Positions 1 to 64,000 of a stretch of DNA of 64,000 nt are shown here, one piece after another. The notes below the pieces were generated by a model. The model did not search any database. It was not told the DNA's origin and saw nothing but the letters and a program-made list of their open reading frames with translations. This stretch comes from an uncultured bacterium. GTDB lineage: Bacteria > Patescibacteriota > Minisyncoccia > Phycocordibacterales > UBA6065. Location of the stretch: the NCBI GenBank assembly GCA_963841935.1, contig CAWJEP010000005.1, positions 69,845 to 133,844 of the forward strand, read 5' to 3'. Within the stretch, counting starts at the first letter, position 1; each line of letters begins with the position of its first letter. The position numbers and the translations under genes were made by a program.

Positions 1-351
1 TCCTGCGCGATTGGAATAATCAATTCGGTCATTCCCGTCATCGTGGCCATTACCGTGCTCTACATCATCTGGGGCGCGTTCAATCTGACAAAGTCCGAAG
101 GCGAAGACCGCAAGAAGTGGGGACAGGTAATTCTCTACGGCGTCGTTGGTTTGTTCATCATGGTGTCCATATATGGCATAGTCAACATTCTCGTCGGCAC
201 TTTCGGTTTCGGAGCAAATAGCATCACCACACCGAATATCTCTGTTGGCGTACAATCGCCAGTCAGTCCGGGAAATATTATAATGTCAACACCAACAAAT
301 TCGAGTCAGGCGCCTGTCACAAGTCAGAATAGTCCGTTCCAGGCGCCTTAA
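1..351 (+). CDS. T4SS pilin-like small membrane protein (TrbC/VirB2 family), 5' partial at window edge
   Basis: ORF runs off the window start. Hydrophobic helix, then charged KSEGEDRKK, then the ILYGVVGLFIMVSIYGIVNILVG helix. The same two-helix pattern occurs in the two downstream paralogs and matches the T4SS pilin-like (TrbC/VirB2) architecture that is common in CPR genomes. Confidence 0.5.
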   Translation, partial: SCAIGIINSVIPVIVAITVLYIIWGAFNLTKSEGEDRKKWGQVILYGVVGLFIMVSIYGIVNILVGTFGFGANSITTPNISVGVQSPVSPGNIIMSTPTNSSQAPVTSQNSPFQAP

Positions 352-453
352 GCCCTGTTGATAACCATTTTCTTTTGTTTTGGGGCGGGGTATAATCATT
401 ATTGTCCCATTGTAAGTCGCATTATTCGGCAATTTATCAGTTTGTTTATAAAT

Positions 454-828
454 ATGAAAAATATAGCTAGAAAAGTAGGTATAGGAGCGGCAATGTTTCT
501 TTTGCCGGCTGTGGCGTTCGCCCAGTACAGCATTCAAAGTTCGACCGGACTTTTTTCCGCCATTCAGTCCATTCTAAACGCCATTATCCCGATTATCATC
601 GCTTTGGCGGTCGTCTTCATTCTATGGGGAATCGTTCAGTCGTTCATAAAAGGTTCCGATGAAGAGCGAAAGGCCGGTCATATGAAGATTCTCTACGGCA
701 TTATCGGTCTCTTCGTCATGATTTCCATTTGGGGTCTCGTGAACATTCTCGTGGGTACGACCGGTCTCAACAATCAGGTTCCGACAAATCAGATTCCGAA
801 CGTAAATAACATTACCAACGGTAGCTAG
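454..828 (+). CDS. T4SS pilin-like small membrane protein (TrbC/VirB2 family), paralog 2
   Basis: ATG at 454 gives a signal peptide (MKNIARKVGIGAAMFLLPAVAFAQ). Then IQSILNAIIPIIIALAVVFILWGIV..KGSDEERKAGHMKILYGIIGLFVMISIWGLVNILVG, paralogous to the neighbours. The longer ORF from 358 is less likely. Confidence 0.5.
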   Translation: MKNIARKVGIGAAMFLLPAVAFAQYSIQSSTGLFSAIQSILNAIIPIIIALAVVFILWGIVQSFIKGSDEERKAGHMKILYGIIGLFVMISIWGLVNILVGTTGLNNQVPTNQIPNVNNITNGS

Positions 829-837
829 TAAAACCGG

Positions 838-1074
838 GTGTCTATAATCACGAAAGTCTTAACAATCGTCATCGATCCGGCGATTCAAGTCCTCTTGGCC
901 GTCGCTATCCTTTACTTTATCTGGGGAGTCTGGGTGTTTGTTAGAAATGCCGAGAGTCCGGACAAAAGGCAAGAAGGGGCGAGTCACATTCTCTACGCCA
1001 CAATCGGCATATTCGTGATGGTCAGCGTCTTTGGGATCATGGCACTCATTCAGAATTCTTTCGGTCTCCACTGA
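838..1074 (+). CDS. T4SS pilin-like small membrane protein (TrbC/VirB2 family), paralog 3
   Basis: GTG start. IDPAIQVLLAVAILYFIWGVWVFVRNAESPDKRQEGASHILYATIGIFVMVSVFGIMALI has the same motif arrangement as paralogs 1 and 2. Confidence 0.45.
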   Translation: MSIITKVLTIVIDPAIQVLLAVAILYFIWGVWVFVRNAESPDKRQEGASHILYATIGIFVMVSVFGIMALIQNSFGLH

Positions 1075-1103
1075 CATACAAAAAAAATTTCGGAAAAGAA
1101 AAA

Positions 1104-1133
1104 GGGCCGAACGCGCGTAGCGCGTTCGGCCCT
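1104..1133. terminator. Bidirectional rho-independent terminator hairpin between convergent genes
   Basis: Inverted repeat GGGCCGAACGCGC-GTA-GCGCGTTCGGCCC. It is flanked by an A-run upstream and a T-run downstream, between the + gene ending at 1074 and the - gene ending at 1146. Confidence 0.5.
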
Positions 1134-1145
1134 TGGGTTTTTGAA

Positions 1146-1850
1146 CTATCGTGGCCCCGTGGAAAAACTTACGGAGAGCGGGTGATTCACTAGGGATGTG
1201 TACTCGATTGATTGAGTATCCGGCCCAAGTCGCAAAGACTTCAGTTGTTGTCCTGTAGTCGGAATTACCTTCCAGCCGTTTTTCCTTACCGCCATTTGCG
1301 GGTCGTCATCTCCGACGTACACCCCGCTGAAGCAATAATTTTGAGGGATTATCTCGATCTTTGACCACTGTTCACCGCACGGAACGGCGACTGTCTCGAC
1401 CGAACTCCCTTTACCCTCGTCTAGTTTTCTCGTTGCCGCCGGTTTTTCCTTGATCGCTTCCGCAACGTGCGGGTTTACGACAGGCGAGCCGGTTATGATA
1501 ACGAGCGCCAAGAGCGTGGCATTTACCGCGATGGCATTCTTCGGTCTTGTGAGACAGAAAATGACACCGCAGACGATGACAACAACGACCCACGAATGGT
1601 CCGCGGTAAGAGCTTGCCCTATGGCGAAGCCCGAACCTAGGAACTGTATGGACCATATGAGCAGGACGAACGTAACGAGAGCCGTAACCTCGGCGCCGAG
1701 GTTTTTCAACCCAGCGCCGATTTTCTTTACTCCCGCAAGTCCATTGATGTTCGGGACGCTCAGTTTGCCCTCGAACCATGCCCACAGACCTATGGCGACA
1801 AGTAGAAACAGTCCGGCTATTCCAAGCAGAATGTAGTTTATATTTTGCAT
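1146..1850 (-). CDS. Membrane protein, possible NfeD-like partner of the adjacent SPFH protein
   Basis: 234 aa. N-terminal half has several TM helices and the C-terminal half is soluble and beta-rich. It sits immediately downstream of the SPFH/band-7 gene on the same strand, spaced like an operon. The NfeD assignment is inferred from context only. Confidence 0.35.
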   Translation of the reverse strand: MQNINYILLGIAGLFLLVAIGLWAWFEGKLSVPNINGLAGVKKIGAGLKNLGAEVTALVTFVLLIWSIQFLGSGFAIGQALTADHSWVVVVIVCGVIFCLTRPKNAIAVNATLLALVIITGSPVVNPHVAEAIKEKPAATRKLDEGKGSSVETVAVPCGEQWSKIEIIPQNYCFSGVYVGDDDPQMAVRKNGWKVIPTTGQQLKSLRLGPDTQSIEYTSLVNHPLSVSFSTGPR

Positions 1851-1860
1851 GTGGCCCTCC

Positions 1861-2937
1861 TTACTTGGAAACGGTCTCTATGGGGACAGAAATTAACGGT
1901 CCCTGACCACCGAAGGTTACGACTTTCGTCTGGGCCCCTTGGATGGCTTCAGACATTTTTAGAGCGGAATACATACTCGCGCCGTTTGGATTGGTTCCAA
2001 CCGCCGCAAACTCCGCGGTAATCGCCTCTCCCTCAGCCTTGCCTTTGAGTTTGATTACGTCCGCCTCGGCTGTTCCGATGGCGAGAATCTTTCCGGCCTC
2101 ACCCTTACCCTCCTCGATTGTCGCTTGGGCTTCAAGCTTGGCGACTTCGATTGCGGTGCTCGCTTTTAGGATTTCACCCGAAGACCCAGAGAGGTCGTAC
2201 GCGACAAACTCGGCGTGCACGATTTTCACCGCGCCAGCCAGAATTGACCGAACATCTACCCCGTTCGTCGTCAGGAACTTCGCGAGCGACCCGCTCGTTT
2301 TTTCGTCGTTGACCGCGGCACGGAATTGTTCGAGGTTTTTTTCTTTCGAATAGGTCTCGTCCAAACCGCTTATGGCCGATACAGCGAATGGCATCCAATT
2401 GCCCTTGAGTATATAGATAAGATACAACGGCTTGACTATCTCAAGGGTGACGTTCATCAATATCTGGAGTTGGAAGTTTCCGATAATCTTGATGTCGTTG
2501 GACAGAATTGCGTAAACGCTTTTCCAGTACGCGGAATCAACGGCGTTTTCACCCTTGTAAGCACGATGCGCCATTGTGTAGCGCACCTGTTTTGTCATGG
2601 GGTCTGTTGTTGCCTCCAGTTCATCGTATTCGAAATCGTACACGTGAACTCTCCTGAACAAGATACCTACCCACATGATGCCGAATCTCTCTGTAAACCA
2701 ACGGAGTTTTGGCTTGCCGTCGATTATCACGTCGTTCACGGGGTCGTATGTCTTGCCCGGAACGTTGATTAGCATTTCACAGAAGCTTTCGCCCCTGTCT
2801 ATCATCTTCATTTCCCCCGTGGGAACGAAGGTGAACATGATGTTGTTCTTTGCCAGGATATATACGATACCTAACAGCGACCCAGCAATCACGGCTAGTG
2901 AAAGTAGGCACACGAATACTAGGATTATTGCTTGCAT
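1861..2937 (-). CDS. SPFH/band 7 family protein (flotillin/YqiK-like)
   Basis: N-terminal TM helix (MQAIILVFVCLLSLAVIAGSLLGIVYIL), an SPFH core, and a C-terminal EA-rich repeat (AIEVAKLEAQATIEEGKGEAGKILAIGTAEADVIKLKGKAEGEAITAEFAA) typical of flotillin-like proteins. Start chosen at ATG 2937, the internal Met of the longer ORF. Confidence 0.7.
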   Translation of the reverse strand: MQAIILVFVCLLSLAVIAGSLLGIVYILAKNNIMFTFVPTGEMKMIDRGESFCEMLINVPGKTYDPVNDVIIDGKPKLRWFTERFGIMWVGILFRRVHVYDFEYDELEATTDPMTKQVRYTMAHRAYKGENAVDSAYWKSVYAILSNDIKIIGNFQLQILMNVTLEIVKPLYLIYILKGNWMPFAVSAISGLDETYSKEKNLEQFRAAVNDEKTSGSLAKFLTTNGVDVRSILAGAVKIVHAEFVAYDLSGSSGEILKASTAIEVAKLEAQATIEEGKGEAGKILAIGTAEADVIKLKGKAEGEAITAEFAAVGTNPNGASMYSALKMSEAIQGAQTKVVTFGGQGPLISVPIETVSK

Positions 2938-3045
2938 GTTAAAGACCCTTTTGTTTATTAATGCCAAGCGTAGTGCCGGCATTTCCCGCAAAACTCTATC
3001 ATACATATTATATGTATGTCAATGACACGGAAAAGTGGTTTTAGC

Positions 3046-3078
3046 AATAAAAAAGCCGGCACTTTTAAGGTGCCGGCG
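3046..3078 (-). terminator. Rho-independent terminator for the response-regulator gene
   Basis: Hairpin GCCGGCAC-TTTTAAG-GTGCCGGC overlaps the stop codon. A T-run follows on the minus strand (plus-strand A-run 3047-3054). Confidence 0.4.
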
Positions 3079-3436
3079 GTTCAGACTTGCCGAGACTTGC
3101 CAGGGCATCTCTTATTTTTTGCAGATTGACCGGCTTCCCGAGAAATTTGTCGGCCTTGTGGCCGAGTTTCTCGGCGTCGCCGCTCATGAGAATGAATAGG
3201 GTTTCCGGCCGTTCGCTTTTCACGATTTCGGCAAAGACGTCCCCGTTCATGTTCGGCATGTTCGTATCCGAGATGATGATGGAAGGGGCATCCTTTCTGA
3301 AAGCATCGAGTCCCGCCTGACCGTCAGGAACCGTGATTACCTCAAAACCCATTCGGGTCAGGATAATCTCGATTATGTCTCTAATCTCGCCGACGTCCTC
3401 CGCGACGAGGATTGTTTTCTTTTTTGTAGTATCCAT
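3065..3436 (-). CDS. Single-domain response regulator (CheY-like receiver)
   Basis: KKTILVAEDVGEIRDIIEIILTRMGFEVITVPDGQAGL...IIISDTNMPNMNGDVF...LMSGDAEKLGHKADKFLGKP matches a receiver domain, with the phospho-acceptor Asp and Lys conserved. Start at ATG 3436 (MDTTKKK). Confidence 0.65.
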   Translation of the reverse strand: MDTTKKKTILVAEDVGEIRDIIEIILTRMGFEVITVPDGQAGLDAFRKDAPSIIISDTNMPNMNGDVFAEIVKSERPETLFILMSGDAEKLGHKADKFLGKPVNLQKIRDALASLGKSEPPAP

Positions 3437-3518
3437 AAAAAGGGCATTTTCTTTTGTATTCGGCCGAGTGCCAAATACCACTGAAACCAAAATAGCAGAA
3501 AACACCTAATTTGTCAAA

Positions 3519-3602
3519 TGTGCCGGGGAGAGGACTTGAACCTCCATGGATTACTCCGCTTGCTCCTAAGGCAAGTGCGTCTGCCAATTTCGCCACCCCG
3601 GC
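3519..3602 (-). tRNA. tRNA-Leu (anticodon TAG)
   Basis: The reverse complement folds as a cloverleaf: GCCGGGGTGGCGAAATTGGCAGACGCACTTGCCTTAGGAGCAAG...GGTTCAAGTCCTCTCCCCGGCA. Anticodon stem CTTGC/GCAAG, loop CTTAGGA, long variable arm. Confidence 0.8.
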
Positions 3603-3759
3603 ATTTATCAATACTAACATTTCTTGTCGTCACGGATATTCGTTCGCCGTCGCTCACGAATTCCGCGACCCCGACTCGCCATTTTTCGAAACGAAAAATA
3701 TGGCTCCGTCTCGGACATGTATCAAAAAATATGAATCAATTCATATTTTTCTATCATGT

Positions 3760-3832
3760 CCGCCCGGTTGGAATCGAACCAACGACCATCTCCTTAAGAG
3801 GGAGCTGCTCTACCAACTGAGCTACGGGCGGA
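3760..3832 (-). tRNA. tRNA-Lys (anticodon CTT, probable)
   Basis: Reverse complement CCGCCCGTAGCTCAGTTGGTAGAGCAGCTCCCTCTTAAGGAGATGGTCGTTGGTTCGATTCCAACCGGGCGGA. T-loop GTTCGATTC. 7-bp acceptor CCGCCCG/CGGGCGG. Short variable arm. Anticodon loop CTCTTAA. Confidence 0.7.
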
Positions 3833-3893
3833 TATTTCTATCGCCAAACATTTTTACCACAGAAAAACGAAAACCGAAAGAGTATAAACTTTG

Positions 3894-3975
3894 TGCCCGG
3901 GGTGGGAATCGAACCCACATCTCTTGCGAGACACGATTTTAAGTCGTGCGCGTATACCAATTCCGCCACCCGGGC
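3894..3975 (-). tRNA. tRNA-Leu (anticodon TAA)
   Basis: Reverse complement GCCCGGGTGGCGGAATTGGTATACGCGCACGACTTAAAATCGTGTCTCGCAAGAGATGTGGGTTCGATTCCCACCCCGGGCA. Anticodon stem CACGA/TCGTG, loop CTTAAAA, long variable arm. Confidence 0.8.
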
Positions 3976-3990
3976 AATTTAAAAGTACGG

Positions 3991-4062
3991 AGGCCACGGG
4001 GAGAATCGAACTCCCGCATAGAGATTTTGCAGATCTCCGAATTACCACTTTTCTACGTGGCC
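3991..4062 (-). tRNA. tRNA-Cys (anticodon GCA)
   Basis: Reverse complement GGCCACGTAGAAAAGTGGTAATTCGGAGATCTGCAAAATCTCTATGCGGGAGTTCGATTCTCCCCGTGGCCT. Anticodon stem GAGAT/ATCTC, loop CTGCAAA. Confidence 0.75.
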
Positions 4063-4073
4063 GAGATTTAATA

Positions 4074-4400
4074 CTAATTGTTTTTCGACGCTTCTTCAAC
4101 TCGCTGACGGTTTTTCTCGCCACGGTCTATTTCGAAATCGAAAAAGGGAATACGGAATAATTTCGAATGGCCGACGACATATTCGCGAAAATCGCTCCGT
4201 CGGCGTTTGAGAAAGGCGAGCGCGCGTTCTTCCGAGCTTTCGGGAAAAACGCTGACGAATATTTTCGTGTGTTCGCCTTTCGGGTCCGCGTCGACTTTGG
4301 TGATGGTGATGAGTCCGTCGCCGGCGGATTCGGTAACGACAAACTGTGCCGCGAGGGCGCGGATGATTTCTTCAAATCTGCCGTGTTTTTTTACGTCCAT
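4074..4400 (-). CDS. rbfA: Ribosome-binding factor A
   Basis: RFEEIIRALAAQFVVTESAGDGLITITKVDADPKGEHTKIFVSVFPESSEE fits the RbfA family. It lies directly downstream of infB, the classic infB-rbfA arrangement. Start at ATG 4400, one nucleotide after the infB stop. Confidence 0.7.
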   Translation of the reverse strand: MDVKKHGRFEEIIRALAAQFVVTESAGDGLITITKVDADPKGEHTKIFVSVFPESSEERALAFLKRRRSDFREYVVGHSKLFRIPFFDFEIDRGEKNRQRVEEASKNN

Positions 4401-4401
4401 T

Positions 4402-5976
4402 CTATTTTTCAACCATTATCACATCCTCGATGATATCGCCGGGCGCGATATCGAGCGCCGATTCTATCATCGCGCCGAATTCGAAGCCGACGGCGACCTC
4501 GTCGGTCTTTTTCTTTGCTTGTTCGAGTCCGCGAATCGTCGCTCTCTTTATTTCGGTATTGTTTCTCATGATTTTTATTTCATGACCGACGTGAATAATG
4601 CCCGACAAAACTTTGCCGCCGACGATTTGACGGTCTTTTGTCTTCGAAAAGAAGCGCATTATTTTCGCCGTGCCGGCGACTTCTTCCGCCGTGATTTTCG
4701 GGGTGCGTTTCGCCGACTCCTCCTCTAGCCACTGCGAAAGTTTGTAAATAATGTCGAACATTAGGACCGGAACGCCGAGCCGCTCGGCCGCGACTTTGGC
4801 TGAAGCGTCGGAGGAGACATTGAATCCTATGACGACGGCGCCTTTGGCGGAGCCGGCGAATTTCACGTCGGACTCCGTGATGGCGCCGATGGACGAAGAA
4901 AGGATTTTGAGTGTCACGCGGTCGTTTTTGATTTTCTTTATTTCGTATTCGATGGCCTCGAGACTTCCGGCGAGGTCGGCTTTTATGATGATGGGGAAGA
5001 CGGCTGCTTCCGGAATCTCGGCTTCAGAAAAAGTGGCTTCCGTCTCGCTTGTGCGCTCCGCTCCGACTACGCGCTCGCCGGAAGCCACTTTTTCTTTCGC
5101 CTTATTATTTTGCGCAAAATTTTCCGCGTATTCTTCGGCATCGCGCTTCTTTTCGAAAGTTTGAAAAGTCGCGCCGACTTTCGGGGATTTGCTCCAGCCG
5201 GTGATGACGATTGGTGAAGAAAATGTCGGCGCGACGAGGCGTTTGCCGTTTCCGTCTTCGATAATGCGCGCCGGAGCGACGGCGTCGCCGGCGACGATGG
5301 TCGTGCCGCTTTGCAAAGTGCCGTTTTTAATGATGAGCGTCGCGGCCACGCCTTTTTTCGAGTCGCGAGAACTTTCGACCACTATGCCTTCCGCCGACGC
5401 GTTCGCTTCTCCTTTAAGTCCTAGAATTTCGGCGGAAAGAAGTACGAGGTCGAGGAGAGCCGGCACGCCATCGCCGGTTTTCGCCGATATCGCCGTGAAA
5501 GAAATCGTGCCGCCATAGCCCTCGAGATACACGCCGTTTTCCGCGAGAGAGTTTTTTGTTCGGTCTATGTCCGCGTTTGGCTTGTCTATTTTATTTATGG
5601 CGACAATGAAAGGTGTTTTTGATTCTTCGATGGCTTTGTATGCTTCAATCGTTTGCGGTTTGACCCCGTCTTCGGCGCTGATGACGAGGATGGCTAGGTC
5701 GGCGACACGACTTCCGCGCTTGCGCATTTCTTGGAACGCTTCGTGCCCGGGCGTGTCTATGAAAGTGATTTTCTTGCCGGCGTGTTCTATTTCATAAGCG
5801 GAAATTTTCTGCGTGATGCCGCCGACCTCGGCGTCCACCACATTAGTTTTTCTTATGTAATCAAGAAGTGTGCTCTTGCCGTGGTCGATATGCCCCAAAA
5901 CCGCGACGACCGGAGGTCGCTCGATGGATGTTTTCTTTTCTCCGCCAGTTGGCGGATTGGCTACGGTTTTCGGCAT
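4402..5976 (-). CDS. infB: Translation initiation factor IF-2 (short form)
   Basis: GTP-binding motifs GHIDHGKSTLLD and DTPGHEAF, plus IF-2 domains through the C-terminus. At 524 aa it lacks the long N-terminal region, as in CPR genomes. Confidence 0.9.
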   Translation of the reverse strand: MPKTVANPPTGGEKKTSIERPPVVAVLGHIDHGKSTLLDYIRKTNVVDAEVGGITQKISAYEIEHAGKKITFIDTPGHEAFQEMRKRGSRVADLAILVISAEDGVKPQTIEAYKAIEESKTPFIVAINKIDKPNADIDRTKNSLAENGVYLEGYGGTISFTAISAKTGDGVPALLDLVLLSAEILGLKGEANASAEGIVVESSRDSKKGVAATLIIKNGTLQSGTTIVAGDAVAPARIIEDGNGKRLVAPTFSSPIVITGWSKSPKVGATFQTFEKKRDAEEYAENFAQNNKAKEKVASGERVVGAERTSETEATFSEAEIPEAAVFPIIIKADLAGSLEAIEYEIKKIKNDRVTLKILSSSIGAITESDVKFAGSAKGAVVIGFNVSSDASAKVAAERLGVPVLMFDIIYKLSQWLEEESAKRTPKITAEEVAGTAKIMRFFSKTKDRQIVGGKVLSGIIHVGHEIKIMRNNTEIKRATIRGLEQAKKKTDEVAVGFEFGAMIESALDIAPGDIIEDVIMVEK

Positions 5977-6008
5977 AAGATTGTTTTGAAATGAAATGAT
6001 GTGTCACG

Positions 6009-6476
6009 TCAGTTTGATATACGCTCTCTCGCGCGCGATAGGGCTTCGCGCTCTTCGCCGGAAAGTTCGTATTCGGAATTGAAACGAGCTATCGGCTTGG
6101 AAAACACGGAAACACGGTCGCGCGAATACATGCTCGATACTATGAATCCGTCGCCGTTCTCGTCAACGAGCGCGGCGGCGAAACTCTGATTGCCGCCTTC
6201 TCCCGTGCCCTTGAAAGCGTTGAAGCGCACGGTGTGAATTCCTTGGACACTGCGTCGCAATCTTTTCTCGACGCCGACGAAATATTTTTCCGCTTCTCCT
6301 TGAAAGTTTTCTAGAGACTTAACGTCCTTGTCGAGAGAGACAATCGAATCGGCGATATCGACAGTCTTGCAACGCATTACTTTTCGCAGTTTCAGCCGAA
6401 GCATAACGGCGTCGACCGTGACGGCAATCATTAGGACGATGAGAATTATGACGAGAGTGTTTGTGGTCAAGAGCAT
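6009..6476 (-). CDS. Membrane-anchored protein, DUF4446-like
   Basis: N-terminal TM helix and a soluble domain (FNAFKGTGEGGNQSFAAALVDENGDGFIVSSMYSRDRVSVFSKPI). The DUF4446 family assignment is from recall and is tentative. Confidence 0.35.
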   Translation of the reverse strand: MLLTTNTLVIILIVLMIAVTVDAVMLRLKLRKVMRCKTVDIADSIVSLDKDVKSLENFQGEAEKYFVGVEKRLRRSVQGIHTVRFNAFKGTGEGGNQSFAAALVDENGDGFIVSSMYSRDRVSVFSKPIARFNSEYELSGEEREALSRARERISN

Positions 6477-6531
6477 ACCGACAATATATATCTTTTTCGC
6501 CGATTTCGCAATTATGATTTATGATACTTAG

Positions 6532-7734
6532 ATGTTTCGAAAAAGAATATACGCGGATTACGCTTCGACGACGCCGCTGTCGAGTGAAGCCCGCCGCGCC
6601 ATGAGGAAAACCGAAAAACTCGGAAACCCGTCGGCTATTTATAAAGAAGGCGTCGAAGCGGAAAAATTTCTGGAAGCGGCCCGCGCGCTTTGCGCGCGGG
6701 CCCTCGAATCCCGTCCGGAAGAAATCTTTTTCACCTCCGGCGGCACGGAATCGAACAATCTCGGCGTTGCCGGAGTCATTGAGGCAAGACGTGCCGACGG
6801 GATTCCATATGAAAAAATTCACGTCGTCACGACGCCGATTGAGCATTCTTCCGTTCTCGAATGCGTCAGGGAATACGAAAAACGCGGCGTAAAAATTTCC
6901 TTTGCCGACATAAATAAAGAAGGAATCGTTTCCGTCGAATCAATAAAGAAAAAAATAAATCCCGATACGGTTTTGGTTTCCGTAATGTACGCGAACAACG
7001 AAATAGGCACGATACAGCCGATTCACGAAATCGGAGAAATGATTCGCGAAATGAAAAAAGAAAAGGCAAGCGTGTATCCTTTTTTCCACACTGACGCCTG
7101 TCAAGCACCACTTTTTCTTTCTCTTCATCGGGAAAATCTGCGCGCCGACCTTATGTCTCTCGACGGCCACAAAATATACGGGCCACGCGGCGCGGGAATC
7201 CTTTTCGTGAGAAACGGCGTGAAAATCTCGCCTATTCTTTTTGGCGGCGGACAGGAAAGGGGACTGCGTTCAACCACGGAAAATATTTCCGGCATCGCGG
7301 GAATGGCGGCCGCCCTTCGACAAGCTCAGGGCGGCCGCGAGAAATTTTCCGCGCGAATGAAACTTTTGCGCGACTTTTTCGTATTAGAAACGGAGGAGCA
7401 TTTTCCCGAAGCGGTTCTAAACGGCTCTCTCGAAAAAAGATTGCCGAATAACGCCAATTTTTCTTTCCCGTGGATTTCCGACGCGGAGTTCGCCGTGCTA
7501 ACGCTTGACGCCAAAGGTATCGCGTGCTCGACAAAAAGCTCGTGCCTGAAAGGCGAAGATGAATCATACGTCGTTTCCGCGCTTGAACCGGGAAATAAGT
7601 GGCGCTCGCGGAGCACTTTGCGTTTTACCTTTGGCGTCAAAAACACCAAGCGTGATATAATAAAAATCGTAGAAGCTCTGGAGAATATCAAGAAAATTCT
7701 GGCTAAAAACTCACCCCTTGCTAAAAATCAATAA
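6532..7734 (+). CDS. Cysteine desulfurase (NifS/IscS family, class V aminotransferase)
   Basis: YADYASTTP near the N-terminus, TSGGTESNN, the PLP-lysine motif SLDGHKIYGPRGAGILFV, and an active-site Cys region CSTKSSC near the C-terminus. Confidence 0.8.
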   Translation: MFRKRIYADYASTTPLSSEARRAMRKTEKLGNPSAIYKEGVEAEKFLEAARALCARALESRPEEIFFTSGGTESNNLGVAGVIEARRADGIPYEKIHVVTTPIEHSSVLECVREYEKRGVKISFADINKEGIVSVESIKKKINPDTVLVSVMYANNEIGTIQPIHEIGEMIREMKKEKASVYPFFHTDACQAPLFLSLHRENLRADLMSLDGHKIYGPRGAGILFVRNGVKISPILFGGGQERGLRSTTENISGIAGMAAALRQAQGGREKFSARMKLLRDFFVLETEEHFPEAVLNGSLEKRLPNNANFSFPWISDAEFAVLTLDAKGIACSTKSSCLKGEDESYVVSALEPGNKWRSRSTLRFTFGVKNTKRDIIKIVEALENIKKILAKNSPLAKNQ

Positions 7735-7753
7735 ATGTTTTACACTCTAAACC

Positions 7754-8581
7754 ATGGATCTCAATAATCTAAACAAACATCAGGTCATTTTGGTGGCGCT
7801 TTTGGTCTCTTTCGTCGCGTCCACGGCCACGGGCATCATTACCGTGTCTTTGATGAATCAAGCTCCGCCGCCGGTGACGCAGACCATAGAGCACGTCATT
7901 CAGACTACTGTCGAAAAAGTCGCGCCCGCCACACAGGGCGCGGCAGTGGCTCAGGAGACCGTAATCGTACAAGAAGACACCGCGACGATCGCCGCCATAG
8001 CCAAAGCGTCGCAATCAATCGTCCGCGTTTATTCTTCCGACCCCTACGGCAACACGCATTTCGTCGGTTTCGGCGTCATAGCCACGAGCTCCGCCTCTGC
8101 GACGACTACTTTCGTCGTCGGTAAAATAACCGTAGCCGGGGAGACAAGCTTCTCCGGACATCTCGAAGGCGGCAACACAGTGAACCTTTCCCTTCTTTCA
8201 ACCGACCCTTCGTCGGGACTTTCCATTTTCTCCATGGCGCAGAGCTCTGATTTGACGCAAGCCAAAGCTTTCACCGGCGCGACCTTCACGAACTCCGACG
8301 GCGTCCAGCTCGGTCAGACGGTCGTGGCGATAGGCGGACAGACCAATCCTTTCATTTCCACCGGCATCATCTCCAGTCTTTCGACGATAACCGTTTCCGC
8401 CACGTCTTCCGACGAAACGGTAACAAATATTTTCTCCAATATTTCCGACCAGGAACTCATGACTAACGCCATTCTTGTCGATCTCTCCGGCAACATTGTC
8501 GGTTTCAAGACGGGCTCAACAGTTTCCGACGGATTTGTTCCGGCAAAATACGCGGTGGCTCTTGTGAACCAAGGCCTATAG
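7754..8581 (+). CDS. Membrane-anchored trypsin-like (HtrA/DegP-like) domain protein with degenerate catalytic motifs
   Basis: N-terminal TM helix. LGQTVVAIGGQTNPFISTGIISSL resembles the DegP segment VGDxVxAIGNPFGLGQTVTSGIxSAL. The expected GNSGG catalytic-serine motif is replaced by LMTNAILVDLSGNIVG. Confidence 0.4.
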   Translation: MDLNNLNKHQVILVALLVSFVASTATGIITVSLMNQAPPPVTQTIEHVIQTTVEKVAPATQGAAVAQETVIVQEDTATIAAIAKASQSIVRVYSSDPYGNTHFVGFGVIATSSASATTTFVVGKITVAGETSFSGHLEGGNTVNLSLLSTDPSSGLSIFSMAQSSDLTQAKAFTGATFTNSDGVQLGQTVVAIGGQTNPFISTGIISSLSTITVSATSSDETVTNIFSNISDQELMTNAILVDLSGNIVGFKTGSTVSDGFVPAKYAVALVNQGL

Positions 8582-8601
8582 AAAGTTTCGTATAAAAACA
8601 T

Positions 8602-11295
8602 ATGCCTCCATTTGGACACTTCACGACAAAAGCAAAAGAAGCCATCCGCCGCGCGCACGAAGTAGCCGTCGAGCGCGGCCAATCCCACGTCTCGCCTTTG
8701 CATTTACTCTCGGCGCTTTTGCTTCAGGAAGAAAGCATCGTAATGTCCATTCTCGACCGGCTCGAAGTGGACACGATGCTTCTCACGGATTCCATTTTGG
8801 AATCTCTCGAAGGCACGCCGTCGGCTTCGACGATTTCTCCGTCGTATCAGCTCTACCTGACGCCCGACCTCGCGCAGACGCTCGAACATTCGGCAAAAGT
8901 CGCCTCGTCCCTCAAAGACGAATTTATTTCGACGGAACACTTGCTCATATCGCTTCTTGAGATTCCGAGCGCGGCGCGCGACATTCTCGCGCGTTTCAAA
9001 ATAGACCGTGGCGCCGTCGTGCGCGTTCTTTCGGAAATCCGCTCGCAGAAAAATACCGGTCAAACGGAGACCAAGAAATATAAATATCTTTCAAAATACA
9101 CCAAGAGTTTGACTAAAATGGCGCACGACAACAAACTCGACCCCGTCATCGGCCGTGACCTTGAAATCAGCCGCATCATCCAGATTCTTTCGCGCCGGAC
9201 GAAAAACAATCCGATTCTCATCGGCGAAGCGGGCGTCGGCAAGACCGCGATAGTGGAGGGCTTGGCTTTGCGCATGGCCTCAGGCGACGTTCCGGAATCT
9301 CTCAAAGACAAAGAGCTCATAATGCTTGACCTCGGACTTCTCATCGCCGGCACGAAATACCGCGGAGAATTTGAAGAGCGTCTCAAAAACATAATGAAAG
9401 AAATCGAGCGCGCCGAAGGCCAAATTATTCTTTTCATAGATGAAATCCACACCATCGTCGGCGCGGGCGCCGCCGAGGGCTCGCTCGACGCATCGAATAT
9501 GCTCAAGCCGGCGCTCGCTCGCGGCGAGCTTCGCGCCATCGGAGCGACGACAATAAAGGAGTATCAAAAACACATAGAAAAAGACCCGGCGCTCACTCGC
9601 CGCTTTCAGCCGGTTTTCGTCGCCGAGCCGTCCATTGAAGACGCTATTGCCATTCTCCGCGGTCTCAAGGAAAAATATGAGCTTTATCACGGCGTCCGCA
9701 TCACGGACGACGCAATCCTCGCCGCCGTAAATCTTTCCAGCCGCTACATCACCGACAGATTTTTGCCCGACAAGACTGTTGACCTCATTGACGAAGCGGC
9801 GAGCGCGCTAAAAATCTCCCTCGAATCAAAGCCGCCGATACTCGAAGAGACTCACAGGAAAATAATGCGTCTTGAGATAGAGCGCGAGGCATTGAAAAAA
9901 GAAGCCGAGACGGATGCGGGCAAGACCGCTAAGGCGCGCATCAAAGAAATCGAAAAAGAAATCGCCGAACACAAGGAAAAGACGAGCGAGCTAGAACTCA
10001 AATGGAAAAACGAAAAAGAACTTTTAGTGGATATCAAAGGCATAAAGAAAGAGCTTGAAAGTTTGCGCAGGGAAGCCGAGCAAGCCGAAATCCGCGCCGA
10101 TTTGTCCAAAGCCGCCGAGATTCGCTACGGCAAGATTCCCGCGCTCGAAAAAGATTTGGAAACCAAAGCCAAAAGAATGAAACGCCTTCAAACTTCGCGT
10201 CGCATTTTGAAAGAAGAAATCACGGAAGAAGACATCGCGACCGTGGTGTCTCGTTGGACGGGCGTGCCGGTATCGAGAATGCTCGAAGAGGAAGCGGCCA
10301 AGCTCGTCAGAATGGAAGCGGAATTAAACAAACGCGTCATCGGTCAGGACGACGCGGTAAAGAAAATCGCCGACACCGTCCGCAGGGCTCGCGCCGGCAT
10401 CGCCGACCCCAATCGTCCTATCGGCTCTTTTCTTTTTCTCGGTCCGACCGGTGTCGGCAAGACGGAACTGACCAAGGCGCTGGCCGAGTTTATGTTCGAC
10501 GACGACAAAGCGCTCATTCGCGTCGATATGTCGGAATTTATGGAACGCCACAGCGTGAGCAAACTCATCGGCGCGCCACCGGGATATGTCGGTCACGAAG
10601 AAGGCGGCTCACTCACCGAGACCGTGCGTCATCGCCCTTACGCCGTGATTCTTTTCGACGAAATAGAGAAAGCCCATCCGGAAGTTTTCAACATCTTGCT
10701 TCAAGTTCTAGACAATGGCCGTCTTACCGACGCCAAAGGCCGCGTTGTTAATTTCAAAAACACCATTATCGTTTTGACTTCAAACATCGGCGCGCAATAC
10801 ATAGACAAGATGCAGTCCATCGGATTTGCCGCGCAGTCCGGTGAGAAAGCCAAATACGAAGACGTCAAGGCCAAAGTCACGGAGTCTTTGCGCGATTATT
10901 TCCGACCGGAATTTCTAAACCGTCTCGACCACATCATCATCTTTGACGTGCTCTCGCCTGAAGCCGTGAAAAATATCGTCGCGATGCAAGTCGGACTCGT
11001 CATCAAACGTCTCGCGGAGAAAGGCATCGCTCTAGACCTTACCCCGGAAGTTTACGATTACATCACCAAAGAAGGTTACAATCCGCAATACGGCGCTCGA
11101 CCGCTCAAACGCCTCATTCAAGACAAGATTCTCACGCCGGTCGCCACATTTATGCTTACCCAAGGTCTCAACCGCGGCGGCACCATTTCCGTCTCGATGA
11201 AAGGCAATGAATTTGTTTTCGACAACAAAAAGGGAAAGAAATCTCCGATAAAAACTCACGCCGTCAAAAAGGAAGAAGAGAAAGTAGAAAAGTAG
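8602..11295 (+). CDS. clpB: ATP-dependent chaperone ClpB (two AAA+ modules with middle coiled coil)
   Basis: Clp N-domain. Walker A motifs [15 protein letters not shown] and [16 protein letters not shown] long coiled-coil middle domain ([23 protein letters not shown]...). 897 aa. Confidence 0.9.
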
Positions 11296-11321
11296 CTCGT
11301 AATCTGCTAGATTAAAGTTCT

Positions 11322-11405
11322 GCGCAAGTGGCAGAGTGGTCAATTGCAGGTGACTGTAAATCACCCGACTATACGTCTACGGGGGTTCGAATCCCTCCTT
11401 GCGCA
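11322..11405 (+). tRNA. tRNA-Tyr (anticodon GTA)
   Basis: GCGCAAGTGGCAGAGTGGTCAATTGCAGGTGACTGTAAATCACCCGACTATACGTCTACGGGGGTTCGAATCCCTCCTTGCGCA. Anticodon stem GGTGA/TCACC, loop CTGTAAA, long variable arm as in bacterial tRNA-Tyr. Confidence 0.8.
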
Positions 11406-11409
11406 CAAA

Positions 11410-12603
11410 ATGTCCAAGACGAAAAATCTCCGCACGTGGGTGGAAATAGACAGGGGAGCCGTGGCGAGAAATATCGCGCGGCTGAAAAGTTTTCTCGCGC
11501 CGAAAACCAAATTTATGGCGGTGGTGAAAAGCAACGCTTACGGCCACGGCATGATTCAATACGCGAGAGAGGCGAAAAAATCCAAGGTGGATTTTTTCGC
11601 CGTGGACTCATTTGAAGAAGCCATAGAACTTCGCGACGCGAGAATCAAAGAACCAATTTTAATCTTAGGATTCGTCTTTCCGGCTAATTTTGCGCAGTGC
11701 GCCGCGAAAAATATTTCCGTCACGATTTCAAGTTTGGAGTCACTGAAAGCGGCCGCGCGGCAGGGCGCCGTTTTTGAGCGCGTAAGTCGGAGCGAAGCGC
11801 ACAAGCGAAAAAATGGCGCCCTGCCGCGCGAGAGCTCAGCTCTCAAAATCCACATCAAAGTAGACACGGGACTTCATCGCCAAGGTTTCCAAGCGGGCGA
11901 TGTCGAAAAAGTTTTCCGTGAAATAAAAAAAGCAGGAAATAAAATAGCAATCGAAGGTCTTTACACTCATTTCGCGGCGATGGAAACGCCGAAATACGAA
12001 AGTTATTCGCGAATGCAGATTCGCGAGCTCCAAAAATGGAAGAATGTTTTCTCAATGGTCGGCATTCACCCAATCATTCACTCATCGGCGACCTCGGGAA
12101 TATTTTTCAGTCGTGAATTTCATTTCGATATGGTACGCGCCGGCATTTCGCTTTACGGACTCTGGCCGTCGAATGAAATTAAAGAAGTGGCGCCGCAAAC
12201 GAAGCTTTTCCCGCTTCTCACTTGGAAAGCCATAATTTCCGAAGTGAAAAAAATCAAATCCGGCGAACGCGTCGGCTACGATCTCACGGAAAAATTGAAA
12301 AGAGATTCCATCCTTGCTGTCGTGCCCATAGGATATTGGCACGGCATCCGTCGCTCGCTTTCGGGCAAAGGCGAGTTTCTCGTCCGCGGCAAGCGAGCGA
12401 AAATCATCGGCCGAGTATCGATGGATATGCTTGTCATTGATGTCACGGACATCGCTGGCGTAAAGCAGAGCGATGAAGTAGTCATTATCGGCGCGCAAGG
12501 CAAAGAGCGGGTAAGCGCGGAAGAAATAGCGGACAAGACCGGCACGATAAATTACGAAGTCGTGACGCAAATCAACGCGGCAATCCCGAGAATTTACAAA
12601 TAG
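11410..12603 (+). CDS. alr: Alanine racemase
   Basis: PLP-lysine motif AVVKSNAYGHG. The N-terminal TIM barrel plus C-terminal beta domain is conserved. Start moved to ATG 11410 because the longer ORF overlaps tRNA-Tyr. Confidence 0.85.
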   Translation: MSKTKNLRTWVEIDRGAVARNIARLKSFLAPKTKFMAVVKSNAYGHGMIQYAREAKKSKVDFFAVDSFEEAIELRDARIKEPILILGFVFPANFAQCAAKNISVTISSLESLKAAARQGAVFERVSRSEAHKRKNGALPRESSALKIHIKVDTGLHRQGFQAGDVEKVFREIKKAGNKIAIEGLYTHFAAMETPKYESYSRMQIRELQKWKNVFSMVGIHPIIHSSATSGIFFSREFHFDMVRAGISLYGLWPSNEIKEVAPQTKLFPLLTWKAIISEVKKIKSGERVGYDLTEKLKRDSILAVVPIGYWHGIRRSLSGKGEFLVRGKRAKIIGRVSMDMLVIDVTDIAGVKQSDEVVIIGAQGKERVSAEEIADKTGTINYEVVTQINAAIPRIYK

Positions 12604-12669
12604 TTTGTCCCGTGCTAACCTGAAAACTCAACCCGCCTCCGCTAAAGCTATTGCGAGGCAAGCAAAAAT

Positions 12670-12825
12670 ATGTCACAAGACCAACTTATCATTTTGAAAA
12701 ACAAGCAGACCGGCGAGGTCTACATTACGCGCAAAAACAAGCGCAAAGTGGAGCGCAAAATCGAACTCAAGAAATATTCTAAAAAACTTCGCAAACGTGT
12801 CGTTTTTAAAGAATCAAAGAAATAA
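12670..12825 (+). CDS. rpmG: Ribosomal protein L33
   Basis: 51-aa ORF missing from the track (under 60 aa). MSQDQLIILKNKQTGEVYITRKNKRKVERKIELKKYSKKLRKRVVFKESKK matches the L33 pattern (...T.KNKRN.P.RLELKKY.P..RKH..FKE.K). Confidence 0.7.
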   Translation: MSQDQLIILKNKQTGEVYITRKNKRKVERKIELKKYSKKLRKRVVFKESKK

Positions 12826-13729
12826 TTTCGTCTATCTCCGTATCGCATTCGGCATCGTCTGGGCGATCGATTCCGTCATGGCGTGGTCGCCGGCGTTTCT
12901 CAACAATTTTGAAAGTTATCTCACGAACAATATTTCCGGTCAGCCGCCGATTTTGGCGGCTTGGATGAATCTTTGGGTTTGGATCACGAGCGCAAGTCCC
13001 CACGCTTTCGCCGTCGCCGTAGCTCTGATAAGCATGGCGCTAGCGGCGTGTCTCATATTTGGATTTTTCCCGAAGACGACCATGTGGACGGGAATGATTT
13101 TCTCCGCGCTCATATGGACGACGACGGGCTTTGGCGGCCCGTATATGTCGGGAGCGACCGACATCGGCGCGTCGATAATATATGTTTTCGTTTTCGCCGC
13201 TTTGCTTTTCAGTTTGAGAAATAATTCCGCGCCAAGCGAAAAAGTCTCGGCGATTCCCGAAAACAAAAAAGATATTTACATAAAAATACTGATTCTTGCC
13301 GTCATTATTCTTTTTGCCGCTCTCGTCGCGCCGTATCTCGTCGGTAATTCGGAAAATCAAACGGGAAGCTCGATGTCTTCCGATATGATGCAGAAAACGT
13401 TCGACATTCCCGCCGGCACGTCGGTACCGACCGTTTCGTTTACTTTGACCAAAGATTCTCTCGACGGCTACGACCTCCATGTGACGACGACGAATTTCAC
13501 TTTGACTCCGCAGCTTATCAATCAAGCGCCCGTCGCCGACCAAGGCCACATTCACCTATATATTGACGGCACTCTATATGTCGTATTCAGCGATTGGTAC
13601 CACATTCCGTCGACCGAAGTTTTGCCGGGCAGGCACACTATCACGGTTTCGCTCAATGCAAACGACCACTCTGTATTTTGGGCGAACGGACAAAACATAC
13701 AGGATACGCAAACGATAAACACTTATTAA
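12797..13729 (+). CDS. Polytopic membrane protein with C-terminal extracytoplasmic beta-rich domain
   Basis: Several TM helices, then a Thr-rich soluble domain (TVSFTLTKDSLDGYDLHVTTTNFTLTP...HIHLYIDGTLYVVF). The annotated start overlaps the end of rpmG. The true start is uncertain and may lie downstream. Confidence 0.4.
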   Translation: MSFLKNQRNNFVYLRIAFGIVWAIDSVMAWSPAFLNNFESYLTNNISGQPPILAAWMNLWVWITSASPHAFAVAVALISMALAACLIFGFFPKTTMWTGMIFSALIWTTTGFGGPYMSGATDIGASIIYVFVFAALLFSLRNNSAPSEKVSAIPENKKDIYIKILILAVIILFAALVAPYLVGNSENQTGSSMSSDMMQKTFDIPAGTSVPTVSFTLTKDSLDGYDLHVTTTNFTLTPQLINQAPVADQGHIHLYIDGTLYVVFSDWYHIPSTEVLPGRHTITVSLNANDHSVFWANGQNIQDTQTINTY

Positions 13730-13737
13730 ATAAAAAA

Positions 13738-13755
13738 CCGTCCTTTAGGGGACGG
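13738..13755. terminator. Bidirectional terminator hairpin between convergent genes
   Basis: CCGTCC-TTTAGG-GGACGG, with an A-run on the 5' side and a T-rich tract on the 3' side. It lies between + stop 13729 and - stop 13745. Confidence 0.4.
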
Positions 13756-14047
13756 TTTCGGTTTGGCGCCGCTTTTTCAATACGAAACTTCTGTAAAAGT
13801 CGGCGGCGAGAAAACCTCCGCCGACGATTATCGCCGCCGCGCCGATGGCCGCGGCGAGGAGTATCGGGCTCTTGTCGCGAAGCCAGAGTGTCGTGACGAG
13901 CGCCGCTAAGAAAAACAAGGAAATGGCGAAGTCAAGAGGCATGGCGAATCCCGAACCCCTCTTCACTTTTTTCCTCAAGAATCCGGCTAGGACCAGAAGC
14001 AGGATGCTTCCGATCGCGGACAGAGTGAGAATGTAGTCTATTTTCAT
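13745..14047 (-). CDS. Small membrane protein (hypothetical)
   Basis: Three predicted TM helices (MKIDYILTLSAIGSILLLVLAGFL..., LDFAISLFFLAALVTTLWL, ILLAAAIGAAAIIVGGGFLAADF). ATG at 14047. Confidence 0.35.
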   Translation of the reverse strand: MKIDYILTLSAIGSILLLVLAGFLRKKVKRGSGFAMPLDFAISLFFLAALVTTLWLRDKSPILLAAAIGAAAIIVGGGFLAADFYRSFVLKKRRQTETVP

Positions 14048-14148
14048 TTTCTTTCGGTTTTTGGCGAACAGGTTTGGAGAACGACAAAGGGCTAGCGGTA
14101 TCTTGATATCAAATTGGAAGGCGAGTGTCAATTTAAAACCGGAAAATA

Positions 14149-14544
14149 TTATTCAGAAGTTTTGCCGTCAAAATGGTCGCTTTCGTCTGCTTCCGCGTCG
14201 GCCTTCGTCTTGTGAATGACTCCGTCTTTGTGATGCGGGGGCATATAGAGAGTGTAAAGTTTCATCGAGCCCTTTTCGTCGTTTACGATATTGTGTTTTG
14301 TTCCAGCCGGCACGATGATGACGCTTCCGTCGGCGATGTTTTGAGAGACACCGTTTAATATCGCCGCGCCGGAACCTTTTTCCACGCGCAGGAATTGGTC
14401 CACATCGTGTATCTCTTCGCCGATTTCTTCTTTCGGCAAAAGAGACATGAGGACGAGCTGGCTGTTTTTGTCGGTGTACAGGACTTTTCTGAAATTGTCG
14501 TTCGCGAGCGAAAGCTTTTCAATGTTTGAAATGTATCCTTTCAT
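14149..14544 (-). CDS. Cupin-domain protein
   Basis: EIHDVDQFLRVEKGSGAAILNGVSQNIADGSVIIVPAGTKHNIVN has the two-motif cupin signature G(X)5HxH...G(X)5PxG(X)2H(X)3N, with the first His substituted. Start at ATG 14544 (MKGYISN). Confidence 0.55.
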   Translation of the reverse strand: MKGYISNIEKLSLANDNFRKVLYTDKNSQLVLMSLLPKEEIGEEIHDVDQFLRVEKGSGAAILNGVSQNIADGSVIIVPAGTKHNIVNDEKGSMKLYTLYMPPHHKDGVIHKTKADAEADESDHFDGKTSE

Positions 14545-14574
14545 ACTCGCTATTGTAGCACTTTCACGGATCAT

Positions 14575-14648
14575 TGGCGGGTGATGAGGGAATCGAACCC
14601 CCAATGTTCGTTTTGGAGACGAACGTTATACCATTTAACTAATCACCC
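14575..14648 (-). tRNA. tRNA-Trp (anticodon CCA)
   Basis: Reverse complement GGGTGATTAGTTAAATGGTATAACGTTCGTCTCCAAAACGAACATTGGGGGTTCGATTCCCTCATCACCCGCCA. Anticodon stem TTCGT/ACGAA, loop CTCCAAA. The 3' CCA is encoded. Confidence 0.8.
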
Positions 14649-15114
14649 AAGCGGATTTAGATTAGCATTTTTCGAAATATTTTTCTATTTGTCATGACGA
14701 GCTAGAATCATTAGTGATATAATCCTTACTAATATGGGAATGACAATGATACAGCCGCCTCCTGATAAGAAGGAGCGGAAATATAAAGAAGACTCAATAA
14801 GATTAGAAGGTAAATCTTTAGCATACTTTAGTGATATTATTCTTGGATTTATTAATGTTCCATTTTTATACTTATTGTTTTTACGACCGTAACAGTATTC
14901 AAATATCCAAAGACAGTGATGTTGGAGTTGTTACTTTATACATAGCGTTACTCGTTGGTTTATTTTTTCTTATAAGAGAAGAAGTTTATTTTGGTTCTCA
15001 ACACAAAAATAACTAATTATTTCTGTATTCTCATCGGTTTTACATTTTTTAAATGGTCAGTTTGGATGTTTTTGAGATTTAATACTATTTCCGCGCGGAT
15101 GTATAATCACATCC

Positions 15115-16260
15115 ATGGAACCTCTCGCAAACAAAATCAGACCGAAGACGCTCAAGGAATTCGTCGGACAGGAGCATTTGGTAGGACCGAAAGGGCCGCT
15201 AAAGATGGCGATGAAAGACAAGCACCTTTTCTCTTTCATCCTCTGGGGACCGCCGGGAGTGGGCAAGACGACACTCGCGCGAATATACGCGAACGCACTC
15301 AACGCCAAGCTCTACGAACTTTCCGCCGTTTCGGCCGGCAAAGACGATATAAAGAAAATAGTGGACGACCCGACGCTTCTCGACCCGCGACCGAAATTGC
15401 TTTTCCTCGACGAAATCCACCGCTTCAACAAAGCCCAGCAGGATTTCCTTTTGCCTCTCGTCGAGACGGGACGAGTGACGCTTATCGGCGCGACGACGGA
15501 AAATCCGAGCTTTGAAATAATTTCCGCTCTTCTTTCGCGTTGTCGCGTGTTCGTGCTCAACAGTCTGTCGGACAAAGAAATAAGAAAAATAATCGAGCGG
15601 ACGAAAGTGAAGGTGCCCAAAGACGCTCTCGACTGGCTCGTGACTCTAGCCAACGGCGACGCGCGTATCGCCATCACCGCCATCGAAAACACAAAACAAG
15701 TCTACGGCAACATTACGACCGAGACCTTGAAAAGCGCTTTCGAGCACACATTCATCCGTTTCGACAAGAAAGGCGACGAACACTACGACACCATTTCGGC
15801 CTTTATAAAAAGCATGCGAGCCGGAGACGTGGACGCCGCTTTGTATTATCTCGCGCGAATGGTCGCCGGCGGGGAAGACCCGAAATTTATCGCCCGCCGA
15901 ATGGTCATATTCGCGTCCGAAGACATCGGACTTGCTCAGCCGACGGCTCTCGTCGTCGCCAACGCCGTGTTTGCCGCCGTGGATACTATCGGAATGCCCG
16001 AAGCCCAAATCAATCTCGCTCACGGAGCGAGCTATCTCGCTCTCGCGGCAAAAGACAGGAGTTCTTACGACGCCTATTTTGAAGCCTTCGATGACGTAAA
16101 AAAGCTCGGCAATTTACCTATTCCATTAAAAATCCGAAACGCTCCGACGAAACTTATGAAAGAGCTCGGCTATCACAAGGGTTACGAAAAATACGACAAG
16201 GAAAGCTATCTGCCCGACAAAATAAAAGGCAAGAAATATTTGAAGAGGAAAGAGAAATAA
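15115..16260 (+). CDS. rarA: Replication-associated recombination protein A (RarA/MgsA AAA+ ATPase)
   Basis: Walker A motif WGPPGVGKTTLARI, Walker B motif LFLDEIHRFNKAQQD, sensor motif ATTENP, and a C-terminal MgsA domain. Confidence 0.85.
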   Translation: MEPLANKIRPKTLKEFVGQEHLVGPKGPLKMAMKDKHLFSFILWGPPGVGKTTLARIYANALNAKLYELSAVSAGKDDIKKIVDDPTLLDPRPKLLFLDEIHRFNKAQQDFLLPLVETGRVTLIGATTENPSFEIISALLSRCRVFVLNSLSDKEIRKIIERTKVKVPKDALDWLVTLANGDARIAITAIENTKQVYGNITTETLKSAFEHTFIRFDKKGDEHYDTISAFIKSMRAGDVDAALYYLARMVAGGEDPKFIARRMVIFASEDIGLAQPTALVVANAVFAAVDTIGMPEAQINLAHGASYLALAAKDRSSYDAYFEAFDDVKKLGNLPIPLKIRNAPTKLMKELGYHKGYEKYDKESYLPDKIKGKKYLKRKEK

Positions 16261-16287
16261 AAAACAGCCGACCTATGTCGGACTGTG

Positions 16288-16512
16288 TCAGGCTTTCGCC
16301 TTTGCTGCGGCCTTGACGTCCCTGGCGGAAATTTTCGCCGCCAGTTTGTCGCTTTCTCTCTCGAGACTCGCCATTTCGTCGTCTATGCGCTTACGCTCGT
16401 TTGACCTGAGGAAATCGTGGTCCCTGCGCCACTTGAGTGCATCCTTCCTGTCGACGACTTTCCTAAGCTTTTCTTCAAGAGATTCGCTCTTGAAAAGATG
16501 CAGAATATTCAT
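16288..16512 (-). CDS. Hypothetical small charged protein
   Basis: 74-aa ORF between rarA and miaA with a Lys/Ala-rich C-terminus (AKISARDVKAAAKAKA). No family recognised. Confidence 0.3.
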   Translation of the reverse strand: MNILHLFKSESLEEKLRKVVDRKDALKWRRDHDFLRSNERKRIDDEMASLERESDKLAAKISARDVKAAAKAKA

Positions 16513-16548
16513 GTTTTGTACTCCTTGTTTTTCACACTATTCCTGTCG

Positions 16549-17454
16549 CTATTTTTTGTCAATGAAAGCGTGGACAAGTTTTTCTATTTTCGATTTCTCG
16601 GTCGGGGCGAACCATTTCGTATTTTTATCACGGCGAAACCATGTCATCTGTCTCTTTGCGTAGCGATAAATTTCTTTTTCAAGCTCGTAAAGCATTTTCT
16701 CTTTCGAGATTTTGTTTTGCAAATACAAAGCGACATATCTGTACTCGAGGCCGAAATCGTAAAGTCGGCGATAACAGACGCCTTTCTTGTGCAGTTCGCG
16801 GACTTCTTTGACCAAAGCGTCAGAGCGCATTCTTTTGAGCAATCGCGCGTGGATTTTCTCCCTTATTTCTTTGCTCGGCAAAGTGAGGCCTATCGTAAGA
16901 ATCTCGTAATGATTTTTTGTTTTTCGTTTCGGCACTTTACCGAGCGCTTTGGCGATTTCTATGGCTCGGATAATTCGGATTTTGTTTTTCGGGTCGATAT
17001 TTTTGCCGCGTTCAGGGTCGAGAAGCCGAAGTTTTGCTAGCAAAACTTCGGCGGGGAGTTTCTTCAGTTTCGCTCGGAGCTTTTCATTTGGAGGAACATC
17101 GGGCAAGTTGTTATGGAGAAAGTTTTCAATATAAAATCCCGTGCCGCCGCAAATTATGGGAAGTTTGTTGCGGGAGAAAATAGCGGAGGCCGCGGATTTC
17201 GCGTCCGCCGCGAAATCCGCGGCCGTGTATCTTTTCTTTTTTGGGTCGGCGATATCGAGAAGGTAATGCCTGACACCCTTCATTTCTCGGCGAGTTATTT
17301 TCCCGGAACCAATATCAAGTCCGCGATAAACTTGCCGCGAATCAGCGGAAATTATCTCGCCGTTAAACTTTCTGGCCAAAGCCACCGCCAAATCGCTTTT
17401 CCCCGTGGCCGTTTGCCCGACCACGGCTACGATTTTCTGAAATTTCTTACTCAT
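16549..17454 (-). CDS. miaA: tRNA dimethylallyltransferase
   Basis: P-loop VVGQTATGKSDLAVALA, then EIISADSRQVYRGLDIGSGKIT and PIICGGTGFY. This is the canonical MiaA N-terminus. Confidence 0.85.
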   Translation of the reverse strand: MSKKFQKIVAVVGQTATGKSDLAVALARKFNGEIISADSRQVYRGLDIGSGKITRREMKGVRHYLLDIADPKKKRYTAADFAADAKSAASAIFSRNKLPIICGGTGFYIENFLHNNLPDVPPNEKLRAKLKKLPAEVLLAKLRLLDPERGKNIDPKNKIRIIRAIEIAKALGKVPKRKTKNHYEILTIGLTLPSKEIREKIHARLLKRMRSDALVKEVRELHKKGVCYRRLYDFGLEYRYVALYLQNKISKEKMLYELEKEIYRYAKRQMTWFRRDKNTKWFAPTEKSKIEKLVHAFIDKK

Positions 17455-17998
17455 ATCTCGGCGAATTTTCTTTGATGCCGGATTTATGATTTGCCAGACG
17501 GGCCAGAGCGTAAAGAAGGGAAGAGAGACGGTTCAGATACGAAGCCGTGTCTTTACCGATTTTTACCATATTTTCGTCACGAACAAAGACCACTCTGCGC
17601 TCTGCTCTTCTAGCGATCGTTCGCGCCGCGTCGAAAAGCGCGGCGAGTTCCGTGCCCCCGGAAATCAAAAATGTTTTTATCGGCGGCAATTCTTTTTCCG
17701 CCGTGTCCACCAGAGCTTCGATTTCTTTTATTTTCTCCGCCGAAATCGTTTTCTTTGCGCCGGCGACTTCGGCTTGGACAATGAAAAGATTTCCCTGAAC
17801 GGTTTCCACTATGTCCGAAAACTTTTTTCCGCGAAGTTTAAATTTCGTTTTGCGCGAACTTACCTTGCACAAGCCGAGAAAAGAATTCGTTTCGTCGAGA
17901 GCGCCGAGAGCTTCCGCCACGGCCGAACTTTTCGAAATTCTTTGGTCGCAGCCGAAAGTTTTCGTTTTGCCGTCGTCTCCTTTTCTTGTGTAAAGCAT
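17447..17998 (-). CDS. PduO-type ATP:cob(I)alamin adenosyltransferase-like protein
   Basis: From ATG 17998: MLYTRKGDDGKTKTFGCDQRISKSSAVAEALGALDETNSFLGLC...FLISGGTELAALFDAARTIARRAERRV...LNRLSSLLYALARL, matching the PduO/MMAB-type adenosyltransferase fold. The gene end overlaps the miaA start by 8 nt. The longer upstream ORF would overlap tRNA-Leu. Confidence 0.55.
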   Translation of the reverse strand: MLYTRKGDDGKTKTFGCDQRISKSSAVAEALGALDETNSFLGLCKVSSRKTKFKLRGKKFSDIVETVQGNLFIVQAEVAGAKKTISAEKIKEIEALVDTAEKELPPIKTFLISGGTELAALFDAARTIARRAERRVVFVRDENMVKIGKDTASYLNRLSSLLYALARLANHKSGIKENSPRYE

Positions 17999-18012
17999 GT
18001 TATTTGGAATTG

Positions 18013-18093
18013 TGCCGGAGGAGGGACTTGAACCCTCACCTCTTTCGAGACACGATTTTGAGTCGTGCGTGTCTGCCATTCCACCACTCCGGC
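18013..18093 (-). tRNA. tRNA-Leu (anticodon CAA)
   Basis: Reverse complement GCCGGAGTGGTGGAATGGCAGACACGCACGACTCAAAATCGTGTCTCGAAAGAGGTGAGGGTTCAAGTCCCTCCTCCGGCA. Anticodon loop CTCAAAA. Long variable arm. Confidence 0.8.
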
Positions 18094-18113
18094 ATTGCTT
18101 CAGTCTAGCCGTC

Positions 18114-19103
18114 TTACTCCGAAAATTCAATCGGCGGCCCGACGACGACTGGTCCTTGATGCGAAGCGTTCGAAACCGTATACAAGAGGACTTTGTCCAA
18201 ATAAACGGCGCCGTCGACTTTTTCAAAATCGAGTTCCGCGACGTTTCCGGTCATCACGTCTTGCGAAAAATACTGGTCGAAGAGCAAATTGCCGAGCGAG
18301 TAAATGACGGGCACATTGCCGATCCATTCTTTATCGCCAAGGACGTGCGGATGGGCGCCGACTATCGCCGTCGCTCCGGCGTCTACGAATTCTCGGGCCT
18401 CGGCTTTAACTCTTGCCGGCGTGTTTGTCGCGTATTCGTCGCCCCAGTGTGCCATGACGACCACCGGATAACCTTCACTCGAAAGTCTTTTTACGTCGGC
18501 GAGAATGTGGTCTTGACCGGGATTAAATTCGTGATAGCCGACGAAAGCCACGCAAATTGAATTTTTGCAGATAATTTGTTCCGTTCCGCCGGTGTTTAGC
18601 GGGTCGCCAAACCATTCGACTCCGGCGTCGGAGAGCCACTCGTGCGTTTGCGCAAGTCCGTCCGCTCCGAAATTATACGTGTGATTGTTTGCCAAGCTCA
18701 CGAGTGAAATGCCGGCGGCGGCGAGGGCTTCCGGCGTATTTGTGGCGAAAGTGAAAGTCAAATCATCGTCAGTCTCGCCGTTCGATAGGAGAGTTTTTGA
18801 AGGATAGTCGGTGACCGGGCCTTCAAGATTGACGACGCTCTCGTCCGCGGATTTGAAAAGCGGTGCGATACCTTGGAAGAGATAATCATAACCGTAAAGG
18901 TTACCGAGCGCACGGTTGTGTCTGTCGAGCATCACGTCGCCGCCGATAACGACTTTAAATTCTTCCGTCGCCGGGAGAGACGGCGGCGGTTTTACCGGCA
19001 CGAGGGGTTGGGAGTCATGAATCGGAGAGGATTGCCGGATGAAGATTATTGACCCGAAGATGACAACGAACGCGAAGAGTGCGGCCAGAGAAATTTTTAT
19101 CAT
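18114..19103 (-). CDS. CapA/PgsA-family metallophosphatase-like protein (membrane-anchored)
   Basis: N-terminal TM helix. VIGGDVMLDR, LANNHTYNFG, VVVMAHWGDEY and AIVGAHPHVLG are characteristic of the CapA/YwtB family. Start at ATG 19103. Confidence 0.6.
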   Translation of the reverse strand: MIKISLAALFAFVVIFGSIIFIRQSSPIHDSQPLVPVKPPPSLPATEEFKVVIGGDVMLDRHNRALGNLYGYDYLFQGIAPLFKSADESVVNLEGPVTDYPSKTLLSNGETDDDLTFTFATNTPEALAAAGISLVSLANNHTYNFGADGLAQTHEWLSDAGVEWFGDPLNTGGTEQIICKNSICVAFVGYHEFNPGQDHILADVKRLSSEGYPVVVMAHWGDEYATNTPARVKAEAREFVDAGATAIVGAHPHVLGDKEWIGNVPVIYSLGNLLFDQYFSQDVMTGNVAELDFEKVDGAVYLDKVLLYTVSNASHQGPVVVGPPIEFSE

Positions 19104-19138
19104 ATGACAATTATATACTTTTGATTTAAAATCATTGT

Positions 19139-20164
19139 ATGTCCAACATAATGGGTGATTCGATTTTCTGGATTGAGACGGAAAAAATAAAACCCAACCC
19201 TTACCAGCCGCGCCGCGAATTCGACGAAAACGCTTTACGCACACTCGCCGAATCGATAAGGATGTACGGCATTCTCCAGCCCTTGGTCGTGACGCGCAAG
19301 GAAGTGCCGAAAGAAGAAGGCGGATTCGCAGTCGAATACGAACTCATTTCCGGCGAGCGGCGTCTGCGCGCGGCCAAACTCGTCGGCGTGCCGACACTCC
19401 CCGCAATCATCCGCACCGACGCCGATGACGCGCGGCTCAAGCTTGAACTGGCGATTATAGAAAATCTTCAGCGCGAGGATTTAAATCCCGTGGATCGAGC
19501 GCGAGGATTCGAAAGGTTGGCGAAAGAATTCGGATTAAAACAAGGCGAGATAGGTTCGCGCATCGGCCGCTCGCGCGAATATGTCGCGAACTCACTTCGC
19601 ATTTTGACATTGCCCGAAGAAATGCTCTCGGCTCTCTCCGAAGGAAAGATTTCCGAAGGCCACACGCGACCGCTCCTCATGCTCGACACCAGAAAAGAAG
19701 AGCAGGAAACTTTGTATAAAGAAATAATTCACAAACGGGTGACGGTGAGGGAAGCCGAGCTCATAGCGAGGCGCATTGCCGTAGACCGAGCGAGGCGCCC
19801 CGAGAAAATTTTCGACCAAGAAATCGCCGAGATGGAAAGCAAGATAAGCGAGGCTTTGGGCACGCGCGTCCACGTGGAGCAGAGAAAAGACGGCGGCAAA
19901 ATTATGATTGATTTTTTCTCCGAAGAAGATTTGCACGCGATTTTGAATATGATGACAAACAAAAGAAATGCCTCCATCGAAGCTGTTCGTGGCGAGGGAG
20001 GAATAGGTTCTGGCGAGAGCGTAGTCTTAGCGAAGCGCACAAACGAGTCAGAACCTGTTCCGACTGAGACGCCATCTGTGTCTCTCGACGATCGTACGCC
20101 CGTCGAGAAAAAAGCTGACGATGAAAGCGACGATTTGTATTCTTTGAAGAATTTTTCCCTCTAA
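19139..20164 (+). CDS. parB: ParB/Spo0J-family partition protein (orphan, no adjacent parA)
   Basis: KIKPNPYQPRREFDE, LQPLVVTR, ISGERRLRAAKLVG, and the HTH ARGFERLAKEFGLKQGEIGSRIGRSREYVANSLRIL. 341 aa with an acidic C-terminal tail. Confidence 0.8.
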   Translation: MSNIMGDSIFWIETEKIKPNPYQPRREFDENALRTLAESIRMYGILQPLVVTRKEVPKEEGGFAVEYELISGERRLRAAKLVGVPTLPAIIRTDADDARLKLELAIIENLQREDLNPVDRARGFERLAKEFGLKQGEIGSRIGRSREYVANSLRILTLPEEMLSALSEGKISEGHTRPLLMLDTRKEEQETLYKEIIHKRVTVREAELIARRIAVDRARRPEKIFDQEIAEMESKISEALGTRVHVEQRKDGGKIMIDFFSEEDLHAILNMMTNKRNASIEAVRGEGGIGSGESVVLAKRTNESEPVPTETPSVSLDDRTPVEKKADDESDDLYSLKNFSL

Positions 20165-22351
20165 TTATTCTTTTTTCTTTCTCGTGAACCCACGTTTCTT
20201 TTTCGGTTCTTTGAGGATTTCTAATGCGCGCTCGAGGGTAATCGTGTAGACGTCGTCCGTCTTGAGCGAGCGAAAATCGCCGTCCTCGACCACGTACGGG
20301 CCGAATCTGCCTTTGTTCGCGGAAATTTCTTTACCTGTTTCGGGATTCACTCCTAGTTTTCGGGGAAGCGTGAGGAGATGTAAGGCTTCTTCAAGCGTGA
20401 GAGTTGCGACTTTTTCCGGTGGGACGCTAGCGCGTTTCGGATATTTTATTTCTTTTGTTTTTTCGCCGACTTGAACATACGGACCAAATTTTCCGGTTTT
20501 CATCGTGATTTCTTGTCCTGTTTCGGGGAAAATTCCCAAGACTCGATCTTTTGGCATTTCCATTCCGTCTATCGTGAGCATTCCTTTGCAGTCCGGATAT
20601 CTCGAGCAAGAAAGGAATTTGCCGCCTCGGCCGAGTTTCACAATCATCGGCGAACCGCAGACGGGACATTTGAGTTTCGGGTCGGCGTCGCCGAGAGTGG
20701 TGAGCTTGTCCATTTTGTCTTTGGCTTTTACGTCTTTGAGGAAAGGTTTGTAGAAATCGCCGAGAACTTTTTCGTACTTGATTTTGCCTTCGGCGATGAG
20801 GTCGAGCTCGTCTTCCATTTCGGCGGTGAAAGTGTCGCTTATATAATTACCGAAATTATTTTCGAGAAATGTCGAGACAACGTCGCCGGTGTCGGTGGGC
20901 TTTAGCGAGCGGCCTTCTTTCGTCACATACTCGCGGTCTTCTATCGTTTTTATAATGGAAGCGTAAGTCGAAGGCCGGCCGATGCCGCGTTTTTCCAATT
21001 CTTTGACGAGGCCGGCTTCGGTGTATCTTGCCGGCGGCTCTGTTTGTTTTTCCTGTGTTTTGATTTCAATCAGCTTGAGCGGGTCGTTTGAGGAAAGTTT
21101 TGGAAGTTCTACATCTTCGCCGCGAGCTTCTGGGTCGGCCTTAAGCCAGCCGGCAAAAAGAGTTTGCGAGCCGTTTGCGGCGAAGTCCGGAATGGAATTG
21201 CCGAAAATATTCGCCGTGACGCGCGTTCTTAAAATTTTGGCGTCCGCCATTTGCGAAGCGAGGGTGCGAGCCAGTATAAGAGCGTAAAGTTTTTGCTGTT
21301 CGGGATTATGACCGGCTTTCATTTTTGAAACATCCGTCGGGCGAATGGCCTCGTGAGCTTCTTGAGCGTTTTTGCTTTTTGTCTGGTATTTTCTAACGGT
21401 CAAAAATTCCTCGCCGTAAAGTTTCTTTATCGTGTTGGCTGCCGCGCCTAGGGCGAAATCGGAAAGGTTTACCGAATCGGTCCTCATATATGTAATGAGA
21501 CCGGCTTCGTAGAGACGCTGGGCGACGGACATCGTGCGCGACGGCGAGAAGCCGAGACGCGAGCTCGCAGTCTGCTGGAGGGTGGAAGTGGTGAATGGCG
21601 GATAAGGACTGCGCTTGGCTTCAGTTTCTTTCACATCCACGATATGCCAAGGATTTTTCTCTCCGGCCGCGACGATTCTTTTCATTTCTTTTTCCTCTCG
21701 TGGTTCTTCGGAACAAACAAAAAGAAGTTTCGTTTTGTTCCCTGCTTCCGTGTCCGCCGTTATCGTCCAAAACTTCTCCGGCACAAAAGCGCGGATTTCG
21801 CGTTCGTGTTCCATTATTATGCGCAGAGCGGGAGATTGAACGCGGCCGGCGGAGAGTCCATAGCGGACTTTTTTCCAAATGAGACCGGAGAGGTCGTAAC
21901 CGACGAGGCGGTCGAGGACGCGGCGCGCCTCTTGGGCGCGCCGCAAGTTTTCGTCTATGGCTCGAGGATGATTGATGGCTTCTTCGACCGCGCTTTTGGT
22001 AATTTCGTGAAAAACCACGCGTTTTGTTTTGTCGGGGTCGAGGCCGGTGGCAATAGCCACATGCCAAGCGATAGCTTCGCCTTCACGGTCGGGGTCGGTG
22101 GCGAGCAGGACCTCGCTTGATTTCAACGCCCTCCTGGCGATTTCGGCGACGATTTTTTCTTTGCCTTTGGATATTTCGTAATGGGGAATAAAGCCGCCTT
22201 CGATATCGATGGCTTTTTTGTTTGATTTCGGCAAATCGCGCACATGGCCGACGGAAGCCACGACCTCGTAGCCCGCGCCCAAATATTTTTCTATTGTCTT
22301 GGCTTTCGCCGGAGACTCGACGATGACCAAAGTGTTTTTCTCTTTAACCAT
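20165..22351 (-). CDS. topA: DNA topoisomerase I
   Basis: TOPRIM N-terminus LVIVESPAKAKTIEKYLG...VASVGHVRDLP. A catalytic Tyr region. C-terminal Zn-ribbon repeats (CPVCGSPM..., CSRYPDCKG). 728 aa. Confidence 0.9.
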   Translation of the reverse strand: MVKEKNTLVIVESPAKAKTIEKYLGAGYEVVASVGHVRDLPKSNKKAIDIEGGFIPHYEISKGKEKIVAEIARRALKSSEVLLATDPDREGEAIAWHVAIATGLDPDKTKRVVFHEITKSAVEEAINHPRAIDENLRRAQEARRVLDRLVGYDLSGLIWKKVRYGLSAGRVQSPALRIIMEHEREIRAFVPEKFWTITADTEAGNKTKLLFVCSEEPREEKEMKRIVAAGEKNPWHIVDVKETEAKRSPYPPFTTSTLQQTASSRLGFSPSRTMSVAQRLYEAGLITYMRTDSVNLSDFALGAAANTIKKLYGEEFLTVRKYQTKSKNAQEAHEAIRPTDVSKMKAGHNPEQQKLYALILARTLASQMADAKILRTRVTANIFGNSIPDFAANGSQTLFAGWLKADPEARGEDVELPKLSSNDPLKLIEIKTQEKQTEPPARYTEAGLVKELEKRGIGRPSTYASIIKTIEDREYVTKEGRSLKPTDTGDVVSTFLENNFGNYISDTFTAEMEDELDLIAEGKIKYEKVLGDFYKPFLKDVKAKDKMDKLTTLGDADPKLKCPVCGSPMIVKLGRGGKFLSCSRYPDCKGMLTIDGMEMPKDRVLGIFPETGQEITMKTGKFGPYVQVGEKTKEIKYPKRASVPPEKVATLTLEEALHLLTLPRKLGVNPETGKEISANKGRFGPYVVEDGDFRSLKTDDVYTITLERALEILKEPKKKRGFTRKKKE

Positions 22352-22415
22352 TCGCGCAAGTATTACACGAGAGGCAAAAAAAACGCAACGGTGGATAAAT
22401 AAAAAGTGCCGTCAA

Positions 22416-22781
22416 CTAATGTGACGGCACGAGGCGGTTTTCCGCCGAGGATTTCGGATATCTGTAGTAGACTCTTTTCTTTACCGCCACGAGGACAGCG
22501 TCTCCCGCGAAGTCGACGGATTTGTTTATGAGACTGAATCCTTCGGGAATCATCAGAAGTTTGACCTCATCGTCTTCGGCGTTTATGAAGCCTCGCTGGT
22601 GAAGCTCGGCGTGAAAGTCCGAGGATCGGGCATTCGTGTCGAACTTTCGGCAGACGAGGAAGATGGGAAAGGTTTCGTTGTCTATCGTGATGACCATCTT
22701 TTCCCTAACCTCGATGATTTCCGACTTGCGAAACGGTCCAAAAGCGTTCAAAAAGAAGAGTCTTGGGGATATGTTGTTCAT
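22416..22781 (-). CDS. Hypothetical protein
   Basis: 121-aa ORF between topA and dprA on the same strand. No recognisable motif. Confidence 0.3.
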   Translation of the reverse strand: MNNISPRLFFLNAFGPFRKSEIIEVREKMVITIDNETFPIFLVCRKFDTNARSSDFHAELHQRGFINAEDDEVKLLMIPEGFSLINKSVDFAGDAVLVAVKKRVYYRYPKSSAENRLVPSH

Positions 22782-22827
22782 GTGAGGGGGGTGCTTTCTG
22801 GTCGAGACTTTACTTTAAATTTTAGGG

Positions 22828-23685
22828 TTACGCAAGCCTCATCTCTCCGCCAGCTTCGGTGATGATGCCTTTGATTTCCATAACGCCGATGAGAGCCTGG
22901 GCTTGGGATACCGGCATATCTAAAGAGTCCACTAGTTCGTCGCGAGGCAGAGGTGTTTCGAGAAGCTCCACGACTTTTTTCTCCTGTGGAGACAGGTCTT
23001 TTATGTTTATGATTTTCTTTTTCTTCCCTTCAATTTTAAATCCAAGCGCGGCACGCAATTCTTCCGGAGTCGTTATCGGAGTCGCTCCGAGACGGATAAG
23101 CATATGAGGACCTTCGGATAGCGTTGAGAAAATCGAACCGGGCACGGCCAGAATGTCGCGATTGTACTCTGTGGCGAATTTTGAAGTGATGAGCGTGCCG
23201 GATTTCATTTGAGCTTCGATGACGAGAGTGGCGTGAGAAATCCCCGCCATAATTCTGTTTCTTTGCGGAAAACTAAAATCGGTGGCTTTGAAATCAGACT
23301 CAAATTCGGAAATGAGGCATCCGCCGGCTTGGAGAATTTTCTTTGCCAACTCGCGATTGGCGGCGGGGTAGAGGACTTTGTCCGAAAGGCCCGAGCCGGG
23401 GACGGCAACCGTCAAAATATTATTTTCCAGCGCCGCTTCGTGGGCCAAAGCGTCCGTTCCGAGCGCGAGTCCCGAAACAATGACGACGGGAAGTCCACGA
23501 AGTCCGGCGATTAGTGTTTTGACCGCGTCTTTGCCGTAACTTGAAGGTTTTCTCGTGCCGACGACGGTAAGATATTTTTCGGCAAGCGGAAATTCGCCTT
23601 TGATGTAAAGTTTTTCGGGTGGGTCTGTGATTTCGGACAGGAGAGGAGGAAAACTTTCCGCCGAAAGTTTGTGTATGGAGTCCAC
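22828..23685 (-). CDS. dprA: DNA processing protein DprA (Smf)
   Basis: Rossmann-like DprA core: TVVGTRKPSSYGKDAVKTLIAGLRGLPVVIVSGLALGTDALAHEAALENNILTVAVPGSGL. Often linked to topA, as it is here. Confidence 0.8.
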   Translation of the reverse strand: MDSIHKLSAESFPPLLSEITDPPEKLYIKGEFPLAEKYLTVVGTRKPSSYGKDAVKTLIAGLRGLPVVIVSGLALGTDALAHEAALENNILTVAVPGSGLSDKVLYPAANRELAKKILQAGGCLISEFESDFKATDFSFPQRNRIMAGISHATLVIEAQMKSGTLITSKFATEYNRDILAVPGSIFSTLSEGPHMLIRLGATPITTPEELRAALGFKIEGKKKKIINIKDLSPQEKKVVELLETPLPRDELVDSLDMPVSQAQALIGVMEIKGIITEAGGEMRLA

Positions 23686-23711
23686 TTGGAAAATATTGTA
23701 TCATACGGAGA

Positions 23712-24974
23712 ATGTTAGACATCAAATTTATCAGGGAAAACAAAGACTTGGTCGCCCTAGGCGCGAAGAAAAAGCGTATGAATTTCGATGTGGCGGCGCT
23801 TATCGCCGTGGACGATAAGCGCCGCGCTTTGATGGGAAGCATAGAGAAGCATCGCGCCGAACAAAACGAAGCCAGTATGAGAATCGCGAAGGCGCCGACC
23901 GCCGAGCGTTCGGCTATAGTCGAGTCGATGAAATTCGTCAAAGAATCTCTCGTCAAAGACGAAGAAGCGCTCAAAGAAGTGATGAAAGAATGGCAAGCGC
24001 TTATGCTTTCCGTGCCGAACATTCCGGATGTTTCCGTACCTGACGGCAAAGACGAAAGCGAGAACAAAGAATTGAAAACTTGGGGCGCGAAACCCGTTTT
24101 TGATTTTGAACCGAAAAACCACATAGAACTTATGACGGCGCTCGACATGGCCGATTTCGACAGAGGGGTGAAAGTCCACGGCTTCCGAGGGTATTTTTTG
24201 AAGAACGACGGCGCGCTTCTGTCGTGGGCAATCTGGAATTACGCCCGCGAGTTTTTTCTCGAAAAGAAATTCAATCCATTCATCGCTCCGGCCATCGTCA
24301 ATAAAGAATATTTCTACGGCACGGGACATCTGCCGGGAAGCGCCGAAGATATTTTCCAAACTCAAGACGGACAATATCTCGCCGGCACGGCAGAAGTGCC
24401 GATGATGGCTTATCATGCCGAAGAGACTTTCACCAAAGAAGAATTGCCGAAGCGGTATTTGGCGTTCTCTCCCTGTTTCAGAAGGGAAATAGGAAGCTAC
24501 AGCAAAGATGTAAAAGGTCTCATTCGCGTTCACGAATTTTATAAGTGGGAGCAATTGATTTTATGCGAAGCTAGCCATGACGAATCGGTGAAATTTCACG
24601 AAGAATTAAATAGGAACACCGAGGAGTTCATAGAATCCCTCGGCATTCCTTATCGCCAGGTCGCTATTTGCGGCGGAGATTTGAAAGCCGCCCATGTTAA
24701 ATCTTACGACACGGAGCTTTGGGTGCCGAAAGAAGGCAAGTACCGCGAAATCGCCAGCGCTTCTTATTATCACGATTTTCAGACCCGCAGATTTAATATT
24801 CGATACAAAGACGTCGACGGAAAAACCAAATACGCCCACTCGCTAAACGCCACCGCGATTCCCACGCCGCGCATTCTTGTGTCCCTCGTCGAAAACTTCC
24901 AACAAGCCGACGGCTCGATAAAAATTCCAAAAGTTCTCGTCCCGTATATGGGCAAATCAGTTATCGGTTCTTAA
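23712..24974 (+). CDS. serS: Seryl-tRNA synthetase
   Basis: N-terminal coiled-coil arm (MLDIKFIREN...). Class II motifs FRREIGSYSKDVKGLIRVHEF and GSASYYHDFQTRRFNIRYKD. 420 aa. Confidence 0.9.
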   Translation: MLDIKFIRENKDLVALGAKKKRMNFDVAALIAVDDKRRALMGSIEKHRAEQNEASMRIAKAPTAERSAIVESMKFVKESLVKDEEALKEVMKEWQALMLSVPNIPDVSVPDGKDESENKELKTWGAKPVFDFEPKNHIELMTALDMADFDRGVKVHGFRGYFLKNDGALLSWAIWNYAREFFLEKKFNPFIAPAIVNKEYFYGTGHLPGSAEDIFQTQDGQYLAGTAEVPMMAYHAEETFTKEELPKRYLAFSPCFRREIGSYSKDVKGLIRVHEFYKWEQLILCEASHDESVKFHEELNRNTEEFIESLGIPYRQVAICGGDLKAAHVKSYDTELWVPKEGKYREIASASYYHDFQTRRFNIRYKDVDGKTKYAHSLNATAIPTPRILVSLVENFQQADGSIKIPKVLVPYMGKSVIGS

Positions 24975-25013
24975 TATATGGGGAAAGGAGCTCCAATAAC
25001 GCAGGAAAAAATA

Positions 25014-25769
25014 ATGGCGCGCAAAAAAAAGCGCAGATTTTGGCTTTCCGTTTGCGCGCTCTCTTGTCTGACGCTCATAGTCTGCGGACTCTCGCTTATT
25101 TCTTCGCTCGATTTTTTTCAGGTCAAAGACATTGAAATATCCGGCGGCGCGAAGGAAGTACCGCTGGCCGAAACAATAGTGGAAAATAATCTCATTGGAG
25201 AATCCGCGTGGTTTTTTCCTCACTCGGATATTTTTCTTGCCTCCGCGAAAAAAATAGCGGGGAATATTAGCGCCGTTTTTCCGGCCGCGTCGTCCGTTTC
25301 CGTGACAAAAAAATATTTCTCGACGATTTTCGTCACCATAACGGACAAAACACCAGCGGCGCTCTGGTGCCTCGGCTCGTCCTGCGATGACATAGACCAA
25401 GACGGCTACGCTTTCGAGAAAGCCGATTCGGCGGCGACTTCGCTTATCGTCTTTCAAAACGGCGAGACGCCGATGGTCGGCGTCTCGCCCATACCAGCGG
25501 ACGAATTTATACCGCTTCTTATATTCATAAACGATTTGCCGCAGAGAGGCATTTACGCATCTTCAGTCACGCTAAATTCGGACAATACCGATGATATAGC
25601 CATCGGCACTTCAACAGATATTATCGTCGACCCGACGAAAGATTTATCGCAGTCGCTTTCCAATCTCGACCGAGTTTTGGGGAACAGCAATTCCGGCATA
25701 ACCGCGGCGAACATAACGTCTCTTCAATACTTGGATTTGCGTTTTCCGGACAAAATATTCTATAAGTAG
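25014..25769 (+). CDS. FtsQ/DivIB-like membrane protein (POTRA-type)
   Basis: Basic N-terminus, a single TM helix (FWLSVCALSCLTLIVCGLSLI), then FQVKDIEISGGAKEVPLAETI, typical of the start of the FtsQ POTRA domain. Assignment is by architecture only. Confidence 0.35.
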   Translation: MARKKKRRFWLSVCALSCLTLIVCGLSLISSLDFFQVKDIEISGGAKEVPLAETIVENNLIGESAWFFPHSDIFLASAKKIAGNISAVFPAASSVSVTKKYFSTIFVTITDKTPAALWCLGSSCDDIDQDGYAFEKADSAATSLIVFQNGETPMVGVSPIPADEFIPLLIFINDLPQRGIYASSVTLNSDNTDDIAIGTSTDIIVDPTKDLSQSLSNLDRVLGNSNSGITAANITSLQYLDLRFPDKIFYK

Positions 25770-26747
25770 ATGATGAAAGAAAATTTCTGGAAAAAAGTTT
25801 CGAAAAAGAGACCGTTTTTCGTTCTCGCTCCGATGGCTGACGTGACCGACGCGGCTTTCCGCAGGATTATCGCCAAATACGGCAAGCCCGCGGTCATGTG
25901 GACGGAATTCGTCAGCGCCGACGGGCTTTGTAACGACGAAGGTAGAAAACATTTACTCGTCGATCTCGCGTACACGGAAAAAGAAAGACCGATTGTTGCT
26001 CAGCTTTTCACTTCGAGTCCCGAGAAAATGCGCGAAGCTGCCCGTCTCGTCGCCGAGCTCGGTTTCGACGGACTCGATATCAATATGGGTTGTCCGGACA
26101 AGACGATTGAAAAACAAGGCGCTGGCGCCGCTCTCATAAAGACTCCAAAAATCGCTCGTGAAGTGATACGCGCGGCAAAAGAGGGAATAGCTCTCGCCGG
26201 AAAAGACATTCCGGTTTCGGTCAAGACTCGACTAGGCTGGAGCAAGCCGGAAATTGAGACATGGATTCCGGAACTTCTTTCTGAAGACATCGCGGCGCTC
26301 ACTATTCACGCTCGAACGCGAAAAGAAATGTCCTTGGTGCCGGCGCGATGGGAATTCGTCAAACGCGCCGTTGAGCTCAGAAACGAAATGAAATTGGAAA
26401 CGCTCATCATAGGGAACGGCGACGTGAAAGATTTGAAAGAGGCGAAGGCGCGCGCGAAAGAAACCGGAGCCGACGGTGTGATGATAGGCCGAGGCATATT
26501 CGGCAATCCGTGGCTTTTCGCCGGCAAGACGCCGAACATCAAAGAAAAATTGAAAGTTATGGTCGAGCACACGAAACTTTTCGAAAAACTTCTCGGCAAA
26601 AAGAAAAATTTCGCCGTTATGAAAAAACATTTCAAGGCTTACGTAAACGGCTTTGACGGCGCCAAAGAACTGCGCGTGGAGCTTATGGAATGCGAAAATG
26701 CCGCCGATGTCGGGAAAACAATAAAACGATTTTTAAAAACCATTTGA
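25770..26747 (+). CDS. tRNA-dihydrouridine synthase
   Basis: FVLAPMADVTDAAFR, VAQLFTSSPEKMREAARLVAELGFDGLDINMGCP (catalytic Cys) and VSVKTRLGW. These are Dus family hallmarks. Confidence 0.85.
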   Translation: MMKENFWKKVSKKRPFFVLAPMADVTDAAFRRIIAKYGKPAVMWTEFVSADGLCNDEGRKHLLVDLAYTEKERPIVAQLFTSSPEKMREAARLVAELGFDGLDINMGCPDKTIEKQGAGAALIKTPKIAREVIRAAKEGIALAGKDIPVSVKTRLGWSKPEIETWIPELLSEDIAALTIHARTRKEMSLVPARWEFVKRAVELRNEMKLETLIIGNGDVKDLKEAKARAKETGADGVMIGRGIFGNPWLFAGKTPNIKEKLKVMVEHTKLFEKLLGKKKNFAVMKKHFKAYVNGFDGAKELRVELMECENAADVGKTIKRFLKTI

Positions 26748-26991
26748 CAATAAAATTATGTTATGGTAGCTTGTCACGGCGAGTTCCTTAACCCTCAAAA
26801 TCGGATTCGTCCGGAGAAAGCGATAAAAGTCGAACACCCGTGAAAAACCCATAGCGCCTGCCAAGGCACATACGGATAAGTATCGGGCTCGAACAATACT
26901 TCAAAACAAGTTGGCCGCTTCAAAGGCTATCGCGTACTCAAATCCGGAAAAGAGGAGTTTACGCGGTGTTTAATGTAAGATTTTTGTGAAA

Positions 26992-27025
26992 AGGGCCCGC
27001 TGCGGAAACGCAGCGGGCCCAATCT
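26992..27025 (+). terminator. Strong intrinsic terminator hairpin upstream of dnaX (possible 3' end of an ncRNA)
   Basis: 12-bp perfect stem GGGCCCGCTGCG-GAAA-CGCAGCGGGCCC followed by AATCTTTTTA. It lies about 245 nt after the dus stop and 40 nt before the dnaX start. Confidence 0.5.
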
Positions 27026-27063
27026 TTTTATATTTCCAAGGAATAATCTGTTATACTTTTGTT

Positions 27064-28107
27064 ATGAACCACATCGCGCTCTACCGAAAATACCGCCCGG
27101 CAAATTTCAAAGAAGTCATCGGTCAAGACGCAATCGTTTCTACGCTTTCAGGTGAACTCAAATCGGGGAAAATTTCCCACGCTTATCTTTTTGCTGGTTC
27201 TCGTGGCACGGGTAAAACTTCTATCGCTCGCATTTTTGCCCGTGAGCTTGGCACGACGGATAAAGACACTTACGAAATAGACGCCGCGAGCAACCGCGGT
27301 ATAGACGACATTCGCGCTTTGCGTGACGCGGTGCTGACACTGCCTTTCGATTCGAAATACAAAGTTTATATCGTCGACGAAGTTCATATGCTGACTAAAG
27401 AAGCTTTCAACGCGCTTCTAAAAACTTTGGAAGAACCGCCGTCGCATGTGGTATTTATTCTCGCCACGACGGAAATACAGAAACTGCCGGAGACCATAGT
27501 TTCTCGATGTCAGGTCTTTGAATTCAAGCGGCCGTCGGTGGAAATTATCCGCTCCGTCGTCGCGACGGCCGCGAAATCCGAAGGCGTGGCGCTTGAAGGA
27601 AACTCTGCGGAACTCATCGCCGTCGCGGGCGACGGCTCTTTCCGAGACGCTTACGGCATTTTAGAGCGCGTCATCGCTTCATCCTCAGCGAAAAAAATCA
27701 CGGCGGAAATGATAGAGGAGACGACCGGCGCGCCGAAGCAGACACTCGTAAATTCCCTAATCTCCGCCATTGCCGATAAAAAATATTCCGATGCCATCAC
27801 GGCGCTTCGGCGCGGCGTGGAATCGGGAAATGATATGGCGCTTCTTTCAAAACTTCTCATAATTAAACTCCGCGCCATACTGATGCTCTCGATAGACCCG
27901 AAGTCAGATTTCACGAAAACATTTTCTGAAGAAGACATCGCTTTCGCCAAAAAAATAGCCGCGACTAAAAGCGTCACGGCGGAAACTTTGCTAGCTTTTC
28001 TTTCCGCTCACGATTCGATAGCTCGCGCGCCGCTCCCCGAACTTCCGATAGAACTGGCGATTCTTTCTCTCGCCGAAAAGGGAACAGACCAACGTCTCTT
28101 TTCGTAA
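27064..28107 (+). CDS. dnaX: DNA polymerase III subunit gamma/tau (short form)
   Basis: YRPANFKEVIGQDAIV, Walker A GSRGTGKTSIARIFAREL, Walker B YIVDEVHML, sensor ATTE. 348 aa. Start at ATG 27064, since the longer ORF would span the terminator hairpin. Confidence 0.85.
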   Translation: MNHIALYRKYRPANFKEVIGQDAIVSTLSGELKSGKISHAYLFAGSRGTGKTSIARIFARELGTTDKDTYEIDAASNRGIDDIRALRDAVLTLPFDSKYKVYIVDEVHMLTKEAFNALLKTLEEPPSHVVFILATTEIQKLPETIVSRCQVFEFKRPSVEIIRSVVATAAKSEGVALEGNSAELIAVAGDGSFRDAYGILERVIASSSAKKITAEMIEETTGAPKQTLVNSLISAIADKKYSDAITALRRGVESGNDMALLSKLLIIKLRAILMLSIDPKSDFTKTFSEEDIAFAKKIAATKSVTAETLLAFLSAHDSIARAPLPELPIELAILSLAEKGTDQRLFS

Positions 28108-28141
28108 CGCGCGAATTGCGCTAATCTTGATTTGCAGCCAT

Positions 28142-28212
28142 TGCGGGATCGTCTAAAGGTAGGACACGGGCCTTTGAAGCCTGGTATCTTGGTTCGATTC
28201 CAAGTCCCGCAG
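28142..28212 (+). tRNA. tRNA-Gln (anticodon TTG)
   Basis: TGCGGGATCGTCTAAAGGTAGGACACGGGCCTTTGAAGCCTGGTATCTTGGTTCGATTCCAAGTCCCGCA. T-loop GGTTCGATTCC. Anticodon loop CTTTGAA. Short variable arm. Boundaries are good to about 1 nt. Confidence 0.75.
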
Positions 28213-28284
28213 TAATTGACGGATTTTTAAAAGTCAGTATTGTAAGTTCAAACAGCACTTTCAATTTCAACCACAAGGAGATTT

Positions 28285-28821
28285 ATGATCAAGCTTAGAA
28301 AAGGGAATACCCGATGGGCTTTTGTGTTCTTTCGTCTCATAGTGGTCAAGGTTCCGAGTCCGCGCTTTGATTGGATTAAATGTGATTACGACAGAGGTAT
28401 TTGGACGTGCCTTTTACGGTTACCGAAGAATATCTACACAGCACTCCTCAACGGTATAGTGGCAAATGTCACAGAAGCGGGTGTGTATCTCTATACCAAA
28501 CATATATCTTTTCTTTCACCTGCGTACACAATTGCTATTGCGAATTTTCAGCGATACGAAGGCGAATTAGAGCCGACGCAGCAAGAGGTCATAGACTTTT
28601 TTGCTCGTTATGAGATAGCTTTGTATAATCCGGCTTATCGTCATAGCGCACATGCCTCTGGTTACTATAATTGGCGTAAAACAGATCGAGGGCTTGTGCT
28701 TATAGATTACGCCGTCGACCCAATGCGGGATAATTGGATAAGGATGATCCGAAGATTGGATGTTTGTATAGAAGGAGAAAAGAAGGGCATGAAACCATCT
28801 GACCTCTTCGCACCGCTTTAA
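28285..28821 (+). CDS. Hypothetical protein (weak kinase/phosphotransferase-like LVLIDYA motif)
   Basis: 178-aa ORF just 3' of tRNA-Gln. The only suggestive element is GLVLIDYAVDP, which resembles the IDxExA motif of the phosphotransferase/kinase fold. No catalytic HxD is seen. Confidence 0.3.
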   Translation: MIKLRKGNTRWAFVFFRLIVVKVPSPRFDWIKCDYDRGIWTCLLRLPKNIYTALLNGIVANVTEAGVYLYTKHISFLSPAYTIAIANFQRYEGELEPTQQEVIDFFARYEIALYNPAYRHSAHASGYYNWRKTDRGLVLIDYAVDPMRDNWIRMIRRLDVCIEGEKKGMKPSDLFAPL

Positions 28822-28920
28822 GCGGTGCTTTTTGTTAAAAAAGGTTCCCTCGGCCATGGCCTATGGGCGAAGCTAACTTCGTACCAGACCGTCAGTTTTT
28901 AGATTTGCTATTATAGTCAT

Positions 28921-29094
28921 ATGAAATCATTGAAACCCGTCGCTATTGTCGGAAACACGCTTTATATCCTCTGGATTGTTTACAACGGAGTCGACGAGGG
29001 ATTCAGAGCCGTCGGCAGTGTTCAGGCAATCGCCCTCATCGGACTCGTGCTTCTCTTGGCCCTAAACCTTTTTCTGTTGAGAAAGAGAAAGTAG
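28921..29094 (+). CDS. Small hydrophobic peptide (58 aa, two TM segments)
   Basis: Unlisted sORF: MKSLKPVAIVGNTLYILWIVYNGVDEGFRAVGSVQAIALIGLVLLLALNLFLLRKRK. Confidence 0.2.
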   Translation: MKSLKPVAIVGNTLYILWIVYNGVDEGFRAVGSVQAIALIGLVLLLALNLFLLRKRK

Positions 29095-29146
29095 TTCCGA
29101 CATCGTACCAGACCCTAGCCAAATGATGTAGAATGAAAATCTTATT

Positions 29147-29749
29147 ATGAACTACGAAACCGTAATTCTTGGAAGTTGGGTAGCGCTCGCTTTTGTGTGG
29201 GTAATCGCTTCTTTCGGCGTGAAGCGCGATATCAGAGGCGGCGGCGTTTACGGTGTGTTCTACAGATATTTAATTTTAAAAATTGTCGGCGCGGCGCTCG
29301 TGGTGTTCGTCATTGTGAAGGCCACGGCCGGAACAGACAGTTATTCCATTGCTGTCGCAAGAGTTTTTAGAAACAGCGTCTTCGTGCCGCCAACAGCGCT
29401 TGGATGGATTGCCGCGGTTTTTGTCGTGCTTGGCGTGATTTTTGCCGTCTGGGCGCGCGTCAATCTCGGTCGCAACTGGAGCTATGCTCCCGCCGTGAAA
29501 GAAAACCACGAGCTGGTGACGAGTGGACCGTATCGTTTAGTGCGCCATCCCATATACACTGGAATCATATTGGCGGCCTTAGGCACGGCGCTCTCCGGCA
29601 CTTCGTTCGGTATCGCTCTTTTTCTTATCGCTTTCTTTATGTTTTCTTTTCGCATAAAAAAAGAGGAAAAAATCATGCTTGAACTTTTTCCGAACGAATA
29701 CCTGTCGTACCAAGCGCGCACGAAACGGCTCATACCGTTTGTGTGGTAA
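29147..29749 (+). CDS. Isoprenylcysteine carboxyl methyltransferase (ICMT)/phospholipid methyltransferase family membrane protein
   Basis: Polytopic membrane protein with the C-terminal signature ELVTSGPYRLVRHPIYTGIILAALGTAL, matching the conserved ICMT/PEMT motif. Confidence 0.65.
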   Translation: MNYETVILGSWVALAFVWVIASFGVKRDIRGGGVYGVFYRYLILKIVGAALVVFVIVKATAGTDSYSIAVARVFRNSVFVPPTALGWIAAVFVVLGVIFAVWARVNLGRNWSYAPAVKENHELVTSGPYRLVRHPIYTGIILAALGTALSGTSFGIALFLIAFFMFSFRIKKEEKIMLELFPNEYLSYQARTKRLIPFVW

Positions 29750-29818
29750 ATTCCGTCACCAATCAATGGTACAATTGTCGAAAGTCCAATTTAGCCAATT
29801 AATCTCGGTCACAAAAAC

Positions 29819-29974
29819 ATGATAAGAGGAAATTTTATCGGCGCGGCGATTGTGGCGATAATATACACGGTCTATATTTTATGGAATCCTCTGCCGTCCA
29901 AATCGCAGATGGTTTTGCTACTGGTGGTTCTCAACGCTTTGACTATCGTCCTTATGGCTTTCGCCTTTAAATAA
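29819..29974 (+). CDS. Small hydrophobic peptide (51 aa, two TM segments)
   Basis: Unlisted sORF: MIRGNFIGAAIVAIIYTVYILWNPLPSKSQMVLLLVVLNALTIVLMAFAFK. Confidence 0.2.
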   Translation: MIRGNFIGAAIVAIIYTVYILWNPLPSKSQMVLLLVVLNALTIVLMAFAFK

Positions 29975-30040
29975 AAAAGCGATAGCATAGAGGTTTCATC
30001 TCTTTACCGTGTCATCATCAAAGTCTGTTAAACTTATCTC

Positions 30041-31035
30041 ATGAACCCAGATGACATCGTGCATTTCCTCCCCGCAGAGGAACTTTTTGAAAAAGCAGCC
30101 GTGGTGTTCGTTGCTCAGAAGAGAGAGCTTGAAAATGTATTGCCACCAGTTGATATTCAGCAAGTGGGAAGTTCCTCTGTGCCAGGTCTTATCGGAAAAT
30201 TCGACGTCGACATACAGATCAGAACAACGAAGGAACAGTTCAAGGATGTTGTTGCAATGATGCAGAAAAAATACGTCCCAAAACATCCAGAAATATGGGA
30301 CGATGGCTTTGCTACTTTTTGTAACAATAAAAAATATCTTATCGACTTTATGGTTACGGTTGTAGGCTCAAAATACGATGATTTTTATAAAGTACGTGAT
30401 GCGCTCATCGCTAACAAACAATTGATGAGGGAGTTTAATGAACTCAAGCGGCAGTATGAAGGAAAAACTTACGGTGAATATAAGAAGGCAAAAGTGGCGT
30501 TTCTCGGCGGGAACGGCAGAGTCAAGTTTCTGGACGACGAATATCTTGATTTGGTCGATGAAAACAACAAGGTAATCGGAAAGAAACTTCGTAGCGAAGT
30601 CTACGCGGAGCATCTTTCGAATTTTAGGGTGGTAAATACTTTTCTGATAAATTCCGAAGGAAAAATGTGGATACCCAGAAGGTCCGCCGACAAGAAAATT
30701 TTCCCTCTTTGTCTCGATATGAGCATGGGCGGGCATGTGGAAAGTGGGGAGACATACGAGCAAGCTTTCAAAAGAGAACTCAAAGAAGAATTAAATATTG
30801 ACGCCGACAGCGTTGAGTGGAAACTTGTCGTCCATCTTACTCCAAAGAAAAACGGCGTGTCGGCTTTTATGAATGTGTACGAGATACGCACGGACAAAGT
30901 TCCGAATTATAATCAAGCGATTTCATAGAGTATTTCTGGCTTTCTCCAAAAGAACTTTTCGCGAAAATAAATAAAGGAGAAAAAACGAAAGGGGATTTAC
31001 CGGTAGTGGTTGATTATCTTTACACGGAGCATTGA
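30041..31035 (+). CDS. GrpB (nucleotidyltransferase-like)-Nudix hydrolase fusion protein, interrupted by an apparent 1-nt frame change at about 30926
   Basis: The N-terminal part resembles the GrpB/UPF0157 family (QQVGSSSVPGLIGKFDVDIQI). The C-terminal part carries a Nudix box (GGHVESGETYEQAFKRELKEELNI). The ORF stops at 30928 (..NYNQAIS*). The natural Nudix C-terminus (EYFWLSPKELFAKINKGEKTKGDLPVVVDYLYTEH) continues in another frame to 31035. Confidence 0.5.
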
Positions 31036-31083
31036 CAAAATTGGTTTAAATAGCAATATAGGCAGTCTTGCTCTTTAATACCG

Positions 31084-31675
31084 GTGGTCATAGCCACAAG
31101 GTCTTGTTTATCGAGGCTTTTTGGCTATGACTACCACACTCAAAATATATTCCCAAAGGAAGCCGACGGACTTATCGCCGAGGCCATAAGACAAGACCGC
31201 GAGTTCCAGGCTCAAATCCTCCACGCCCTGCCGATGCTTTTGCCAGCTACAAAGAAAAGATTGATTGAAAATCCCAAACGGTCTAAAAGTTTTCTCATCC
31301 GGCCTAGGCCGAACCGAAAACTCCCGAGACCGTCAAGGAAACTTTCTTAACGCGAGGGATCGTCAAAACGGACGGCTTTCCGCTCAAGGCGCTGATTGAC
31401 GATACGGACAATCCCATAGATGTCATAAAGGAAAACGTTGCCAAGTCCTGGGGCATCGATGTCGAGTTGTTTCGCGGTGAAACAGGGGAACGCGGAACGT
31501 ATGCGATGCTCGAATGATGGCGATGTATCTTTGCCGTAAATGCGGCATGACATCGACAGAAATAGGGCAAGCCTTTGCTCGTGATCACGCCACCGTTCTT
31601 AGCGCGGCAAAGAGCGTTTCGTGTCTTATCGAACAATCATCAAGGCACAGGGCTAAGATACGAACGAAGCATTGA
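31084..31675 (+). pseudogene. dnaA: 5'-truncated, frameshifted remnant of dnaA (C-terminal part of domain III plus domain IV)
   Basis: Three frames together give ..NIFPKEADGLIAEAIRQDREFQAQILHAL.. (compare the DnaA sensor-2 region IAKRIRSNVRELEGALNRVIA), then ..PIDVIKENVAKSWGIDVELFRGET.. (compare [27 protein letters not shown]), then ..ARMMAMYLCRKCGMTSTEIGQAFARDHATVLSAAKSVSCLIEQ (compare [42 protein letters not shown]). There is no room upstream for domains I-III and no in-frame start. Confidence 0.5.
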
Positions 31676-31813
31676 GCTAATCACCCAATGCTGCCGAAAG
31701 AGGGCCGCGGCCTGAGGATTATACAAGCTTGCGCACAGGTGCGGGCTTTTTTCTTTATTGTTTATTATAATAGGCGGGCAGTGTTTTATTCATTATAAAA
31801 AGTAATTAAAAAC

Positions 31814-32068
31814 ATGGCAGAGAAAAATTCAGCATTTATGAAACCTTTGACCGTTAGCCCGGAGCTAGCGGTTGTCGTGGGTAAGGGGCCGCTCCCTCGC
31901 TCGGAAGTCGTAAAGAAGCTTTGGGTCTATATCAAGAGCAATAATCTTCAGGACCCGAAGAACAAGAGAAACATCAACGCCGACGAAGCGCTCAAGAAAG
32001 TTTTCGGCGGTAAGTCCGTCGTCAATATGTTTGAAATGACCAAACTCGTTTCAAAGCATCTCTCATAA
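31814..32068 (+). CDS. SWIB/MDM2-domain protein
   Basis: KPLTVSPELAVVVGKGPLPRSEVVKKLWVYIKSNNLQDPKNKRNINADEALKKVFGGKSVVNMFEMTKLVSKHL is a near-consensus SWIB domain (PxLxxSxELAxIVG...RTEVVKKLWxYIKxNNLQDPxNKRxIxCDxKLKxVFG...FEMxKLLSxHL). Confidence 0.65.
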   Translation: MAEKNSAFMKPLTVSPELAVVVGKGPLPRSEVVKKLWVYIKSNNLQDPKNKRNINADEALKKVFGGKSVVNMFEMTKLVSKHLS

Positions 32069-32078
32069 CAGAAAATTA

Positions 32079-32201
32079 ATGGCAAAAAGAATCAACACGA
32101 GGATGAAAACCTCGCGCTCGAGGAAGACTGCTAAACGCGCGGCGACAAAACACGCGCGCCTACTAGCTCATCGCCTTAAAAGACCCGGGAAAACAAAATA
32201 A
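32079..32201 (+). CDS. Small basic protein (40 aa), translationally coupled to the downstream YceI-like gene
   Basis: Unlisted sORF MAKRINTRMKTSRSRKTAKRAATKHARLLAHRLKRPGKTK. Its stop overlaps the next start (TAATG). Function unknown. It is not a confident ribosomal-protein match. Confidence 0.25.
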   Translation: MAKRINTRMKTSRSRKTAKRAATKHARLLAHRLKRPGKTK

Positions 32202-32869
32202 TGAAGAAACTCGTCTGGTTCATCATTATAGTGGCGATTCTCCTCGGGATTTATTTTTACGCTTTTCGGCCGGTTGCCGCACCAAGTGAAAACATAAACG
32301 CCGCGGCGACGCCAATCACGAACGTGTCGGCAAGTTCGACCGTCTATCATATTTCCCAAAGCGGTTCGAAAGTTTCCTTTACGATAAGCGAGGTTCTTCA
32401 CGGTTCGCCGTTCGTTCCCGTCGGCACTACCGACCAAATCGCCGGAGACATTGCCGTCGCGCAAAGCGCGTCCGGCGCCCCGACTCTCGATGTCGGCACA
32501 TTGACCATAGACGCGCGGACTTTAAAAACCGATAGCCCGCAGCGCGACGGCGCAATCGGAAGATTCATCCTCAAGTCCGACCAAACGGCGAATGAATTTA
32601 TAACTTTCGCCACCACGACTACATCCGTGCCTGTGCAAAACGCAGATGGCTCGTGGGACGCGACCACGACCGGCAATCTGACTATTTCCGGCGTGACGAA
32701 ACCCGAAACATTCGTCCTGAATTTCTCAATCGCGAACGGAACTCTCGCGGGCACGGCTTCGACTACTCTTTCCCGCAAAGATTTTGGTTTGGTAATTCCA
32801 AATTTTTCTTTTCTCGCCAATGTTTCCGACACTTTCACGGTGTCCGCGACGATAACTGCCGCTCCGTAG
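32201..32869 (+). CDS. YceI-like domain protein (signal-anchored)
   Basis: N-terminal signal/TM segment. VSFTISEVLHGSPFVPVGTTDQIAGDI..., IDARTLKTDSPQRDGAI and NLTISGVTKPETFVLNFS match conserved YceI-family blocks. Confidence 0.65.
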   Translation: MKKLVWFIIIVAILLGIYFYAFRPVAAPSENINAAATPITNVSASSTVYHISQSGSKVSFTISEVLHGSPFVPVGTTDQIAGDIAVAQSASGAPTLDVGTLTIDARTLKTDSPQRDGAIGRFILKSDQTANEFITFATTTTSVPVQNADGSWDATTTGNLTISGVTKPETFVLNFSIANGTLAGTASTTLSRKDFGLVIPNFSFLANVSDTFTVSATITAAP

Positions 32870-32922
32870 GAAAAAATCCGCGATTTTGACTCTTTTTTTG
32901 CTTTCTGTTAGGATACGAACCT

Positions 32923-33285
32923 ATGTTAAAGATTCGCCTTCAGCGAGTTGGAAGGAAAAACATCCGGACTTTCCGGGTTGTTTTGACTGACTCGAAAAAT
33001 TCCACCAAAAGCGGCAAATTCCACGAGATACTCGGCACCTACGACCTCGAGAACGACAAGAAAGAAATCGCCGCCGACCGCGTGAAATACTGGATTTCAA
33101 AAGGCGCGAAGACCTCAGACACCCTTCACAACTTCCTCGTTGACAAAAAAATCATTGCCGGCAAGAAAATAAACGCTTTACCGCGCCGCACGCCGATAAA
33201 GAAGGAAGAAGTCAAAAAAGAAGGCGAAGCGGCTCCAGCCGCCGCCTCGGCTCCGGAAGCCGCGCCTGTTGCTCCTGCCGCCTAG
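32923..33285 (+). CDS. rpsP: Ribosomal protein S16 (with Ala/Pro-rich C-terminal extension)
   Basis: MLKIRLQRVGRKNIRTFRVVLTDSKNSTKSGKFHEILGTYD...RVKYWISKGAKTSDTL is canonical S16. First gene of the rpsP-KH-trmD operon. Confidence 0.85.
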   Translation: MLKIRLQRVGRKNIRTFRVVLTDSKNSTKSGKFHEILGTYDLENDKKEIAADRVKYWISKGAKTSDTLHNFLVDKKIIAGKKINALPRRTPIKKEEVKKEGEAAPAAASAPEAAPVAPAA

Positions 33286-33336
33286 TTTGGTAATATTAGG
33301 GTGACCTGCTTCGATTTATTTCCTAACAACACAAAT

Positions 33337-33648
33337 ATGATGGAAAAGGACGCACAATTCTTGGATACCCTTATCAAAGCTCTAGTCGACTACCCGAACG
33401 ACGTAAAGATAAAAAGAACCGTGGACGAAATGGGCGTGCTTTTGACTCTCGACGTCAACGCCGCCGACATGGGCAAAATCATCGGCCGCGAAGGCAATAC
33501 GGCAAAATCGATTAGAACTTTGCTTCGCATCGTCGGAATGAAAAACAATTCCCGCGTGAATTTGAAGATTAACGAACCGGTCGGCGGTGTGCCGAAAGAG
33601 CGCGTGACGAAGACGGCCGACGAAGCCATCGACGACCTCAAGCTCTAG
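33337..33648 (+). CDS. KH-domain RNA-binding protein (YlqC-like)
   Basis: GxxG KH motif IIGREGNTAKSIRTLLRIVG. It sits between rpsP and trmD as in Firmicutes operons. Start at ATG 33337. Confidence 0.65.
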   Translation: MMEKDAQFLDTLIKALVDYPNDVKIKRTVDEMGVLLTLDVNAADMGKIIGREGNTAKSIRTLLRIVGMKNNSRVNLKINEPVGGVPKERVTKTADEAIDDLKL

Positions 33649-34319
33649 TGACTTTTCACATCATCACTCTATTTCCCGAAATGTTCGATTCGTATTTGAG
33701 CGAATCCATTTTGGCGCGAGCGAGAAAAGCTGGGAAGATAGACTTCAAATTTTATAATCCGCGAAACTACGCCGAAATTAAAAATAAGCGAGCGGAAAAA
33801 CCGTATCGCCACATCGACGATAAGCCGTACGGCGGTGGTCCCGGAATGGTGATGAAACCCGAACCGGTAATCAAAGCGATTGAAATCGCGCTTAAAAAAA
33901 TAAAAAGCAAAAAGACGAAAATAATTTTCTTTTCTCCGGCAGGGAAGCAGTTCGACACTTCCTACGCCAAAAGCGCGGCGAAGAAATTTACCGATATCAT
34001 TTTTATTTGCGGACGATACGAAGGAATCGACGCGCGGGTGAAAAAAATATTCAAAGCCGAAGAGATTTCCGTCGGCCCCTATGTTTTGACCGGCGGGGAA
34101 TTGCCGGCGATGATTATGATCGATTCCATCGCTCGGCAGGTCAAAGGAGTGCTTGGGGATTTTGCTTCGCTTGAAGAGTCGCGCGTTTCAAGTTCGGAAG
34201 TTTATACTCGACCGGAAACTATTTCATATAAAGGAAAGAAATATTCCGTGCCGAAAATACTTCTCTCTGGACACCACAAAAAAATTGATGAGTGGAAAAA
34301 CAAACGAAAAAAGGAATGA
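33648..34319 (+). CDS. trmD: tRNA (guanine37-N1)-methyltransferase
   Basis: MTFHIITLFPEMFDSYLSESILARARKAG...DDKPYGGGPGMVMKPEP and CGRYEGIDARV match conserved TrmD SPOUT motifs. Confidence 0.9.
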   Translation: MTFHIITLFPEMFDSYLSESILARARKAGKIDFKFYNPRNYAEIKNKRAEKPYRHIDDKPYGGGPGMVMKPEPVIKAIEIALKKIKSKKTKIIFFSPAGKQFDTSYAKSAAKKFTDIIFICGRYEGIDARVKKIFKAEEISVGPYVLTGGELPAMIMIDSIARQVKGVLGDFASLEESRVSSSEVYTRPETISYKGKKYSVPKILLSGHHKKIDEWKNKRKKE

Positions 34320-34426
34320 AACTTTGTCGCCGCGCGGTTCGTTATATAAAACGACAGGGTCGAGTTATAATGGGGTAGCCGAGGGAGCTTGAAATCGGGA
34401 AACCGAGGGACGGCTCTCTTTTACCG

Positions 34427-34969
34427 ATGACCGACGAAGAAATATTTTCAAAATCATTTGCCGAACCGAAACTTTTCGAAATCATCGTGGAGAGATACGA
34501 GGAGGCTTTTTTGCGCAAAGCCCGAACGATTGTCCGAAGCGACGAACTCGCCAAAGACATCGTCCAAGACGCTTTCGTCAAAATGTATCTTTACGGCAAG
34601 AAATATAAGCCTCAAGAAGGCGCGCGCTGGAGCTCTTGGGCCTACAAAATTTTGATAAACACCTGTTTCGCTTATCATCAGAAATTGAAGAGAGATAATC
34701 AATTTTCCACGGCTTTCACCGAGGAGCTCGAAGCCGTGACGCCTGACGAGTCCGAGCACGAAACCCACAAAAATGACAGGGAATATGTGCTTTCGCTCAT
34801 AGACAGATTGCCGGAAACTTTCGCCAAGATTCTTAGATTATATGTGATAGACGGCAAGGATTACGCTTCCATAGCGGAAGCCGAGAACATAACGGTCGGG
34901 GCGGTCAAGACCAGAATGCATCGCGCAAAGGCCGCGCTTAAAGAAGAAGCGGCGAAAATAACATATTAA
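34427..34969 (+). CDS. RNA polymerase sigma factor, sigma-70 family (ECF-like, regions 2 and 4)
   Basis: Region 2 (ELAKDIVQDAFVKMYLYGKKY). Region 4 HTH (YASIAEAENITVGAVKTRMHRAKAALKEE). 180 aa. Confidence 0.7.
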   Translation: MTDEEIFSKSFAEPKLFEIIVERYEEAFLRKARTIVRSDELAKDIVQDAFVKMYLYGKKYKPQEGARWSSWAYKILINTCFAYHQKLKRDNQFSTAFTEELEAVTPDESEHETHKNDREYVLSLIDRLPETFAKILRLYVIDGKDYASIAEAENITVGAVKTRMHRAKAALKEEAAKITY

Positions 34970-34972
34970 ATT

Positions 34973-35308
34973 ATGACAACCATTTCAAACAATGTGCAGA
35001 AAAAAGTTAAGGTGATTTTCTGGGCGCGCCGCCTCTCATCGCGGCGCGCCCTGGAATGTTATGTGCTTTTTGTTTCCACGGTCGGACTTTTTTCTTTCGT
35101 CTCCGTGCCGCATGTCATAGCCAATATGCCTTCCGTCACCGACATATTCTCCGTGGCGAATTTCATGCTCATCGCCGCCGTTCATACGCATACGGCGGTG
35201 CAGTTTATTCTCGGACTGATGATTCTTTCCATCGCTCTCATGGCTTTTGATTTCGTCCGGCAATCAGTCTTTCATCGCGCTCGTTTCGAACGAGTTTCAC
35301 TTTCCTAA
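34973..35308 (+). CDS. Membrane protein downstream of sigma factor (possible anti-sigma partner)
   Basis: 111 aa with two or three TM helices, 3 nt after the sigma factor stop. Function inferred only from position. Confidence 0.3.
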   Translation: MTTISNNVQKKVKVIFWARRLSSRRALECYVLFVSTVGLFSFVSVPHVIANMPSVTDIFSVANFMLIAAVHTHTAVQFILGLMILSIALMAFDFVRQSVFHRARFERVSLS

Positions 35309-35848
35309 ATGTTTCGAAAAATTTTTCTCGCCTGGCTGCCGCTCGCTTGTTTTACCACGCTTTTCGCTTTGCTCGCTTATGCCGTGGTCCAACAAGACGT
35401 AAGACAATCGGCAAACGATCCTCAGATAGAAATGGCGGAAGATGGAGTAAGTCCGCAATCTCTGTCGCAAATAGACATTTCGAAAAGTTTGGCGGCTTTC
35501 GTGATCGTTTTTGACGATAATGGAGAACCAATAGCGTCTTCCGGCACTTTAGAAGGCACGGTTCCTATTCCTCCCGCTGGAGTTTTTGATTATGTGAGAA
35601 CTTCTGGCGGCGGTAACCTCCGTCCGACCGATGTATCCGGCGAAGACAGGTTTACATGGCAACCTGAGCCGAGCGTGCGGATTGCCGCGGTAGTCGCCAA
35701 GACCGATACGGGATTTATTTTGGCGGGCCGCAATATGCGTGAAATCGAAAGCAGGGAAGAACACATCCTCTTTATTACTTTTCTTGCGTGGCTTTTTGGA
35801 ATCGTCGGATTTTTTATCCTTGAAGCGTTTGTTATTGCCGCCGCTTGA
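35309..35848 (+). CDS. Membrane protein with periplasmic domain (hypothetical)
   Basis: N-terminal and C-terminal TM helices flank a soluble domain. It is contiguous with the sigma factor operon. Confidence 0.3.
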   Translation: MFRKIFLAWLPLACFTTLFALLAYAVVQQDVRQSANDPQIEMAEDGVSPQSLSQIDISKSLAAFVIVFDDNGEPIASSGTLEGTVPIPPAGVFDYVRTSGGGNLRPTDVSGEDRFTWQPEPSVRIAAVVAKTDTGFILAGRNMREIESREEHILFITFLAWLFGIVGFFILEAFVIAAA

Positions 35849-36037
35849 CGATTTTTCGCCGTCGTGTATACTCTTATCCAACTTCACTCTTGATTGAGTA
35901 CCTGGGGAAATGAAGGATTATTCGGGGAAAATAGTCCATTTATTCACATTTAAATAAATTATCAGATTAAAAAGGCGGCTTTCGTTTTCGAAAGTTGTTT
36001 TTCCGTCTGTTTTTATTTTTTTATAAAAAACATCAAT

Positions 36038-39000
36038 ATGATGCGAGAAAAAAAGTATTTCGGCCGTTTCAAGGAGCCTCTCATCGGAATCCCTGACCTC
36101 GTGGCCGCCCAGACCGAAAGCTTCAAATGGCTTTTGGAAAAAGGTCTCAAAGAACTTTTCGAGGAATTTTCCTCAATCAAAGATTACGCCGGCAAAAAAT
36201 TCGAACTCTCGTTCTCCGGCTTTTCCGTTGATGAGCCGAAATACGACGAGCATCACGCAAAGGAAAATAAACTTTCGTACGAATCCTCGCTCAAAGTCCG
36301 CGTTAAACTCAAGAACAAAACTTTCGATTCGACTAAAGAGCAAGAGATTTTCCTCGCGGATTTCCCCCTAATGACCGATCACGGCACTTTCATAGTAAAC
36401 GGCATCGAACGCGTCATTGTTCCCCAGCTAGCGCGTTCTTTCGGAGTATTTTTTACTTCCGACGAACTCAAAGGAAAAATAGTTTTCGGAGCCAAAATCA
36501 TACCGGCCCGCGGGGTTTGGATTGAAATCGAAACCGACACCGACGGCACTCTTTACGCTCGCATAGACAGAAAGAGGAAATTCACGGCAACGGCCTTGCT
36601 CCGCGTTCTTGGCGCGAAAACCGACGCCGAGATTCTTGCCTTTTTCAAAGGAAACGATGCCGTGAAGAAAATGATCGAGGCAACTCTCGCCAAAGACCCG
36701 GCGAAAAACGCCGTCGACGCCCATGTGGAAATCCACAAACGCCTTCGCGACGGAGACCTCGTGACACCGGACAACGCGCGTGAATTCGTCGCCGGCATTT
36801 TCGCCGCCGACCGTTACGACCTTTCGAAAGTCGGACGCTTTCGTTTCAACAAACGTTTTGCAAAAGATATGGGAGACAAAGAGCTTGAAAGGAAAACCAT
36901 TTCCGCCGAAGATTTCGCCACCGTTCTCGCTCATATCATTACTCTTAACAACGACCCGGAAGCCATGGAGGATGATATCGACCATCTTGGAAGCCGACGC
37001 GTCCGCTACGTCGGAGAGCTTCTCCAAGCGAAACTTCGCGTTGGACTTTCTCAAATGAGACGAAACATTCAAGACAGAATGTCGACAATAGAGCCGGATG
37101 TCACCATGCCGGTGTCGTTTATTTCTCCTCGACCGCTTCAGGCGCGACTCAAGGAATTCTTTATGACCAACCAGCTTTCGCAGTTTATGCAGCAGGAAAA
37201 TATTTTGACCGAGCTTGAACATCTGCGCACCCTTTCGGCTCTCGGCCCCGGAGGTCTGACCAAAGAGCGCGCCGGGTTTGAAGTTCGCGATGTTCATCCG
37301 TCTCACTACGGCCGACTTTGTCCGATTCAAACTCCCGAAGGTCCGAACATCGGCCTTATTCTTCGTCTCTCGACTTACGCCCGCATCAACGATTTCGGAA
37401 TGATAGAAACGCCTTACGCCAAAGTCAAACACGGCGTCATCACCAAAGAAATTGTTTATCTAAACGCTCTCGAAGAGGAAAACTTCCGTATCGCTCATGC
37501 CGCCACTCTTTACGACGAGCACGGAAAAATCACGGAGGATACGGTTGAGGTTCGTCAGAACGGCAAGCCGACGGTCATTGCCCGACACGACGTGGACTAT
37601 ATGGACGTCGCCACGAACCAAGCTTTTTCAATCGTGACCTCGATGATTCCGTTTCTCAATCACGACGACGCCGCCCGCGCCCTCATGGGCTCTAACATGC
37701 AAAAGCAGGCAACACCGTGCCTCATTCCCGAAGCCCCGCTAGTCGCCACGGGCGTCGAAGCGCGGGCGGCGGAAGACACTCGCCGCGTCATTTTGGCTCC
37801 CGAAGAAGGCGTGATTTCCAAAGTCGACGCGAGCTCAATCGCGTTCAAGCCGACAAAAGGCAAGGAAAAAGTTTACAGATTGACATCGTTTGAACGCACG
37901 AACGGCTTCACGGCTTTTCATCAGCGGCCGGTCGTTTCTCTAAATCAAAAAGTTAAAAAAGGCGATGTTCTCGCCGATACTTCTTCGTCAGACGGCGGAC
38001 AAATCGCTCTCGGCCAAAACGCTCTAGTGGCATTTATGTCGTGGTCGGGTTCAAACTATGAAGACGCCATCATTCTTTCGGAAAGACTCGTGAAAGAAGC
38101 GAAATTTACTTCGATTCACATCGAAGAATTCGTGGTCAATGTTCGCGACACGAAACTCGGTCCCGAAGTCACGACGCACGATATTCCGAACGTCGGCGAA
38201 GCGCGTCTGCGCAACCTCGACGAGGACGGCATCGTCCGCGTCGGTGCCGAAGTCCGCTCCGGCGACATTCTCATCGGCAAAATTACCCCGAAAGGCGAAA
38301 CCCAACTCACGCCGGAAGAAAGACTTCTGCGCTCTATATTCGGCGAGAAAGCCCGCGATGTGAAAGACACGTCAAAGAGAATGGAAGGCGGCAAAAAAGG
38401 CCGTGTCATTTCGGTCAAAGTATTTTCACGCGAAAAAGGCGACAAACTCGAAAGCGGAATCATAAAAAGAATCCATGTTGAAGTCGCTCAGCTCCGCAAT
38501 GTTTCGGTGGGTGACAAGCTCGCCGGCCGCCACGGGAACAAAGGCGTCATCTCGCGCATTTTGCCCGTCGAAGATATGCCCTATATGGCCGACGGCACGC
38601 CTATCGATGTCATTCTCACCCCGCTTGGCGTTCCTTCACGTATGAACCTCGGACAAATCCTGGAACTTCATCTTGGACTTGCCGCCCACACTCTAAATTA
38701 CCAAGCAATCGTTCCGCCTTTCGTGGGCGCGACCGACGGCGAAATCAAACAAGAACTCGTGAAAGCCGGATATCCGGAAAGCGGCAAAGTTCCGCTTTAT
38801 GATGGCCGCACCGGAGACAAATTCAACCAAGACATCGCCATCGGTTACATGTATATCTTGAAACTTCACCACATGGTCGAAGACAAGATTCACATGCGCT
38901 CTATTGGACCTTACTCGCTCATCACTCAACAGCCGCTCGGTGGCAAGGCTCAAGGCGGAGGTCAACGCTTCGGAGAAATGGAAGTCTGGGCGCTTCTCGG

Positions 39001-39211
39001 TCATGGCGCGGCATATACCTTGCGAGAAATTTTGACGGTCAAATCAGACGATATCCAAGGCCGCTCGCAAACATTTGACTCCATAGTCAAAGGCGAGCCT
39101 ATCGCTCCGCCAAATTTGCCAGCGTCATTTAATGTTCTCCTTAACAGCTTGAGGGGCCTGTCGCTCGATGTCGAACTCAAGAAAGACGGCGATAAGAAAA
39201 GAACCAAATAA
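36038..39211 (+). CDS. rpoB: DNA-directed RNA polymerase subunit beta (compact, 1057 aa)
   Basis: Conserved RpoB blocks throughout, including RLRTVGELLQ-like and GDKLAGRHGNKGVIS (catalytic-centre region). One uninterrupted ORF. Confidence 0.95.
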   Translation: MMREKKYFGRFKEPLIGIPDLVAAQTESFKWLLEKGLKELFEEFSSIKDYAGKKFELSFSGFSVDEPKYDEHHAKENKLSYESSLKVRVKLKNKTFDSTKEQEIFLADFPLMTDHGTFIVNGIERVIVPQLARSFGVFFTSDELKGKIVFGAKIIPARGVWIEIETDTDGTLYARIDRKRKFTATALLRVLGAKTDAEILAFFKGNDAVKKMIEATLAKDPAKNAVDAHVEIHKRLRDGDLVTPDNAREFVAGIFAADRYDLSKVGRFRFNKRFAKDMGDKELERKTISAEDFATVLAHIITLNNDPEAMEDDIDHLGSRRVRYVGELLQAKLRVGLSQMRRNIQDRMSTIEPDVTMPVSFISPRPLQARLKEFFMTNQLSQFMQQENILTELEHLRTLSALGPGGLTKERAGFEVRDVHPSHYGRLCPIQTPEGPNIGLILRLSTYARINDFGMIETPYAKVKHGVITKEIVYLNALEEENFRIAHAATLYDEHGKITEDTVEVRQNGKPTVIARHDVDYMDVATNQAFSIVTSMIPFLNHDDAARALMGSNMQKQATPCLIPEAPLVATGVEARAAEDTRRVILAPEEGVISKVDASSIAFKPTKGKEKVYRLTSFERTNGFTAFHQRPVVSLNQKVKKGDVLADTSSSDGGQIALGQNALVAFMSWSGSNYEDAIILSERLVKEAKFTSIHIEEFVVNVRDTKLGPEVTTHDIPNVGEARLRNLDEDGIVRVGAEVRSGDILIGKITPKGETQLTPEERLLRSIFGEKARDVKDTSKRMEGGKKGRVISVKVFSREKGDKLESGIIKRIHVEVAQLRNVSVGDKLAGRHGNKGVISRILPVEDMPYMADGTPIDVILTPLGVPSRMNLGQILELHLGLAAHTLNYQAIVPPFVGATDGEIKQELVKAGYPESGKVPLYDGRTGDKFNQDIAIGYMYILKLHHMVEDKIHMRSIGPYSLITQQPLGGKAQGGGQRFGEMEVWALLGHGAAYTLREILTVKSDDIQGRSQTFDSIVKGEPIAPPNLPASFNVLLNSLRGLSLDVELKKDGDKKRTK

Positions 39212-39229
39212 CCATCAAAATAAAATCTT

Positions 39230-42200
39230 ATGGCATACCAATCAAACAAAGAAAAAGGCAATGTGGGCAACGATTTCGATGTCGTGTCGCTTCGCCTCGC
39301 TTCGCCGGAGCGAATAAAAGAATGGTCGTTTGGAGAAGTCACCAAGCCGGAAACAATCAACTACCGCACCCAGCGTTCGGAAAAAAACGGACTTTTCGAC
39401 GAGAAAATTTTCGGTCCCGACAAGGATTATGAATGTTACTGCGGTAAATATCGCGGCATCCGCTACAAAGGCATCGTCTGCGAGAAGTGCGGCGTCGAAA
39501 TCACCCGTTCGATAGTTCGTCGTGAAAGAATGGGCCACATCGAGCTCGCCACGCCCGTTTCTCACATTTGGTTTTTACGCACGATGCCGTCTCGTCTAGG
39601 AATGATTCTCGGAATGCCGACGGGAGAACTCGAGAAAGTCATTTATTTCGGCGGTTATATCATCACGAAAACCGACGAAGCCGAACGCGCGAGGATAATC
39701 AAAGACATGGAATCGGAATACAAGGCAAAGATGAAATCCTCGCAGGACGAAAAAACAAAAACGGCGCTCAAAGAAATGTTTTCCGCCGCCAAGAAAGAGC
39801 TCGAAAGTCTTCACGAAGGCGCGGTAGTCGACGAAATCGAGTATCACAAATATTCGATGAAATATTCGACATTGTTTGAAGCTGGCATCGGCGCCGAAGC
39901 GATTTTCAATCTGTGCAAAAACATCGATATGAAAAAACTCGAGGAAAATCTCGAGAAAGCCCTCGAAAAAGCTTCGGCTTTGGAGAAAGAAAAAGTGAAC
40001 CGCCGACTCTCGACCGTCAAAGCTATGATTCGTTCCGGCGTTCGACCAGAATGGATGTTTTTGGTGCGTGTTCCGGTCATTCCGCCGGCTCTCCGCCCCA
40101 TGGTGCCTCTCGATGGCGGCCGCTACGCGACCTCCGACGTCAATGACCTTTACCGCCGCGTCATAAACAGAAACAACCGCCTTCTCAAACTCAAAGAAAT
40201 CAACGCGCCGGACGTCATCTTGCGCAACGAAAAAAGAATTTTGCAGGAAGCCGTCGACGCGCTCATCGACAACTCGATTCGCCACGGTAATTCCACCGTC
40301 GCCGCGGGTTCCTTGATTCAGAAACGCGCCCTCAAATCTCTCGCCGACAACCTCAAAGGTAAACGCGGACTTCTTCGCGGCAATCTTCTCGGCAAACGCG
40401 TCGACTATAGCGGTCGCTCGGTCATCGTCGTCGGTCCTGATCTCGCGCTTGACCAGTGCGGTCTTCCGAAACATATGGCGCTTGAGCTCTTCAAGCCGTT
40501 CGTCATTCACGAACTTTTGACTCGCGAATTCGCTTACAACATCCGCGGCGCCTCTCGTCTCATTGACGACGGTATTCCGGAAGTTTGGGCGATTCTCGAA
40601 GACGTCATCAAAGGCAAATATGTTCTTCTAAACCGCGCGCCGACTCTCCACCGCCTCGGCATTCAGGCGTTTCAGCCGATTCTCATCGAAGGTAACGCCA
40701 TCCAAGTCCACCCCTTGGTTTGTTCGGCTTTCAACGCCGACTTCGACGGCGACCAAATGGCCGTTCATGTTCCTCTTTCAGTCGAAGCTCAAGCCGAAGC
40801 CAAAAATATAATGGCTTCCGACAAAAACATTTTGAAACCCGGCAACGGCGACCCGGTAGTCAGCAACAAAATGCTCGATATCAACCTCGGCACTTATTGG
40901 ATGACAAAAGAAGTCAAAGGCGAGAAAGGCGAAGGCAATGTCTATGAATCTCCGTCGGCGGCTATCCTGGCTCACGATTTCGACTCTGTGGCTCTTCGGG
41001 CGAAAATCCGCGTTATGCCGAGCGACTCGAAAAAATTCGCGGCTTTCGAAGGTAAATTGTTCGAGACGTCGGTAGGCAGGATTATTTTCAACGAAGTTTT
41101 GCCAGACGATTATCCGTTCGTCAACAAAGAAGTCGACCGTAAAATGATGCAAAACATCGTCGACGATTTTCTCGTCCGCTACGGCATCTCAGGCATTCCT
41201 CCGATTCTCGACAAAATAAAGAAAATCGGATTCAAGTACACGACTATTGCCGGCATCACTTGGGGCATTGACGATGTCAGGTCGCCGAAAGACAAAGAAA
41301 AAGTCGTGGGCGCCGCCAAAGCGGAAGCGGCAAAAATCAACGACCAGTTCGACAACGGCTTCCTTTCCGAAGAAGAACGCATAAGAAAGAATGTCGAGAT
41401 TTGGCACAAAGCCAAAAGCGATGTCGAGAAACTCGTTCCCGACGCTCAGGTGCCAAACGGCTCCGTCTCCGACATGGTGAAGTCAGGCGCTCGCGGCAGC
41501 TGGGGTCAAATCACTCAAATGGTCGGCATGAAAGGCCTCATCACCAACACTTCCGGCGAGACGATAGAATTCCCGATTATTTCCGGAATGAAAGACGGAC
41601 TGACGCCGATTGAATACTTCATTACCACTCACGGCTCGAGGAAGGGCTTGACCGATACCGCCCTAAACACCGCAAAGGCCGGTTACCTCACGCGCCGTCT
41701 ATTCGATGTCGCTCAGGATGTTATCGTCACCGAAGAAGATTGCGGAACGAAAGATTGTATCGTCATTCACAGAGAAGGTTCGTCGGGCATGGAAGTACCT
41801 CTAGCGAAATCCATCCGCGGCAGAATTTTGGCGGAAGAAGTGAAAAATAAAGAAGGTAAAGTGCAATTCAAGAAAGGCCATCTCGTGACGAAACAGGACG
41901 CTCAAGAAATAGAAACGTTGGGTATTTCCGAAGTAAAAGTTCGATCGCCGCTTGCTTGCAAGACTCTTCGCGGAGTTTGTCGCGCTTGTTATGGCATGGA
42001 TTTGGGTAGAAACGAGCTTGTGAATCTCGGCGAAGCAGTCGGCACCGTAGCCGCTCAAGCCATCGGCGAGCCGGGAACTCAGTTGACCATGCGCACATTC
42101 CACGCCGGAGGCACGGCGTCCGTTGGTGGCGACATCACGCAAGGTTTGCCGCGCGTCGAGGAAGTCTTTGAGAAGAGAAATCCGAAAAATCCGGCCCTCA

Positions 42201-42926
42201 TCGCTCCGGTCTCGGGCGTCATCACTTCCATAAAAGAAGAAGGCAAAGAAAGAATCATTTCCGTCATGCCGGACGTTGAAGACCGCGCCAAAGGCAAAGA
42301 CGCAAAAGGCGGTGAGATAGAACTCACAACTCATCCGAAGCGCGTGCTCCTCGTCAAAGTCGGCGACAAAATCGCCAAAGGCCAAATTCTCACCGACGGC
42401 TCCGCTTCAATAGACGAAATTTTCGAATTCGCCGGCAGGGAAGCGGCTATGGATTACATTATTCGAGAAATCGGCAAGATTTACGAACTTCAAGGCGAAA
42501 CGGTTTCGAGAAAGCACATCGAAATCATCGTCAAACAGATGTTCTCCAGAGAACGCATAAGCATGGCAAACGACACGCGGTTTACCGACGGCGACATCGC
42601 CGACGTCTACGACCTTCGCGTTGAAAACGCTCGCGTCAAAGAGCTCGGCAAAACCGGAGCAGAAGCCACGCCGGCGGTCATGGGCATCACCGAAGTTTCG
42701 CTTTCGCGCCAAAGCTTTCTCTCGTCGGCATCATTCCAGCACACGACTCGCATATTCGTCTAGTGCCGCCGTCAAGGGCTCCGAAGACCATCTCCAGGGA
42801 CTGAAAGAAAATGTCATTATCGGTCGCGTCATTCCGGCCGGCACGGGTTATAAGGGCTCTCCGAAATACGATATGATAAAAGAAGTTCAGTCGAAAATCC
42901 CTCCGCGTTCCGAAGATTCCCGTTAG
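39230..42926 (+). CDS. rpoC: DNA-directed RNA polymerase subunit beta', with an apparent frame change about 60 codons before the C-terminus
   Basis: Zn-finger [19 protein letters not shown] and catalytic [12 protein letters not shown] are present. The ORF ends at 42763 (..[10 protein letters not shown]). The universally conserved C-terminus ([28 protein letters not shown]) continues in the +1 frame to 42926. The junction is within 42758-42764. Confidence 0.9.
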
Positions 42927-42969
42927 TTTTCCGCGGTAGCCGATTATTCGCCTTCGATAATACTTAAAA

Positions 42970-44702
42970 ATGTCGAGCGAAGTAGAACAAATAAAAGAAA
43001 GATTGAATATCGCCGATGTCGTCGGCGGTTATCTCAAGCTTGAAAAAGCAGGTCAAAACTTCAAAGCCAAGTGTCCTTTTCACAACGAAAAGACGCCGAG
43101 CTTTTTTGTCTCGCCCGACAGAGGAAGTTATTATTGTTTCGGCTGCGGCGCGCACGGAGACATTTTTTCTTTCGTTGAAGCTTTTGAGGGAGTTGATTTC
43201 CGCGGCGCCCTGAAAAGCTTGGCGGCGAAAGCCGGCGTGGAATTAAAAGGAGGAGACAGGACGGGCGACAACAAGAAAGAAAGATTATACGCCGCCATGG
43301 AAGCCGCCGCCGAATTCTTCGAAACGGAACTTTCGAATAATTCGGCGGCTCGGGATTATGTTTTATCCCGCGGTATTACGGAAAAAACTATTCATTCTTT
43401 CCGAATAGGCTACGCGCCGTCAGAATGGCGGACGCTTAGAACGCATCTTGAAGCAAAAAAATTCGGCATAAACGAACTTTTTGCCGCCGGGCTCGTCAAG
43501 AAAAATGAAAAAGGCGATTTCTACGATGTTTTCCGCGGACGAGTGATGTTTCCGATTGCCGACTCATCCGGCCGCGTCGTGGCTTTCAGCGGTCGGACGC
43601 TCGATGAAAAAGAAAATCCGCCAAAATATTTCAACACGCCGGAGACGGAACTTTATTCGAAATCCCATACGCTTTTCGGTCTCGATAAAGCCAAATCTTC
43701 GATTAGGAAATTCGACCACGCTATTTTGGTCGAAGGTCAGATGGATTTGGTGATGTCTCATCAGGCGGGATTTACCAACACGGTCGCCGTTTCCGGCACG
43801 GCTCTTTCGGAAAACGCCGCCGACGAAAGCGCGTCCGGAATTTCTCTCATCACGCGCTTTCGAAAAATATCAAAATCGCCTTCGACCCGGATGAAGCGGG
43901 AATCAAAGCGGCGCTTCGCGCCGCGCGAATCGCTTTGTCCCTCGGTATGGATGTCAAAATCGCGGCTGGATGTAAAAGGCGAAGATCCCGGCGGATACTA
44001 TCCGCCGAGACCCGAAAGCTTGGAAAGAGCTCTCGCGGCGGAAAAAATGGCGTCGTGACATTTCTCGTTGATTCGATCTTGGAAAAGACTAACGATTTGA
44101 AAAAAATCGCAATCGCCGTGAGAGAACAAGCTTTTCCGTTTATTGTTCTAATGGAAAACAAAACCGACAGGGATAGATTCGTGAAAGAGATTCACGAGAA
44201 GACCGGCATAAGCGAGACGGCGCTTTGGGAAGATCTGAAATCGACGGAAAAGCCGCTACGGAATTCGCCCGCGCCGTCGCCCGAAAACTCGCTTCGCTCA
44301 AACAGTTCTCGCTCCGCAGGCGCCGGTTTCTCCGCTTCCAACAGAGCACTAGGAATCTTGGCGCTCGTGTCGGAGAAAGGCGACGCGGCGGCATTCACTG
44401 AGAAATTAAAAGCCGCGTCGCCAAGCGATTTTGAGAGATTTGAGACGATGACAAAGGAGGAAAAAGGCGAACTCGCCTTCGAAGCGGAGGTATTGTATGA
44501 TGTGAAAGATTTGGAAAAAAATTTCGACGAACTCGTCCTTCACATAGAAGAAGGACGATTGGCGTCTCTTCTTGAACAAAAATTCGCGGATATTTATAAA
44601 TCTGAAAAAGAAAAAGATGTGGGCAAAGCCAAGACGCTTTTGAAAGAAGCCGGCGACATAATGAAACGAGTAAATGAAATAAAGCAAAAACTAAGAAAAT
44701 AA
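42970..44702 (+). CDS. dnaG: DNA primase DnaG, reading frame broken at three points (about 43865, about 43960, about 44050)
   Basis: Zn-ribbon [30 protein letters not shown]. The RNA polymerase domain is present. The TOPRIM motifs continue only by switching frames: ..GTALSEN..RFRK (frame 1), then [33 protein letters not shown] (frame 3), then [24 protein letters not shown] (frame 1), then [14 protein letters not shown] plus the C-terminal domain (frame 3). Two junctions sit in A-runs (cgaaaaata, ggaaaaaatgg). Confidence 0.75.
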
Positions 44703-44706
44703 AAAT

Positions 44707-45888
44707 ATGAAAAAGAAACAAAAAAAATCAAAAGCCAAAGTCAAAAAAGTAAAAGCCCTGCCTCGCCGGCAGGCGGGCAAAAAGCCGAAGAAAGCTCCGA
44801 AGAAAAAGCTCTCGAAAAAAGCCGAAGACCAAAACAAAAAAGCCGCCAAGCTCATCCATAGAGGCCGTGAGCGCGGCTTCGTGACTTACGACGAAATTCT
44901 CAAAGAGTTTCCGACCGTTGAAGACGATGTGACTTTTCTCGACCACCTCTACGAGAAACTTCAGCAAGCCGGCATAGATATTCTCGATTCCGGAGGCATG
45001 CTCGACACACCGGTGGAAGAAAGCGGCAAGAAATACGCTTTTCACAAAGGCGAAAAATCCTATGACTCGATTCAAATGTACCTCAAAGAAATCGGTCAAT
45101 ACGCTCTCGTCAACGCCGCCCGAGAAAAAGAATTGGCGCGTCGCATCGAGAAAGGCGACAAGGAAGCCGTCGGTCTTCTCGCCAAAGCCAACCTCCGTCT
45201 CGTCGTCTCGATTGCCAAGAAATACGTCAATCGAAGCCCCGATTTGACACTTCTAGACCTTATCCAAGAGGGTAACTTGGGTCTTTTTAAGGCCGTGGAC
45301 AAGTTTGATTGGACCAAAGGCTATAAGTTCTCGACATACGCCACTTGGTGGATTAGACAGGCCATTACGCGCGCTTTGGCCGACCAAAGCCGCACCATTC
45401 GCGTGCCGGTGCATATGGTTGAGACGATTGCCAAATACAAGCAAGTCGTCCGCCGTCTTTCTCAAGATCTCGGCCGCGATCCATTGGCAGATGAAATCGC
45501 CACGGAAATGGGCATAGATGTCGAGAAAGTTTATCAAATAGAAAAGATAGACCAAGACACAGTGTCACTCGAATCGCCGGTTGGCGACGAAGATGAAGGC
45601 AAGTCCACGCTCGGAGATTTTCTTTCCGACGACAAAATCCTTTCTCCAGACCAAGAATCTTCACGACGCATTCTTGCAGACCAAGTGAAAGAAATTCTCG
45701 GCGAGCTTTCTCCGAAAGAAAGAAAAATATTGGAAATGAGACACGGACTAAACGACGGAATTACTCATACCCTAGAAGAAGTGGGGAAGGAGTTCGGCGT
45801 CACCCGCGAACGCATCCGCCAAATCGAAGCCAAAGCTCACGAAAAAATCCGCCAGCACGGAAAAATAAACAGACTGAAGAATTATTAA
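44707..45888 (+). CDS. rpoD: RNA polymerase primary sigma factor
   Basis: Lys-rich N-terminus, then regions 1.2 to 4: [87 protein letters not shown]. The dnaG-rpoD linkage is conserved. Confidence 0.9.
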
Positions 45889-45896
45889 ATAAAAAA

Positions 45897-45930
45897 CCGC
45901 AAACATATCTCAAGTTTGCGGTTTTTTTGT
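45897..45930 (+). terminator. Rho-independent terminator after rpoD
   Basis: CCGCAAAC-ATATCTCAAG-TTTGCGG followed by TTTTTTTGTT. Confidence 0.5.
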
Positions 45931-46249
45931 TGCTGGGCGGAAAGTGGATAACCCCTCGCTTGCTTTTTAGAAGTAATTTCATTAAAATAGAAGAGTCTTT
46001 GAGCCCTTCAAAGAATAGATACTTGATTTATAGAAAAGAAATGCCCCCAAAGGCGGGGGCATTAGCTTGATTGCTCTGGCAACATTTCTAACAAAAACGT
46101 GGCGAGGTTCAGTTTCAAAGCTGACAGAAAAACTCGCAATGGTGTCTTAAGGCCTTAAGACTTCGAAAAGAATTGAATTCTACGAGCGACTTGCTGGTGC
46201 CTCTGTATTTGTGGGTATTTGCACCAATAAATTTAGGATATCATATTTT

Positions 46250-47731
46250 ATGACAATCTCCAAAACAGACTATCTCTTGTGGCGAGAGTGCAAGAAAAAT
46301 ACGTGGATAAAACTTCACAAACCGGAAATATTTTATGCGGTGGAGCTTTCCGATTTTGAAAAATCTATTATTGAAAGGGGGAATGAAGTTGAAGCAGAAG
46401 CACAGAAACGTTTTCCGACAGGAGTTTTGATTGAAGGTCGAGACGAACAGGCGCAAAAGCTCACGCAGAAATATATCGCCGACAAAGAGCGGACTCTTTT
46501 TCAGCCTGTGTTTCTCAAAGACGGTTTTCTCGCGGCACTCGATATTTTGCAATACGACAAAGAGACTGGGAAATATTCGATATTTGAAATCAAAGCATCG
46601 AATGATGTGGACGAGAAAACCCATCTTTATGACTTGGCTTTCCAAGTTGCTCTTCTCAAGAAATGCGGAATCAAAATCGATATCGCGAACATCATTCATC
46701 TCAACTCAAAATATGTGAGAAACGGCGAGCTAGATATCGAGAAACTTTTCACCATAAATAATCAGACGAAAGAAGTCGAAGAACTTCTGCCGAAAGTCGA
46801 ATTCGAAATGGAAGCGGCGAAAGAATATCTTTCGCAGGAAAAAGAACCTTCAGGATATTGTGATTGTGTCTACAAAGGCCGCTCGGCGCACTGCGCCACA
46901 TTTTCATATTCCAATCCGACCGTTCCTGAATACGGCATTCATGATATCGCTCGCATCGGTATGAGTAAGAAAAAACTCCAAGAACTCGCCGACAGAAGCA
47001 TTTTCAAAATTGAAGACCTGCCCGACAACATTGAACTTTCGGAAATCCAAAAGAATCAAGTCGATGCTTATATTTTCGACAGAGTTTCTATAAAGAAACT
47101 GGAGATTGGTCAGGAATTAAAAAATTTGGTTTTCCCTCTGTATTTTCTTGATTACGAAACATATCCGTCGGCCATTCCTCGGTTTGACGGCTTCTCGCCA
47201 TATCAGCAGATTCCTTTTCAATATTCGCTTCATATCGTCGAATCACCGGACGCGGAGCCGATTCACAAAGAGTTTCTTCATACGGGAAGTGACAATCCGA
47301 GCGAACATTTCGCCAAATCGCTTCAAAAACACATAGGTCCAAAAGGAAACATAATCGTCTGGAACAAAAAGTTCGAATGCAAGATAAACAACGAACTCGC
47401 CAAAAGGCTTCCGGAAACCAAATCTTCTATCGATGATTTAAACGCTCGCGTCTACGACCTTATGGATATTTTTTCCAAACAATTTTATGTTCACAAGGAT
47501 TTCAAAGGTTCGACATCGATAAAATATGTTTTGCCGGTTCTCGCACCGGAACTTTCGTACAAGAAACTAGAAATCCAAGAAGGCGGCACCGCGTCGCAAA
47601 AATGGAATGAGATTACGACTTGTGAAATGGATCAAAAAGTAAAAAAAGAGATCGCGGAAAATTTAAAAGAATATTGCAAACTAGACACATACGCGATGTA
47701 CGCCATTTGGAAACATCTTTTTGAGTTATAA
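46250..47731 (+). CDS. DUF2779-family protein (Cas4/RecB-like PD-(D/E)xK nuclease N-domain plus RNase H-like exonuclease C-domain)
   Basis: A Cys cluster (CDCVYKGRSAHC) typical of Cas4/RecB-like nucleases. The characteristic LYFLDYETYPSAIP (FLDFET) motif of DUF2779. Start at ATG 46250. Confidence 0.55.
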   Translation: MTISKTDYLLWRECKKNTWIKLHKPEIFYAVELSDFEKSIIERGNEVEAEAQKRFPTGVLIEGRDEQAQKLTQKYIADKERTLFQPVFLKDGFLAALDILQYDKETGKYSIFEIKASNDVDEKTHLYDLAFQVALLKKCGIKIDIANIIHLNSKYVRNGELDIEKLFTINNQTKEVEELLPKVEFEMEAAKEYLSQEKEPSGYCDCVYKGRSAHCATFSYSNPTVPEYGIHDIARIGMSKKKLQELADRSIFKIEDLPDNIELSEIQKNQVDAYIFDRVSIKKLEIGQELKNLVFPLYFLDYETYPSAIPRFDGFSPYQQIPFQYSLHIVESPDAEPIHKEFLHTGSDNPSEHFAKSLQKHIGPKGNIIVWNKKFECKINNELAKRLPETKSSIDDLNARVYDLMDIFSKQFYVHKDFKGSTSIKYVLPVLAPELSYKKLEIQEGGTASQKWNEITTCEMDQKVKKEIAENLKEYCKLDTYAMYAIWKHLFEL

Positions 47732-47739
47732 TTTACTTT

Positions 47740-48456
47740 ATGCAACTCATTTTTTTAGACACGGAGACGACGGGCAACGACGCGGCAAAAGACCGGCTTT
47801 GTCAGATCTGCTATAGGATTGGCACAGAAACGAAAACGGAATATTTCAAACCGCCAGTGCCAGTATCGGTCAAAGCGATGAGCATCACGCATATCACGAA
47901 CAAAATGCTTGCGGACAAAGAGCCATTTATCGCAAGTAAGATGTATAAAGAACTTGAGAAACTTCTTCCGAAAAATATTTTGGTCGCTCACAACGCCAAA
48001 TTCGATATAGCAATGCTTTTCGCCGAAGGAATAAAGGTCAAAGATTTCATCTGCACATTGCGTGTTGCCAGAAATCTAGATACTGACAATGTAATACCCG
48101 AATACAATCTGCAGTATTTGAGATATTATCTAGATCTTGAAGTGGCAGGAACGCCACACGACGCGGAATCGGATGTCAACGTCCTTGAAGCCGTTTTCAA
48201 CAAATTGCTTGAAAAAATTATGGAGAAAATTCCAAATCGTGAAAAAGCCATCGAGGAAATGGTGAAAATATCAAGCAATCCGGTGTTATTCAAAAAAATA
48301 AATTTCGGTAAATACAAAGACAAAGACGTTGAAGAAGTTTTAAAAGCCGATCGTCGCTATCTCGAATGGTTACTTGCCGAAAAACGCAAAACTCCGGAAC
48401 TCGAAGAAGATTGGATTTATACGTTGGAAAATTATCTGGGACGGAAGACGGTCTAA
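47740..48456 (+). CDS. DnaQ-like 3'-5' exonuclease (DEDDh, ExoX-like) with C-terminal DUF3820-like KGK domain
   Basis: Exo I motif FLDTETTG, Exo II motif VAHNAKFD, Exo III motif PHDAESD. The C-terminal NFGKYKDKDVEEVLKADRRYLEWLL resembles the exodeoxyribonuclease X C-terminal/DUF3820 domain. Confidence 0.65.
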   Translation: MQLIFLDTETTGNDAAKDRLCQICYRIGTETKTEYFKPPVPVSVKAMSITHITNKMLADKEPFIASKMYKELEKLLPKNILVAHNAKFDIAMLFAEGIKVKDFICTLRVARNLDTDNVIPEYNLQYLRYYLDLEVAGTPHDAESDVNVLEAVFNKLLEKIMEKIPNREKAIEEMVKISSNPVLFKKINFGKYKDKDVEEVLKADRRYLEWLLAEKRKTPELEEDWIYTLENYLGRKTV

Positions 48457-48458
48457 AT

Positions 48459-49256
48459 TTATTTAACCAAATTTTTCCAATATCTTTCTAAATCTTCCGA
48501 AACGCTTTCGTTATTGGTAGATCCTTGTGGTTGAGCAACGACAAAATCTTTTTTCCATACCTCATATCCTTTCGGAAATGTCTTGCTAAAGATGTCCGAA
48601 TATCGCTCAAATCTTTCCTTAAGACTTAGACTCTCGTTATACCTTTCAAACAGCACATAATACGCTAAATCATTTTCTTTAAACCATTTAACTGCATTTT
48701 TCTCTCCCGTCCATGGAATATTACGTAATGAGAAATAGCAGCATATTAGATTACTCATACTATATAAAAGTCGAATTTCTAACGCTTCATGATAAATCGG
48801 GTCTTTCGAATCAAAATATCTTTTGTTTGCTACGTAGTTATAGTTTGCATTTTGCCAGAAGTTATATTTTTCTGAGAATGGCACATTAATGACCATGTCT
48901 TTGAAACCTCTTTCAATAAGGGCCGATGTTTTTCCTGATTTATCAAATTTTATATCAGCTTTTTGTAACCATACAGGTAAAGTTGAATTACCGTTAGCCA
49001 CAAATTCCACATGGTTATCAAGAAAGTTTCTGACCTTATCTAAATCAAGATGGTCGAAGAAATATATATCAGCGAAAGTTTCATCTATATACGTAAAAAC
49101 AGACTGTATAGTCTTATATTTTGCTTTAAGAATAACTATAAGATCAATATCACTGGATGATCCAGCCTTTCTTGTTCCGTGAGAACCTGTAAGAAAAACA
49201 CAGTCTACATTTTCATTCTTCTTTAGTTTCTCTATGACCTGATCTAGAGAAAGCAT
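48459..49256 (-). CDS. Pol-beta-superfamily nucleotidyltransferase (ANT/Lnu-like) in a low-GC patch
   Basis: N-terminal NTase signature FLTGSHGTRKAGSSSDIDLIVIL (GS...G.....SDxDL). At 265 aa it is about the size of aminoglycoside or lincosamide nucleotidyltransferases. The gene is visibly more AT-rich than its flanks. Confidence 0.5.
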   Translation of the reverse strand: MLSLDQVIEKLKKNENVDCVFLTGSHGTRKAGSSSDIDLIVILKAKYKTIQSVFTYIDETFADIYFFDHLDLDKVRNFLDNHVEFVANGNSTLPVWLQKADIKFDKSGKTSALIERGFKDMVINVPFSEKYNFWQNANYNYVANKRYFDSKDPIYHEALEIRLLYSMSNLICCYFSLRNIPWTGEKNAVKWFKENDLAYYVLFERYNESLSLKERFERYSDIFSKTFPKGYEVWKKDFVVAQPQGSTNNESVSEDLERYWKNLVK

Positions 49257-49260
49257 AATT

Positions 49261-49953
49261 TTAGGAGTTAAGGTTGCTTAAGATTATTTGAATATAATTA
49301 TTGACTGCGTCATAAGGAATCGCTCCGTCGGTGTTGGCGATGTTGCCTTTTGGCGTGACGAAAACGGTGTAAGGGGTGCCCTGACCGCCGGCGTTTATGG
49401 CGTCTTGGTAATCGGCTTGGACTTTTGCCGCTTCTTTACCGCTTGAGAGACATTCATTGAAAGCCGTAACGTTTAGACCGACATCGCTCGCGATTTTCGG
49501 AAGTTCCGCCGGGTCGAGTCCGTCATTGGATGGCGTGACGGAAAATATTTCATCGAGATAATTCCAGAAAGTGTTATTTCCGCCAAGGTCGGCGGCACAC
49601 TCCAATGCCTCTGCTTCGTTTGTCGATTTCGAGTGAAGCGGAAACGAACGATAAACCCAGGCGACTTCGCTCGTTGAAGCGTATTCGCTGTAAATATCTT
49701 TGAGAGTCTGGTGGAATTGCTTGCAATAAGGGCACTCGGTGTCGGAATAATCTATTATTTTTATCGGAGCGTTTATGCTGCCGAGAATATGGTCCTCCGC
49801 CGTTACTGGTCGCACCGTGATACCGGCGTCAGGCGTCGCGGTTTGTGCCGGAATGACGGTAGTCGAAGATTTTCCTCCCACAAAATACACGGCAATGGCG
49901 ATAAAAACTCCCGCGACGACGATGGCTATGGGCACGAGGAGGTTCTTATTCAT
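49261..49953 (-). CDS. DsbA-like thiol:disulfide oxidoreductase (signal-anchored thioredoxin fold)
   Basis: N-terminal TM helix (LLVPIAIVVAGVFIAIAVYFV) and the CxxC active site DTECPYCKQFHQTL. Start at ATG 49953. Confidence 0.7.
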   Translation of the reverse strand: MNKNLLVPIAIVVAGVFIAIAVYFVGGKSSTTVIPAQTATPDAGITVRPVTAEDHILGSINAPIKIIDYSDTECPYCKQFHQTLKDIYSEYASTSEVAWVYRSFPLHSKSTNEAEALECAADLGGNNTFWNYLDEIFSVTPSNDGLDPAELPKIASDVGLNVTAFNECLSSGKEAAKVQADYQDAINAGGQGTPYTVFVTPKGNIANTDGAIPYDAVNNYIQIILSNLNS

Positions 49954-49960
49954 ATTTACA

Positions 49961-50539
49961 TTATAACCCAAGAGAGAAGTTCATCGAACTGTTACCGACT
50001 TTTTCCCAATGTGAAGTGTCTAGTTTGATTTCCAGAATTTTTCCGCCGAAATCTTTGTATTTTAGCGAGCCGTTTTTCAAAGCGTATTCGTAAAGCTCCT
50101 TTGTGATTTTCACGTCGTCAATACAGTAATCGATGATTTTCTGAATTTCGCCTTGTTTCCACCAAGTGATGGCTTCCAGACCGTGACCACTTTTGTTTTT
50201 TCCTAGCGTGGCTTCGGTGACATTGTCGAGCTTTACGCGCCGCCCGAGCGATTTGTGTATTTCTTTCAAAAGGTCCACGCTTTTTATTTTGCCGAGGTCA
50301 CCGTGATAATACTTGTTCAAAAGAGGAATATCGAAATGGTCGCTGTTGAATCCTATCAAGATATCCGTGTGTTCGAGAATCGGCCAGAGGTTCTTGAAAT
50401 CTTTTTCAAGATAACTCGTGTAAGAATCCGTCTCCGAGTCGTGAATGCACACGACGGAAATATCGAGAGCCGACGGGTCGCTCGAGCCGACGTCTTGAAA
50501 AAGATTTTTTGTTTCCACGTCGAAGACGATTTTTCTCAT
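49961..50539 (-). CDS. DEDDy-type 3'-5' exonuclease domain protein
   Basis: VFDVETKN (Exo I), GFNSDHFDIPLL (Exo II) and YCIDDVKITKELY (Y-x3-D Exo III). Confidence 0.55.
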   Translation of the reverse strand: MRKIVFDVETKNLFQDVGSSDPSALDISVVCIHDSETDSYTSYLEKDFKNLWPILEHTDILIGFNSDHFDIPLLNKYYHGDLGKIKSVDLLKEIHKSLGRRVKLDNVTEATLGKNKSGHGLEAITWWKQGEIQKIIDYCIDDVKITKELYEYALKNGSLKYKDFGGKILEIKLDTSHWEKVGNSSMNFSLGL

Positions 50540-50567
50540 TGGTGGAAACTATTGTATCATAGGGATT

Positions 50568-51335
50568 ATGGAGAGAGTCTTAAATCTTTATAAGCCGCTT
50601 GGCGAAACGCCGCTTCAAACCCTCGAGGCATTTCAAGCGGCCCATCCGGAATACGCCAAGGAAAAAATGACTTACGCCGGTCGCCTTGACCCCTTGGCCG
50701 AAGGCGTGCTCATCGCTCTTGTCGGTGAGGAAACAAAAAATAGGGAAGCTTACACCAATTTGCCGAAAGAGTACGTCTTCGAATGGATATTCGGGCTCGA
50801 GACGGATACTTACGATTTGCTGGGGTTAGTAAAAGAAATAAAAAACAGCCGCGAAACGGCTTCTTCGCTATTGGAAAAATATTTTGCGGATTCCGCGCAG
50901 AAATTTTCACAAAAATATCCGCCGTTCTCGTCAAAAGTCGTCGGCGGCAAGAGTCTGTTCTCTTTAGCCAAAGCCGGAAGGATTTTCGAAAAAGATTTGC
51001 CTTCACACGAAGTGGAAATCTATGAATCAGAATATTTGGGGAACAGGGAAATTTCCAAAGAAACGTTCTTGAAAACTATCGAGGAAAAAATAGATTCCGT
51101 CAGCGGCGATTTCAGGCAAAAGCAGATTCTTTTAGATTGGAAGAATCGGCTTTCAAAATCCGAAAGAGAAACATACGTTGTCCACAAAGCTCGCCTCGCT
51201 GTCAGTTCCGGTTTTTACGTCAGGCAATTCGTGCTTGATATCGGAAAACACTTTGATACTGCCGCGGTGACTTTTTCCATACTGCGCACTAAAGTGGGTT
51301 CCTATAAGGCGAATAAGTCGCTTCACTTGCGTTAA
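50568..51335 (+). CDS. truB: tRNA pseudouridine synthase (TruB-like)
   Basis: AGRLDPLAEGVLIALVGEETK contains the catalytic Asp in the G(T/R)LD context of TruB-family enzymes. 255 aa. The exact subfamily is uncertain. Confidence 0.55.
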   Translation: MERVLNLYKPLGETPLQTLEAFQAAHPEYAKEKMTYAGRLDPLAEGVLIALVGEETKNREAYTNLPKEYVFEWIFGLETDTYDLLGLVKEIKNSRETASSLLEKYFADSAQKFSQKYPPFSSKVVGGKSLFSLAKAGRIFEKDLPSHEVEIYESEYLGNREISKETFLKTIEEKIDSVSGDFRQKQILLDWKNRLSKSERETYVVHKARLAVSSGFYVRQFVLDIGKHFDTAAVTFSILRTKVGSYKANKSLHLR

Positions 51336-51440
51336 AAGGTCATATGTGCCATACTTGCGGGGTCTCAAGTTCTCAAGGGTAAGGATTTTCTTAGCCAAGA
51401 GGCGACTGGTCGGAGACGAATTATCAAAAGAAGCAACAAA

Positions 51441-51728
51441 ATGGCTAAGAAATTGTACATAGGAAATCTTTCCTACGGCACGACTTCGGAATCGCTCAAG
51501 GCCGCCTTTGAAAAGGCAGGCACTGTTGTCGACGCTATCGTTCTCACGGACAAAATGACGGGCCGCTCACGCGGTTTCGGTTTCGTCACGATGGAGGACG
51601 CTGACGCCGACAAGGCGATCGCGATGTTTGATGGCAAAGACCTCGAAGGTCGTCCCATCAAAGTCAACGAAGCTCAACCGAGAGAGGAACGCCCGAGACG
51701 CGACTTCGGTCCGCGCCGCGCGTACTAA
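51441..51728 (+). CDS. RRM-type RNA-binding protein
   Basis: RNP-2 motif LYIGNL and RNP-1 motif RGFGFVTM. A 95-aa single RRM with an Arg/Asp-rich tail. Confidence 0.75.
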   Translation: MAKKLYIGNLSYGTTSESLKAAFEKAGTVVDAIVLTDKMTGRSRGFGFVTMEDADADKAIAMFDGKDLEGRPIKVNEAQPREERPRRDFGPRRAY

Positions 51729-51733
51729 ACAAA

Positions 51734-51757
51734 AAGCCCCGCCTAGGCGGGGCTTTT
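51734..51757. terminator. Bidirectional rho-independent terminator
   Basis: GCCCCGCC-TA-GGCGGGGC, flanked by an A-run upstream and TTTTTGTT downstream. It lies between the RRM gene (+) and typA (-). Confidence 0.6.
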
Positions 51758-51763
51758 TGTTGC

Positions 51764-53539
51764 CTATTCTTTTTTCTTGCCTTTCTCTCGGTCGGCTTTT
51801 TTGAGAAATTGTTTTCGCAAGCGAATGGTCTTTGGCGTAATCTCCAAATACTCGTCGTCTTTCATAATTTCGAGGCCGCGTTCTATTGAAAGCGTAAACG
51901 GGGGAGTGAGAAGTATGGCGTCATCTTTGCCGGCGCTGCGATAGTTGCTCATGACTTTTTCTTTCGACGGATTGACGTCGAGGTCATCGCCCTTTGATGT
52001 GTTGCCGACAACCATTCCCTCGTAAATCTCGGCTCCGGGAGAAATGTAAAGCATTCCGCGGTTCTGGAGGTTGTAGAGAGCGAAACCCACGGCTTTGCCT
52101 TTTTCCATGGAGATCATGGAGCCAAATTCGTGTTTCTCAATCGTTCCGACTTCCGGCCGGAATTCAATGAAGCGCGAAGAAAGAATTCCTTCGCCTCTCG
52201 TGTCAATGATAAATTCTCCTCTGTAGCCCAAAAGTCCGCGCGTCGGGATTTCAAACGTCAATCTGGATAAGCCGTTTTCTTCTTTTATGTTCGTCAGCAC
52301 GCCTTTGCGCGCGGAAAGTTTTTTTATGACGTCGCCTCCAAATTCGCTTTTGACGTCGGCGTAAACTTCTTCAAACGGTTCGCAGATGACGCCGCCAATT
52401 TCTTTTTTGATGACTTGCGGTTGCGATACTTGGAGTTCAAATCCTTCGCGGCGCATATTTTCGAGAAGTATGGATATATGAAGTTCGCCTCGACCATAAA
52501 CCTCGAAAATATCTCCGCCGGAAAAGTCAATCTTTAAACCCACGTTTATCTCAAGCTCTTTTTCTAGTCGCTCGCGGATTTGCCGAGTGGTGACAAATTT
52601 GCCTTCACGGCCGGCGAGCGGGGAATTATTAACGAGAAAATTGAGAGCAATCGTCGGTTCGTCTATGGCAATCGCCGGCAAGGCCTGTTGTTCCGCCGAT
52701 TCGCATATGGTTTCTCCTATGAAAATGTCCGGTAAGCCCGCGACCATGGCTATATCGCCGGCGATTGCCTCGCTCGTTTCCTCCCTATCCAGGCCTTTAA
52801 ATGCGTATATTTTGGTAATTTTGCCGGTTCTAGACTCTCCCGTAGGCTTTTTTATTACCACATTTTGACCTGTCTTTACTTTGCCTTCATATATCCTGCC
52901 CACGGCGAGACGGCCGACGAAATTATCGTAAGCGAGATTGAATGGTTGCATTCGAAGCGGCGCGTTCTCGTCCGCTTTCGCCGCCGGCACGCTCTCAAGA
53001 ATCGTGTCGAGAAGGGGAGAAAGGTCGGAAGAATTTTCTTCGAGCGTGCGTTTCGCGATACCTTGTCTACCGATGGCGTAAACAGTTTTGAAATCCAGTT
53101 GTTTATCGTTCGCGCCCAGCTCGATGAAAAGGTCGAGAACTTCATCTAAAGCTTCTTTCGGCCGCGCCGCCGGCTTGTCTATTTTATTTATGACGACGAT
53201 GGGCTTCATTCCGAGTTCCAAAGATTTTTTCAAAACAAATCGCGTCTGCGGCATCGGACCTTCTTGGGCGTCGACGACGAGAAGCACGGTGTCGATTGAG
53301 CGGAGAACGCGTTCGACTTCGGAACCGAAATCGGCGTGTCCAGGGGTGTCGACGATATTTATTTTCGTGCCTTTATAAAAGACGGAAGCGTTCTTTGCGT
53401 ATATGGTAATGCCACGCTCTTGTTCGAGCGCGTTGGTGTCCATTGAAAAACCCTCTTGGGCGGCGCCCGTTTGTTTGAGTATGGCGTCGGTCAGGGTCGT
53501 TTTTCCATGGTCGACGTGAGCGATGATTGCGATATTTCT
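51764..53539 (-). CDS. typA: GTP-binding protein TypA/BipA
   Basis: [22 protein letters not shown] and [16 protein letters not shown], with EF-G-like domains. Start at ATG 53539 (MEIRNIAII). Confidence 0.9.
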
Positions 53540-53805
53540 GATTTCCATAATTCTTTCCGTAAAAATAAAATCCGCCAGCTGGCGGAGAACCCTTTGGCCC
53601 GTCGAGAGACTATAACAGATAGGGGAATAAAAAGAAAGTCTTACTATTTCCAAAAGCTTTTTTATGTTTTATGATAATTTTTCTTTTTTCGGCGATTATT
53701 TGACAGGCCATAAATTAAATATTATCCGGTGAAAATTACATATTTTACCGGGGAATAAAATACTTTTTGTGGATTTTATTTCGTGGCTTTAAATGATTTT
53801 TTAAG

Positions 53806-53846
53806 TATTAATGTTTATCAATGTATAGAAATCATTAGTATTTTTA
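53806..53846 (+). promoter_or_regulatory. Conserved ~40-bp upstream element, copy 1 (shared with 61297-61337)
   Basis: ATTAATGTTTATCAATGTATAGAAATCATTAGTATTTTT is identical in both copies. Copy 1 lies about 160 nt upstream of the giant-gene start, in an AT-rich intergenic region. Confidence 0.4.
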
Positions 53847-54005
53847 TTTTCCTCTTTTTTAAATCTAAGACTGCCGGTAAATCGCAAAATCTTTTTAAAA
53901 GTCCAAAAAGGTAATCAAATTGGTTTTTTCCGCGGAAAAAAGACCTGGAGTTTTTCAACAGATTTGGCTAACCTAAAGCCTTTTTTGTAAATAGAATTAT
54001 GACCA

Positions 54006-57000
54006 ATGGATGACACTGTTCTGATCGAAGGGAAAACACATATTTCATCGAGACGCGCCGCGAAATTAAGCGGTTACACTCAAGATTACGTCGGCCAGCT
54101 TGTTCGCGGCAAAAGAGTCACGGCCAAAAAAATTGGACGCTCGTGGTATATACAAGAAATTTCGTTCCGAGATTATATTTCCGGTAATCCTGTATTAATA
54201 AAAAAAGAATTCTCGAATGACCGAGAAAGGTTAATAAATCGCGAAAAAGTAGAGAAAGAAAAGGTCAGTGGTTACCATCCTGAAAAAATCAGACACGGAA
54301 TACTTCACAGATTTCAGAAATTGACAGCGTTTACCCTCTCCCTCCTCATCGTCTCCTCAGCCATTGCCTTCGCTAATACGGTCAGTCCTCAAGAAGTGGC
54401 GGGATATGTTTCCTCCACAACGGATAAAGGATTGGCCATGGTTTCCTCGGCTGAAGCACTTCTTCGTCAAAGCGCGGACTTGGCCAATTTATACGGCAAA
54501 GAAAACACGGCGCTCGTGGCCGCCTCGGGCGAAAATCCTCTTTTCATCGGAGCCCAAACGGTGGCCCTCGGCGTCTACGAAACATTCCATCCGGCGATTC
54601 AAAACGCCGAATATACTTTGGCGGCGCTCTTTGCCCCGAGAGTTTCTAACATCGCCGTCAGTAACGTTTCGGAATCTCCGATAACCATTAATCTCGCTTC
54701 GAGCACGACGCCAATGACAAGTTCTTCAAGCGCTCTCGCCGTTTATACTCCGCCCGTCACCACGGCAAATCCCGTCATATCTTCGCCAAACAACGTCTAT
54801 TACCAGACTCTCGGCGAGACGCAAGACGAAGTCCAAAGCCAAATAGCCGCCGCCATAGAGCCCCTGATTTTCCAGATTAACGCTTTGGGATACAGAGGAG
54901 GAACGACGCAGTCAAACGTCCAAAACGTCTACGACAACATCGATTTCAGCCGCATTAACGGAGCAAACATCGACAAAAGCTTCGTGAGCGATTCGGCCTT
55001 TACCGGCGGAACCATTAGCGGCGCGAGTATTACCAACTCATCGATTGACGTTCTAAACGTCGGAAACGGTCTCTCGAACATCGCCGGCGATTTGACCGTT
55101 TCCGGCACGACAACAGTCAACAATCTCTTTGCCGCTAATTCTTTGACGAGTAATTCAACCACGACCTCTGCCACCTCGACTAATCTCTACGCCGCGAACG
55201 TCGTGTTGGCAAACGCCACGACGACAAATCTCTTTACCGACTCACTCAACGCTTTGTCGGAGACAATCGATAGCATCACTTCAAATGTCGCGACCATATT
55301 CGGCCTGACCGCGACGAATGCCACGACGACCTCCGCCACGACGACGAATGAATTCGACGCAAACCTCGTCGCTTCAAACGCCACGACGACGGGGAACGCG
55401 TACGTCGGCGGCAATCTCACGGTGGGCGGCAATTCAGTTACCCTGGGCAACTCGAGCGCCAACACGCTCGTCGTCAATTCCGCCGTCGGCTCAAACCTCA
55501 TTCCGAACCAAAACGCCACGTACGACATCGGCTCTCCGGCCTATTACTGGAACAACGAATACGTCGCCACCCTAAACGTCAACAATCTCTCGGCCGCTTC
55601 TTCGACCATCGGCGGAACGACAGACAGCAATTTCACCATTAACTCCGGCAACGGCACTCCCGACACCGAGAGTATGTCACTCACATTCTTCCGAGGCACC
55701 GTGGTGCCAAACGCCGTCATCGCTTGGAACTCTACGACCAAACGTTTCGAATTAAACCAAAGCGCCTTCATTCAAAACGGCTCTACAAACCTTCTTTCCT
55801 CGCCTACGCTTTCGCTCGAGGGTCAAGCGGGACAAACCGGAGACATTTTCGATATCGCGAGCTCAACCGGACAAAACTATTTCAATATCTCCGCCACTGG
55901 CACGACAAACACTTTGGGACTAACTTTCACGAGCGCAACGGGAACCTCCGCCACCACGACCAACTTCTACGCTTCACTTTTGAATTCCATAACGGGAACG
56001 ATTACCAACTTCACTTCAAACTTGGCTACGATTTTCGGTCTGACCGCGACGAATGCCACGACAACGAACGCCACGACGACAAACCTAGTGGTCTTCAATT
56101 CTCCAGTCGCTCCGGCTTTCATCGCCACCTCGACTACGGCTGTGTCTTCGCTTCAACAACTTCTCGTTAACGCAAGTACCACTCTCCAAAACTTCACGTT
56201 CCAAAATGCCACGGGAACAAACGCCACGACGAGCACTCTTTACGTTTCCGGTCAGTCAATCCTTGCGGCGACGGGAGGGGATGTGGGAATCGGACTTACG
56301 AACCCTTCTTATCCGCTCGATATTTATAACGCGGCTAGTGGTGCTTTGAGATTGAATGATTCGAACAATGCAGCCATTATTTCTACCGTAAAAGAATTGG
56401 CCGCGACAAATTTAAATTTTACTGTCAGCGGAACCAATGCTATGACAATAAGATATAACGGAAACATCGGTATCGGCACGACGACACCTTGGGCGTTCTT
56501 CTCTATAAACCCGAACGCCAACTCGCAAGGTCCGCTATTCGTTGTCGGCTCATCGACCGCCACACAATTTATCATAAGCAACACAGGTTTGGTCGGCATC
56601 GGCACGACTTCACCTCTTAGCAAGTTTGATATTGTCAGCAACTACAACGATACCACCGATACTTTCCGAATCGATGCTCCAGACCCGGGAGATTATCATT
56701 TGACTATAAATCCGTATGTGGTCGGCAACGGCAACGTCGGATACAAATTTAAAACCACCGATACCGCGGTCACGGTCACGGCCATGGCTATCACGGGTAC
56801 TGGAAACATAGGTATCGGCACGACGACGCCGGACGCCACGCTCTCCTTAAACGGAAGCGGCGGCTCATACATAGACTTTGGAAATAGCGGGCCAGTCAAG
56901 GCGTACATCGGAACATCGGGAATATTCGGCGCGGCAAGCACGGATGATTTGCGCGTTCGTTCCGATGGTCCAAACATTGATTTTGGTTTTTCTGGACAAA

Positions 57001-60000
57001 TAACTGATGTCATAAATAGTTCCGGTTCAATGGGTATCGGCACGACAACGCCGAATGCTAAACTGGATGTTCTTGGAACCACTGGTAGTCCTGCTACAAG
57101 CGGTTACACCCAAAATGGCATATTCCAGATTGGAGCTTCTATTGGAGGCAATGGTTTGGACTTTGGAGTCTTGGCCGGAGCGCCATACTCGACCTGGATG
57201 CAGTCAGGTTATTTGGGCAACTATTCTCTCGCGGCTTACTATCCAATATCTCTGAACCCTCTTGGCGGCAATGTCGGTATCGGGACGACTAATCCGACGG
57301 CGAAACTTGAAATCGCCGGCACTGGCAGCACACTTGTCCAAGCGAGCACGACCGATGTGACAACTTCTTCCGCTTCGGGATTTCAATCTCTAAGTGACGC
57401 GAGCATACTGACCATGCAAAATCACGGAAGCGCGAGAGTCGTGTCGCGTTATGGACTCACGCTTGGAGGTTGGACAGAGATAACGGCACAGAACAATTTC
57501 GGAACGAACAACGGCATTGTTATCGGAACTCAAAGCGCGGTACCCATCGTCTTCGGTACGAACAATACCGAATATATGCGCATTACCGGCGCCGGCAACG
57601 TCGGCATCGGGACGCCGGGGCCTGGTTACAAGTTAGATGTTCAAGGCAATGCTGGTATTGTAACTGTAAACACTAATGGCTCCGTGTCTGCAGGTGGACA
57701 ATATGTCTCTGGTATTGGAAGTTTTGCATCCGCAAGCGATGGAACTGATGTTGTTTTACAAGCTGGAGCTACGACACTTATGACTTTGAAGTCCGGCGGC
57801 AACGTCGGCATCGGGACGGCGAGTCCTCAAGTCAGGACTCATATTGTCGGTCCGTCGTTAACTGAAAGTTCCGAGACTTCGTATGCCTTATGGGTGGCCA
57901 ACACCAACGCTCCGACGAAAGCGTTGATTATGGGTTACGACACTACCGCCGATATCGCCGTCATCAATGCCGTGCAGCAAGGGGTAACTTGGAAGAACAT
58001 CGCGATGCAAACCAATGGCGGCAACGTCGGCATCGGAACTACGAACCCGGGAGCGACCTTGGATGTGAACGGGTATGGACGCTTCGTCAGCCCCAACGGA
58101 GGATCAACCGGCGCCGTTATAATTAGAGACGCCAGCGGGAACCCTAATGCCGCGTATTTGCAGTTCACCAATAATGCAGACTCCGTGGAGTACGCAGACA
58201 TTCGTGGGCTCGCCGCCGGAGGAATGGCTCTAAACGGCGGTAACGTCGGCATCGGGACGACGAATCCTTCCCAAAGATTGTCGGTGAACCAATCACTCGC
58301 TATCACGAATGTGGGCGGCGGCGGTGCCCAGTATCTGCTCATGGGCAATCAAGATTCTGCTGGCGTCAATAACCCCGTAGTACTGCAAGCAGCTAACGGT
58401 GACTTGAGCATCGGTCACGGGTCCAGCTGGACGGACCCGGTGGGGGGCACCTTCTCATCAAATGTAACATTCAAGAACGGTGGCAACGTCGGCATCGGGA
58501 CGACGAATCCAGCGTATAAGTTGGACGTGAATGGTACAGCAAACATTGGTGGTAATTTTACTGTCGGTGGCAACTTGACTATAAACGGAAGTTACAATAC
58601 AAGTTTGTATAGCCTTACAACAAGCAGAAGCGGAGGAGTGAATTATGCTTATCCTGATGTTGCGGGGGCGTCGGTTGGTTTAGTGCTTGGCGGAACCAGT
58701 AATGGTAATGGAACAATTGCTTTGAATACCACTGGTAGCAACACAACACCGACGATGTATCTTTCAACAACCGGCAACGTCGGCATCGGGACGACGGCGC
58801 CGGAGTCAAATTTGACTGTACAAAATACTAATGCAGGTGGTCGAGGAGGTGAAATAAGTATCACAAATCTCTCCAATACGATCAATTCAGAAGCGGCGTT
58901 AAATTTTGGTGTTGATAACTCCAGCTACAATGCCGACTCCGGTAACGGTCAGATTAAAGTTGTTAATATGGATGGAGCGACAATGAAATCGGATATGGTA
59001 TTTTCAACTTGGAACGGTTCTGCTTTTGGCGAGAGAATGAGGATACAATCAGGTGGCAACGTCGGCATCGGACGACAGTCCCGCTCAATAAATTGGATAT
59101 TGCAGGGGCTTCTGCGATTGGCAGTGATTATGCAGGTGCTTACACGGCTCCAACTAACGGTGCAATAATAGAAGGCAACGTCGGCATCGGGACGGCGAGT
59201 CCAGGGCAAAAACTTGATGTAAACGGTAATATCAATTTTGCGGCTGCGGGATATATTACCAACAACAATAGCTCGTACTTTGGCGCAGGTAACGTACTGG
59301 TGTCAGGCGCGGCATCAACGGATACAGGTATTTTGACAAGCGGGAATATTGTTTTTGGCACCAATGCCGGCGCGGGGAATACTGAGCGCATGCGCATCAC
59401 TTCGACCGGCAACGTCGGCATCGGGACGACGAATCCGCAGTCGCCACTTCAACTGGGTTCAGTGTTTGCATTACAACAAGATGTAAATAGTGGTTATATT
59501 GGCGCAAACTTTGGCGGAATAATAATTAGTTATATCAAGAGCCAATATGCCAACCAAATACAGTTTGACTCTGCACTGGGTAATATCAATTTTAAAGTAG
59601 CACCATCCGGAACTGCTGGTAACCCTATCACTTACACAACAGCAATGGCGATAAATTCTTCCGGCGAGGTCGGTATCGGAACAACGAATCAAAACAATCC
59701 ATTGGAAGTCGACAGTTCGGCGGGCGCTGAGACCGGAATCAATATATTCAATTCAAATATAAACGGCGGGGCGCAGCTTAGTCTTCACAGTATCTCAACC
59801 GGCACCGGTCCTTTTGGCGGCGCTACAATTTCGTATTCAAACGTGGCCGGGCCATACGCAAACGCCCTGGTCATAATGAATACATACTCCGCTCCATTAA
59901 TACTTGGTACCAACAACGCCAATAGATTCGAGATAGACAATAACGGCGACGTGGGTGTTGCAATACTATCCGCGGGTACATCCAATTCTCTCTGCTACAA

Positions 60001-60978
60001 CAACATAGTCAATCCCGGTTACAATTCCATCGGCACGTGTTCCTCCGACGAAAGAGTTGAAACAAAATATTACTCTCGCTCTCCGACAACACCGGACTCT
60101 CGGTGATTAACGCTTTAAATCCGGTGTCCTTCAATTGGAATCCGGCGTTTTCAAACGACCAGAGCGAACAATACGGATTTATAGCGCAGGACATTCAAAA
60201 GGTTTTGCCGAGCTTGGTCTCGACGAGTTCTCCGACGGCTCTCACGCCTGACGGCACGTTGTCGCTCAACTACAACGGACTCTTCGCTCCGATAGTCAAA
60301 TCGATTCAGGAACTTGACGCCGATTTGTCTTCGACAACGCAAGCGGTATTCGCTCTGCAGACAGAAGTGGCCGGCATAGAGAATGTTTTGAGTAGCAATT
60401 ACTCGACATCGTCGGCGAGCGTCTCAACGACTACCGTCTCCAACGTAGTTACAAACTGGTTCTCGTCTCTAGGCGTGGCTATCGAAAATGGAGTATTTCA
60501 TTTTGGAAACCTCATCGCCGACACCTTGACCGCCACGACGGAAGTGGTGAACACGGTCAACGCGGAGACTATTACAACGGCAAACTTTACCGTCGAGCCG
60601 GCCGCGGCCGCGATGTCATCATCGGGTATTACTATTTACGACCGCGCTTCGGGCAAACCGACTTGTCTCTTCGTGAACAACAACACAATAGAAGAAACAG
60701 CCGGCGCCTGCGGCACGTTTGATTCTTCGTCAAACAACAATTCAAGCAATCAAAATAATTCCGGAAACAATCCTACGGACGGCAATGGGGGAACGGACAC
60801 TTCGACTTCGACTCCATCCACGGACACCTCGACGTCCACTCCTTCGTCCGACGTCTCGACATCCACTCCGTCAACAGACGTTTCCACTTCCACTCCGTCC
60901 ACTGATACTTCGACTTCCACGCCTTCGACCGACACCACGGACGCTTCATCCACCGACGCTACATCGACAACGCCGTAA
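54006..60978 (+). CDS. Giant (~2,300 aa) surface fibre-like protein: N-terminal excisionase-type HTH-like module, TM helix, GNVGIGTTNP-type repeats, C-terminal Peptidase_S74 intramolecular-chaperone domain, Ser/Thr/Pro-rich tail. The frame is broken twice (about 59075 and about 60060).
   Basis: The N-terminus ISSRRAAKLSGYTQDYVGQLVRGKRVTAKKIGRSWYIQEISFRDYI fits the HTH_17/excisionase pattern (..A..LG.s...v.rlvr.G.l.a.KiGR.Wri). A single TM helix (LTAFTLSLLIVSSAIAFA) follows. Then more than 1,500 aa rich in T/N/S/G with about 14 repeats of GGNVGIGTT(N/T)P..KLDV roughly every 77 aa. The continuation ORFs 59009-60106 and 60103-60978 keep the repeats. They end in NKILLSLSDNTGLSVINALNPVSFNWNP...QYGFIAQDIQKVLPSLVS...LSLNYNGLFAPIVKSIQELDADL, which is the tail-fibre/endosialidase chaperone (Peptidase_S74) signature. 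The frame breaks coincide with homopolymer tracts (ggcatcgg-acg versus ggcatcggGacg, gaaaca versus gaaaaca). Confidence 0.6.
54333..55913 (+). repeat. 1,581-bp block identical to 61830-63410 (copy 1)
   Basis: Direct comparison shows the two segments are the same at constant offset 7,497 from 54333/61830 up to a T/C difference at 55914/63411. The six-frame ORF track gives identical ORF translations in both copies. Confidence 0.8.
60790..60960 (+). repeat. Tandem 27-nt (9-aa TSTSTPSTD-like) Ser/Thr/Pro-rich coding repeats at the C-terminus of the giant protein
   Basis: TDTSTSTPSTDTSTSTPSSDVSTSTPSTDVSTSTPSTDTSTSTPSTDTTDASSTDATSTTP, encoded by near-perfect tandem copies of acttcgacttccac(g/t)ccttc(g/a)(a/t)c(c/a)gac. 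Confidence 0.6.
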
Positions 60979-61068
60979 CATACATATATATGTATATGCC
61001 GACAAGCCCGTATTTTCATTTTTTGAATTTTTGCTATAGTATCCGAGTCGCTCTTTTGTTCCAAACAT

Positions 61069-61143
61069 TCCGGGATAGCTCAGCGGTAGAGCAGTCGCCT
61101 GTTAAGCGATTGGTCGGTGGTTCGATCCCACCTCCCGGAGCCA
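61069..61143 (+). tRNA. tRNA-Asn (anticodon GTT)
   Basis: TCCGGGATAGCTCAGCGGTAGAGCAGTCGCCTGTTAAGCGATTGGTCGGTGGTTCGATCCCACCTCCCGGAGCCA. Anticodon stem GTCGC/GCGAT, loop CTGTTAA. The 3' CCA is encoded. Confidence 0.8.
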
Positions 61144-61296
61144 AGAAAGAAAATTCTAGACGAGGGACTTTTTTTGTTGTCCGTTGATGTTCGGTTTTCC
61201 GATAAACATGGAAGTTTTAAATTCCTGAGCGTCGAAAGGTCAATTTTATATCAAAAAACTAGGTTTCATTTTTAACCTTTAGATTTCTAATTTGTG

Positions 61297-61337
61297 TTAT
61301 TAATGTTTATCAATGTATAGAAATCATTAGTATTTTT
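61297..61337 (+). promoter_or_regulatory. Conserved ~40-bp upstream element, copy 2
   Basis: The same ATTAATGTTTATCAATGTATAGAAATCATTAGTATTTTT, about 142 nt upstream of the second giant-gene start (61479). Confidence 0.4.
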
Positions 61338-61478
61338 TTCTTTTGACCGCGAAAAGAAAATCCGCGAGTTTCTCTCAAAAATCCGAGAAAAAATCATAAA
61401 AAACTATTAAAGAGACCTGTGGTTTTTCCACCTGTTCCGCATATGAAAATATGGCTATAAACAATAGAATTATGGCCA

Positions 61479-64000
61479 ATGGAGAGCAAGGTTACTATCG
61501 CCGGAAAAATATATATTTCGGCAAAGTCGGCGGCAAAAATTACCGGCTATGCCCAAGACTACGTCACACGTCTTATTAGACTAAAAAAATTTTCCGCGCA
61601 AAAAATCGGCCGGTCTTGGTATGTCGAAGAAGATTCTTTTTTGAAATTCTGGACGGAACACAAAGAAACGCTTTCCGATTCTGCTTTGAAACAAAGCGAT
61701 ATGTCGGCTATCCGACCGGCAAATGTTCCTCAATCTTTTTTGCCTCCCGAAAAAGAATATGTTTCTCTGCAAAAACCGGAAATCAGAAAAAAACCGGCGC
61801 AGCTCAAAATCCCGAACTTTGTAACTCTGACCCTCTCCCTCCTCATCGTCTCCTCAGCCATTGCCTTCGCTAATACGGTCAGTCCTCAAGAAGTGGCGGG
61901 ATATGTTTCCTCCACAACGGATAAAGGATTGGCCATGGTTTCCTCGGCTGAAGCACTTCTTCGTCAAAGCGCGGACTTGGCCAATTTATACGGCAAAGAA
62001 AACACGGCGCTCGTGGCCGCCTCGGGCGAAAATCCTCTTTTCATCGGAGCCCAAACGGTGGCCCTCGGCGTCTACGAAACATTCCATCCGGCGATTCAAA
62101 ACGCCGAATATACTTTGGCGGCGCTCTTTGCCCCGAGAGTTTCTAACATCGCCGTCAGTAACGTTTCGGAATCTCCGATAACCATTAATCTCGCTTCGAG
62201 CACGACGCCAATGACAAGTTCTTCAAGCGCTCTCGCCGTTTATACTCCGCCCGTCACCACGGCAAATCCCGTCATATCTTCGCCAAACAACGTCTATTAC
62301 CAGACTCTCGGCGAGACGCAAGACGAAGTCCAAAGCCAAATAGCCGCCGCCATAGAGCCCCTGATTTTCCAGATTAACGCTTTGGGATACAGAGGAGGAA
62401 CGACGCAGTCAAACGTCCAAAACGTCTACGACAACATCGATTTCAGCCGCATTAACGGAGCAAACATCGACAAAAGCTTCGTGAGCGATTCGGCCTTTAC
62501 CGGCGGAACCATTAGCGGCGCGAGTATTACCAACTCATCGATTGACGTTCTAAACGTCGGAAACGGTCTCTCGAACATCGCCGGCGATTTGACCGTTTCC
62601 GGCACGACAACAGTCAACAATCTCTTTGCCGCTAATTCTTTGACGAGTAATTCAACCACGACCTCTGCCACCTCGACTAATCTCTACGCCGCGAACGTCG
62701 TGTTGGCAAACGCCACGACGACAAATCTCTTTACCGACTCACTCAACGCTTTGTCGGAGACAATCGATAGCATCACTTCAAATGTCGCGACCATATTCGG
62801 CCTGACCGCGACGAATGCCACGACGACCTCCGCCACGACGACGAATGAATTCGACGCAAACCTCGTCGCTTCAAACGCCACGACGACGGGGAACGCGTAC
62901 GTCGGCGGCAATCTCACGGTGGGCGGCAATTCAGTTACCCTGGGCAACTCGAGCGCCAACACGCTCGTCGTCAATTCCGCCGTCGGCTCAAACCTCATTC
63001 CGAACCAAAACGCCACGTACGACATCGGCTCTCCGGCCTATTACTGGAACAACGAATACGTCGCCACCCTAAACGTCAACAATCTCTCGGCCGCTTCTTC
63101 GACCATCGGCGGAACGACAGACAGCAATTTCACCATTAACTCCGGCAACGGCACTCCCGACACCGAGAGTATGTCACTCACATTCTTCCGAGGCACCGTG
63201 GTGCCAAACGCCGTCATCGCTTGGAACTCTACGACCAAACGTTTCGAATTAAACCAAAGCGCCTTCATTCAAAACGGCTCTACAAACCTTCTTTCCTCGC
63301 CTACGCTTTCGCTCGAGGGTCAAGCGGGACAAACCGGAGACATTTTCGATATCGCGAGCTCAACCGGACAAAACTATTTCAATATCTCCGCCACTGGCAC
63401 GACAAACACTCTGGGTCTGACCTTTACGAACGCCACGGGAACCTCCGCTACTACGACCAATCTCTACGTTGCAAACGTCATATCGGCAAGCGCCACAAGT
63501 ACGAACTTCTACACCTCTCTTTTAAATTCCATAACGGGAACAATCGCAAACTTCACGTCAAACTTGGCGACAATTTTCGGACTAACTGCCACCAACTCCA
63601 CGACGACAAACGCCACCACTACGAATCTCGTGGCATTCAACGCTCCCGTCGCTCCGGCTTTCATCGCCACCTCGACTACGGCCGTTTCTTCCTTCCAACA
63701 ATTCTTGGTTAACGGAAGCACCACTCTCCAAAACTTCACCTTCCAAAACGCCACGGGCACGAGCGCGACGACGACGAACTTCTTCTCCACGAACGCCGTC
63801 CACACGAGCGCTACGACGACGAATCTCTTCGCGACAAATTTCAACGCGACGAACGAAATTCTTACGAATCTCATCGCAACTTACTCAACTACCACTTACG
63901 CCACTTCAACAAATCTTTACACTTCCGGTCAGACGATTCTCGCGGCGACAGGGGGCAACGTCGGCATCGGGACGACGAATCCGACGCACCTACTTGCAGG
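61479..64000 (+). CDS. Paralog of the giant fibre-like protein (HTH-like N-terminus, TM helix, shared 1.58-kb block, then diverged repeats), 3' partial at the window end
   Basis: MESKVTIAGKIYISAKSAAKITGYAQDYVTRLIRLKKFSAQKIGRSWYVEEDSFLKFW... aligns residue-for-residue with the N-terminus of copy 1 and is followed by the same TM helix. It is absent from the ORF track because it runs off the window without a stop. GNVGIGTTNP repeats resume at 63957. Confidence 0.55.
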   Translation, partial: MESKVTIAGKIYISAKSAAKITGYAQDYVTRLIRLKKFSAQKIGRSWYVEEDSFLKFWTEHKETLSDSALKQSDMSAIRPANVPQSFLPPEKEYVSLQKPEIRKKPAQLKIPNFVTLTLSLLIVSSAIAFANTVSPQEVAGYVSSTTDKGLAMVSSAEALLRQSADLANLYGKENTALVAASGENPLFIGAQTVALGVYETFHPAIQNAEYTLAALFAPRVSNIAVSNVSESPITINLASSTTPMTSSSSALAVYTPPVTTANPVISSPNNVYYQTLGETQDEVQSQIAAAIEPLIFQINALGYRGGTTQSNVQNVYDNIDFSRINGANIDKSFVSDSAFTGGTISGASITNSSIDVLNVGNGLSNIAGDLTVSGTTTVNNLFAANSLTSNSTTTSATSTNLYAANVVLANATTTNLFTDSLNALSETIDSITSNVATIFGLTATNATTTSATTTNEFDANLVASNATTTGNAYVGGNLTVGGNSVTLGNSSANTLVVNSAVGSNLIPNQNATYDIGSPAYYWNNEYVATLNVNNLSAASSTIGGTTDSNFTINSGNGTPDTESMSLTFFRGTVVPNAVIAWNSTTKRFELNQSAFIQNGSTNLLSSPTLSLEGQAGQTGDIFDIASSTGQNYFNISATGTTNTLGLTFTNATGTSATTTNLYVANVISASATSTNFYTSLLNSITGTIANFTSNLATIFGLTATNSTTTNATTTNLVAFNAPVAPAFIATSTTAVSSFQQFLVNGSTTLQNFTFQNATGTSATTTNFFSTNAVHTSATTTNLFATNFNATNEILTNLIATYSTTTYATSTNLYTSGQTILAATGGNVGIGTTNPTHLLA
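61830..63410 (+). repeat. 1,581-bp block identical to 54333-55913 (copy 2)
   Basis: See copy 1. After 63410 the copies stay similar but diverge. Confidence 0.8.

Follow-up and report, generated by a model that had tools for sequence, protein, structure and literature searches.

The three small genes at the left edge of the window (the whole 64,000-nt stretch of DNA analyzed here) are genes 4-6 of a six-gene, same-strand array of T4SS-pilin-like paralogs that continues beyond that edge. Our preferred reading, to which we give a probability of roughly 0.6, is that the copies are specialised VirB2-like subunits of one heteromeric, T4SS-dependent structure of the cell surface or envelope, encoded apart from the machinery on which it would depend. 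Specialised, because the copies fall into anciently separated classes that have kept their order in the array and so are not interchangeable.

An earlier note on this DNA had recognized three small same-strand ORFs in nucleotides 1-1074, and so they stand, all on the + strand and with the motifs that were quoted for them. P1 (1..351), the fourth gene of the array, has its 5' end cut off by the left window edge; in full, on a 1374-bp Logan contig (L001, nucleotides 493-885), it encodes 130 aa: an N-terminal segment with a pair of cysteines (C4 and C16) and no signal peptide, two hydrophobic helices, and a tail rich in S, T, P, N and Q. P2 (454..828), the fifth gene, encodes 124 aa from an ATG start (the mechanical ORF opens at TTG 358); a Sec-type signal peptide, MKNIARKVGIGAAMFLLPAVAFA/Q (approximately residues 1-23; AFA/Q, with QYS starting the mature protein), is followed by a helix-loop-helix hairpin and then by a short tail of the N/Q/T/P type. 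P3 (838..1074), the sixth and terminal gene, encodes 78 aa from a GTG start; it is without a signal peptide, essentially a bare two-helix hairpin, and belongs to an orthogroup of the terminal type. Hydropathy bears out the signal or membrane helices that had been ascribed to the trio: two hydrophobic segments in each of the three proteins and, in P2, an additional signal-like segment at the N-terminus.

The only charged stretch in these proteins is the loop, which reads SEGEDRKKW in P1, GSDEERKAG in P2 and ESPDKRQEG in P3, and directly after it all three continue with ILYG(V/I/A)(V/I/T)G(L/I)F(I/V)MVS(I/V)(Y/W/F)G. Paralogy does not hang on these motifs: pairwise local alignment scores of P1, P2 and P3 are 121-190, against 29-34 (± 5-6) for 1000 composition-preserving shuffles (z = 16-27), at pairwise identities of 33-44%, the closest pair being P1 and P2 (44% identical, z = 27). 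An AF2 model of P2 (from an alignment of 77 sequences; pLDDT 69.5) predicts helices at residues 2-21 (the signal peptide), 30-65 and 69-102, the last two separated by a loop of three residues, with a disordered tail beyond them. This is the helix-loop-helix architecture of the PF18895 type, two hydrophobic helices with a short polar loop.

Are these genes at all? The ORFs are short, GTG is the start codon of P3, and neither P2 nor P3 is preceded by a clear Shine-Dalgarno sequence, all of which might have pointed to chance open frames or to decayed remnants. That explanation is refuted, as nearly as such an explanation can be: dN/dS values of 0.075-0.19 support the coding status of P1-P3, a database search with P2 returns 151 homologues, nearly all of them called as PF18895, the order of the genes is kept in 41 loci, and identical genes have been called independently in public assemblies.

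The family is likewise the one that had been proposed. PF18895 (T4SS_pilin) is the best Pfam match of every copy, P1, P2 and P3 included. P2, at 50.6 bits (E 2e-13), is well over the gathering cut-off of 26.6 bits; P3 (25.9 bits), P1 (22.7 bits truncated, 23.0 full-length) and P0, a further copy just upstream (24.1 bits), fall slightly under it. The two upstream-most copies of the closest relative score 35.7 and 36.6 bits, and precomputed Pfam calls place PF18895 on the orthologues in that relative, faintly on the one corresponding to P1. In NCBIfam, the top match of P1, P2 and P3 is the model of a pilin-like conjugal-transfer protein, NF045849, with 26.6-30.6 bits (P3 scoring 30.6), below its cut-off of 40. 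The few P2 homologues that carry names are called "pilin" or "hypothetical protein" and come from Paceibacterota or Taylorbacteria MAGs. A phage or holin origin was considered and dropped, there being no PHROG matches.

Kinship with TrbC/VirB2 proper (PF04956, cut-off 27.9 bits) is a matter of degree. P2 scores 14.1 bits (E 0.056) and P1 and P3 give no match, so that none of the window copies attains the cut-off; copies at the second position of the array reach 21.8-24.1 bits over nearly the whole profile. Among array members in related loci, 143 of 146 match PF18895, and 38 of the 146 also match PF04956 (E <= 0.01, the best at 7.7e-8). Given these 38 matches and the sub-threshold scores of the window copies, what can be asserted is that the array is related to TrbC/VirB2 at the level of the superfamily, not that the window copies are members of that family. 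Comparisons with solved pilins add little here: a sequence-profile search of the PDB found no pilins; hhalign with A. tumefaciens VirB2 gave no significant score, with AFA/Q of P2 aligned to AAA/Q of VirB2; and Foldseek returned no match to P2 at E < 0.5 (a conjugative pilin of Pyrobaculum ranks eighth, TM 0.40), plain helical hairpins not being discriminated in this comparison.

The earlier note had described a tandem trio. The three paralogs are real; the trio as an entire array is not, since two contigs that extend past the window edge show upstream copies, making the window's genes the fourth to the sixth of a sextet. L001 is identical in sequence to the window and reaches 534 bp further to the left, adding the missing part of P1, the paralog P0 (108 aa, 50% identical to P1) and, of one more copy, the last 53 aa. 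A 70.9-kb contig of a close relative (L043/L046), whose P2 is 90% identical to that of the window, contains the array complete: six consecutive PF18895 genes encoding 166, 122, 108, 116, 124 and 78 aa, the fourth of them shorter than full-length P1 (116 as opposed to 130 aa). With an array taken to be at least two PF18895 or PF04956 genes of a Patescibacteria genome that are adjacent or have a single gene between them, this one is six consecutive genes long. Intergenic gaps along it, from L001 and L043, are -4, 1, 1, 105 and 9 nt. Downstream, the same order is found in L043/L046 and in the window: a membrane protein, an SPFH-like protein, a response regulator, RbfA, IF-2, DUF4446, an aminotransferase and ClpB. 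No further PF18895 gene was found in the 64-kb window with a general array HMM, and an exact 42-mer search of JGI metagenomes brought up no match.

Why should a bacterium keep six divergent versions of so small a protein side by side? One answer is that they are interchangeable variants of a major pilin that serve antigenic or host-range variation, as has been proposed for the virB2 arrays of Bartonella and Anaplasma; the earlier note had spoken of antigenic or functional variation, and the possibility is among those raised for Patescibacteria, as a suggestion of host-range or antigenic versatility, in PMC12102498. Several features would suit it: identity within the array is low (24-50%), the C-terminal tails, which would be extracellular, vary among close relatives both in how long they are and in what they consist of, and one duplication within a single subtype, P0/P1, is lineage-specific. 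The tails do vary freely: that of P1 is 47 aa long in the window, where L043 has 33 aa of unrelated sequence.

The distribution of the copies across relatives tells otherwise. Scanning one genome per GTDB species with P2 yielded 41 loci, all of them in Patescibacteria/CPR MAGs and every one (41/41) with a same-strand tandem array, of 2-7 genes (median 5, from the 33 loci that are bounded on both sides). When all array members are grouped by normalised bit score, three deep classes emerge, each with its own place in the array. Class I, which has a signal peptide and a two-cysteine N-terminal segment, comes first after an upstream gene for a solute-binding-protein-like (SBP-like) protein in 24 of 30 loci; class II, the most TrbC-like, is second in 26 of 30; class III comprises the remaining copies. 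At finer resolution, the short P3-type subtype without signal peptide is the last gene in 35 of the 39 loci whose 3' end is complete. These positions hold across Taylor-, Zambryski- and Nomurabacteria-type genomes. In the clade of the window the canonical order is one of five genes, to which duplication of one subtype has added the P0/P1 pair; this pair alone is clade-specific, and the recent lineage-specific duplication with diversifying evolution that marks arrays of the Bartonella/Anaplasma type is otherwise not what is seen here.

Selection points the same way. Against the L043 orthologues, dN/dS is 0.19 for P1, 0.075 for P2 and 0.13 for P3; for neighboring genes it is 0.03-0.18, with RbfA, IF-2, DUF4446 and the aminotransferase at 0.07-0.12. 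The array orthologues are thus under purifying selection comparable to that on their housekeeping neighbors. Orthologues between window and L043 are 77-90% identical with low dN/dS while paralogs are 24-50% identical, a pattern that marks old subunits, each under its own constraint, and not fast-evolving, interchangeable antigens. The architectural differences between copies (presence or absence of a signal peptide, a cysteine-containing N-terminal segment, length) are systematic, and in Candidatus Southlakia epibionticum each of six such genes is scored essential by itself (PMC10633639). The antigenic half of the earlier suggestion is accordingly improbable, in the face of ancient position-keeping classes under purifying selection; its other half, functional specialisation, fits better. 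For the same reason, distinct parts of one structure are favored over a stock of spare pilin variants, and the distinct-parts view is testable in the Saccharibacteria model system.

If the products are pilin-like, where is the secretion system? The earlier note had thought that it might lie just upstream, which is not borne out. For 17.5 kb upstream of its array, the closest relative (L043/L046, in which synteny with the window is identical) shows no T4SS gene; that DNA contains the genes for the SBP-like protein, a methyltransferase, GyrA, S1, Pth, signal peptidase I, YbeY, FtsA, FtsZ, a TrxR-like protein, a trypsin-like protease and PLD, and others. Within 10 kb on either side of the array, T4SS genes are found in none of the 41 related loci; large ORFs near the arrays that were candidates for VirB4 turned out to be GyrA, RNR, DnaE, ThrRS, SecA, PheT, PPDK and a helicase. 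Nor was VirB4, VirB6 or VirD4 found in the 63 kb downstream in the window, as judged by Pfam searches of the large or unassigned ORFs and by inspection of the N-termini of the rest. The array sits in a housekeeping region, unlinked to secretion-system genes in all of the flanking DNA that can be read.

What it is linked to is conserved. On the upstream side come an MBL-fold protein, a small protein, GyrA, the methyltransferase and the SBP-like protein; convergent to the array, on its other side, are the membrane protein and the SPFH-like protein and, further on, IF-2. In L043 the first array gene begins 1 nt after a gene for a 435-aa SBP-like protein (PF13416/PF01547), which itself begins 2 nt after a gene for a SAM-methyltransferase. 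The 1-nt gap recurs in L048 and L049, and the methyltransferase gene lies 2-7 nt further upstream in this set. The SBP-like gene is present in 35 of 43 sources (the 41 related loci, L001 and the window) and directly precedes the array in 30 loci.

Such tight packing invites the thought that the hairpin proteins and the adjacent, membrane-anchored SBP-like protein form a complex or channel independent of any T4SS, for the uptake of a host-derived compound, for example, in which case the Pfam name would reflect no more than distant common ancestry. The frequency and closeness of the SBP-like gene, the missing linkage to T4SS genes, and the occurrence of a separate, single PF18895 gene at virB4 in Paceibacteria genomes listed in PMC12102498 would all be accommodated. 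Yet the operon includes no gene for an ABC permease or ATPase, and adjacency in the tiny and tightly packed genomes of CPR bacteria is a weak sign of common function. We know of no transporter whose membrane component is an array of two-helix proteins. The homologous six-gene array of Saccharibacteria, moreover, lies inside a T4SS cluster that has no SBP gene. A T4SS-independent complex is, on balance, unlikely, while deserving to be kept in view.

A variant of the same thought goes further. Two Paceibacteria genomes in Table S3 of PMC12102498, as far as that table is available, have a single PF18895 gene located two genes from virB4, which makes the SBP-linked array a second type of PF18895 locus. 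The SBP-like gene and the five to seven class-ordered PF18895 genes might then constitute a self-contained, conserved module of Paceibacteria, distinct from the lone pilin gene near virB4, and its products a heteromeric, envelope-spanning conduit of fixed stoichiometry: a molecule from the host would be caught by the membrane-anchored binding protein and passed inward through the tube of hairpin proteins. We regard this as a long shot. Were it true, it would be a nutrient-uptake device built from the parts of a conjugative pilus, and the first obligately heteropolymeric assembly of the VirB2 type.

The T4SS-dependent model has a tension of its own, in that the array is unlinked to T4SS genes while its Saccharibacteria counterpart is inside a T4SS cluster. 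It therefore places the machinery in trans. The two related genomes that are included in the dataset of PMC12102498 (those of L030 and L042) are scored VirB4-positive in its Table S1, with no VirB4 within 10 kb of the array, so that in such genomes a T4SS lies elsewhere. By the preferred model, the copies would enter the membrane by way of Sec or YidC, the loop remaining in the cytoplasm and both ends outside (as the positive-inside convention and the analogy to VirB2 would have it). Copies 1, 2 and 5 have cleavable signal peptides with which to do so; in copies 3, 4 and 6 helix 1 serves as a signal anchor. A T4SS of the VirB4/VirB6/VirB3 type, encoded elsewhere in the genome, would extract the subunits from the membrane and polymerise them; as major, minor, base or tip components they might make up a single surface filament or a stalk spanning the envelope. 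The assembled structure would serve contact or exchange with the host cell. Published work that we found reports no filament of any PF18895 protein.

It is not news that Patescibacteria have PF18895 arrays: the window's array is a further member of a known set, in Paceibacteria and unlinked from virB4. One published example is that of Candidatus Southlakia epibionticum ML1, in which SEML1_0014-0019 are six tandem PF18895 genes, each scored essential by Tn-seq (Wang et al. 2023, Cell, PMC10633639). Quinonero-Coronel et al. (2025, PMC12102498) took PF18895 and PF04956 to 3,035 genomes of Patescibacteria and describe 441 arrays of 2-11 pilin genes, with a mean identity of 25% and a maximum of 54%, and pilin genes near virB4 in 1,135 of 1,948 assemblies. 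In a 2025 review (PMC12857230) the six VirB2-like pilins, conserved in structure and divergent in sequence, are singled out as a remarkable feature, with speculation on a pilus-like conduit.

The arrays have in common the same Pfam family and phylum, six genes in tandem on one strand, each encoding some 80-185 aa, low identity within the array (24-50% here, against the published average of 25% and maximum of 54%), and weak TrbC/VirB2 matches for some of the copies. The setting differs. The S. epibionticum array stands inside a T4SS cluster, beside genes for VirB6-like and PrgI proteins; the array of the window, from the class Paceibacteria, stands between the SBP-like/methyltransferase pair and the convergent SPFH-like/IF-2 block, with no T4SS gene for at least 17.5 kb upstream (in the relative) or for 63 kb downstream. 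In the accessible portions of PMC10633639 and PMC12102498 no mention was found of a fixed class order or of a separate promoter-like region for the last two genes (described below). Beyond the literature found, what the present locus adds is only the class-ordered organisation and the tight linkage to the SBP-like gene.

Comparison with other pilin systems is instructive in the same double sense. The VirB2/TrbC pilins (PF04956; the T-pilus VirB2 of A. tumefaciens) are small proteins with two hydrophobic helices and a short loop, as are the proteins considered here, some copies of which share the Sec signal peptide as well. The window copies differ in scoring below the cut-off of that family, in having no virB linkage, in numbering six divergent copies instead of one major pilin, and in the absence of a signal peptide from three of those copies; the host is assumed to be monoderm, with no outer membrane. 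The virB2 arrays of Bartonella and Anaplasma phagocytophilum, as cited in PMC12102498, share the tandem amplification of a VirB2-family gene in a host-dependent bacterium; they have been read as antigenic or host-adaptation variants, whereas the classes of the window are ancient, position-keeping and under purifying selection. The Mbov_0395/MMCAP2_0565 family of Mycoplasma ICEs (NF045849) offers a small two-helix protein in the T4SS context of a wall-less or monoderm cell, and the match extends over nearly the whole of its 80-position model; that family is represented by a single-copy ICE gene, while the array of the window is part of the chromosome, with housekeeping genes around it.

The means by which ultrasmall CPR bacteria draw their requirements from host cells are still to be explained, and in the only genetically tractable species a T4SS with an unusual pilin array is one of few systems for which essentiality has been shown. 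That comparable arrays of Paceibacteria stand away from the secretion genes, in a conserved unit of operon-like build together with the gene for a binding-protein-like product, bears on that question.

The array is punctuated in its interior. Before P2 lies a non-coding spacer (352..453, + strand) in which 93 of 102 nt are identical to L043; this 91% identity compares with 62-68% at third codon positions of P2 and P3. The spacer contains TGTTGATAA (356-364), GGGGTATAAT (387-396, including a -10-like TATAAT at 391-396) and a conserved leader of ~55 nt, and this arrangement of motifs is seen again before the P2-type gene in L002, L043-46 and L048. A structured RNA was considered and set aside (RNAalifold gives -5 kcal/mol with no covariation for the 102 nt), and an Rfam scan of the window brought up tRNAs only. 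With structured RNA unsupported, the conservation is read at the level of DNA: judging by its sequence, the spacer probably serves P2 and P3, the last two genes, as an internal promoter or operator. Separate expression of these two would fit their being abundant subunits. The 3' end of the array is marked by a GC-rich hairpin of 15 bp with runs of T on both strands (1102..1134), a bidirectional intrinsic terminator that closes both the array and the convergent gene at 1146-1850. Another GC-rich hairpin is seen in L048, directly before the spacer motif.

Within the six-gene pilin array, P2 is preceded by a non-coding spacer (352-453), with TGTTGATAA at 356-364 and GGGGTATAAT at 387-396; it probably acts as a promoter or operator internal to the array. 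In pairwise comparison of the window with L043, a close relative with a complete array, 93 of its 102 nt are the same, while third codon positions agree at 62-68%: the spacer is better conserved than synonymous sites. The same motif lies 5' of a P2-type gene in the related loci L002, L043-46 and L048. RNA structure was also looked for in the spacer, and found no support.

Two genes on the minus strand converge on the array: one encodes a 234-aa membrane protein (1146-1850), the other a 381-aa SPFH-like protein (1861-3006) for which there is no Pfam match. Each is only ~30% identical to its positional counterpart in L043 (154 and 286 aa, respectively); the genes flanking the pair are 84-97% identical between window and L043. 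To judge by sequence, the pair adjoining the array looks like a hypervariable two-gene cassette. (A technical note on L043: its gyrA, at 3042-5541, or 6007-8506 in L046, which covers the same locus, is called as four fragments; in other loci gyrA is whole, at 822-825 aa, and the fragmentation is probably a frameshift error of assembly rather than biology.)

The N-terminal segments of P0 and P1 (both within 165-885 of L001, the contig that extends the array leftwards) carry conserved cysteine pairs, C5/C16 and C4/C16, respectively. The first array gene of L043 (8350-8850) has two cysteines within PCD…PCTYN, and copies in the related loci L005, L015 and L034 space theirs similarly. These cysteine-bearing segments are predicted to be extracytoplasmic, and the pairs suggest disulfide-stabilised "heads" on some array subunits. 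Directly 5' of the array in L031, another related locus, a gene (6838-8931) encodes a 697-aa protein with PF18895 at its extreme C-terminus (residues 618-682; Pfam, 31 bits); on sequence grounds, this is a large N-terminal region with a fused pilin-type hairpin.

As listed in Table S3 of PMC12102498, the Paceibacteria genomes GCA_000505065.1 and GCA_000989175.1 each have one PF18895 gene close to virB4: the genes run VirB6, VirB3, TrsD, VirB4, then one other gene, then the pilin, which is thus two genes away from virB4. The array that directly follows a solute-binding-protein-like gene is thus a PF18895 locus of another type, the second in this class and distinct from the first.

Elsewhere in the window, a Peptidase_S74 (endosialidase chaperone) domain occurs in a 291-aa protein (60103-60978) encoded between two giant proteins, one of 1720 aa (54006-59168; no Pfam match), the other of at least 840 aa and open at the window edge (61479-63998). 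The giants share similar HTH_17-like N-termini (…ISS/AxxAAKxxGYxQDYVxxLxRxKR…). The stretch at 46000-50000, where GC content falls to 0.40 (from ~0.49), contains a DUF2779 protein gene (46211-47731) and several small genes, and may be an acquired island.

Follow-up and report, generated by a model that had tools for sequence, protein, structure and literature searches.

A replaceable Cas4-like nuclease slot in a conserved housekeeping region of a Patescibacterial genome

Between rpoD and truB in the 64 000-nucleotide stretch of DNA analysed here (the window) lie five genes, four of which are conserved in Patescibacteria and belong to a stable housekeeping part of the chromosome. The nucleases among them are probably a DNA-repair and end-processing set rather than a new defence module. 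On the same reading, the block would belong to the conserved core genome of a Paceibacteria-type Patescibacterium and not to a mobile island. Genes for a Cas4-like nuclease, an ExoX-like exonuclease and an MrfB-like exonuclease are recurrently co-localised with a variable slot; any functional coupling among these nucleases is inferred.

The five open reading frames and their domain calls in the first-pass annotation were confirmed. The interval from rpoD to truB was found to consist of two convergent transcription units, with the five genes on the strands + + − − − and not on alternating strands as had been described. The features of the locus are as follows.

44707..45888, + strand: rpoD, conserved left flank of the slot, 97% protein identity to rpoD of the relative L082
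45891..45927, no strand: bidirectional rpoD terminator hairpin, a perfect 14-nt inverted repeat between A and T runs
45901..47738, + strand: replaced segment (spacer and DUF2779 gene), non-homologous to the nearest relative, L082
46250..47731, + strand: DUF2779 protein, 493 aa, N-terminal Cas4-like 4-Cys PD-(D/E)xK nuclease and C-terminal DEDDy 3′-5′ exonuclease
47740..48456, + strand: ExoX-like DEDDh 3′-5′ exonuclease with ExoX-like_C tail, 238 aa (Pfam)
48459..49256, − strand: ANT/KNTase-like two-domain nucleotidyltransferase (NTase), 265 aa, window-specific insertion
49261..49971, − strand: DsbA-like membrane-anchored thiol-disulfide oxidoreductase (CPYC), native (Pfam and translation)
49961..50539, − strand: stand-alone DEDDy 3′-5′ exonuclease, RNase_H_2/MrfB(YprB)-like, 192 aa, native (Pfam)
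50568..51335, + strand: truB, conserved right flank, TruB_N in syntenic L082, L084 and L086

All five genes had been described as a compositionally distinct patch, and this holds only in part. Against a background of 34 genes (GC 0.493 ± 0.028, GC3 0.554 ± 0.049) atypical composition was confined to three of the five, these being the NTase (GC 0.328, z −6.0; GC3 0.282, z −5.5), DUF2779 (GC z −3.1, GC3 z −2.3) and ExoX-like (GC z −3.1, GC3 z −2.1) genes. The composition of the DsbA gene was typical (GC z −0.2, GC3 z −0.5) and the GC of the DEDDy gene was reduced at codon positions 1 and 2 only (GC3 z −0.3), an effect of amino-acid composition; both genes are native.

The gene order rpoC-dnaG-rpoD-[slot]-DsbA-DEDDy-(hisS)-truB-RRM-typA was found in L003, L009, L021, L050, L053, L055 and other loci, and in L082 to L086; linkage of the genes thus holds in related genomes. 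Each scan was of the 80 best-scoring loci, the sampling of lineages therefore being limited, and among the best-scoring DEDDy-centred metagenome loci the DEDDy and DsbA genes were adjacent and co-directional in 57 of 80. DEDDy→DsbA is a native unit of which DEDDy is the first gene. The DsbA-like protein, encoded between nuclease genes, is not evidently connected with DNA metabolism; it matches Pfam Thioredoxin_4 (1.5e-20) and DSBA (2.5e-12), and its translation has a hydrophobic N-terminus and contains ECPYC. Its start is probably the ATG at 49953, giving 230 aa, the length at which the counterpart in L001 was also called.

The slot, bounded by the DsbA stop codon on one side and the rpoD terminator on the other, is a hot spot of replacement whose content has been repeatedly swapped between relatives. 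Sequence of at least 2.5 kb past DsbA was available in 43 loci, and in every one of them the slot gene following DsbA encoded a Cas4-like Fe-S nuclease, either DUF2779 (25 loci) or a fusion of a UvrD helicase and a 4-Cys nuclease (18 loci). The genome-derived loci were chosen for the presence of DUF2779; the unbiased DEDDy-centred subset gave 30 of 30 (DUF2779 13, UvrD and 4-Cys nuclease 17). At least five lineages of DUF2779 occupy the slot, and the slot genes were lower in GC than their flanks in the window, L002, L082 and L094. Replacement is most apparent between the window and L082, where the proteins are 97% (rpoD), 92% (DEDDy), 88% (DsbA) and 86% (ExoX) identical and DUF2779 only 42%; the DUF2779 proteins of L082 and L094 are 544–550 aa in length and both are 42% identical to that of the window. 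Collinear DNA homology with L082 is ∼80% over 40567–45900 and is found on the right side over 49270–54695. Sliding identity drops from 0.85–0.91 to 0.46–0.61 within the replaced segment and returns at 47739, placing one homology breakpoint at 45900, exactly at the rpoD terminator, and the other exactly at the start codon of ExoX. The simplest route by which relatives would exchange the slot is natural transformation with homologous recombination in the conserved flanks, and such exchange would account for the lower GC, the flipped orientation and the divergent alleles of the slot; in Saccharibacteria competence and integration by homologous recombination with flanks of ∼545 bp have been shown (PMC10633639).

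The NTase gene is missing from all related loci, known only from this window and placed exactly where the convergent ExoX and DsbA genes end, between their two stop codons. Sixty-seven homologues were found, all at 49% identity or less and on Patescibacteria-type contigs only, where the neighbours were NUDIX, GNAT and glyoxalase genes; no nuclease lay beside them in the contexts examined. The AF2 model (pLDDT 92.7) gave Foldseek TM scores of 0.56–0.59 to ANT(4′), and no sequence match to an AMR family was obtained. The NTase gene is accessory, ANT/kanamycin-nucleotidyltransferase-like, and a recent acquisition unrelated to the nucleases. The locus comprises one unit of the DEDDy exonuclease followed by the DsbA-like protein, extended by the NTase in this genome alone, and a second unit of the replaceable slot, with DUF2779 or the UvrD/4-Cys nuclease, followed in the window's immediate clade by the ExoX-like DEDDh protein.

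The folds of the nucleases were confirmed and their catalytic residues are invariant. More than 3700 homologues of DUF2779 (∼60% identity, across Patescibacteria) and more than 3000 of the ExoX-like protein (64–88% identity) were found, and DEDDy is widespread (2281 representative clusters), marking all three as strongly conserved lineage genes. Purifying selection on both catalytic sites of DUF2779 is strict, and neither shows diversification. The ExoX-like gene, 8 nt 3′ of DUF2779, has kept its position at 81–88% identity in L082 to L086 and L093. Its product matches Pfam RNase_T (4.4e-17) and carries a C-terminal element as first annotated; this element is ExoX-like_C (PF20600, 3.4e-09), and the KGK/DUF3820 domain named for it was not reported by Pfam at E ≤ 0.01. 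The DEDDy protein matches RNase_H_2 (1.1e-10), and residues D7, E9, D70, Y138 and D142 are invariant.

Domain fusions point to repair. Relatives of DEDDy (36–38% identity) carry a C-terminal fusion to MrfA-type helicases (DEAD, WHD_HRQ1 and MZB), which have been assigned to the DNA-repair branch of the YprA family (PMC12458937), and MrfB, a 3′-5′ DNA exonuclease, acts in the repair of mitomycin C damage (PMC11194089). DUF2779 is fused to a PIF1 helicase in L020; a PIF1-like gene lies 3′ of DUF2779→ExoX in L049, and a SNF2 helicase adjoins DUF2779 in five loci. The nucleases would serve in DNA repair and in the processing of DNA ends: resection or cleavage of 5′ strands or flaps would fall to the Cas4-like domain and trimming of 3′ ends to the DEDD domains, in concert with helicases that are encoded elsewhere or, in relatives, fused.

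The region had been suggested to be an island for defence or DNA uptake, or else an uncharacterised nuclease module of five genes. None of these readings is supported. No related locus has the NTase, and its homologues never accompany nucleases; core synteny, the widespread conservation of the nucleases, the repair-helicase fusions and the lack of a mobile signature (no tRNA at the borders and no flanking repeats were found) also argue against these suggestions. Almost no phage carriage was seen. The observation that no known defence system is recognisable stands: PADLOC returned only generic Cas4, DEDDh and NTase matches for the region, with no system-specific match, GajA or Cas1/Cas2, and no CRISPR array was found.

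It is possible, if rather unlikely, that five independent housekeeping and accessory genes are neighbours through frozen synteny and have no functional relationship, and the ExoX-like protein could then be a DnaQ-type replicase proofreader, as its matches to Pol III epsilon models (85.9 bits) would allow. Synteny within a housekeeping block is no proof of functional coupling, since rpoD and truB are equally syntenic and the entire rpoC-typA block is conserved, making adjacency little informative. The DsbA and NTase proteins have no DNA-related role, in distant lineages ExoX has unrelated neighbours (MFS/ABC in L173, PPIase/typA in L174), and outside the lineage DUF2779 adjoins ExoX in only ∼3–4 of 80 species loci. 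However, a Cas4-like Fe-S nuclease is retained in 43 of 43 loci while the identity, orientation and allele of the slot gene vary. ExoX adjoins DUF2779 or the UvrD-nuclease in at least four arrangements or lineages (the window's clade, L042/L049, L017 and, in reversed order, L175), far above the ∼1-in-1000 per-genome chance for a given neighbour, and the exonuclease and nuclease families are linked to helicases by domain fusions.

We consider it improbable that the slot is a defence hot spot in which DUF2779 (or the UvrD-nuclease) and ExoX form a RecBCD-like innate module degrading phage DNA, replacement reflecting an arms race with phage inhibitors. In its favour, the slot has a lower GC and has undergone xenologous replacement between backbones that are nearly identical, and conflict or defence genes too are typically low in GC and often replaced in this way. 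Cas4-like and DEDDh domains, for which PADLOC gave its generic matches, take part in CRISPR adaptation, and there is a resemblance of the UvrD-type occupant to GajB; DUF2779 has been treated under 'immunity connections' by the mSphere authors (PMC13621843), and horizontally transferred genes of Patescibacteria are enriched in defence functions (PMC12455944). Against this, besides the PADLOC and CRISPR results and the strict purifying selection on both catalytic sites, DUF2779 and ExoX are near-universal and 60–88% conserved, unlike sporadic defence genes. Outside the lineage DUF2779 lies amid unrelated housekeeping genes, in most lineages its neighbours are pheST, gyrB, hisS and the like, its fusion partners are repair-type helicases, and it is quasi-essential in JCVI-syn3.0, a phage-free minimal cell (PMC13621843).

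It is likewise improbable that the nucleases trim or degrade strands imported through ComEC, for recombination or for nucleotide salvage in these nucleotide auxotrophs, with an extracytoplasmic DsbA folding the uptake machinery. In favour of this, CPR bacteria have conserved Com genes and type IV pili, and competence has been shown experimentally (PMC10633639); Mollicutes and Patescibacteria, in both of which DUF2779 is prominent, are nucleotide auxotrophs; the cluster includes a DsbA-like protein, and dprA was identified by eye on the gene map elsewhere in the window (22828–23685). Against it, no com or pil gene was adjacent in any of ∼170 loci examined, the com system is dispensable for growth of Saccharibacteria, which argues against salvage (PMC10633639), the annotated genome table lists no DUF2779 for the competent Saccharibacteria, and sequence inspection revealed no signal peptide or TM segment in the three nucleases.

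The components resemble several known systems. The NTase shares its fold, an N-terminal Pol-beta-type NTase and a C-terminal helical bundle, with ANT(4′)/kanamycin nucleotidyltransferase, LinB and ANT(6), and it has the G-S...D-x-D motif and a length similar to antibiotic nucleotidyltransferases, yet its identity to the structures 6nmk, 6un8 and 1kny is only 11–14% at the TM scores given. The ExoX-like protein has the RNase_T-type DEDDh core of E. coli ExoX and the DnaQ family and a short ExoX-like C-terminal element. ExoX is its top NCBIfam match, but it scores 93.9 bits against an equivalog cutoff of 202 and is below the cutoff for every Pol III epsilon model, and its phylum-wide conservation is far above that expected of a redundant repair exonuclease. 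DEDDy shares the family RNase_H_2 (PF13482) with MrfB/YprB of the Bacillus subtilis mitomycin-C repair pair MrfAB (YprAB); it differs in having Tyr rather than His as general base and in lacking the TPR tail, no direct sequence match to the MrfB structure 8UN9 was obtained, and an MrfA-like helicase is absent from the window and from the surroundings of DEDDy in every locus.

The DUF2779 protein agrees with the PF11074/DUF2779 family (MMSYN1_0389 of JCVI-syn3.0; NCBIfam UU173 family) in its layout of a Cas4-like PD-(D/E)xK domain and a DEDD(y) exonuclease and in the D..ExK and D-E-D-Y-D residues; family and window protein alike are uncharacterised. It retains four Fe-S cysteines where the Mycoplasma protein has two, and is ∼490 aa in length, in contrast to ∼650 aa for UU173-type proteins. 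Membership of the UU173 subfamily was rejected (72.9 bits against a cutoff of 225 bits). To our knowledge no Chi-type regulation is known for the DUF2779 cluster, which unlike AddAB-type machines includes neither a helicase nor an AddA/AddB-type heterodimer pair. With AddAB, Dna2 and the Cas4-family Fe-S 'iron-staple' machines, as well as the COG2251/TM0106 RecB-family nucleases, the protein shares the Cas4/AddB/Dna2-type 4-Cys PD-(D/E)xK domain. As in the Fe-S helicase-nuclease machines, this domain is paired with 3′-5′ exonuclease domains, helicases occur with it in relatives as the UvrD-helicase and 4-Cys nuclease of the slot and as PIF1-DUF2779 fusions, and both PF13482 and PF11074 have been reported as fusions to DUF83/Cas4-like domains.

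The window is a segment of a Patescibacteria (Paceibacteria-type) chromosome with a mean GC content of 0.484, and the related loci compared with it carry the labels Zambryskibacteria, Taylorbacteria, Minisyncoccia and Paceibacterota. The rpoD terminator and truB enclose five ORFs, and the domain calls made for them in the first-pass annotation were every one backed by Pfam:

45891-45927, rpoD terminator hairpin, the left border of the five-ORF region (truB is the right border)
46250-47731, plus strand, DUF2779 protein
47740-48456, plus strand, ExoX-like protein
48459-49256, minus strand, nucleotidyltransferase (NTase)
49261-49971, minus strand, DsbA-like protein
49961-50539, minus strand, DEDDy exonuclease

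The genes had been described as lying on alternating strands; they actually form two convergent units, a native unit running from DEDDy to DsbA-like and a second running from DUF2779 to ExoX-like. Gene content and composition, both observed directly, contribute to a reading that we consider fairly probable: a core-genome neighbourhood made up of nucleases of the DNA-repair type, in which a slot between the rpoD terminator and the DsbA-like stop codon is replaceable by recombination and one unrelated accessory gene has been inserted, rather than a defence or uptake island.

Base composition was compared with that of 34 further window genes (GC 0.493 +/- 0.028, GC3 0.554 +/- 0.049). The NTase was an extreme outlier (GC 0.328, z -6.0; GC3 0.282, z -5.5), and both DUF2779 (GC z -3.1, GC3 z -2.3) and ExoX-like (GC z -3.1, GC3 z -2.1) had a GC content below every one of the 34 background genes. 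DsbA-like was typical, and the low GC of DEDDy was confined to codon positions 1 and 2 with a normal GC3 (z -0.3), indicating an amino-acid effect. The compositionally distinct patch that had been proposed for all five genes therefore stands for DUF2779, ExoX-like and the NTase and falls for DsbA-like and DEDDy; as only three genes deviate, it is restricted to 46.2-49.3 kb, less than the five-gene region. Two further low-GC genes were located at 28285-28821 (GC3 z -2.6), directly after tRNA-Gln (28141-28213), and at 30041-30928 (GC z -2.6), and these are possibly further acquired genes.

Neighbourhood conservation was assessed in two independent scans, each of the 80 best-scoring loci: species-representative genome loci centred on DUF2779, and metagenome loci centred on DEDDy. 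In the first, loci of the window lineage (rpoD at least 76% identical) had the order typA-truB-DEDDy-DsbA-DUF2779-rpoD-dnaG-rpoC, with neither ExoX-like nor NTase present, and in other lineages DUF2779 was found beside varying housekeeping genes, among them pheS/pheT, gyrB, hisS and rluB. In the second, 57 of 80 loci had DsbA-like after DEDDy and co-directional with it, the remainder being mostly short contigs. Both scans combined yielded 43 loci with DEDDy->DsbA and at least 2.5 kb downstream, and in all 43 a Cas4-like Fe-S nuclease was the first or second gene past DsbA-like. This was DUF2779 in 25 loci, in either orientation, and in the other 18 a UvrD-helicase/PDDEXK_1 fusion of 970-1050 aa with the 4-Cys signature (UvrD-nuclease), always convergent. 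The unbiased DEDDy-centred subset gave a slot nuclease in 30/30 loci (13 DUF2779, 17 UvrD-nuclease), and two loci (L114, L146) had the UvrD-nuclease exactly between DsbA-like and rpoD, which is the same slot.

In the window clade the ExoX-like gene came immediately downstream of DUF2779, an arrangement that occurred independently in three further loci (L017, L042, L049; gaps of 143-183 nt), and in L006 one gene separated the two. ExoX-like also adjoined the UvrD-nuclease in L086, L093 and, in reversed order, L175, and had unrelated neighbours in other lineages. The co-localisation of nuclease genes pointed out in the first-pass annotation is thus real and conserved, recurring in all 43 slot loci and, as ExoX-like adjacency, in several lineages; the genes may also be functionally coupled.

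The nearest relatives of the window diverge mainly at the slot. In L082, the nearest, and L083, identity to the window was 97% for rpoD, 92% for DEDDy, 88% for DsbA and 86% for ExoX, and the slot held a 544-aa DUF2779 only 42% identical to that of the window, followed by ExoX-like. Other relatives carried the L082-type divergent allele without ExoX-like (L094), the window-type allele (86%) without ExoX-like (L002), or the UvrD-nuclease followed by ExoX-like (L086, L093). The breakpoints can be read directly from the DNA alignment of the window with L082, in which identity of ~80% over 40567-45900 collapsed over 45901-47738, homology was back exactly at the start of ExoX-like (47739), and after a gap across the NTase (~48450-49269) it continued to 54695. 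Slot genes were lower in GC than their flanks in the window, L002, L082 and L094. At least five DUF2779 lineages were found in the slot. Co-directional DUF2779s formed a native clade, and most convergent ones clustered with DUF2779 of unrelated lineages. The window DUF2779 is a native-type allele that is inverted; import from a distant lineage was rejected, as neighbour-joining trees placed it with L002, next to the native syntenic clade.

Natural competence and homologous-recombination integration with flanks of ~545 bp have been demonstrated in Patescibacteria (PMC10633639), which offers a simple mechanism of exchange: slot content would be swapped by natural transformation and homologous recombination through the conserved flanks. 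The locus represents a clean natural case of cassette replacement between conserved flanks, consistent with Patescibacteria competence. At 46040-46063, in the spacer between rpoD and DUF2779, the minus strand has a GC-rich terminator-like hairpin, although no minus-strand gene ends there at present; it may have been left over from an ancestral state in which the slot gene lay on the minus strand, or from small minus-strand ORFs such as those of L082. There, two small ORFs for predicted membrane proteins (5335-5757 and 6009-6212; 140 and 67 aa; minus strand) sit between rpoD and the slot gene, as in L083, with no counterpart in the window.

Other irregularities were observed in the window. The dnaG gene (42970-44702) is broken into two overlapping ORFs (42970-44058 and 43935-44702), with which the intact 568-aa DnaG of L082 aligned by tblastn in frame 1 and in frame 3, both alignments covering residues 297-356; the frameshift may reflect an error of sequencing or assembly, a pseudogene or a programmed event. 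An internal duplication of 1.9 kb (54333-56232 and 61830-63774; 94.8% identity) spans the 5' part of a 1720-aa ORF (54006-59168), the L082 homologue of which has a Peptidase_S74 domain, and has its second copy downstream of tRNA-Asn (61069-61143), which suggests paralogous large surface or tail-fibre-like proteins. The ORF at 60103-60978 contains a 27-nt tandem repeat in 5.2 copies (60796-60936), encoding a 9-residue peptide repeat.

The NTase was absent from all related loci and is specific to the window. It is placed precisely between the convergent stop codons of ExoX-like and DsbA-like; in L082, L084 and L086 these stop codons touch or overlap. A joint insertion of ExoX-like and NTase, an idea arising from L002, was dropped because L082-L086 and L093 carry ExoX-like at this position with 81-88% identity and typical GC3. 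The NTase motif G-S-x(9-13)-D-x-D was present with G24, S25, D36 and D38 invariant, and 67 homologues were detectable, every one at 49% identity or less. The three homologue contexts examined were variable patches that contained NUDIX, CYTH, GNAT, glyoxalase, GrpB and glycosyltransferase genes, without nucleases or a conserved partner gene beside the NTase. The predicted structure (pLDDT 92.7) has an N-terminal alpha/beta domain and a C-terminal helical bundle, a two-domain fold shared with ANT(4')/kanamycin nucleotidyltransferase, LinB and ANT(6) (TM 0.56-0.59). At 11-14% identity, and with no resistance-family sequence match, this predicted likeness to antibiotic nucleotidyltransferases is one of fold only. 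HalB of the Hailong system was a poorer fold match (TM 0.39-0.47), and the neighbours of the NTase are ExoX-like and DsbA-like, not a HalA membrane effector. The type VII toxin-antitoxin model MntA/HepT scored 23.1 bits against a cutoff of 60; MntA is a small NTase (~100-140 aa), whereas the window protein has 265 aa with an extra domain, and no HEPN gene is next to it. Membership of CBASS, Hailong or a toxin-antitoxin pair was rejected, there being no partner gene and ANT enzymes giving the best folds. The NTase is a single accessory insertion unrelated to the nucleases. The DsbA-like protein matched Thioredoxin_4 (74.5 bits) and DSBA (47.4 bits), and its translation contains a CPYC motif and a hydrophobic N-terminal segment, LLVPIAIVVAGVFIAIAVYFVGG, a predicted anchor.

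The first-pass annotation had found no recognisable known defence system, and this was upheld. No system-specific model of PADLOC-DB 2.0 was matched by two or more neighbouring genes. The matches were to generic domains only: Cas4 (E 4e-4), DEDDh and PDC-S09/S48, with none for DsbA-like and nothing specific in the flanks, and the UvrD-type occupant gave a generic GajB match without GajA. That the slot is a defence hot spot would fit its turnover and low GC, but these matches are generic and the 64-kb window has no CRISPR-like array, and we regard this reading as very improbable. A phage or mobile-element origin was rejected, since no border repeats, integrase, transposase, phage genes or flanking ncRNA (Rfam) were found, the nearest tRNAs are at least 18 kb off to one side and 10 kb off to the other, DUF2779, NTase and DsbA-like had no PHROG match, and DUF2779 was nearly absent from viruses (16 weak matches in 2.9 M viral contigs). 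The suggestion of a defence or DNA-uptake island was consequently not borne out in this conserved core neighbourhood. The main value of the analysis is negative: there is no new defence system, and the NTase and DsbA-like genes should not be counted in any nuclease module.

DUF2779 matched PF11074 over residues 311-436 of its 506-aa ORF (145 bits against a cutoff of 23.3, E 1.8e-42). Its N-terminal domain is a Cas4-like PD-(D/E)xK nuclease with the D...ExK triad, and its C-terminal domain a DEDD 3'-5' exonuclease with all acidic residues and the Tyr/His general base. The four cysteines of Cas4-family Fe-S nucleases (one N-terminal, three C-terminal) are present as C14, C204, C206 and C215, invariant in 48/48 close homologues and present in 88-90/92 overall; from the sequence, they are putative Fe-S cluster ligands. 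Two same-slot variants (L120 7298-8800, L144 2453-3952) lack all four, with H, P, Y and L instead, and retain both catalytic sites, and the Mycoplasma homologue has a similarly reduced cysteine set. The window DUF2779 is not a CRISPR-associated Cas4 (TIGR00372 16.4 bits against 65), and its neighbours are rpoD and ExoX-like, with no cas1/cas2. No second DUF2779, and no UvrD-nuclease, was found in the 64-kb window. The ExoX-like protein combines an RNase_T DEDDh core with an ExoX-like_C element (Pfam), and fell below the cutoffs for the exodeoxyribonuclease X equivalog PRK07983 (93.9 bits against 202) and the DnaQ (Pol III epsilon) models (best PRK06309, 85.9 against 245; TIGR00573, 53.8 against 71.5). 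Sequence searches of the PDB with DUF2779, NTase and DEDDy gave nothing useful, so structure prediction was needed.

Domain fusions and active-site conservation are direct observations, and the biochemical activities are inferred. In L020 (535-3522), a 995-aa protein joins a PIF1-like helicase in frame to an entire DUF2779, and in the sister lineage L049 a separate PIF1-like helicase gene (11863-13230) comes after DUF2779->ExoX. In five loci (Terriglobales L056, L060-L062; Uhrbacteria L019), DUF2779 has as its direct neighbour an SNF2 helicase of ~1230 aa with a long repeat-rich C-terminal region. DUF2779 of Terriglobales shares ~50% identity with its Patescibacterial counterpart, which is high for such distant phyla. 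Many MAGs with Paceibacteria-type syntenic loci (L002-L081) are titled 'uncultured Candidatus Saccharibacteria', 'Gammaproteobacteria', 'Verrucomicrobia' or 'Omnitrophota', probably through taxonomic mislabelling or mis-binned contigs, and claims of cross-phylum distribution therefore need care. Every part of the context assembled for DUF2779 points towards a role in DNA repair or end processing: in one chromosomal slot it is interchanged with a UvrD-helicase/Fe-S nuclease, it occurs fused to PIF1 helicase, it is adjacent to SNF2 helicase and to ExoX-like and MrfB-like exonucleases, and both of its active sites are strictly conserved. The protein is widespread and strongly conserved, and this context yields concrete, testable hypotheses. 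It is quasi-essential in the minimal cell JCVI-syn3.0 (PMC13621843); Saccharibacteria annotations, searched for Tn-seq fitness data, contained no DUF2779 entry.

A bolder and, in our judgement, improbable reading is that DEDDy, the slot nuclease (DUF2779 or UvrD-nuclease) and ExoX-like would constitute an undescribed split DNA-end-processing machine of Paceibacteria. DUF2779 would be the functional counterpart, without a helicase, of an AddB/Dna2-type nuclease, and a dual role like that of RecBCD, in recombinational repair and foreign-DNA destruction, would drive the repeated xenologous replacement. If true, this would give a function to the quasi-essential gene of JCVI-syn3.0.

The closest described comparison for DEDDy is MrfAB, in which a helicase and a 3'-5' exonuclease together repair damage by mitomycin C (PMC11194089). 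YprA helicases that accompany MrfB or are fused with it form the DNA-repair branch of their family, and DISARM, Dpd and Druantia a separate, defence branch (PMC12458937). DEDDy is a stand-alone protein matching PF13482 RNase_H_2 (YprB/MrfB family; 42.2 bits against a cutoff of 22) with an intact active site (D7, E9, D70 and Y138-x3-D142 invariant). No MrfA/YprA helicase (DEAD with MZB/DUF1998), adjacent, fused or elsewhere, was present in the window or in ~170 loci. A full HMMER scan of 1.84 billion representatives gave 2281 relatives, including proteins of 950-990 aa with DEAD, Helicase_C, WHD_HRQ1, MZB (MrfA Zn-binding) and RNase_H_2 domains, that is, MrfA-MrfB fusions, and these were confined to the more distant relatives at 36-38% identity. 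In MrfB the general base is His (DEDDh) and the C terminus carries a TPR domain, whereas the DEDDy of the window uses Tyr138-x3-Asp142 and is complete in 192 aa with no additional domain.

Follow-up and report, generated by a model that had tools for sequence, protein, structure and literature searches.

Results and Discussion

What kind of protein joins an excisionase-type winged helix, a membrane helix and a phage tail-fibre-like ectodomain, and is it encoded by one gene at all? Both questions are raised by positions 54006–60978 (+) of the 64,000-nt stretch analysed here (the window). With a probability of about 0.7 we read the locus (Table 1) as a single gene, broken by three single-base indel errors, whose product is a type-II membrane-anchored surface fibre; the bacterium is assigned to the Patescibacteria (CPR) through its relatives.

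Table 1: Features of the fibre locus and its surroundings; aa numbers refer to the corrected protein.
Feature	Position	Strand	Evidence
37-nt upstream element TAATGTTTATCAATGTATAGAAATCATTAGTATTTTT, candidate promoter/operator of copy 1	53809–53845	+	conservation
Excisionase-type winged helix (HTH_17-like), aa 1–65	54006–54200	+	HTH_17 profile, AF2/Foldseek
Basic cytoplasmic linker, aa 66–105	54201–54320	+	charge; ortholog comparison
Single TM helix (signal anchor), aa 106–126, LTAFTLSLLIVSSAIAFANTV	54321–54383	+	hydropathy, charge
Juxtamembrane ectodomain and stalk, ATTTN-type degenerate repeats, aa 127–756	54384–56273	+	composition, DNA repeats
Fibre shaft, 17 GxVGIG(T)TxPxxKLxV units, aa 757–2011, across frame break 1	56274–60037	+	motif, profiles
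Frame break 1	59064–59082	+	one G absent near 59071, GGCATCGG^ACGACAG
Peptidase_S74 core (intramolecular chaperone, auto-processing)	60044–60219	+	PF13884
Putative S74 nucleophile Ser	60044–60046	+	partner Lys in SSDERLK
Frame break 2	60056–60072	+	two surplus bases, G 60056 and A 60072, S74 first strand
Helical part of chaperone domain, LNYNGLFAPIVKSIQELDADL...EVAGIENVL	60220–60390	+	PHROG alignment, ortholog model
Post-chaperone extension, conserved VTNWFSSLGVAIENGVFHF... and small two-Cys beta module GITIYDRASGKPTCLFVNNNTIEETAGACG	60391–60786	+	homologs
Ser/Thr/Asp/Pro low-complexity tail, TSTSTPSTD repeats, and stop codon	60787–60978	+	composition
tRNA-Asn (GTT), between paralogs	61069–61143	+	ARAGORN; Rfam RF00005, 68.6 bits
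37-nt upstream element, second copy (DNA family D10)	61301–61337	+	identical to 53809–53845
Tandem paralog (copy 2), past window end	61479–64000	+	translation, identity profile, HTH_17

One gene, probably interrupted by sequence errors

The locus comprises 6,973 nt, a length that 3 does not divide, and is spread over three ORFs, each in a frame of its own (54006–59168, 59009–60106 and 60103–60978; 1,720 + 365 + 291 aa). Three single-base corrections join them into one protein of 2,323 aa, which agrees with the single protein of ~2,300 aa in the original prediction, although the deposited sequence holds it in three pieces. At both ORF junctions the pieces are contiguous and the repeat and S74 reading carries on across them, which supports the assignment of the three ORFs to a single gene. 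At the first break the DNA reads GGCATCGG^ACG as compared with GGCATCGGGACG or GGTATCGGCACG in 10 other repeats, and an inserted G restores GNVGIGTTVPLNKLDIAG. Across the second break S74 is read in three frames as SSDER, LKQNI and LSLSDNTGLSVINALNPVSFNW; repair by two deletions gives a domain score of 63 bits versus 48.3 bits for one insertion, and SSDERLK is intact at the corresponding site of the ortholog P0003. The breaks are most likely assembly errors, since two other genes of the window, rpoC and dnaG, likewise contain frameshifts, in dnaG three or more, and since the syntenic P0003 is one intact ORF of 2,096 aa.

As the catalytic lysine is out of frame in the deposited sequence, copy 1 might also be a decaying pseudogene with real indels and a lost S74 catalytic lysine, leaving copy 2 as the only functional one. 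We consider this unlikely. The deposited sequence does contain the breaks, the only database entry for copy 1 is its 1,720-aa product (P0002) and the tandem paralog could render copy 1 redundant, but the essential genes rpoC and dnaG bear like indels within 15 kb and no further decay is seen, with zero in-frame stops and an intact repeat and S74 consensus past each break. Furthermore, nt 54330–55908 of copy 1 (1.58 kb) are 100% identical to copy 2, which argues for ongoing conversion and not for drift.

Paralog, ortholog and upstream element

The tandem paralog from 61479 went unmentioned in the original prediction. Its layout comprises HTH_17 (61479 to ~61660), a TM helix at 61818–61880, the same stalk and a first GNVGIG unit at 63951, and an HMM from A1 gave two matches within the window, copy 1 and copy 2 only. 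The genes flanking the locus are housekeeping genes and none is of phage type, as had been predicted. Synteny with P0003 extends over dnaG, rpoD, DUF2779, exoX, a dsbA-like gene, RNase H, truB, RRM and typA, followed by the giant gene. Copy 1 and the ortholog agree at ~29% overall and at 88% in the HTH, with a sharply diverged shaft. The 37-nt element is identical ahead of copies 1 and 2, with 0 such cases expected by chance, and it is also kept upstream of the ortholog in L002, where the surrounding intergenic DNA has diverged.

A predicted cytoplasmic winged helix and a single membrane anchor

The N-terminus had been predicted as an HTH_17 domain with a TM helix right behind it. An HTH_17-like domain is present, but in copy 1 it scores 13–19.7 bits (profile positions 7–50 of 51) and thus stays below the Pfam gathering score of 27, which copy 2 exceeds with 27.8 bits; PF12728 is matched by 32 of 39 homologous N-termini. 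An AF2 model of the HTH (69 aa, pLDDT 87.9) yielded Xis, BldC, RdfS and RacA as top Foldseek matches and also TraN, with weak E-values of 0.04–0.5 and probabilities of 0.9–1.0. The copy-1 HTH is evidently under purifying selection, dN/dS against the ortholog being 0.16 in the HTH and 0.81 in the linker. This weakly conserved linker of ~40 aa separates the HTH from the TM helix, so the two are not directly adjacent, but exactly one strongly hydrophobic segment was found: aa 106–126 is the sole 19-residue window in 2,323 aa with a Kyte–Doolittle value above 1.4 (maximum 1.81). On its N-side 23 K+R stand against 13 D+E, and the 60 aa beyond the helix contain 3 K+R, a distribution that agrees with the positive-inside rule. 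An N-in, C-out (type-II) topology with one TM helix is therefore supported by the sequence, and as HTH and linker are N-terminal to this helix they are expected to be cytoplasmic.

The order of an N-terminal DNA-binding-type fold, one TM helix and an extracytoplasmic domain would also fit a contact-sensing membrane-tethered regulator of ToxR/CadC-like topology, with the ectodomain as sensor and the winged helix as transcription factor. The strong constraint on the HTH and the 37-nt element kept upstream of both paralogs and the ortholog are in line with this idea, and MYRF unites the same three kinds of parts, a DNA-binding domain, S74 and a TM helix (PMC3742440, PMC3742443). We nevertheless regard it as quite unlikely: S74 and HTH would lie on opposite sides of the membrane, which makes a MYRF-style release of the HTH by cleavage impossible, a site for regulated intramembrane proteolysis is not evident, and the occurrence of the same module on small proteins disfavours sensing as its general function.

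The HTH-TM module in Patescibacteria

The original prediction regarded the architecture as most unusual. It is not unique, as at least 20 other database proteins have the HTH-TM N-terminus together with S74, and the HTH-TM module is a Patescibacteria-wide anchor carried by many giant surface proteins. The A1 profile matched 7,860 cluster representatives at E ≤ 1e-10, with a TM segment in 140 of the 150 top matches, and the best 80 loci of a reference-genome scan all belong to Patescibacteria; among 2.9 million viral contigs (IMG/VR) searched the HTH module was absent. The module also heads many giants that are not fibres, and it occurs as a separate small protein, usually encoded directly upstream of a giant HTH-TM gene: at 59 of 71 scan loci another HTH-bearing ORF, usually a giant one, lies at most 1.5 kb downstream of a small HTH-TM gene. 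The extracellular part of the small proteins has only ~50 residues and some relatives are of the type 2xHTH-TM. In most Paceibacteria sampled one small-plus-giant pair is found after secA, obg and gatB, a conserved core position.

Such a common module, and the core pair in particular, might point to a structural envelope component (an S-layer-like or wall-spanning fibre), with HTH-TM as the standard Patescibacteria root for large envelope proteins. For the locus analysed here this is quite improbable, since it lies at another site, which is lineage-specific and carries tandem paralogs that recombine, the divergence of its shaft from the ortholog relative to the HTH is typical of receptor-binding proteins, and its nearest solved relatives are adhesive fibres.

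Stalk and fibre shaft

The ~2,200 aa outside the membrane anchor region are rich in Thr, Asn, Ala and Gly. The stalk (T 21%, N 13%, S 12%, A 11%) is Thr/Asn/Ala-rich and gave zero matches when searched against Pfam, PHROG and PDB; DNA repeat families D5, D7 and D8 are located in the stalk and D1, D2, D4 and D9 in the shaft. The ~14 GGNVGIG..KLDV units of ~77 aa that had been predicted correspond well to the 14 units found with a strict motif (17 with a loose one); the spacing is 40–109 aa with a median of ~76. Tail-fibre PHROGs match the shaft (phrog_9942, 2.7e-34; phrog_18345, 4.9e-25), tblastn with the shaft returned 166 phage records including tail fibres of cyanophage, pelagiphage and roseophage, and the PDB matches included Bdellovibrio Bd2133 (8ond, 9.4e-5) and 8ojn. 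These matches make the ectodomain a homologue of both phage tail fibres and Bdellovibrio MAT fibres, and together with the N-in single-TM topology the phrog_9942 and tblastn matches support the proposed tail-fibre-derived, membrane-anchored protein.

The homology of shaft and S74 to tail fibres could also indicate a particle component, i.e. the tail fibre gene of a phage, prophage, tailocin or contractile injection system. We regard this as very improbable, as the protein starts with a cytoplasmic domain and a TM anchor and not with a particle-attachment domain, the neighbours are dnaG, rpoD, truB, typA and a tRNA with a syntenic position in a related genome, IMG/VR yielded no copy of the HTH module, and many giants other than fibres begin with the same N-terminal module.

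Chaperone domain and C-terminal extension

The S74 chaperone domain was predicted correctly, PF13884 being matched above the Pfam threshold (uncorrected 37.8 bits, profile positions 20–57; corrected 63 bits, positions 1–57 of 58), and S, D, R and K of the S-D-x-R-x-K motif are invariant in 14 homologs. The C-termini of tail-fibre PHROGs can be aligned up to the helical part, which forms a long helix (pLDDT 70–88) in the ortholog model. For the ortholog C-terminal model, which is of moderate confidence (mean pLDDT 60), the best Foldseek match was the MyRF ICA (7dc3, 3e-5) followed by the EndoNF chaperone (3gw6). A Ser/Thr/Pro-rich tail is present past the chaperone as predicted (27% Ser, 34% Thr, 12% Asp, 9.5% Pro) and is almost the same in P0003, but the tail begins only ~190 aa after the S74 Pfam match, so S74 is not terminal, unlike in phages. 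The extension is kept in P0003 and P0030 and has no phage-fibre counterpart, as phage fibre profiles stop at the chaperone; its D..(S/T)G.P.C...G.C module is also found 74–120 aa before the C-termini of other Patescibacteria giants. If retained, the ~190 structured residues and the tail would imply a different maturation scheme.

Proposed function

A membrane-anchored trimeric adhesion fibre is thus the best reading of our analysis. After Sec export S74 would nucleate a homotrimer and fold the preceding beta-helical shaft, and self-cleavage at Ser2014 would free a C-terminal fragment of ~310 aa (chaperone, two-Cys module and S/T/P tail), thereby exposing the fibre tip. This scheme of trimerisation and cleavage is inferred from S74 of endosialidase, the T5 tail fibre, MYRF and Bdellovibrio Bd3182, and its end product would be a long trimer whose three TM helices anchor the fibre in the cell membrane. 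Most likely the fibre would recognise and adhere to the surface of a partner or host cell, with variation supplied by the tandem paralog, the gene-conversion tract and the divergent shaft. The cytoplasmic winged helix may, as our best guess, bind DNA at the membrane, which could serve autoregulation via the conserved upstream element or a nucleoid tether; alternatively it might dock to a cytoplasmic protein partner.

Comparison with known systems

ToxR/CadC and RodZ are likewise bitopic: a single TM helix connects their N-terminal cytoplasmic HTH to an extracytoplasmic domain, and the HTH of RodZ binds a protein (MreB) and not DNA. These proteins share the membrane topology of the protein described here, but their HTHs are of OmpR-type and Xre-type and their outer domains are small sensors or scaffolds, not fibres of 2,000 aa. 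Fold and profile similarity link its HTH to Xis, RdfS, BldC, RacA and TraN/AM32 (Pfam HTH_17), and tandem HTH copies per chain occur in TraN/AM32 as well as in the small 2xHTH-TM relatives. In contrast, these excisionase/MerR-type proteins are soluble and lack a TM or extracellular fusion.

To our knowledge MYRF is the only characterised chain that unites a DNA-binding domain, S74/ICA and a TM helix. Its order is DBD-ICA-TM and cleavage frees a DNA-binding trimer, whereas the order HTH-TM-fibre-S74 would place cleavage outside the cell and leave the HTH unreleased. The DNA-binding folds differ too: that of MYRF (myelin regulatory factor), which acts as a membrane-bound transcription factor (PMC3742440, PMC3742443, PMC8326128), is of Ndt80-type, and the one here is of excisionase-type.

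Phage fibres and tailspikes (EndoNF 3gw6, the T5 L-shaped fibre, PHROGs 9942, 18345, 5668 and 1980) have homologous shaft repeats and S74, and the same logic would apply: the N-terminus is proximal, the tip lies at the distal C-terminal end, and the chaperone is cleaved once the trimer has formed. Unlike them, the gene lies outside a phage genome and its product begins with a membrane anchor and not with a virion adaptor, and whereas the chaperone is the last domain in phage profiles, more sequence follows it here.

For the TM anchor with its small N-terminal domain the original prediction saw no characterised counterpart. Of this HTH-TM anchor we found no description in the searchable literature; the fibre part has a characterised analogue in the MAT (mosaic adhesive trimer) fibres of Bdellovibrio bacteriovorus such as Bd2133 and Bd3182, surface-exposed trimeric adhesins of which many terminate in a self-cleaving S74 domain with SDxxxK (PMC10769870). 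[quoted passage not shown] Both have the xMxIxxxGNVGIGTxxPxxKLxV beta-helix unit in common, with 8ond and 8ojn as direct sequence matches, and like the protein described here MAT fibres are cell-encoded homologues of phage tail fibres, found in a bacterium that itself lives on other bacteria.

Reading frame and anatomy of the giant gene

The giant gene (copy 1) had been predicted to be a single open reading frame, which does not hold for the deposited sequence: translation with table 11 gives three ORFs in three frames (Table) and the length of the interval is no multiple of three. Only the first of these fragments is present as a public protein record (P0002, 1,720 aa). The first break is located within a repeat, which reads GGCATCGG-ACGACAG compared to GGCATCGGGACG or GGTATCGGCACG in ten other repeats, and insertion of one G leads back to GNVGIGTTVPLNKLDIAG. 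The second break lies in the first strand of the S74 domain, where the three-frame reading is SSDER / LKQNI / LSLSDNTGLSVINALNPVSFNW, and deletion of G 60056 and A 60072 results in SSDERLKQNILSLSD. The product of the repaired gene has 2,323 aa.

We consider assembly errors the most likely origin of these breaks and a true pseudogene, as which the interrupted frames might also be read, quite improbable, because rpoC and dnaG in the same window are equally defective while a related metagenomic contig (L002) carries an intact DnaG (568 aa) and the giant gene as one 2,096-aa ORF with SSDERLK in frame (its product P0003 is the ortholog used below). The frameshifts in rpoC and dnaG thus point to local indel errors in the assembly. 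L002 shows about 79–81% DNA identity to the window and shares the gene order dnaG, rpoD, DUF2779, ExoX-like exonuclease, DsbA-like, RNase H-like, truB, RRM protein, typA and giant gene. Where same-strand ORFs overlap in the rest of the window, dnaG is the only split gene, and all others are separate genes or spurious ORFs. An alternative genetic code was rejected, as long ORFs read through with table 11. Programmed frameshifting and phase variation were rejected as well, because the breaks are located at a GG/GGG run and at two single bases and because this defect is also seen in essential genes. Part of the low-GC stretch listed in the Table, including the minus-strand ORF, has no DNA match in L002; by eye the product of this ORF resembles a nucleotidyltransferase.

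Table. Features of the giant gene region and of related loci (window positions unless stated otherwise; aa numbering of repaired copy 1)
Feature	Position	Remark
rpoC	42621-42926	frame lost at about 42745, in the universally conserved SFQxTTR... region
dnaG	42970-44702	at least three frame changes between 43.8 and 44.1 kb; Toprim domain truncated
Low-GC stretch	46000-50000	GC about 0.40 vs about 0.49 elsewhere
Minus-strand ORF	48459-49256 (-)	265 aa
37-nt element TAATGTTTATCAATGTATAGAAATCATTAGTATTTTT	53809-53845; 61301-61337; L002 9800-9836	identical in all three places
Copy 1, whole interval	54006-60978	6,973 nt
Copy 1, first ORF	54006-59168	1,720 aa
Copy 1, second ORF	59009-60106	365 aa
Copy 1, third ORF	60103-60978	291 aa
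Tract shared by copies 1 and 2	54330-55908; 61803-63381	1.58 kb, 100% identical, from the TM helix on
Two-Cys module	60625-60714	G-I-T-I-x-D-x-x-S/T-G-x-P-x-C ... G-x-C, then low-complexity tail
tRNA-Asn	61069-61143	
Copy 2 (tandem paralog)	from 61479	extends beyond the window
Excisionase-type winged helix	aa 1-65	
Basic linker	aa 66-105	
TM helix	aa 106-126	sole hydrophobic segment of the whole protein
Juxtamembrane region and stalk	aa 127-756	stalk rich in Thr/Asn/Ala
Shaft	aa 757-2011	17 G-x-V-G-I-G units, consensus xMxIxxxGNVGIGTTxPxxKLxV; spacing 40-109 aa, median about 76
S74 chaperone domain	aa 2014 to about 2130	
Post-S74 extension	about 190 aa	conserved; ends in a small two-Cys beta module
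Tail	final 74 aa	27% Ser, 34% Thr, 12% Asp, 9.5% Pro
TTATCCACA upstream of giant genes	L004 11437; L009 11287; L048 11437; L066 11371	examples
TTATCCACA upstream of secA	L005 4655; L049 4569	about 300 nt upstream

The anatomy of the repaired protein agrees in substance with the features listed in the original prediction, with some corrections. HTH and TM helix are both found, but not next to each other, as the basic linker is placed between them; likewise the Ser/Thr/Pro-rich tail exists but is separated from the chaperone domain by the extension. The estimate of about 14 repeats corresponds to the 14 copies with the strict motif, and the loose motif gives 17. The TM helix reaches a Kyte-Doolittle 19-residue maximum of 1.81, nothing elsewhere exceeding 1.4, and is preceded by 23 Lys and Arg compared to three in the 60 residues after it, which gives an N-in, C-out topology. 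The juxtamembrane region and stalk are without a match in Pfam, PHROGs or PDB, and NCBIfam has no match for any segment of the protein.

Fibre shaft and S74 domain

The predicted tail-fibre character of the repeats was confirmed by matches to the PHROG tail-fibre families phrog_9942 (2.7e-34) and phrog_18345 (4.9e-25), and ten tail-fibre PHROGs match the S74 region with their extreme C-termini. A tblastn search led to 166 phage records, all below 36% identity and most of them tail fibres from cyanophages, pelagiphages, roseophages and Streptococcus phages. Using phmmer against the PDB, the repeats matched Bd2133 from Bdellovibrio (8ond, E 9.4e-5) and a second Bdellovibrio fibre (8ojn, 2.3e-3), the copy 1/Bdellovibrio alignment running over the shared unit xMxIxxxGNVGIGTxxPxxKLxV.

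The S74 domain at the C-terminus, also part of the original prediction, was recovered with the Pfam profile (PF13884, gathering score 22) before as well as after frame repair: the uncorrected sequence scores 37.8 bits over profile positions 20–57, the two-deletion repair 63 bits over positions 1–57 of 58 and a one-insertion repair only 48.3 bits. The motif SSDERLK, which is present in P0003, appears in copy 1 only once the extra G 60056 is removed, the deposited frame reading SSDERVETK, and an alignment of 14 Patescibacteria homologs shows its S, D, R and K to be invariant. For the structure of this region the C-terminus of P0003 was modelled, which is 51% identical to copy 1 in the S74 region (mean pLDDT 60; S74 core 70–88). 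The model has as top Foldseek matches the MyRF ICA (7dc3, E 3e-5) and the EndoNF chaperone (3gw6), and the ortholog is thus predicted to have the chaperone fold with its beta core and long helix. Among solved structures, the S74 region also has matches in a phage tail fibre (8jov) and in the distal subunit of a long tail fibre (6f45).

The two-Cys module and the tail following it are also present in L002, in two reference-genome loci (L037, L052) and in the database proteins P0004, P0029 and P0030. In several Patescibacteria giants the module is located 74–120 aa from the C-terminus, usually about 200–245 aa past S74. Past the S74 motif, the end of the 2,699-aa giant of the reference locus L004 (about 19250–19605) resembles by eye the start of a Hint/intein-type domain (CVVGDTKL...VVGDEIAALD...TTGNHPYLV).

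The N-terminal winged helix and its family

The original prediction had assigned the N-terminus to HTH_17 (PF12728). Copy 1 itself stays below the gathering score of 27 bits (13, 18.6 or 19.7 bits depending on the fragment), whereas copy 2 passes it with 27.8 bits and 32 of 39 homologous N-termini match at E≤0.01 (best 6.3e-11). Copy 1 is therefore a divergent relative of HTH_17 and not a threshold member, and what stands of the assignment is the fold and the family matches. The AF2 model (pLDDT 87.9) shows the element order E-E-H-H-E-E-H, and Foldseek found Xis (4j2n), BldC (6ama), RdfS (8dgl) and RacA (5i44) with a probability of 0.9–1.0, the E-values being weak (0.04–0.4) for such a small domain; TraN is also among the closest folds, and the TM-score, normalised by target, reaches up to 0.83. 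The domain is thus predicted to adopt a winged-helix fold of the Xis/BldC type. Xis, BldC, RdfS, RacA and TraN are all DNA-binding winged helices.

The comparison with P0003 shows the HTH to be under strong purifying selection, with a dN/dS of 0.16; the linker has 0.81 and the proximal ectodomain 0.32. The HTH carries a net positive charge and has a basic wing (AKKIGRSWY), both of which would suit DNA binding but are not diagnostic for it. We favour that the HTH binds DNA at the membrane, perhaps on the conserved 37-nt element upstream of the gene, the main alternative being that it docks a cytoplasmic protein as RodZ does.

Searching with the full-length protein we obtained 51 large proteins, nearly all from Patescibacteria where named. 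The HTH-TM module forms the start of 37 of them, with the consensus GKxYIS..AA...GYxxDY(V/I)..L.R.GK....IG..WY(V).E.SL..Y followed by the TM helix, and at least 20 of these HTH-TM-headed proteins also carry S74. Among 1.84 billion cluster representatives, a profile of the module matched 19,735 at E≤1e-3, of which 7,860 reach E≤1e-10. Most of the best 150 are about 320 aa long and have two HTH in tandem, one TM helix around residue 250 and about 50 residues outside; a few are giants of 1,974–5,533 aa, and 140 of the 150 show a TM-like segment. The module had no match in 2.9 million viral contigs and is found within the window in the two paralogs only.

Reference genomes, one per species, were scanned for such loci with a profile from a 10-sequence subset, as the 39-sequence alignment was too diverse. 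This confirmed 515 loci, the best 80 of which all belong to Patescibacteria. A small HTH-TM gene is complete in 71 of these 80, and in 59 of the 71 a same-strand HTH-bearing ORF starts within 1.5 kb downstream; nine of the downstream ORFs are complete (1,618–2,792 aa) and 42 leave the locus or contig, the longest with more than 3,000 aa. The giants have an HTH and a TM helix of their own. The typical arrangement in the 80 best loci (match at about 10001) is a small gene of about 250–300 aa with the giant gene 0.2–0.7 kb downstream. In the two loci we looked at, the block follows secA, obg and gatB (Pfam check in L004 only). Most of the 80 loci have an ORF of about 840 aa upstream, in the position of secA, again with the Pfam check in L004. 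A literature search, which was incomplete, led to no description of the HTH-TM module, of its distribution among Patescibacteria or of giant genes paired with it.

Tandem paralog and upstream elements

Copy 2 begins behind tRNA-Asn and its HTH is 45% identical to that of copy 1. The tract shared by both copies is bordered by 58–65% identity on the side of the HTH region and by about 81% with a 45-nt indel on the other. It looks like the result of a recent gene conversion, with an assembly collapse as the alternative origin of such an identical stretch.

The 37-nt element, none of which is expected by chance, precedes both paralogs and the ortholog by 140–200 nt, in otherwise diverged intergenic DNA. 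Two more blocks are also conserved, namely AAAGAGACCTG..GTTTTTC.AC and, at the start codon, AATAGAATTATG.CCAATGGA. Rfam has no family upstream of either paralog, and no sigma-70-like promoter stands out there above shuffled controls. In the related loci a perfect DnaA-box-like 9-mer, TTATCCACA, precedes the ATG of the giant gene by about 60–70 nt; it is single and lies almost always on the coding strand. Of 65 giant-gene upstream regions 38 contain it, compared to at most 7 in shuffles. It is followed by a conserved AGTTATTATTTAGTTAATTCGGnTATCCGAC-ATG and occurs also upstream of secA; the window does not contain it. This site looks like that of a promoter or regulator, and a reading as oriC was rejected because it is single, strand-specific and at a fixed distance from the start codon.

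Proposed mechanism and significance

Copy 1 is one gene with a single N-in anchor, a shaft homologous to the trimeric fibres of phages and Bdellovibrio and, after repair, the S74 catalytic motif, and its constrained cytoplasmic winged helix is common to a large family of Patescibacteria proteins. Following established S74 biology, the ectodomain would be exported and the S74 domain would nucleate a homotrimer, fold the shaft and then cut at Ser2014, freeing a C-terminal fragment of about 310 aa. What would be left is a long fibre held in the membrane by three TM helices, whose distal tip could then bind a partner cell. A receptor-binding role is in line with the rapid divergence of the shaft, with the conservation of the ends and with a tandem paralog that recombines.

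It is also conceivable, with a probability that we put at roughly 0.15, that a working DNA-binding winged helix at the cytoplasmic end of the fibre physically couples the giant surface proteins of Patescibacteria to DNA. If so, one version would be a cis autoregulation of very costly genes via the conserved 37-nt element and another a nucleoid tethered to the sites of host contact; the small protein with two HTH and a TM helix next to the giant genes would then be part of the membrane-DNA link, and the proteins would form a new class, restricted to the Patescibacteria radiation, of bitopic surface proteins that bind DNA.

Patescibacteria make up a large share of bacterial diversity. To our knowledge every cultivated member lives attached to another microbe, and we are aware of almost nothing beyond type IV pili on how they recognise and hold their hosts. 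Copy 1 and its family are concrete candidates, being giant fibres assembled from modules with which phages and Bdellovibrio recognise the surfaces of bacteria, and variable shafts together with recombining paralogs are as expected of host-range determinants. The HTH-TM module is an easily searched marker that might now be used to catalogue these proteins across genomes, which is useful because their genes are usually fragmented or labelled only as 'helix-turn-helix domain-containing protein, partial'. It also raises the question why a domain of DNA-binding type is kept under strong selection at the cytoplasmic end of surface proteins.

Comparison with known systems

The combination of a DNA-binding domain, S74 and a TM helix is also found in MYRF (PMC3742440, PMC3742443), where the domain order allows cleavage to free the DNA-binding part. 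In contrast, copy 1 has the order HTH, TM, S74, which places S74 on the opposite side of the membrane and is not that of a MYRF-type self-releasing protein. Copy 1 is homologous to the tail-fibre families of phages but not a virion component by its context: as originally predicted it is not flanked by phage structural genes, its neighbourhood consisting of housekeeping genes and being kept in the related genome, and it has an N-terminal membrane anchor.

The mosaic adhesive trimer (MAT) fibres are surface-exposed trimeric adhesins of the predatory Bdellovibrio, 13 of 21 of them ending in an S74 domain with SDxxxK and self-cleavage being shown for Bd3182 (PMC10769870). The shaft units of copy 1 are homologous to the solved MAT structures, its trimer being putative. 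As surface fibres from tail-fibre modules with an S74 end are thus already known in Bdellovibrio, the fibre part of copy 1 joins them as a further example from a different phylum. MAT fibres start with a signal peptide followed by a conserved beta-rich N-terminal domain of about 130 aa (PMC10769870), whereas copy 1, compared with this domain by its description only, starts with 105 aa of cytoplasmic HTH and linker and an uncleaved TM anchor. It is this anchor, an excisionase-type winged helix plus TM helix in place of signal peptide and docking domain, together with the extension after S74, that sets copy 1 apart from the described Bdellovibrio fibres.

Follow-up and report, generated by a model that had tools for sequence, protein, structure and literature searches.

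A 1,581-bp identical block in two old tandem fibre-like genes of a Paceibacteria genome, probably left by recent gene conversion

Results

Two giant fibre-like genes lie in tandem with a tRNA gene between their shared segments

The window, by which we mean the whole 64,000-nucleotide stretch of DNA analysed here, carries near its end two giant genes, G1 and G2, that share an identical internal block (Table 1). Two relatives of the locus, L001 (ERZ25039529 contig_143068) and the independent JGI contig L006, were used for comparison.

G1 is seen as three open reading frame pieces (54006-59168, 59009-60106 and 60103-60978) because of frameshifts, a -1 shift at ~59071 and one or two more at ~60050-60100. 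The gene does not close at the end of the first piece (59168) but reaches 60978 through these frameshifts. The first piece (1,720 aa) is present in a public protein collection, where it lies on a 268,473-bp contig. Central and C-terminal parts of G1 match the PHROG tail-fibre families phrog_9942 (E = 1.4e-33) and phrog_18345, and the region of its C-terminal Peptidase_S74 domain also matches PHROG tail-fibre C-termini.

In tail fibres and endosialidases, Peptidase_S74 acts as an intramolecular chaperone. We took as members of the family C-terminal domains that follow fibre repeats and carry a Ser-(x4)-Lys cleavage motif. Left unrepaired, the G1 domain matches profile positions 20-57 only (E = 2.3e-9, 37.8 bits against a cut-off of 22). 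Repair extends the match to the full profile, positions 1-57, with 60.3 bits when two shifts are made and 48.6 bits when one is made, and the two-shift repair brings back the motif SDERLKQNI. Since the frameshifts sit in runs of 3-4 nt and the repaired domain is complete, they look more like sequencing error.

Ahead of this domain, the DNA that encodes the module-opening motif of the fibre repeats, GGCAACGTCGGCATCGGGACG, is nearly invariant across modules. The N-terminal module resembles HTH_17, whose profile matched 17 of 20 family members with a best E of 1.6e-7, mostly below Pfam's cut-off. We propose that each gene encodes a membrane-anchored giant fibre, in which a cytoplasmic HTH_17-like module would be followed by one transmembrane (TM) helix, a stalk, a conserved domain and GNVGIGT modules. 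In G1, whose end is visible, this layout would finish in the S74 chaperone domain. The public protein for G2 (P0001, 850 aa) stops 10 codons past the window end; a contig end 30 nt past the window was considered as the cause and seems less likely than a frameshift stop.

The regions upstream of the two genes were described in the first pass as diverged. This is correct for most of the intergenic DNA, which cannot be aligned, but not for a 40-bp element that is 100% identical ahead of both genes (chance expectation, 0 matches). The element is ~90% kept in L001 (6869-6917) and L006 (2764-2804), and we regard it as a candidate promoter or operator. It was not called as a sigma-70 promoter, and the promoter and terminator scan stayed at background level. 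An Rfam scan returned tRNAs only.

Table 1. Coordinates of the features discussed, in window positions
Feature	Position	Strand	Remarks
40-bp upstream element, copy 1	53806..53845	+	TATTAATGTTTATCAATGTATAGAAATCATTAGTATTTTT; 200 bp ahead of G1 start
G1, giant fibre-like surface protein, ~2,320 aa	54006..60978	+	ORF list, frame analysis
G1 N-terminal cytoplasmic module	54006..54332	+	HTH_17/excisionase-like domain and basic linker; profile match, alignments
Identical block, copy 1	54333..55913	+	codons 110-636 of G1; exact identity
G1 post-block segment R1	55914..56232	+	homologous to G2 63411-63774, anciently diverged
Fibre repeat module array	56274..59715	+	G(G)NVGIGTTNP motif opens each module; repeat families D1, D2, D7
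Single repeat module between two GNVGIGT motifs	59174..59437	+	97-98% identical to L001 12937-13198
Peptidase_S74 domain, then Ser/Thr/Pro-rich tail	60043..60978	+	Pfam; domain start broken by one or two indels
tRNA-Asn (GTT), between block copies	61069..61143	+	ARAGORN, Rfam; position same in L006
40-bp upstream element, copy 2	61298..61337	+	181 bp ahead of G2 start
G2	61479..64000	+	continues past window end; ORF, public protein P0001
Identical block, copy 2	61830..63410	+	codons 118-644 of G2; exact identity
3' breakpoint interval	63396..63410	+	GGCACGACAAACACT; same in G1, G2 and L001
G2 post-block segment R2	63411..64000	+	near-identical to L001, unlike G1

A block of 1,581 bp is identical in the two genes

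The first-pass annotation had reported a long tract common to both genes, and a base-by-base comparison bears this out exactly, with 0 mismatches over 1,581 bp. The perfect match stops at both ends and no further base extends it. The block is a direct, in-frame repeat with a spacing of 7,497 bp between the copies, and it starts on a codon boundary both in G1 (codon 110, counted from 54006) and in G2 (codon 118, counted from 61479). The other repeats within the 64-kb window are at most 86 bp long; a match of 1,581 bp by chance is therefore excluded. No additional partial or truncated copy was found within the 64 kb, giving two copies in total. Comparable repeats were likewise not found in the 47 loci compared, where all repeats are intragenic and none exceeds 400 bp or 98% identity.

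The block encodes, in order, a TM helix (TLSLLIVSSAIAFA), which is its first feature, a lineage-specific stalk, repeats rich in T, N and A, and a conserved domain of ~180 aa. Its last third (aa 345-527) is found again in 575 representative proteins, mostly of 1,000-3,900 aa. Sequence searches of the block against Pfam, NCBIfam, PHROG and PDB gave no match, and the AlphaFold model of the conserved domain has a mean pLDDT of 40.9, too low for use.

The paralogs are anciently diverged on both sides of the block

Compared at the 7,497-bp offset, the two genes show ~20-30% identity 5' of the block, no more than expected at random, and an identity that decays 3' of it. The N-termini of G1 and G2 have 52% nucleotide and ~45% amino acid identity (dS 1.8, dN 0.61). 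The first-pass description of a diverged N-terminus in the second gene thus stands at the DNA level, while at the protein level the two are homologous. After the block, where the first pass had described a divergence into related repeats, gapped homology continues to 56232/63774, at 82% over 284 nt, with indels of 45 nt and ~135 nt that are deletions in R1 relative to G2. Past that point, the recurring GNVGIGT-coding motif is the sole match between the two genes.

Just beyond the block, R1 and R2 differ at a dS of 0.94 and a dN of 0.049, and in the block itself there are 0 changes at ~397 synonymous sites. The housekeeping genes for BipA and TruB have a dS of 1.03-1.05 between the window and L001, which makes the paralog flanks as old as the split between these two lineages. 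These data show that G1 and G2 are old tandem paralogs with anciently diverged flanks.

In L006, the C-terminus of G1 is followed by tRNA-Asn and by a G2 whose N-terminus is of the G2 (N2) type, with 90% nucleotide identity to positions 61479-61829 of the window. Because the tandem arrangement is kept there, the duplication predates that split. The N-terminal module of G1 has 76% nucleotide identity to its homologue at the same locus of L001. Across the block, the two copies are 100% identical to each other; the match to the G1-locus gene of L001 is 58-72%, and that to the L006 ortholog of G2 is 71-85%. The paralogs within this genome are thus far closer to each other than to same-locus homologues in related genomes. 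At the sequence level, a block in which paralogs of one genome are closer than orthologs bears the signature of concerted evolution. A group of contigs with an RRM protein (L048-L052) all end in bipA and added no further relatives of the locus, and a viral scan also returned none. By RpoB, the closest relatives (P0015, P0016) are 98% and 95% identical to this organism.

The block has a sharp 3' breakpoint and an abrupt 5' edge

At the 3' edge, the final site at which G2 agrees with G1 against L001 is 63395, and the earliest at which G2 agrees with L001 against G1 is 63411. A three-sequence test splits the informative sites 141:0 on the left of the edge and 12:154 on its right (Fisher p = 5e-74). 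These results identify the 3' edge as a clean breakpoint of recombination, located in homologous sequence. The 15-nt sequence between the two sites was also considered as a recurring joint and rejected, since it occurs in the window solely at the two block ends.

The 5' edge is different in kind. Identity rises abruptly from ~50% to 100%, the adjoining DNA is without homology, and the G1-type and G2-type genes of relatives are only ~59% identical there. A classical conversion tract would have no obvious homologous anchor at this edge, which may require an illegitimate or microhomology junction. Open reading frames continue through all four block junctions, and three of these are collinear with independent contigs (N1-to-TM and block-to-R2 with L001, N2-to-TM with L006); the block-to-R1 junction is the one with no independent counterpart.

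The edges bear on a first alternative, in which the block is the remnant of a larger recent duplication whose flanks were later replaced by DNA taken up from related lineages, or in which one foreign allele replaced the segment independently in both genes through transformation. An illegitimate or homology-facilitated junction fits the abrupt 5' edge better than a conversion tract does, and the 3' edge coincides with the start of an L001-like segment. Replacement between lineages appears to occur, given that R2 is ~99-100% and one G1 module 98% identical to L001, and it has a possible vehicle in competence, which is documented in the phylum (PMC11665869); DprA is encoded in the window. However, L006 shares the order of N2-type N-terminus, tRNA-Asn and G1 tail, which makes the flanks ancestral at these positions and not recent imports. 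Import or replacement also needs more events than a single conversion, and no donor with the block was found in ~5.8 billion proteins or in genome, metagenome and viral scans. We consider this alternative quite improbable.

Paralog divergence limits what an assembly artefact could explain

A second alternative is that both genes are real but that the perfect identity, and possibly the edge positions, were made by the assembler from true copies that are only similar. Such a result could stem from a collapsed repeat edge that was placed twice, from reads mapped to the wrong copy during polishing, or from a chimeric join close to copy 2. The consensus is imperfect, as seen from frameshift clusters in dnaG and in the fibre genes (at the start of the G1 S74 domain). 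L001 is itself a noisy assembly with 'contig_' names and homopolymer deletions, and an independent Logan contig from that organism departs from it by 0.4%. With local clusters of indel errors and a noisy L001, consensus cross-talk could exaggerate identities. Patches of 98-100% identity between genomes at dS ~1 resemble such cross-talk, provided that one assembly yielded both contigs, and, with the called G2 protein ending 10 codons past the window, copy 2 may be close to a problem region.

The unconverted flanks of the paralogs nevertheless differ by 18-48%, and copies that far apart cannot be collapsed or cross-polished; the real copies must therefore already be highly similar, and the homogenisation real. 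With unconverted paralogs ~20-50% apart, an artefact could explain only the step from 'nearly identical' to 'identical', not the homogenisation itself. Further points against it are that long reads over a 1.58-kb repeat would mostly extend into unique flanks, that the Pfam-scanned ORFs other than dnaG and the fibre genes have full-length domain matches, with ~5-6 indels in 64 kb, and that the junctions are open and mostly collinear with independent contigs as described above. Taken together, these observations make an artefact unlikely. We also rejected the notion that the error rate makes perfect identity suspicious in itself: 2 x 1.58 kb should hold fewer than one random difference, and at this low overall indel rate zero differences are unremarkable between truly identical copies.

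Discussion

Recent gene conversion is the favoured origin of the block

We propose that the block probably arose by recent interlocus gene conversion, or by an equivalent double-crossover patch, between old tandem paralogs. Recent conversion was among the origins suggested by the first-pass annotation, and it is favoured by a dS of 0.94-1.8 in the flanks against 0 in the block, by paralogs that are closer to each other than to same-locus homologues in relatives, by the sharp 3' breakpoint and by the tandem arrangement of L006. Intragenomic homologous recombination would have transferred a tract of 1,581 bp or more between the paralogs, one serving as donor and the other as recipient. The copying would have wiped out all divergence from the TM helix through the end of the conserved domain, and the conversion tract would close on its 3' side inside the 15-nt stretch.

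RecA-type conversion as the mechanism, the direction of copying and an adaptive role, if there is one, are inferred. Two clues to direction contradict each other. The TM helix and stalk of the block are closer to the L006 G2 ortholog than to the L001 gene, which points to copying from G2 into G1, while at the 3' edge G2 is the one that looks mosaic relative to L001, which points to copying from G1 into G2. The gene recA is absent from the 64-kb window, in which dprA is the sole recombination gene seen.

The genes differ from programmed variation systems

Surface-fibre genes are typical targets of programmed variation, and a third alternative is that a system of this kind (a silent-cassette pair, a shufflon, a diversity-generating retroelement (DGR) or phase-variable expression) uses the block as its substrate. 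Silent-cassette systems are marked by one expression locus with promoterless or truncated donor cassettes, and shufflons or invertible promoters by a segment between inverted repeats with a recombinase nearby. A DGR is recognised by a reverse transcriptase together with two repeats of ~100-150 bp, one template and one variable, whose differences lie at adenines. A frameshifted G1 could serve as a silent donor, and the invariant GNVGIGT-coding motif flanks an exchanged module. However, each copy has a start codon (ATG) and an N-terminal module, and the 40-bp element lies upstream of both. There are two copies only, with no truncated cassettes in 64 kb, and the frameshifts of G1, in short runs and repairable to a full S74 domain, are more like sequencing error than silencing. 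Inverted repeats number 0 in 53600-64000, the block repeat being direct, and recombinase, invertase and reverse-transcriptase domains were absent from the neighbouring ORFs scanned, a set that leaves out some small ORFs. Zero mismatches over 1,581 bp are also unlike a DGR template/variable pair. Such a system is very unlikely here, and the recombination cassette mechanism that the first-pass annotation had offered for fibre variation is not borne out by two full genes with neither inverted repeats nor a recombinase or reverse transcriptase in those neighbouring ORFs.

The antigenic variation of Neisseria pilE/pilS, Borrelia vlsE and Mycoplasma genitalium MgPa/MgPar works from silent cassettes. 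These systems resemble G1/G2 in the non-reciprocal transfer of segments between related surface-protein sequences of one genome. They differ in that G1/G2 lack a promoterless partial array, both genes being complete, and in that the outcome here is homogenisation (identity), whereas that of silent cassettes is diversification.

Full-length paralog pairs offer the closer parallel

Recombination between copies is a well-known bacterial route to the shuffling of surface proteins. The Helicobacter pylori pairs babA/babB and homA/homB show the same pattern, produced by RecA-dependent conversion (PMC3960876). Like G1/G2, the babA/babB, sabA/sabB and homA/homB pairs are full-length, separately promoted paralogous surface-protein genes, with one segment of strong identity within a genome and others diverged, and in H. 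pylori chimeric genes are formed by recombination within the genome that depends on RecA (PMC3960876). The tract in G1/G2 is internal, running from TM helix to conserved domain, while that of H. pylori is the 3' end. Moreover, G1/G2 are tandem genes, each ~7 kb in length, in an uncultured member of the Paceibacteria, with a 5' edge devoid of flanking homology, and they encode tail-fibre-like proteins where the H. pylori pairs encode beta-barrel outer membrane proteins. The mechanism that we favour is itself textbook; what is new is the setting in which this known type of event is met.

Patescibacteria are believed to live on the surface of host cells, and their essential genes include predicted surface adhesins (PMC11665869). 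With most lineages uncultured, variation of adhesins in this group is almost unstudied. If the block is real, ordinary recombination both homogenises and reshuffles portions of giant fibre genes in a member of the Paceibacteria, and the same genes also hold segments that are identical in a clearly different species. The locus would then provide defined junctions for tracking, through metagenomic time series, the rate of recombination, exchange driven by competence and variation in host range. An artefact would be a caution on how noisy metagenome assemblies treat long repeats.

Segments of the fibre genes are shared with another lineage

The L001-like segments extend the comparison beyond the pair. 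R2 is ~99-100% identical to L001 over its first 300 bp and ~96% overall. For G2 63411-63700 to be nearly identical to a genome at dS ~1, either a second, very recent transfer between lineages or an artefact is needed. The single 264-bp G1 module that is near-identical to L001 has flanks that cannot be aligned with L001 on either side. Together, the L001 segments in G2 and in this G1 module show that the family is mosaic within and between lineages, and the block would be a single case within an ongoing modular recombination of fibre genes. Exchange between lineages would plausibly proceed by natural competence. Patescibacteria are enriched in competence genes, and Saccharibacteria have been shown to be naturally transformable, with the DNA integrated by homologous recombination (PMC11665869).

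A bolder reading, for which we see only an outside chance, is that the fibre genes form an actively shuffling module system with preferred joints at the end of the conserved domain (63396-63410) and at the GNVGIGT-coding motif. Segments would be swapped between expressed paralogs and, via competence, with co-occurring species at dS ~1, and an episymbiont would in this way re-assort its host-attachment specificity. Being essential, the tRNA-Asn that lies between the direct repeats would guard the pair against deletion.

Mosaic tail fibres and tailspikes of phages, which exchange modules at conserved linkers and end in an S74 intramolecular chaperone, resemble G1/G2 in the PHROG tail-fibre matches and the S74 match of G1. 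No phage genes lie near G1/G2; unlike phage fibre genes, the pair is chromosomal and sits among the housekeeping genes rpoBC, dnaG, rpoD and bipA, and its products carry a cytoplasmic HTH-like module at the N-terminus and are anchored by a TM helix. As in the exchange of phage fibre modules, modules with 98-100% identity are common to diverged genomes, one of them bounded by a short conserved motif.

Organization of the two fibre-like genes

The neighbouring giant surface-protein genes G1 and G2 have the same layout, compared as far as the window reaches. Both begin with a module of ~60 aa related to HTH_17/excisionase, a match that is mostly below threshold but was obtained for 17 of 20 family members. 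Next come a basic linker, one transmembrane (TM) helix, a stalk, T/N/A-rich repeats, a conserved domain of ~180 aa and GNVGIGTTNP repeat modules with matches to PHROG families of phage tail fibres (E = 1e-33). In G1, whose end is visible, the last parts are an S74 domain and an S/T/P-rich tail. The public protein corresponding to G2 (P0001, 850 aa) ends 10 codons past the window and is encoded on a 268,473-bp contig; that collection also places the first ORF of G1 on this contig. Around the pair lie ordinary chromosomal genes (clpB, alr, parB, topA, dprA, serS, rpoB, rpoC, dnaG, rpoD, truB and bipA), and the best RpoB matches with a named source come from Candidatus Paceibacterota and Taylorbacteria.

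Coordinates of features in and around G1 and G2 (window positions unless a related contig is named)
Feature	Position	Remark
Short palindromes	17025-17052; 17188-17224	
dnaG	42970-44702	Split into two ORFs; several apparent frame changes within ~43830-44060
34-bp palindrome	51728-51761	Perfect; between convergent RRM-protein gene (ends 51728) and bipA (ends 51764)
40-bp element	53806-53845; 61298-61337	AT-rich
G1	54006-60978	Shifts at ~59071 (-1) and ~60050-60100 (one or two)
G2	61479 to past window end	
N-terminal modules	54006-54200; 61479-61680	GY[AT]QDYVGQL.R...GR.WY
Identical block	54333-55913; 61830-63410	Starts exactly at TM helix
GNVGIGT-coding DNA	56274-59715; 63948-63996	GGCAACGTCGGCATCGGGACG
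G1 repeat module	59174-59437	L001 12937-13198
tRNA-Asn(GTT)	61069-61143	Between G1 and G2
G2 after the block	63411-64000	L001 9260-9830
L006 insertion	L006 653-2632	Directly after tRNA-Asn

G1 does not end at 59168 but is read as three ORFs through its frameshifts. At the first shift, the recurring ...ATCGGGACG motif appears as ATCGGACG, a change from GGG to GG in a short homopolymer within the GNVGIGT motif. As read, the Peptidase_S74 match is partial (37.8 bits); repair at the second site gives a full-length match of 60.3 bits (two shifts, canonical SDERLKQNI) or 48.6 bits (one shift). Because repair yields the full match with the canonical motif, the shifts are probably sequencing errors and not pseudogenisation.

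The 40-bp element, ~180-200 bp upstream of both starts, is 100% identical between the two genes and ~90% conserved upstream of the homologues on L001, a syntenic ENA contig of a relative, and L006, an independent JGI contig of a second relative. A second short conserved stretch, AATAGAATTATGnCCAATGGA, covers both start codons. The 40-bp element is a candidate promoter or operator common to both genes and is conceivably bound by the N-terminal HTH module of G1 and G2 themselves.

The HTH_17-like module, with a TM helix after it, occurs widely on metagenome contigs of CPR bacteria (42 loci; L003-L047), often tandemly duplicated, in small (230-330 aa) and giant (>3,000 aa) proteins. The architecture is puzzling: a cytoplasmic DNA-binding-like domain is linked through a membrane anchor to a huge ectodomain.

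An identical block within old paralogs

The block is a direct repeat offset by 7,497 bp, with its first base at a codon boundary in both genes. We confirmed the identity reported in the first-pass annotation: 1,581 bp with 0 mismatches, not extendable by one base on either side. No other repeat longer than 86 bp was found in the window. At the same offset, identity is at random level 5' of the block and decays 3' of it. Divergence does resume after the block, as had been described: gapped homology reaches 56232/63774 (82% over 284 nt, with indels of 45 nt and ~135 nt), followed by the GNVGIGTTNP modules. The first two thirds of the block are lineage-specific; its last third is found again in 575 representative proteins, most of them 1,000-3,900 aa long.

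By Nei-Gojobori estimates, G1 and G2 differ at dS 1.8 (dN 0.61) in the N-terminal segment and dS 0.94 (dN 0.049) after the block; within it, both are 0 (~397 synonymous sites). For the window and L001, bipA gives dS 1.05 (dN 0.045) and truB 1.03 (dN 0.094). The annotation had called the N-terminal and upstream flanks diverged, which holds for the N-terminal segments and for the upstream DNA, unalignable between the two intergenic regions except for the identical 40-bp element. On their sequences, G1 and G2 are old paralogs. L006 carries a G1 tail, tRNA-Asn, a 2-kb insertion and a G2 ortholog, in that order, and the N-terminal module of this ortholog is 90% identical in DNA to that of G2. Therefore, the pair is older than the split between the window and L006 lineages. 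The insertion (two ORFs of 213 and 280 aa) may be a small element integrated at the tRNA.

Within the block, G1 and G2 are 100% identical, whereas their identity is only 58-72% with the gene in L001 and 71-85% with that in L006. A discrete tract with old flanks in which, as aligned here, paralogs resemble each other more than their orthologs is the classical mark of interlocus gene conversion, a process described for babA/babB and homA/homB of H. pylori (PMC3960876). Among the three readings first offered, the block dS of 0 against 0.94-1.8 in the flanks, together with the excess of paralog over ortholog similarity, favours conversion. We are fairly confident that recombinational homogenisation, conversion and an import variant taken together, is real; interlocus conversion itself is probable and the import variant improbable. 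The locus would be a new example of a known process, concerted evolution of paralogous surface-protein genes with mosaic fibre genes, in an uncultured Paceibacteria.

The tRNA-Asn gene lies between the direct 1.58-kb repeats, and recombination between them would remove it plus 7.5 kb. If it is the sole such gene, the deletion product would be selected against and the pair stabilised.

The 3' edge and segments shared with L001

When G1, G2 and L001 are aligned together, all 141 informative sites at 62896-63410 group G2 with G1. Past 63410, 154 join G2 to L001 and 12 join it to G1. The grouping switches between 63395 and 63411 (Fisher's p = 5e-74), and on this alignment the block's 3' edge is a recombination breakpoint. 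Post-block G2 is ~99-100% identical to L001 for ~300 bp and ~96% to the window end, despite a background dS of ~1 between the two genomes in housekeeping genes. One G1 repeat module matches L001 at 97-98% identity; a copy of the near-invariant GNVGIGT-coding motif lies at each of its ends, and its flanks are unalignable. Thus, the fibre genes appear mosaic at two levels, inside one genome and across lineages; near-identical segments in common with a distinct species are a mildly interesting addition. The 98-100% segments reflect either very recent inter-species exchange or, if both contigs should come from one metagenome assembly, consensus cross-talk between them. DprA is encoded in the window; Patescibacteria are enriched in competence genes, and for Saccharibacteria natural transformation in which DNA integrates by homologous recombination has been demonstrated (PMC11665869).

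The GNVGIGT-coding DNA is nearly invariant over ~11 modules, the rest of each being only ~60-80% conserved. Codon preference may be strong here, or a potential recombination joint may have been homogenised at the DNA level.

A substantial assembly artefact is unlikely. The assembly does contain local indel clusters, with G1 shifted and the dnaG frame changing several times within ~100 bp; homopolymer deletions also occur in L001, which is 0.4% different from a Logan contig of that organism. Both contigs resemble noisy long-read assemblies, and therefore cross-talk could turn "nearly identical" into "identical" and add to the L001-shared patches. The main signal, however, could not arise in this way: without conversion the copies would be as far apart as the flanks (~20-50%), too different to be collapsed or cross-polished. 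Open frames are kept across all four junctions, three of them collinear in architecture with independent contigs. The ORFs scanned other than dnaG and the fibre genes give full-length domain matches, so 0 differences between truly identical copies are unremarkable. As for the break in dnaG, Toprim-C motifs can be recognised in each of the three frames; either assembly indel errors cluster locally here, or this essential gene is damaged.

Direction, 5' edge and programmed variation

The block's TM helix and stalk are nearer to the L006 G2 ortholog (SLLIVSSA...) than to the L001 gene at the G1 locus, which suggests G2 as donor. G2 looks mosaic at the 3' edge, which suggests G1. The two clues could be reconciled if crossovers favoured the conserved domain end and used it repeatedly, or if part of an L001-like segment was overwritten at a later time. 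The 5' edge lacks flanking DNA homology (~50% identity), and G1-type and G2-type genes of relatives are only ~59% identical there. It is therefore difficult to see how homology alone could have set the end of the tract here; this edge may be a microhomology or homology-facilitated illegitimate junction.

Programmed variation systems are not supported. The cassette mechanism first proposed does not fit two complete genes that share the 40-bp element upstream; the window holds no extra cassettes, inverted repeats were not found in 53600-64000, and the ORFs scanned include no recombinase or reverse transcriptase. The block repeat has no mismatches, unlike a diversity-generating retroelement pair. 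None of 47 related loci has a comparably long identical repeat.

Further upstream, the window has two shorter palindromes, and the 34-bp palindrome between the RRM-protein gene and bipA is probably a bidirectional terminator hairpin.
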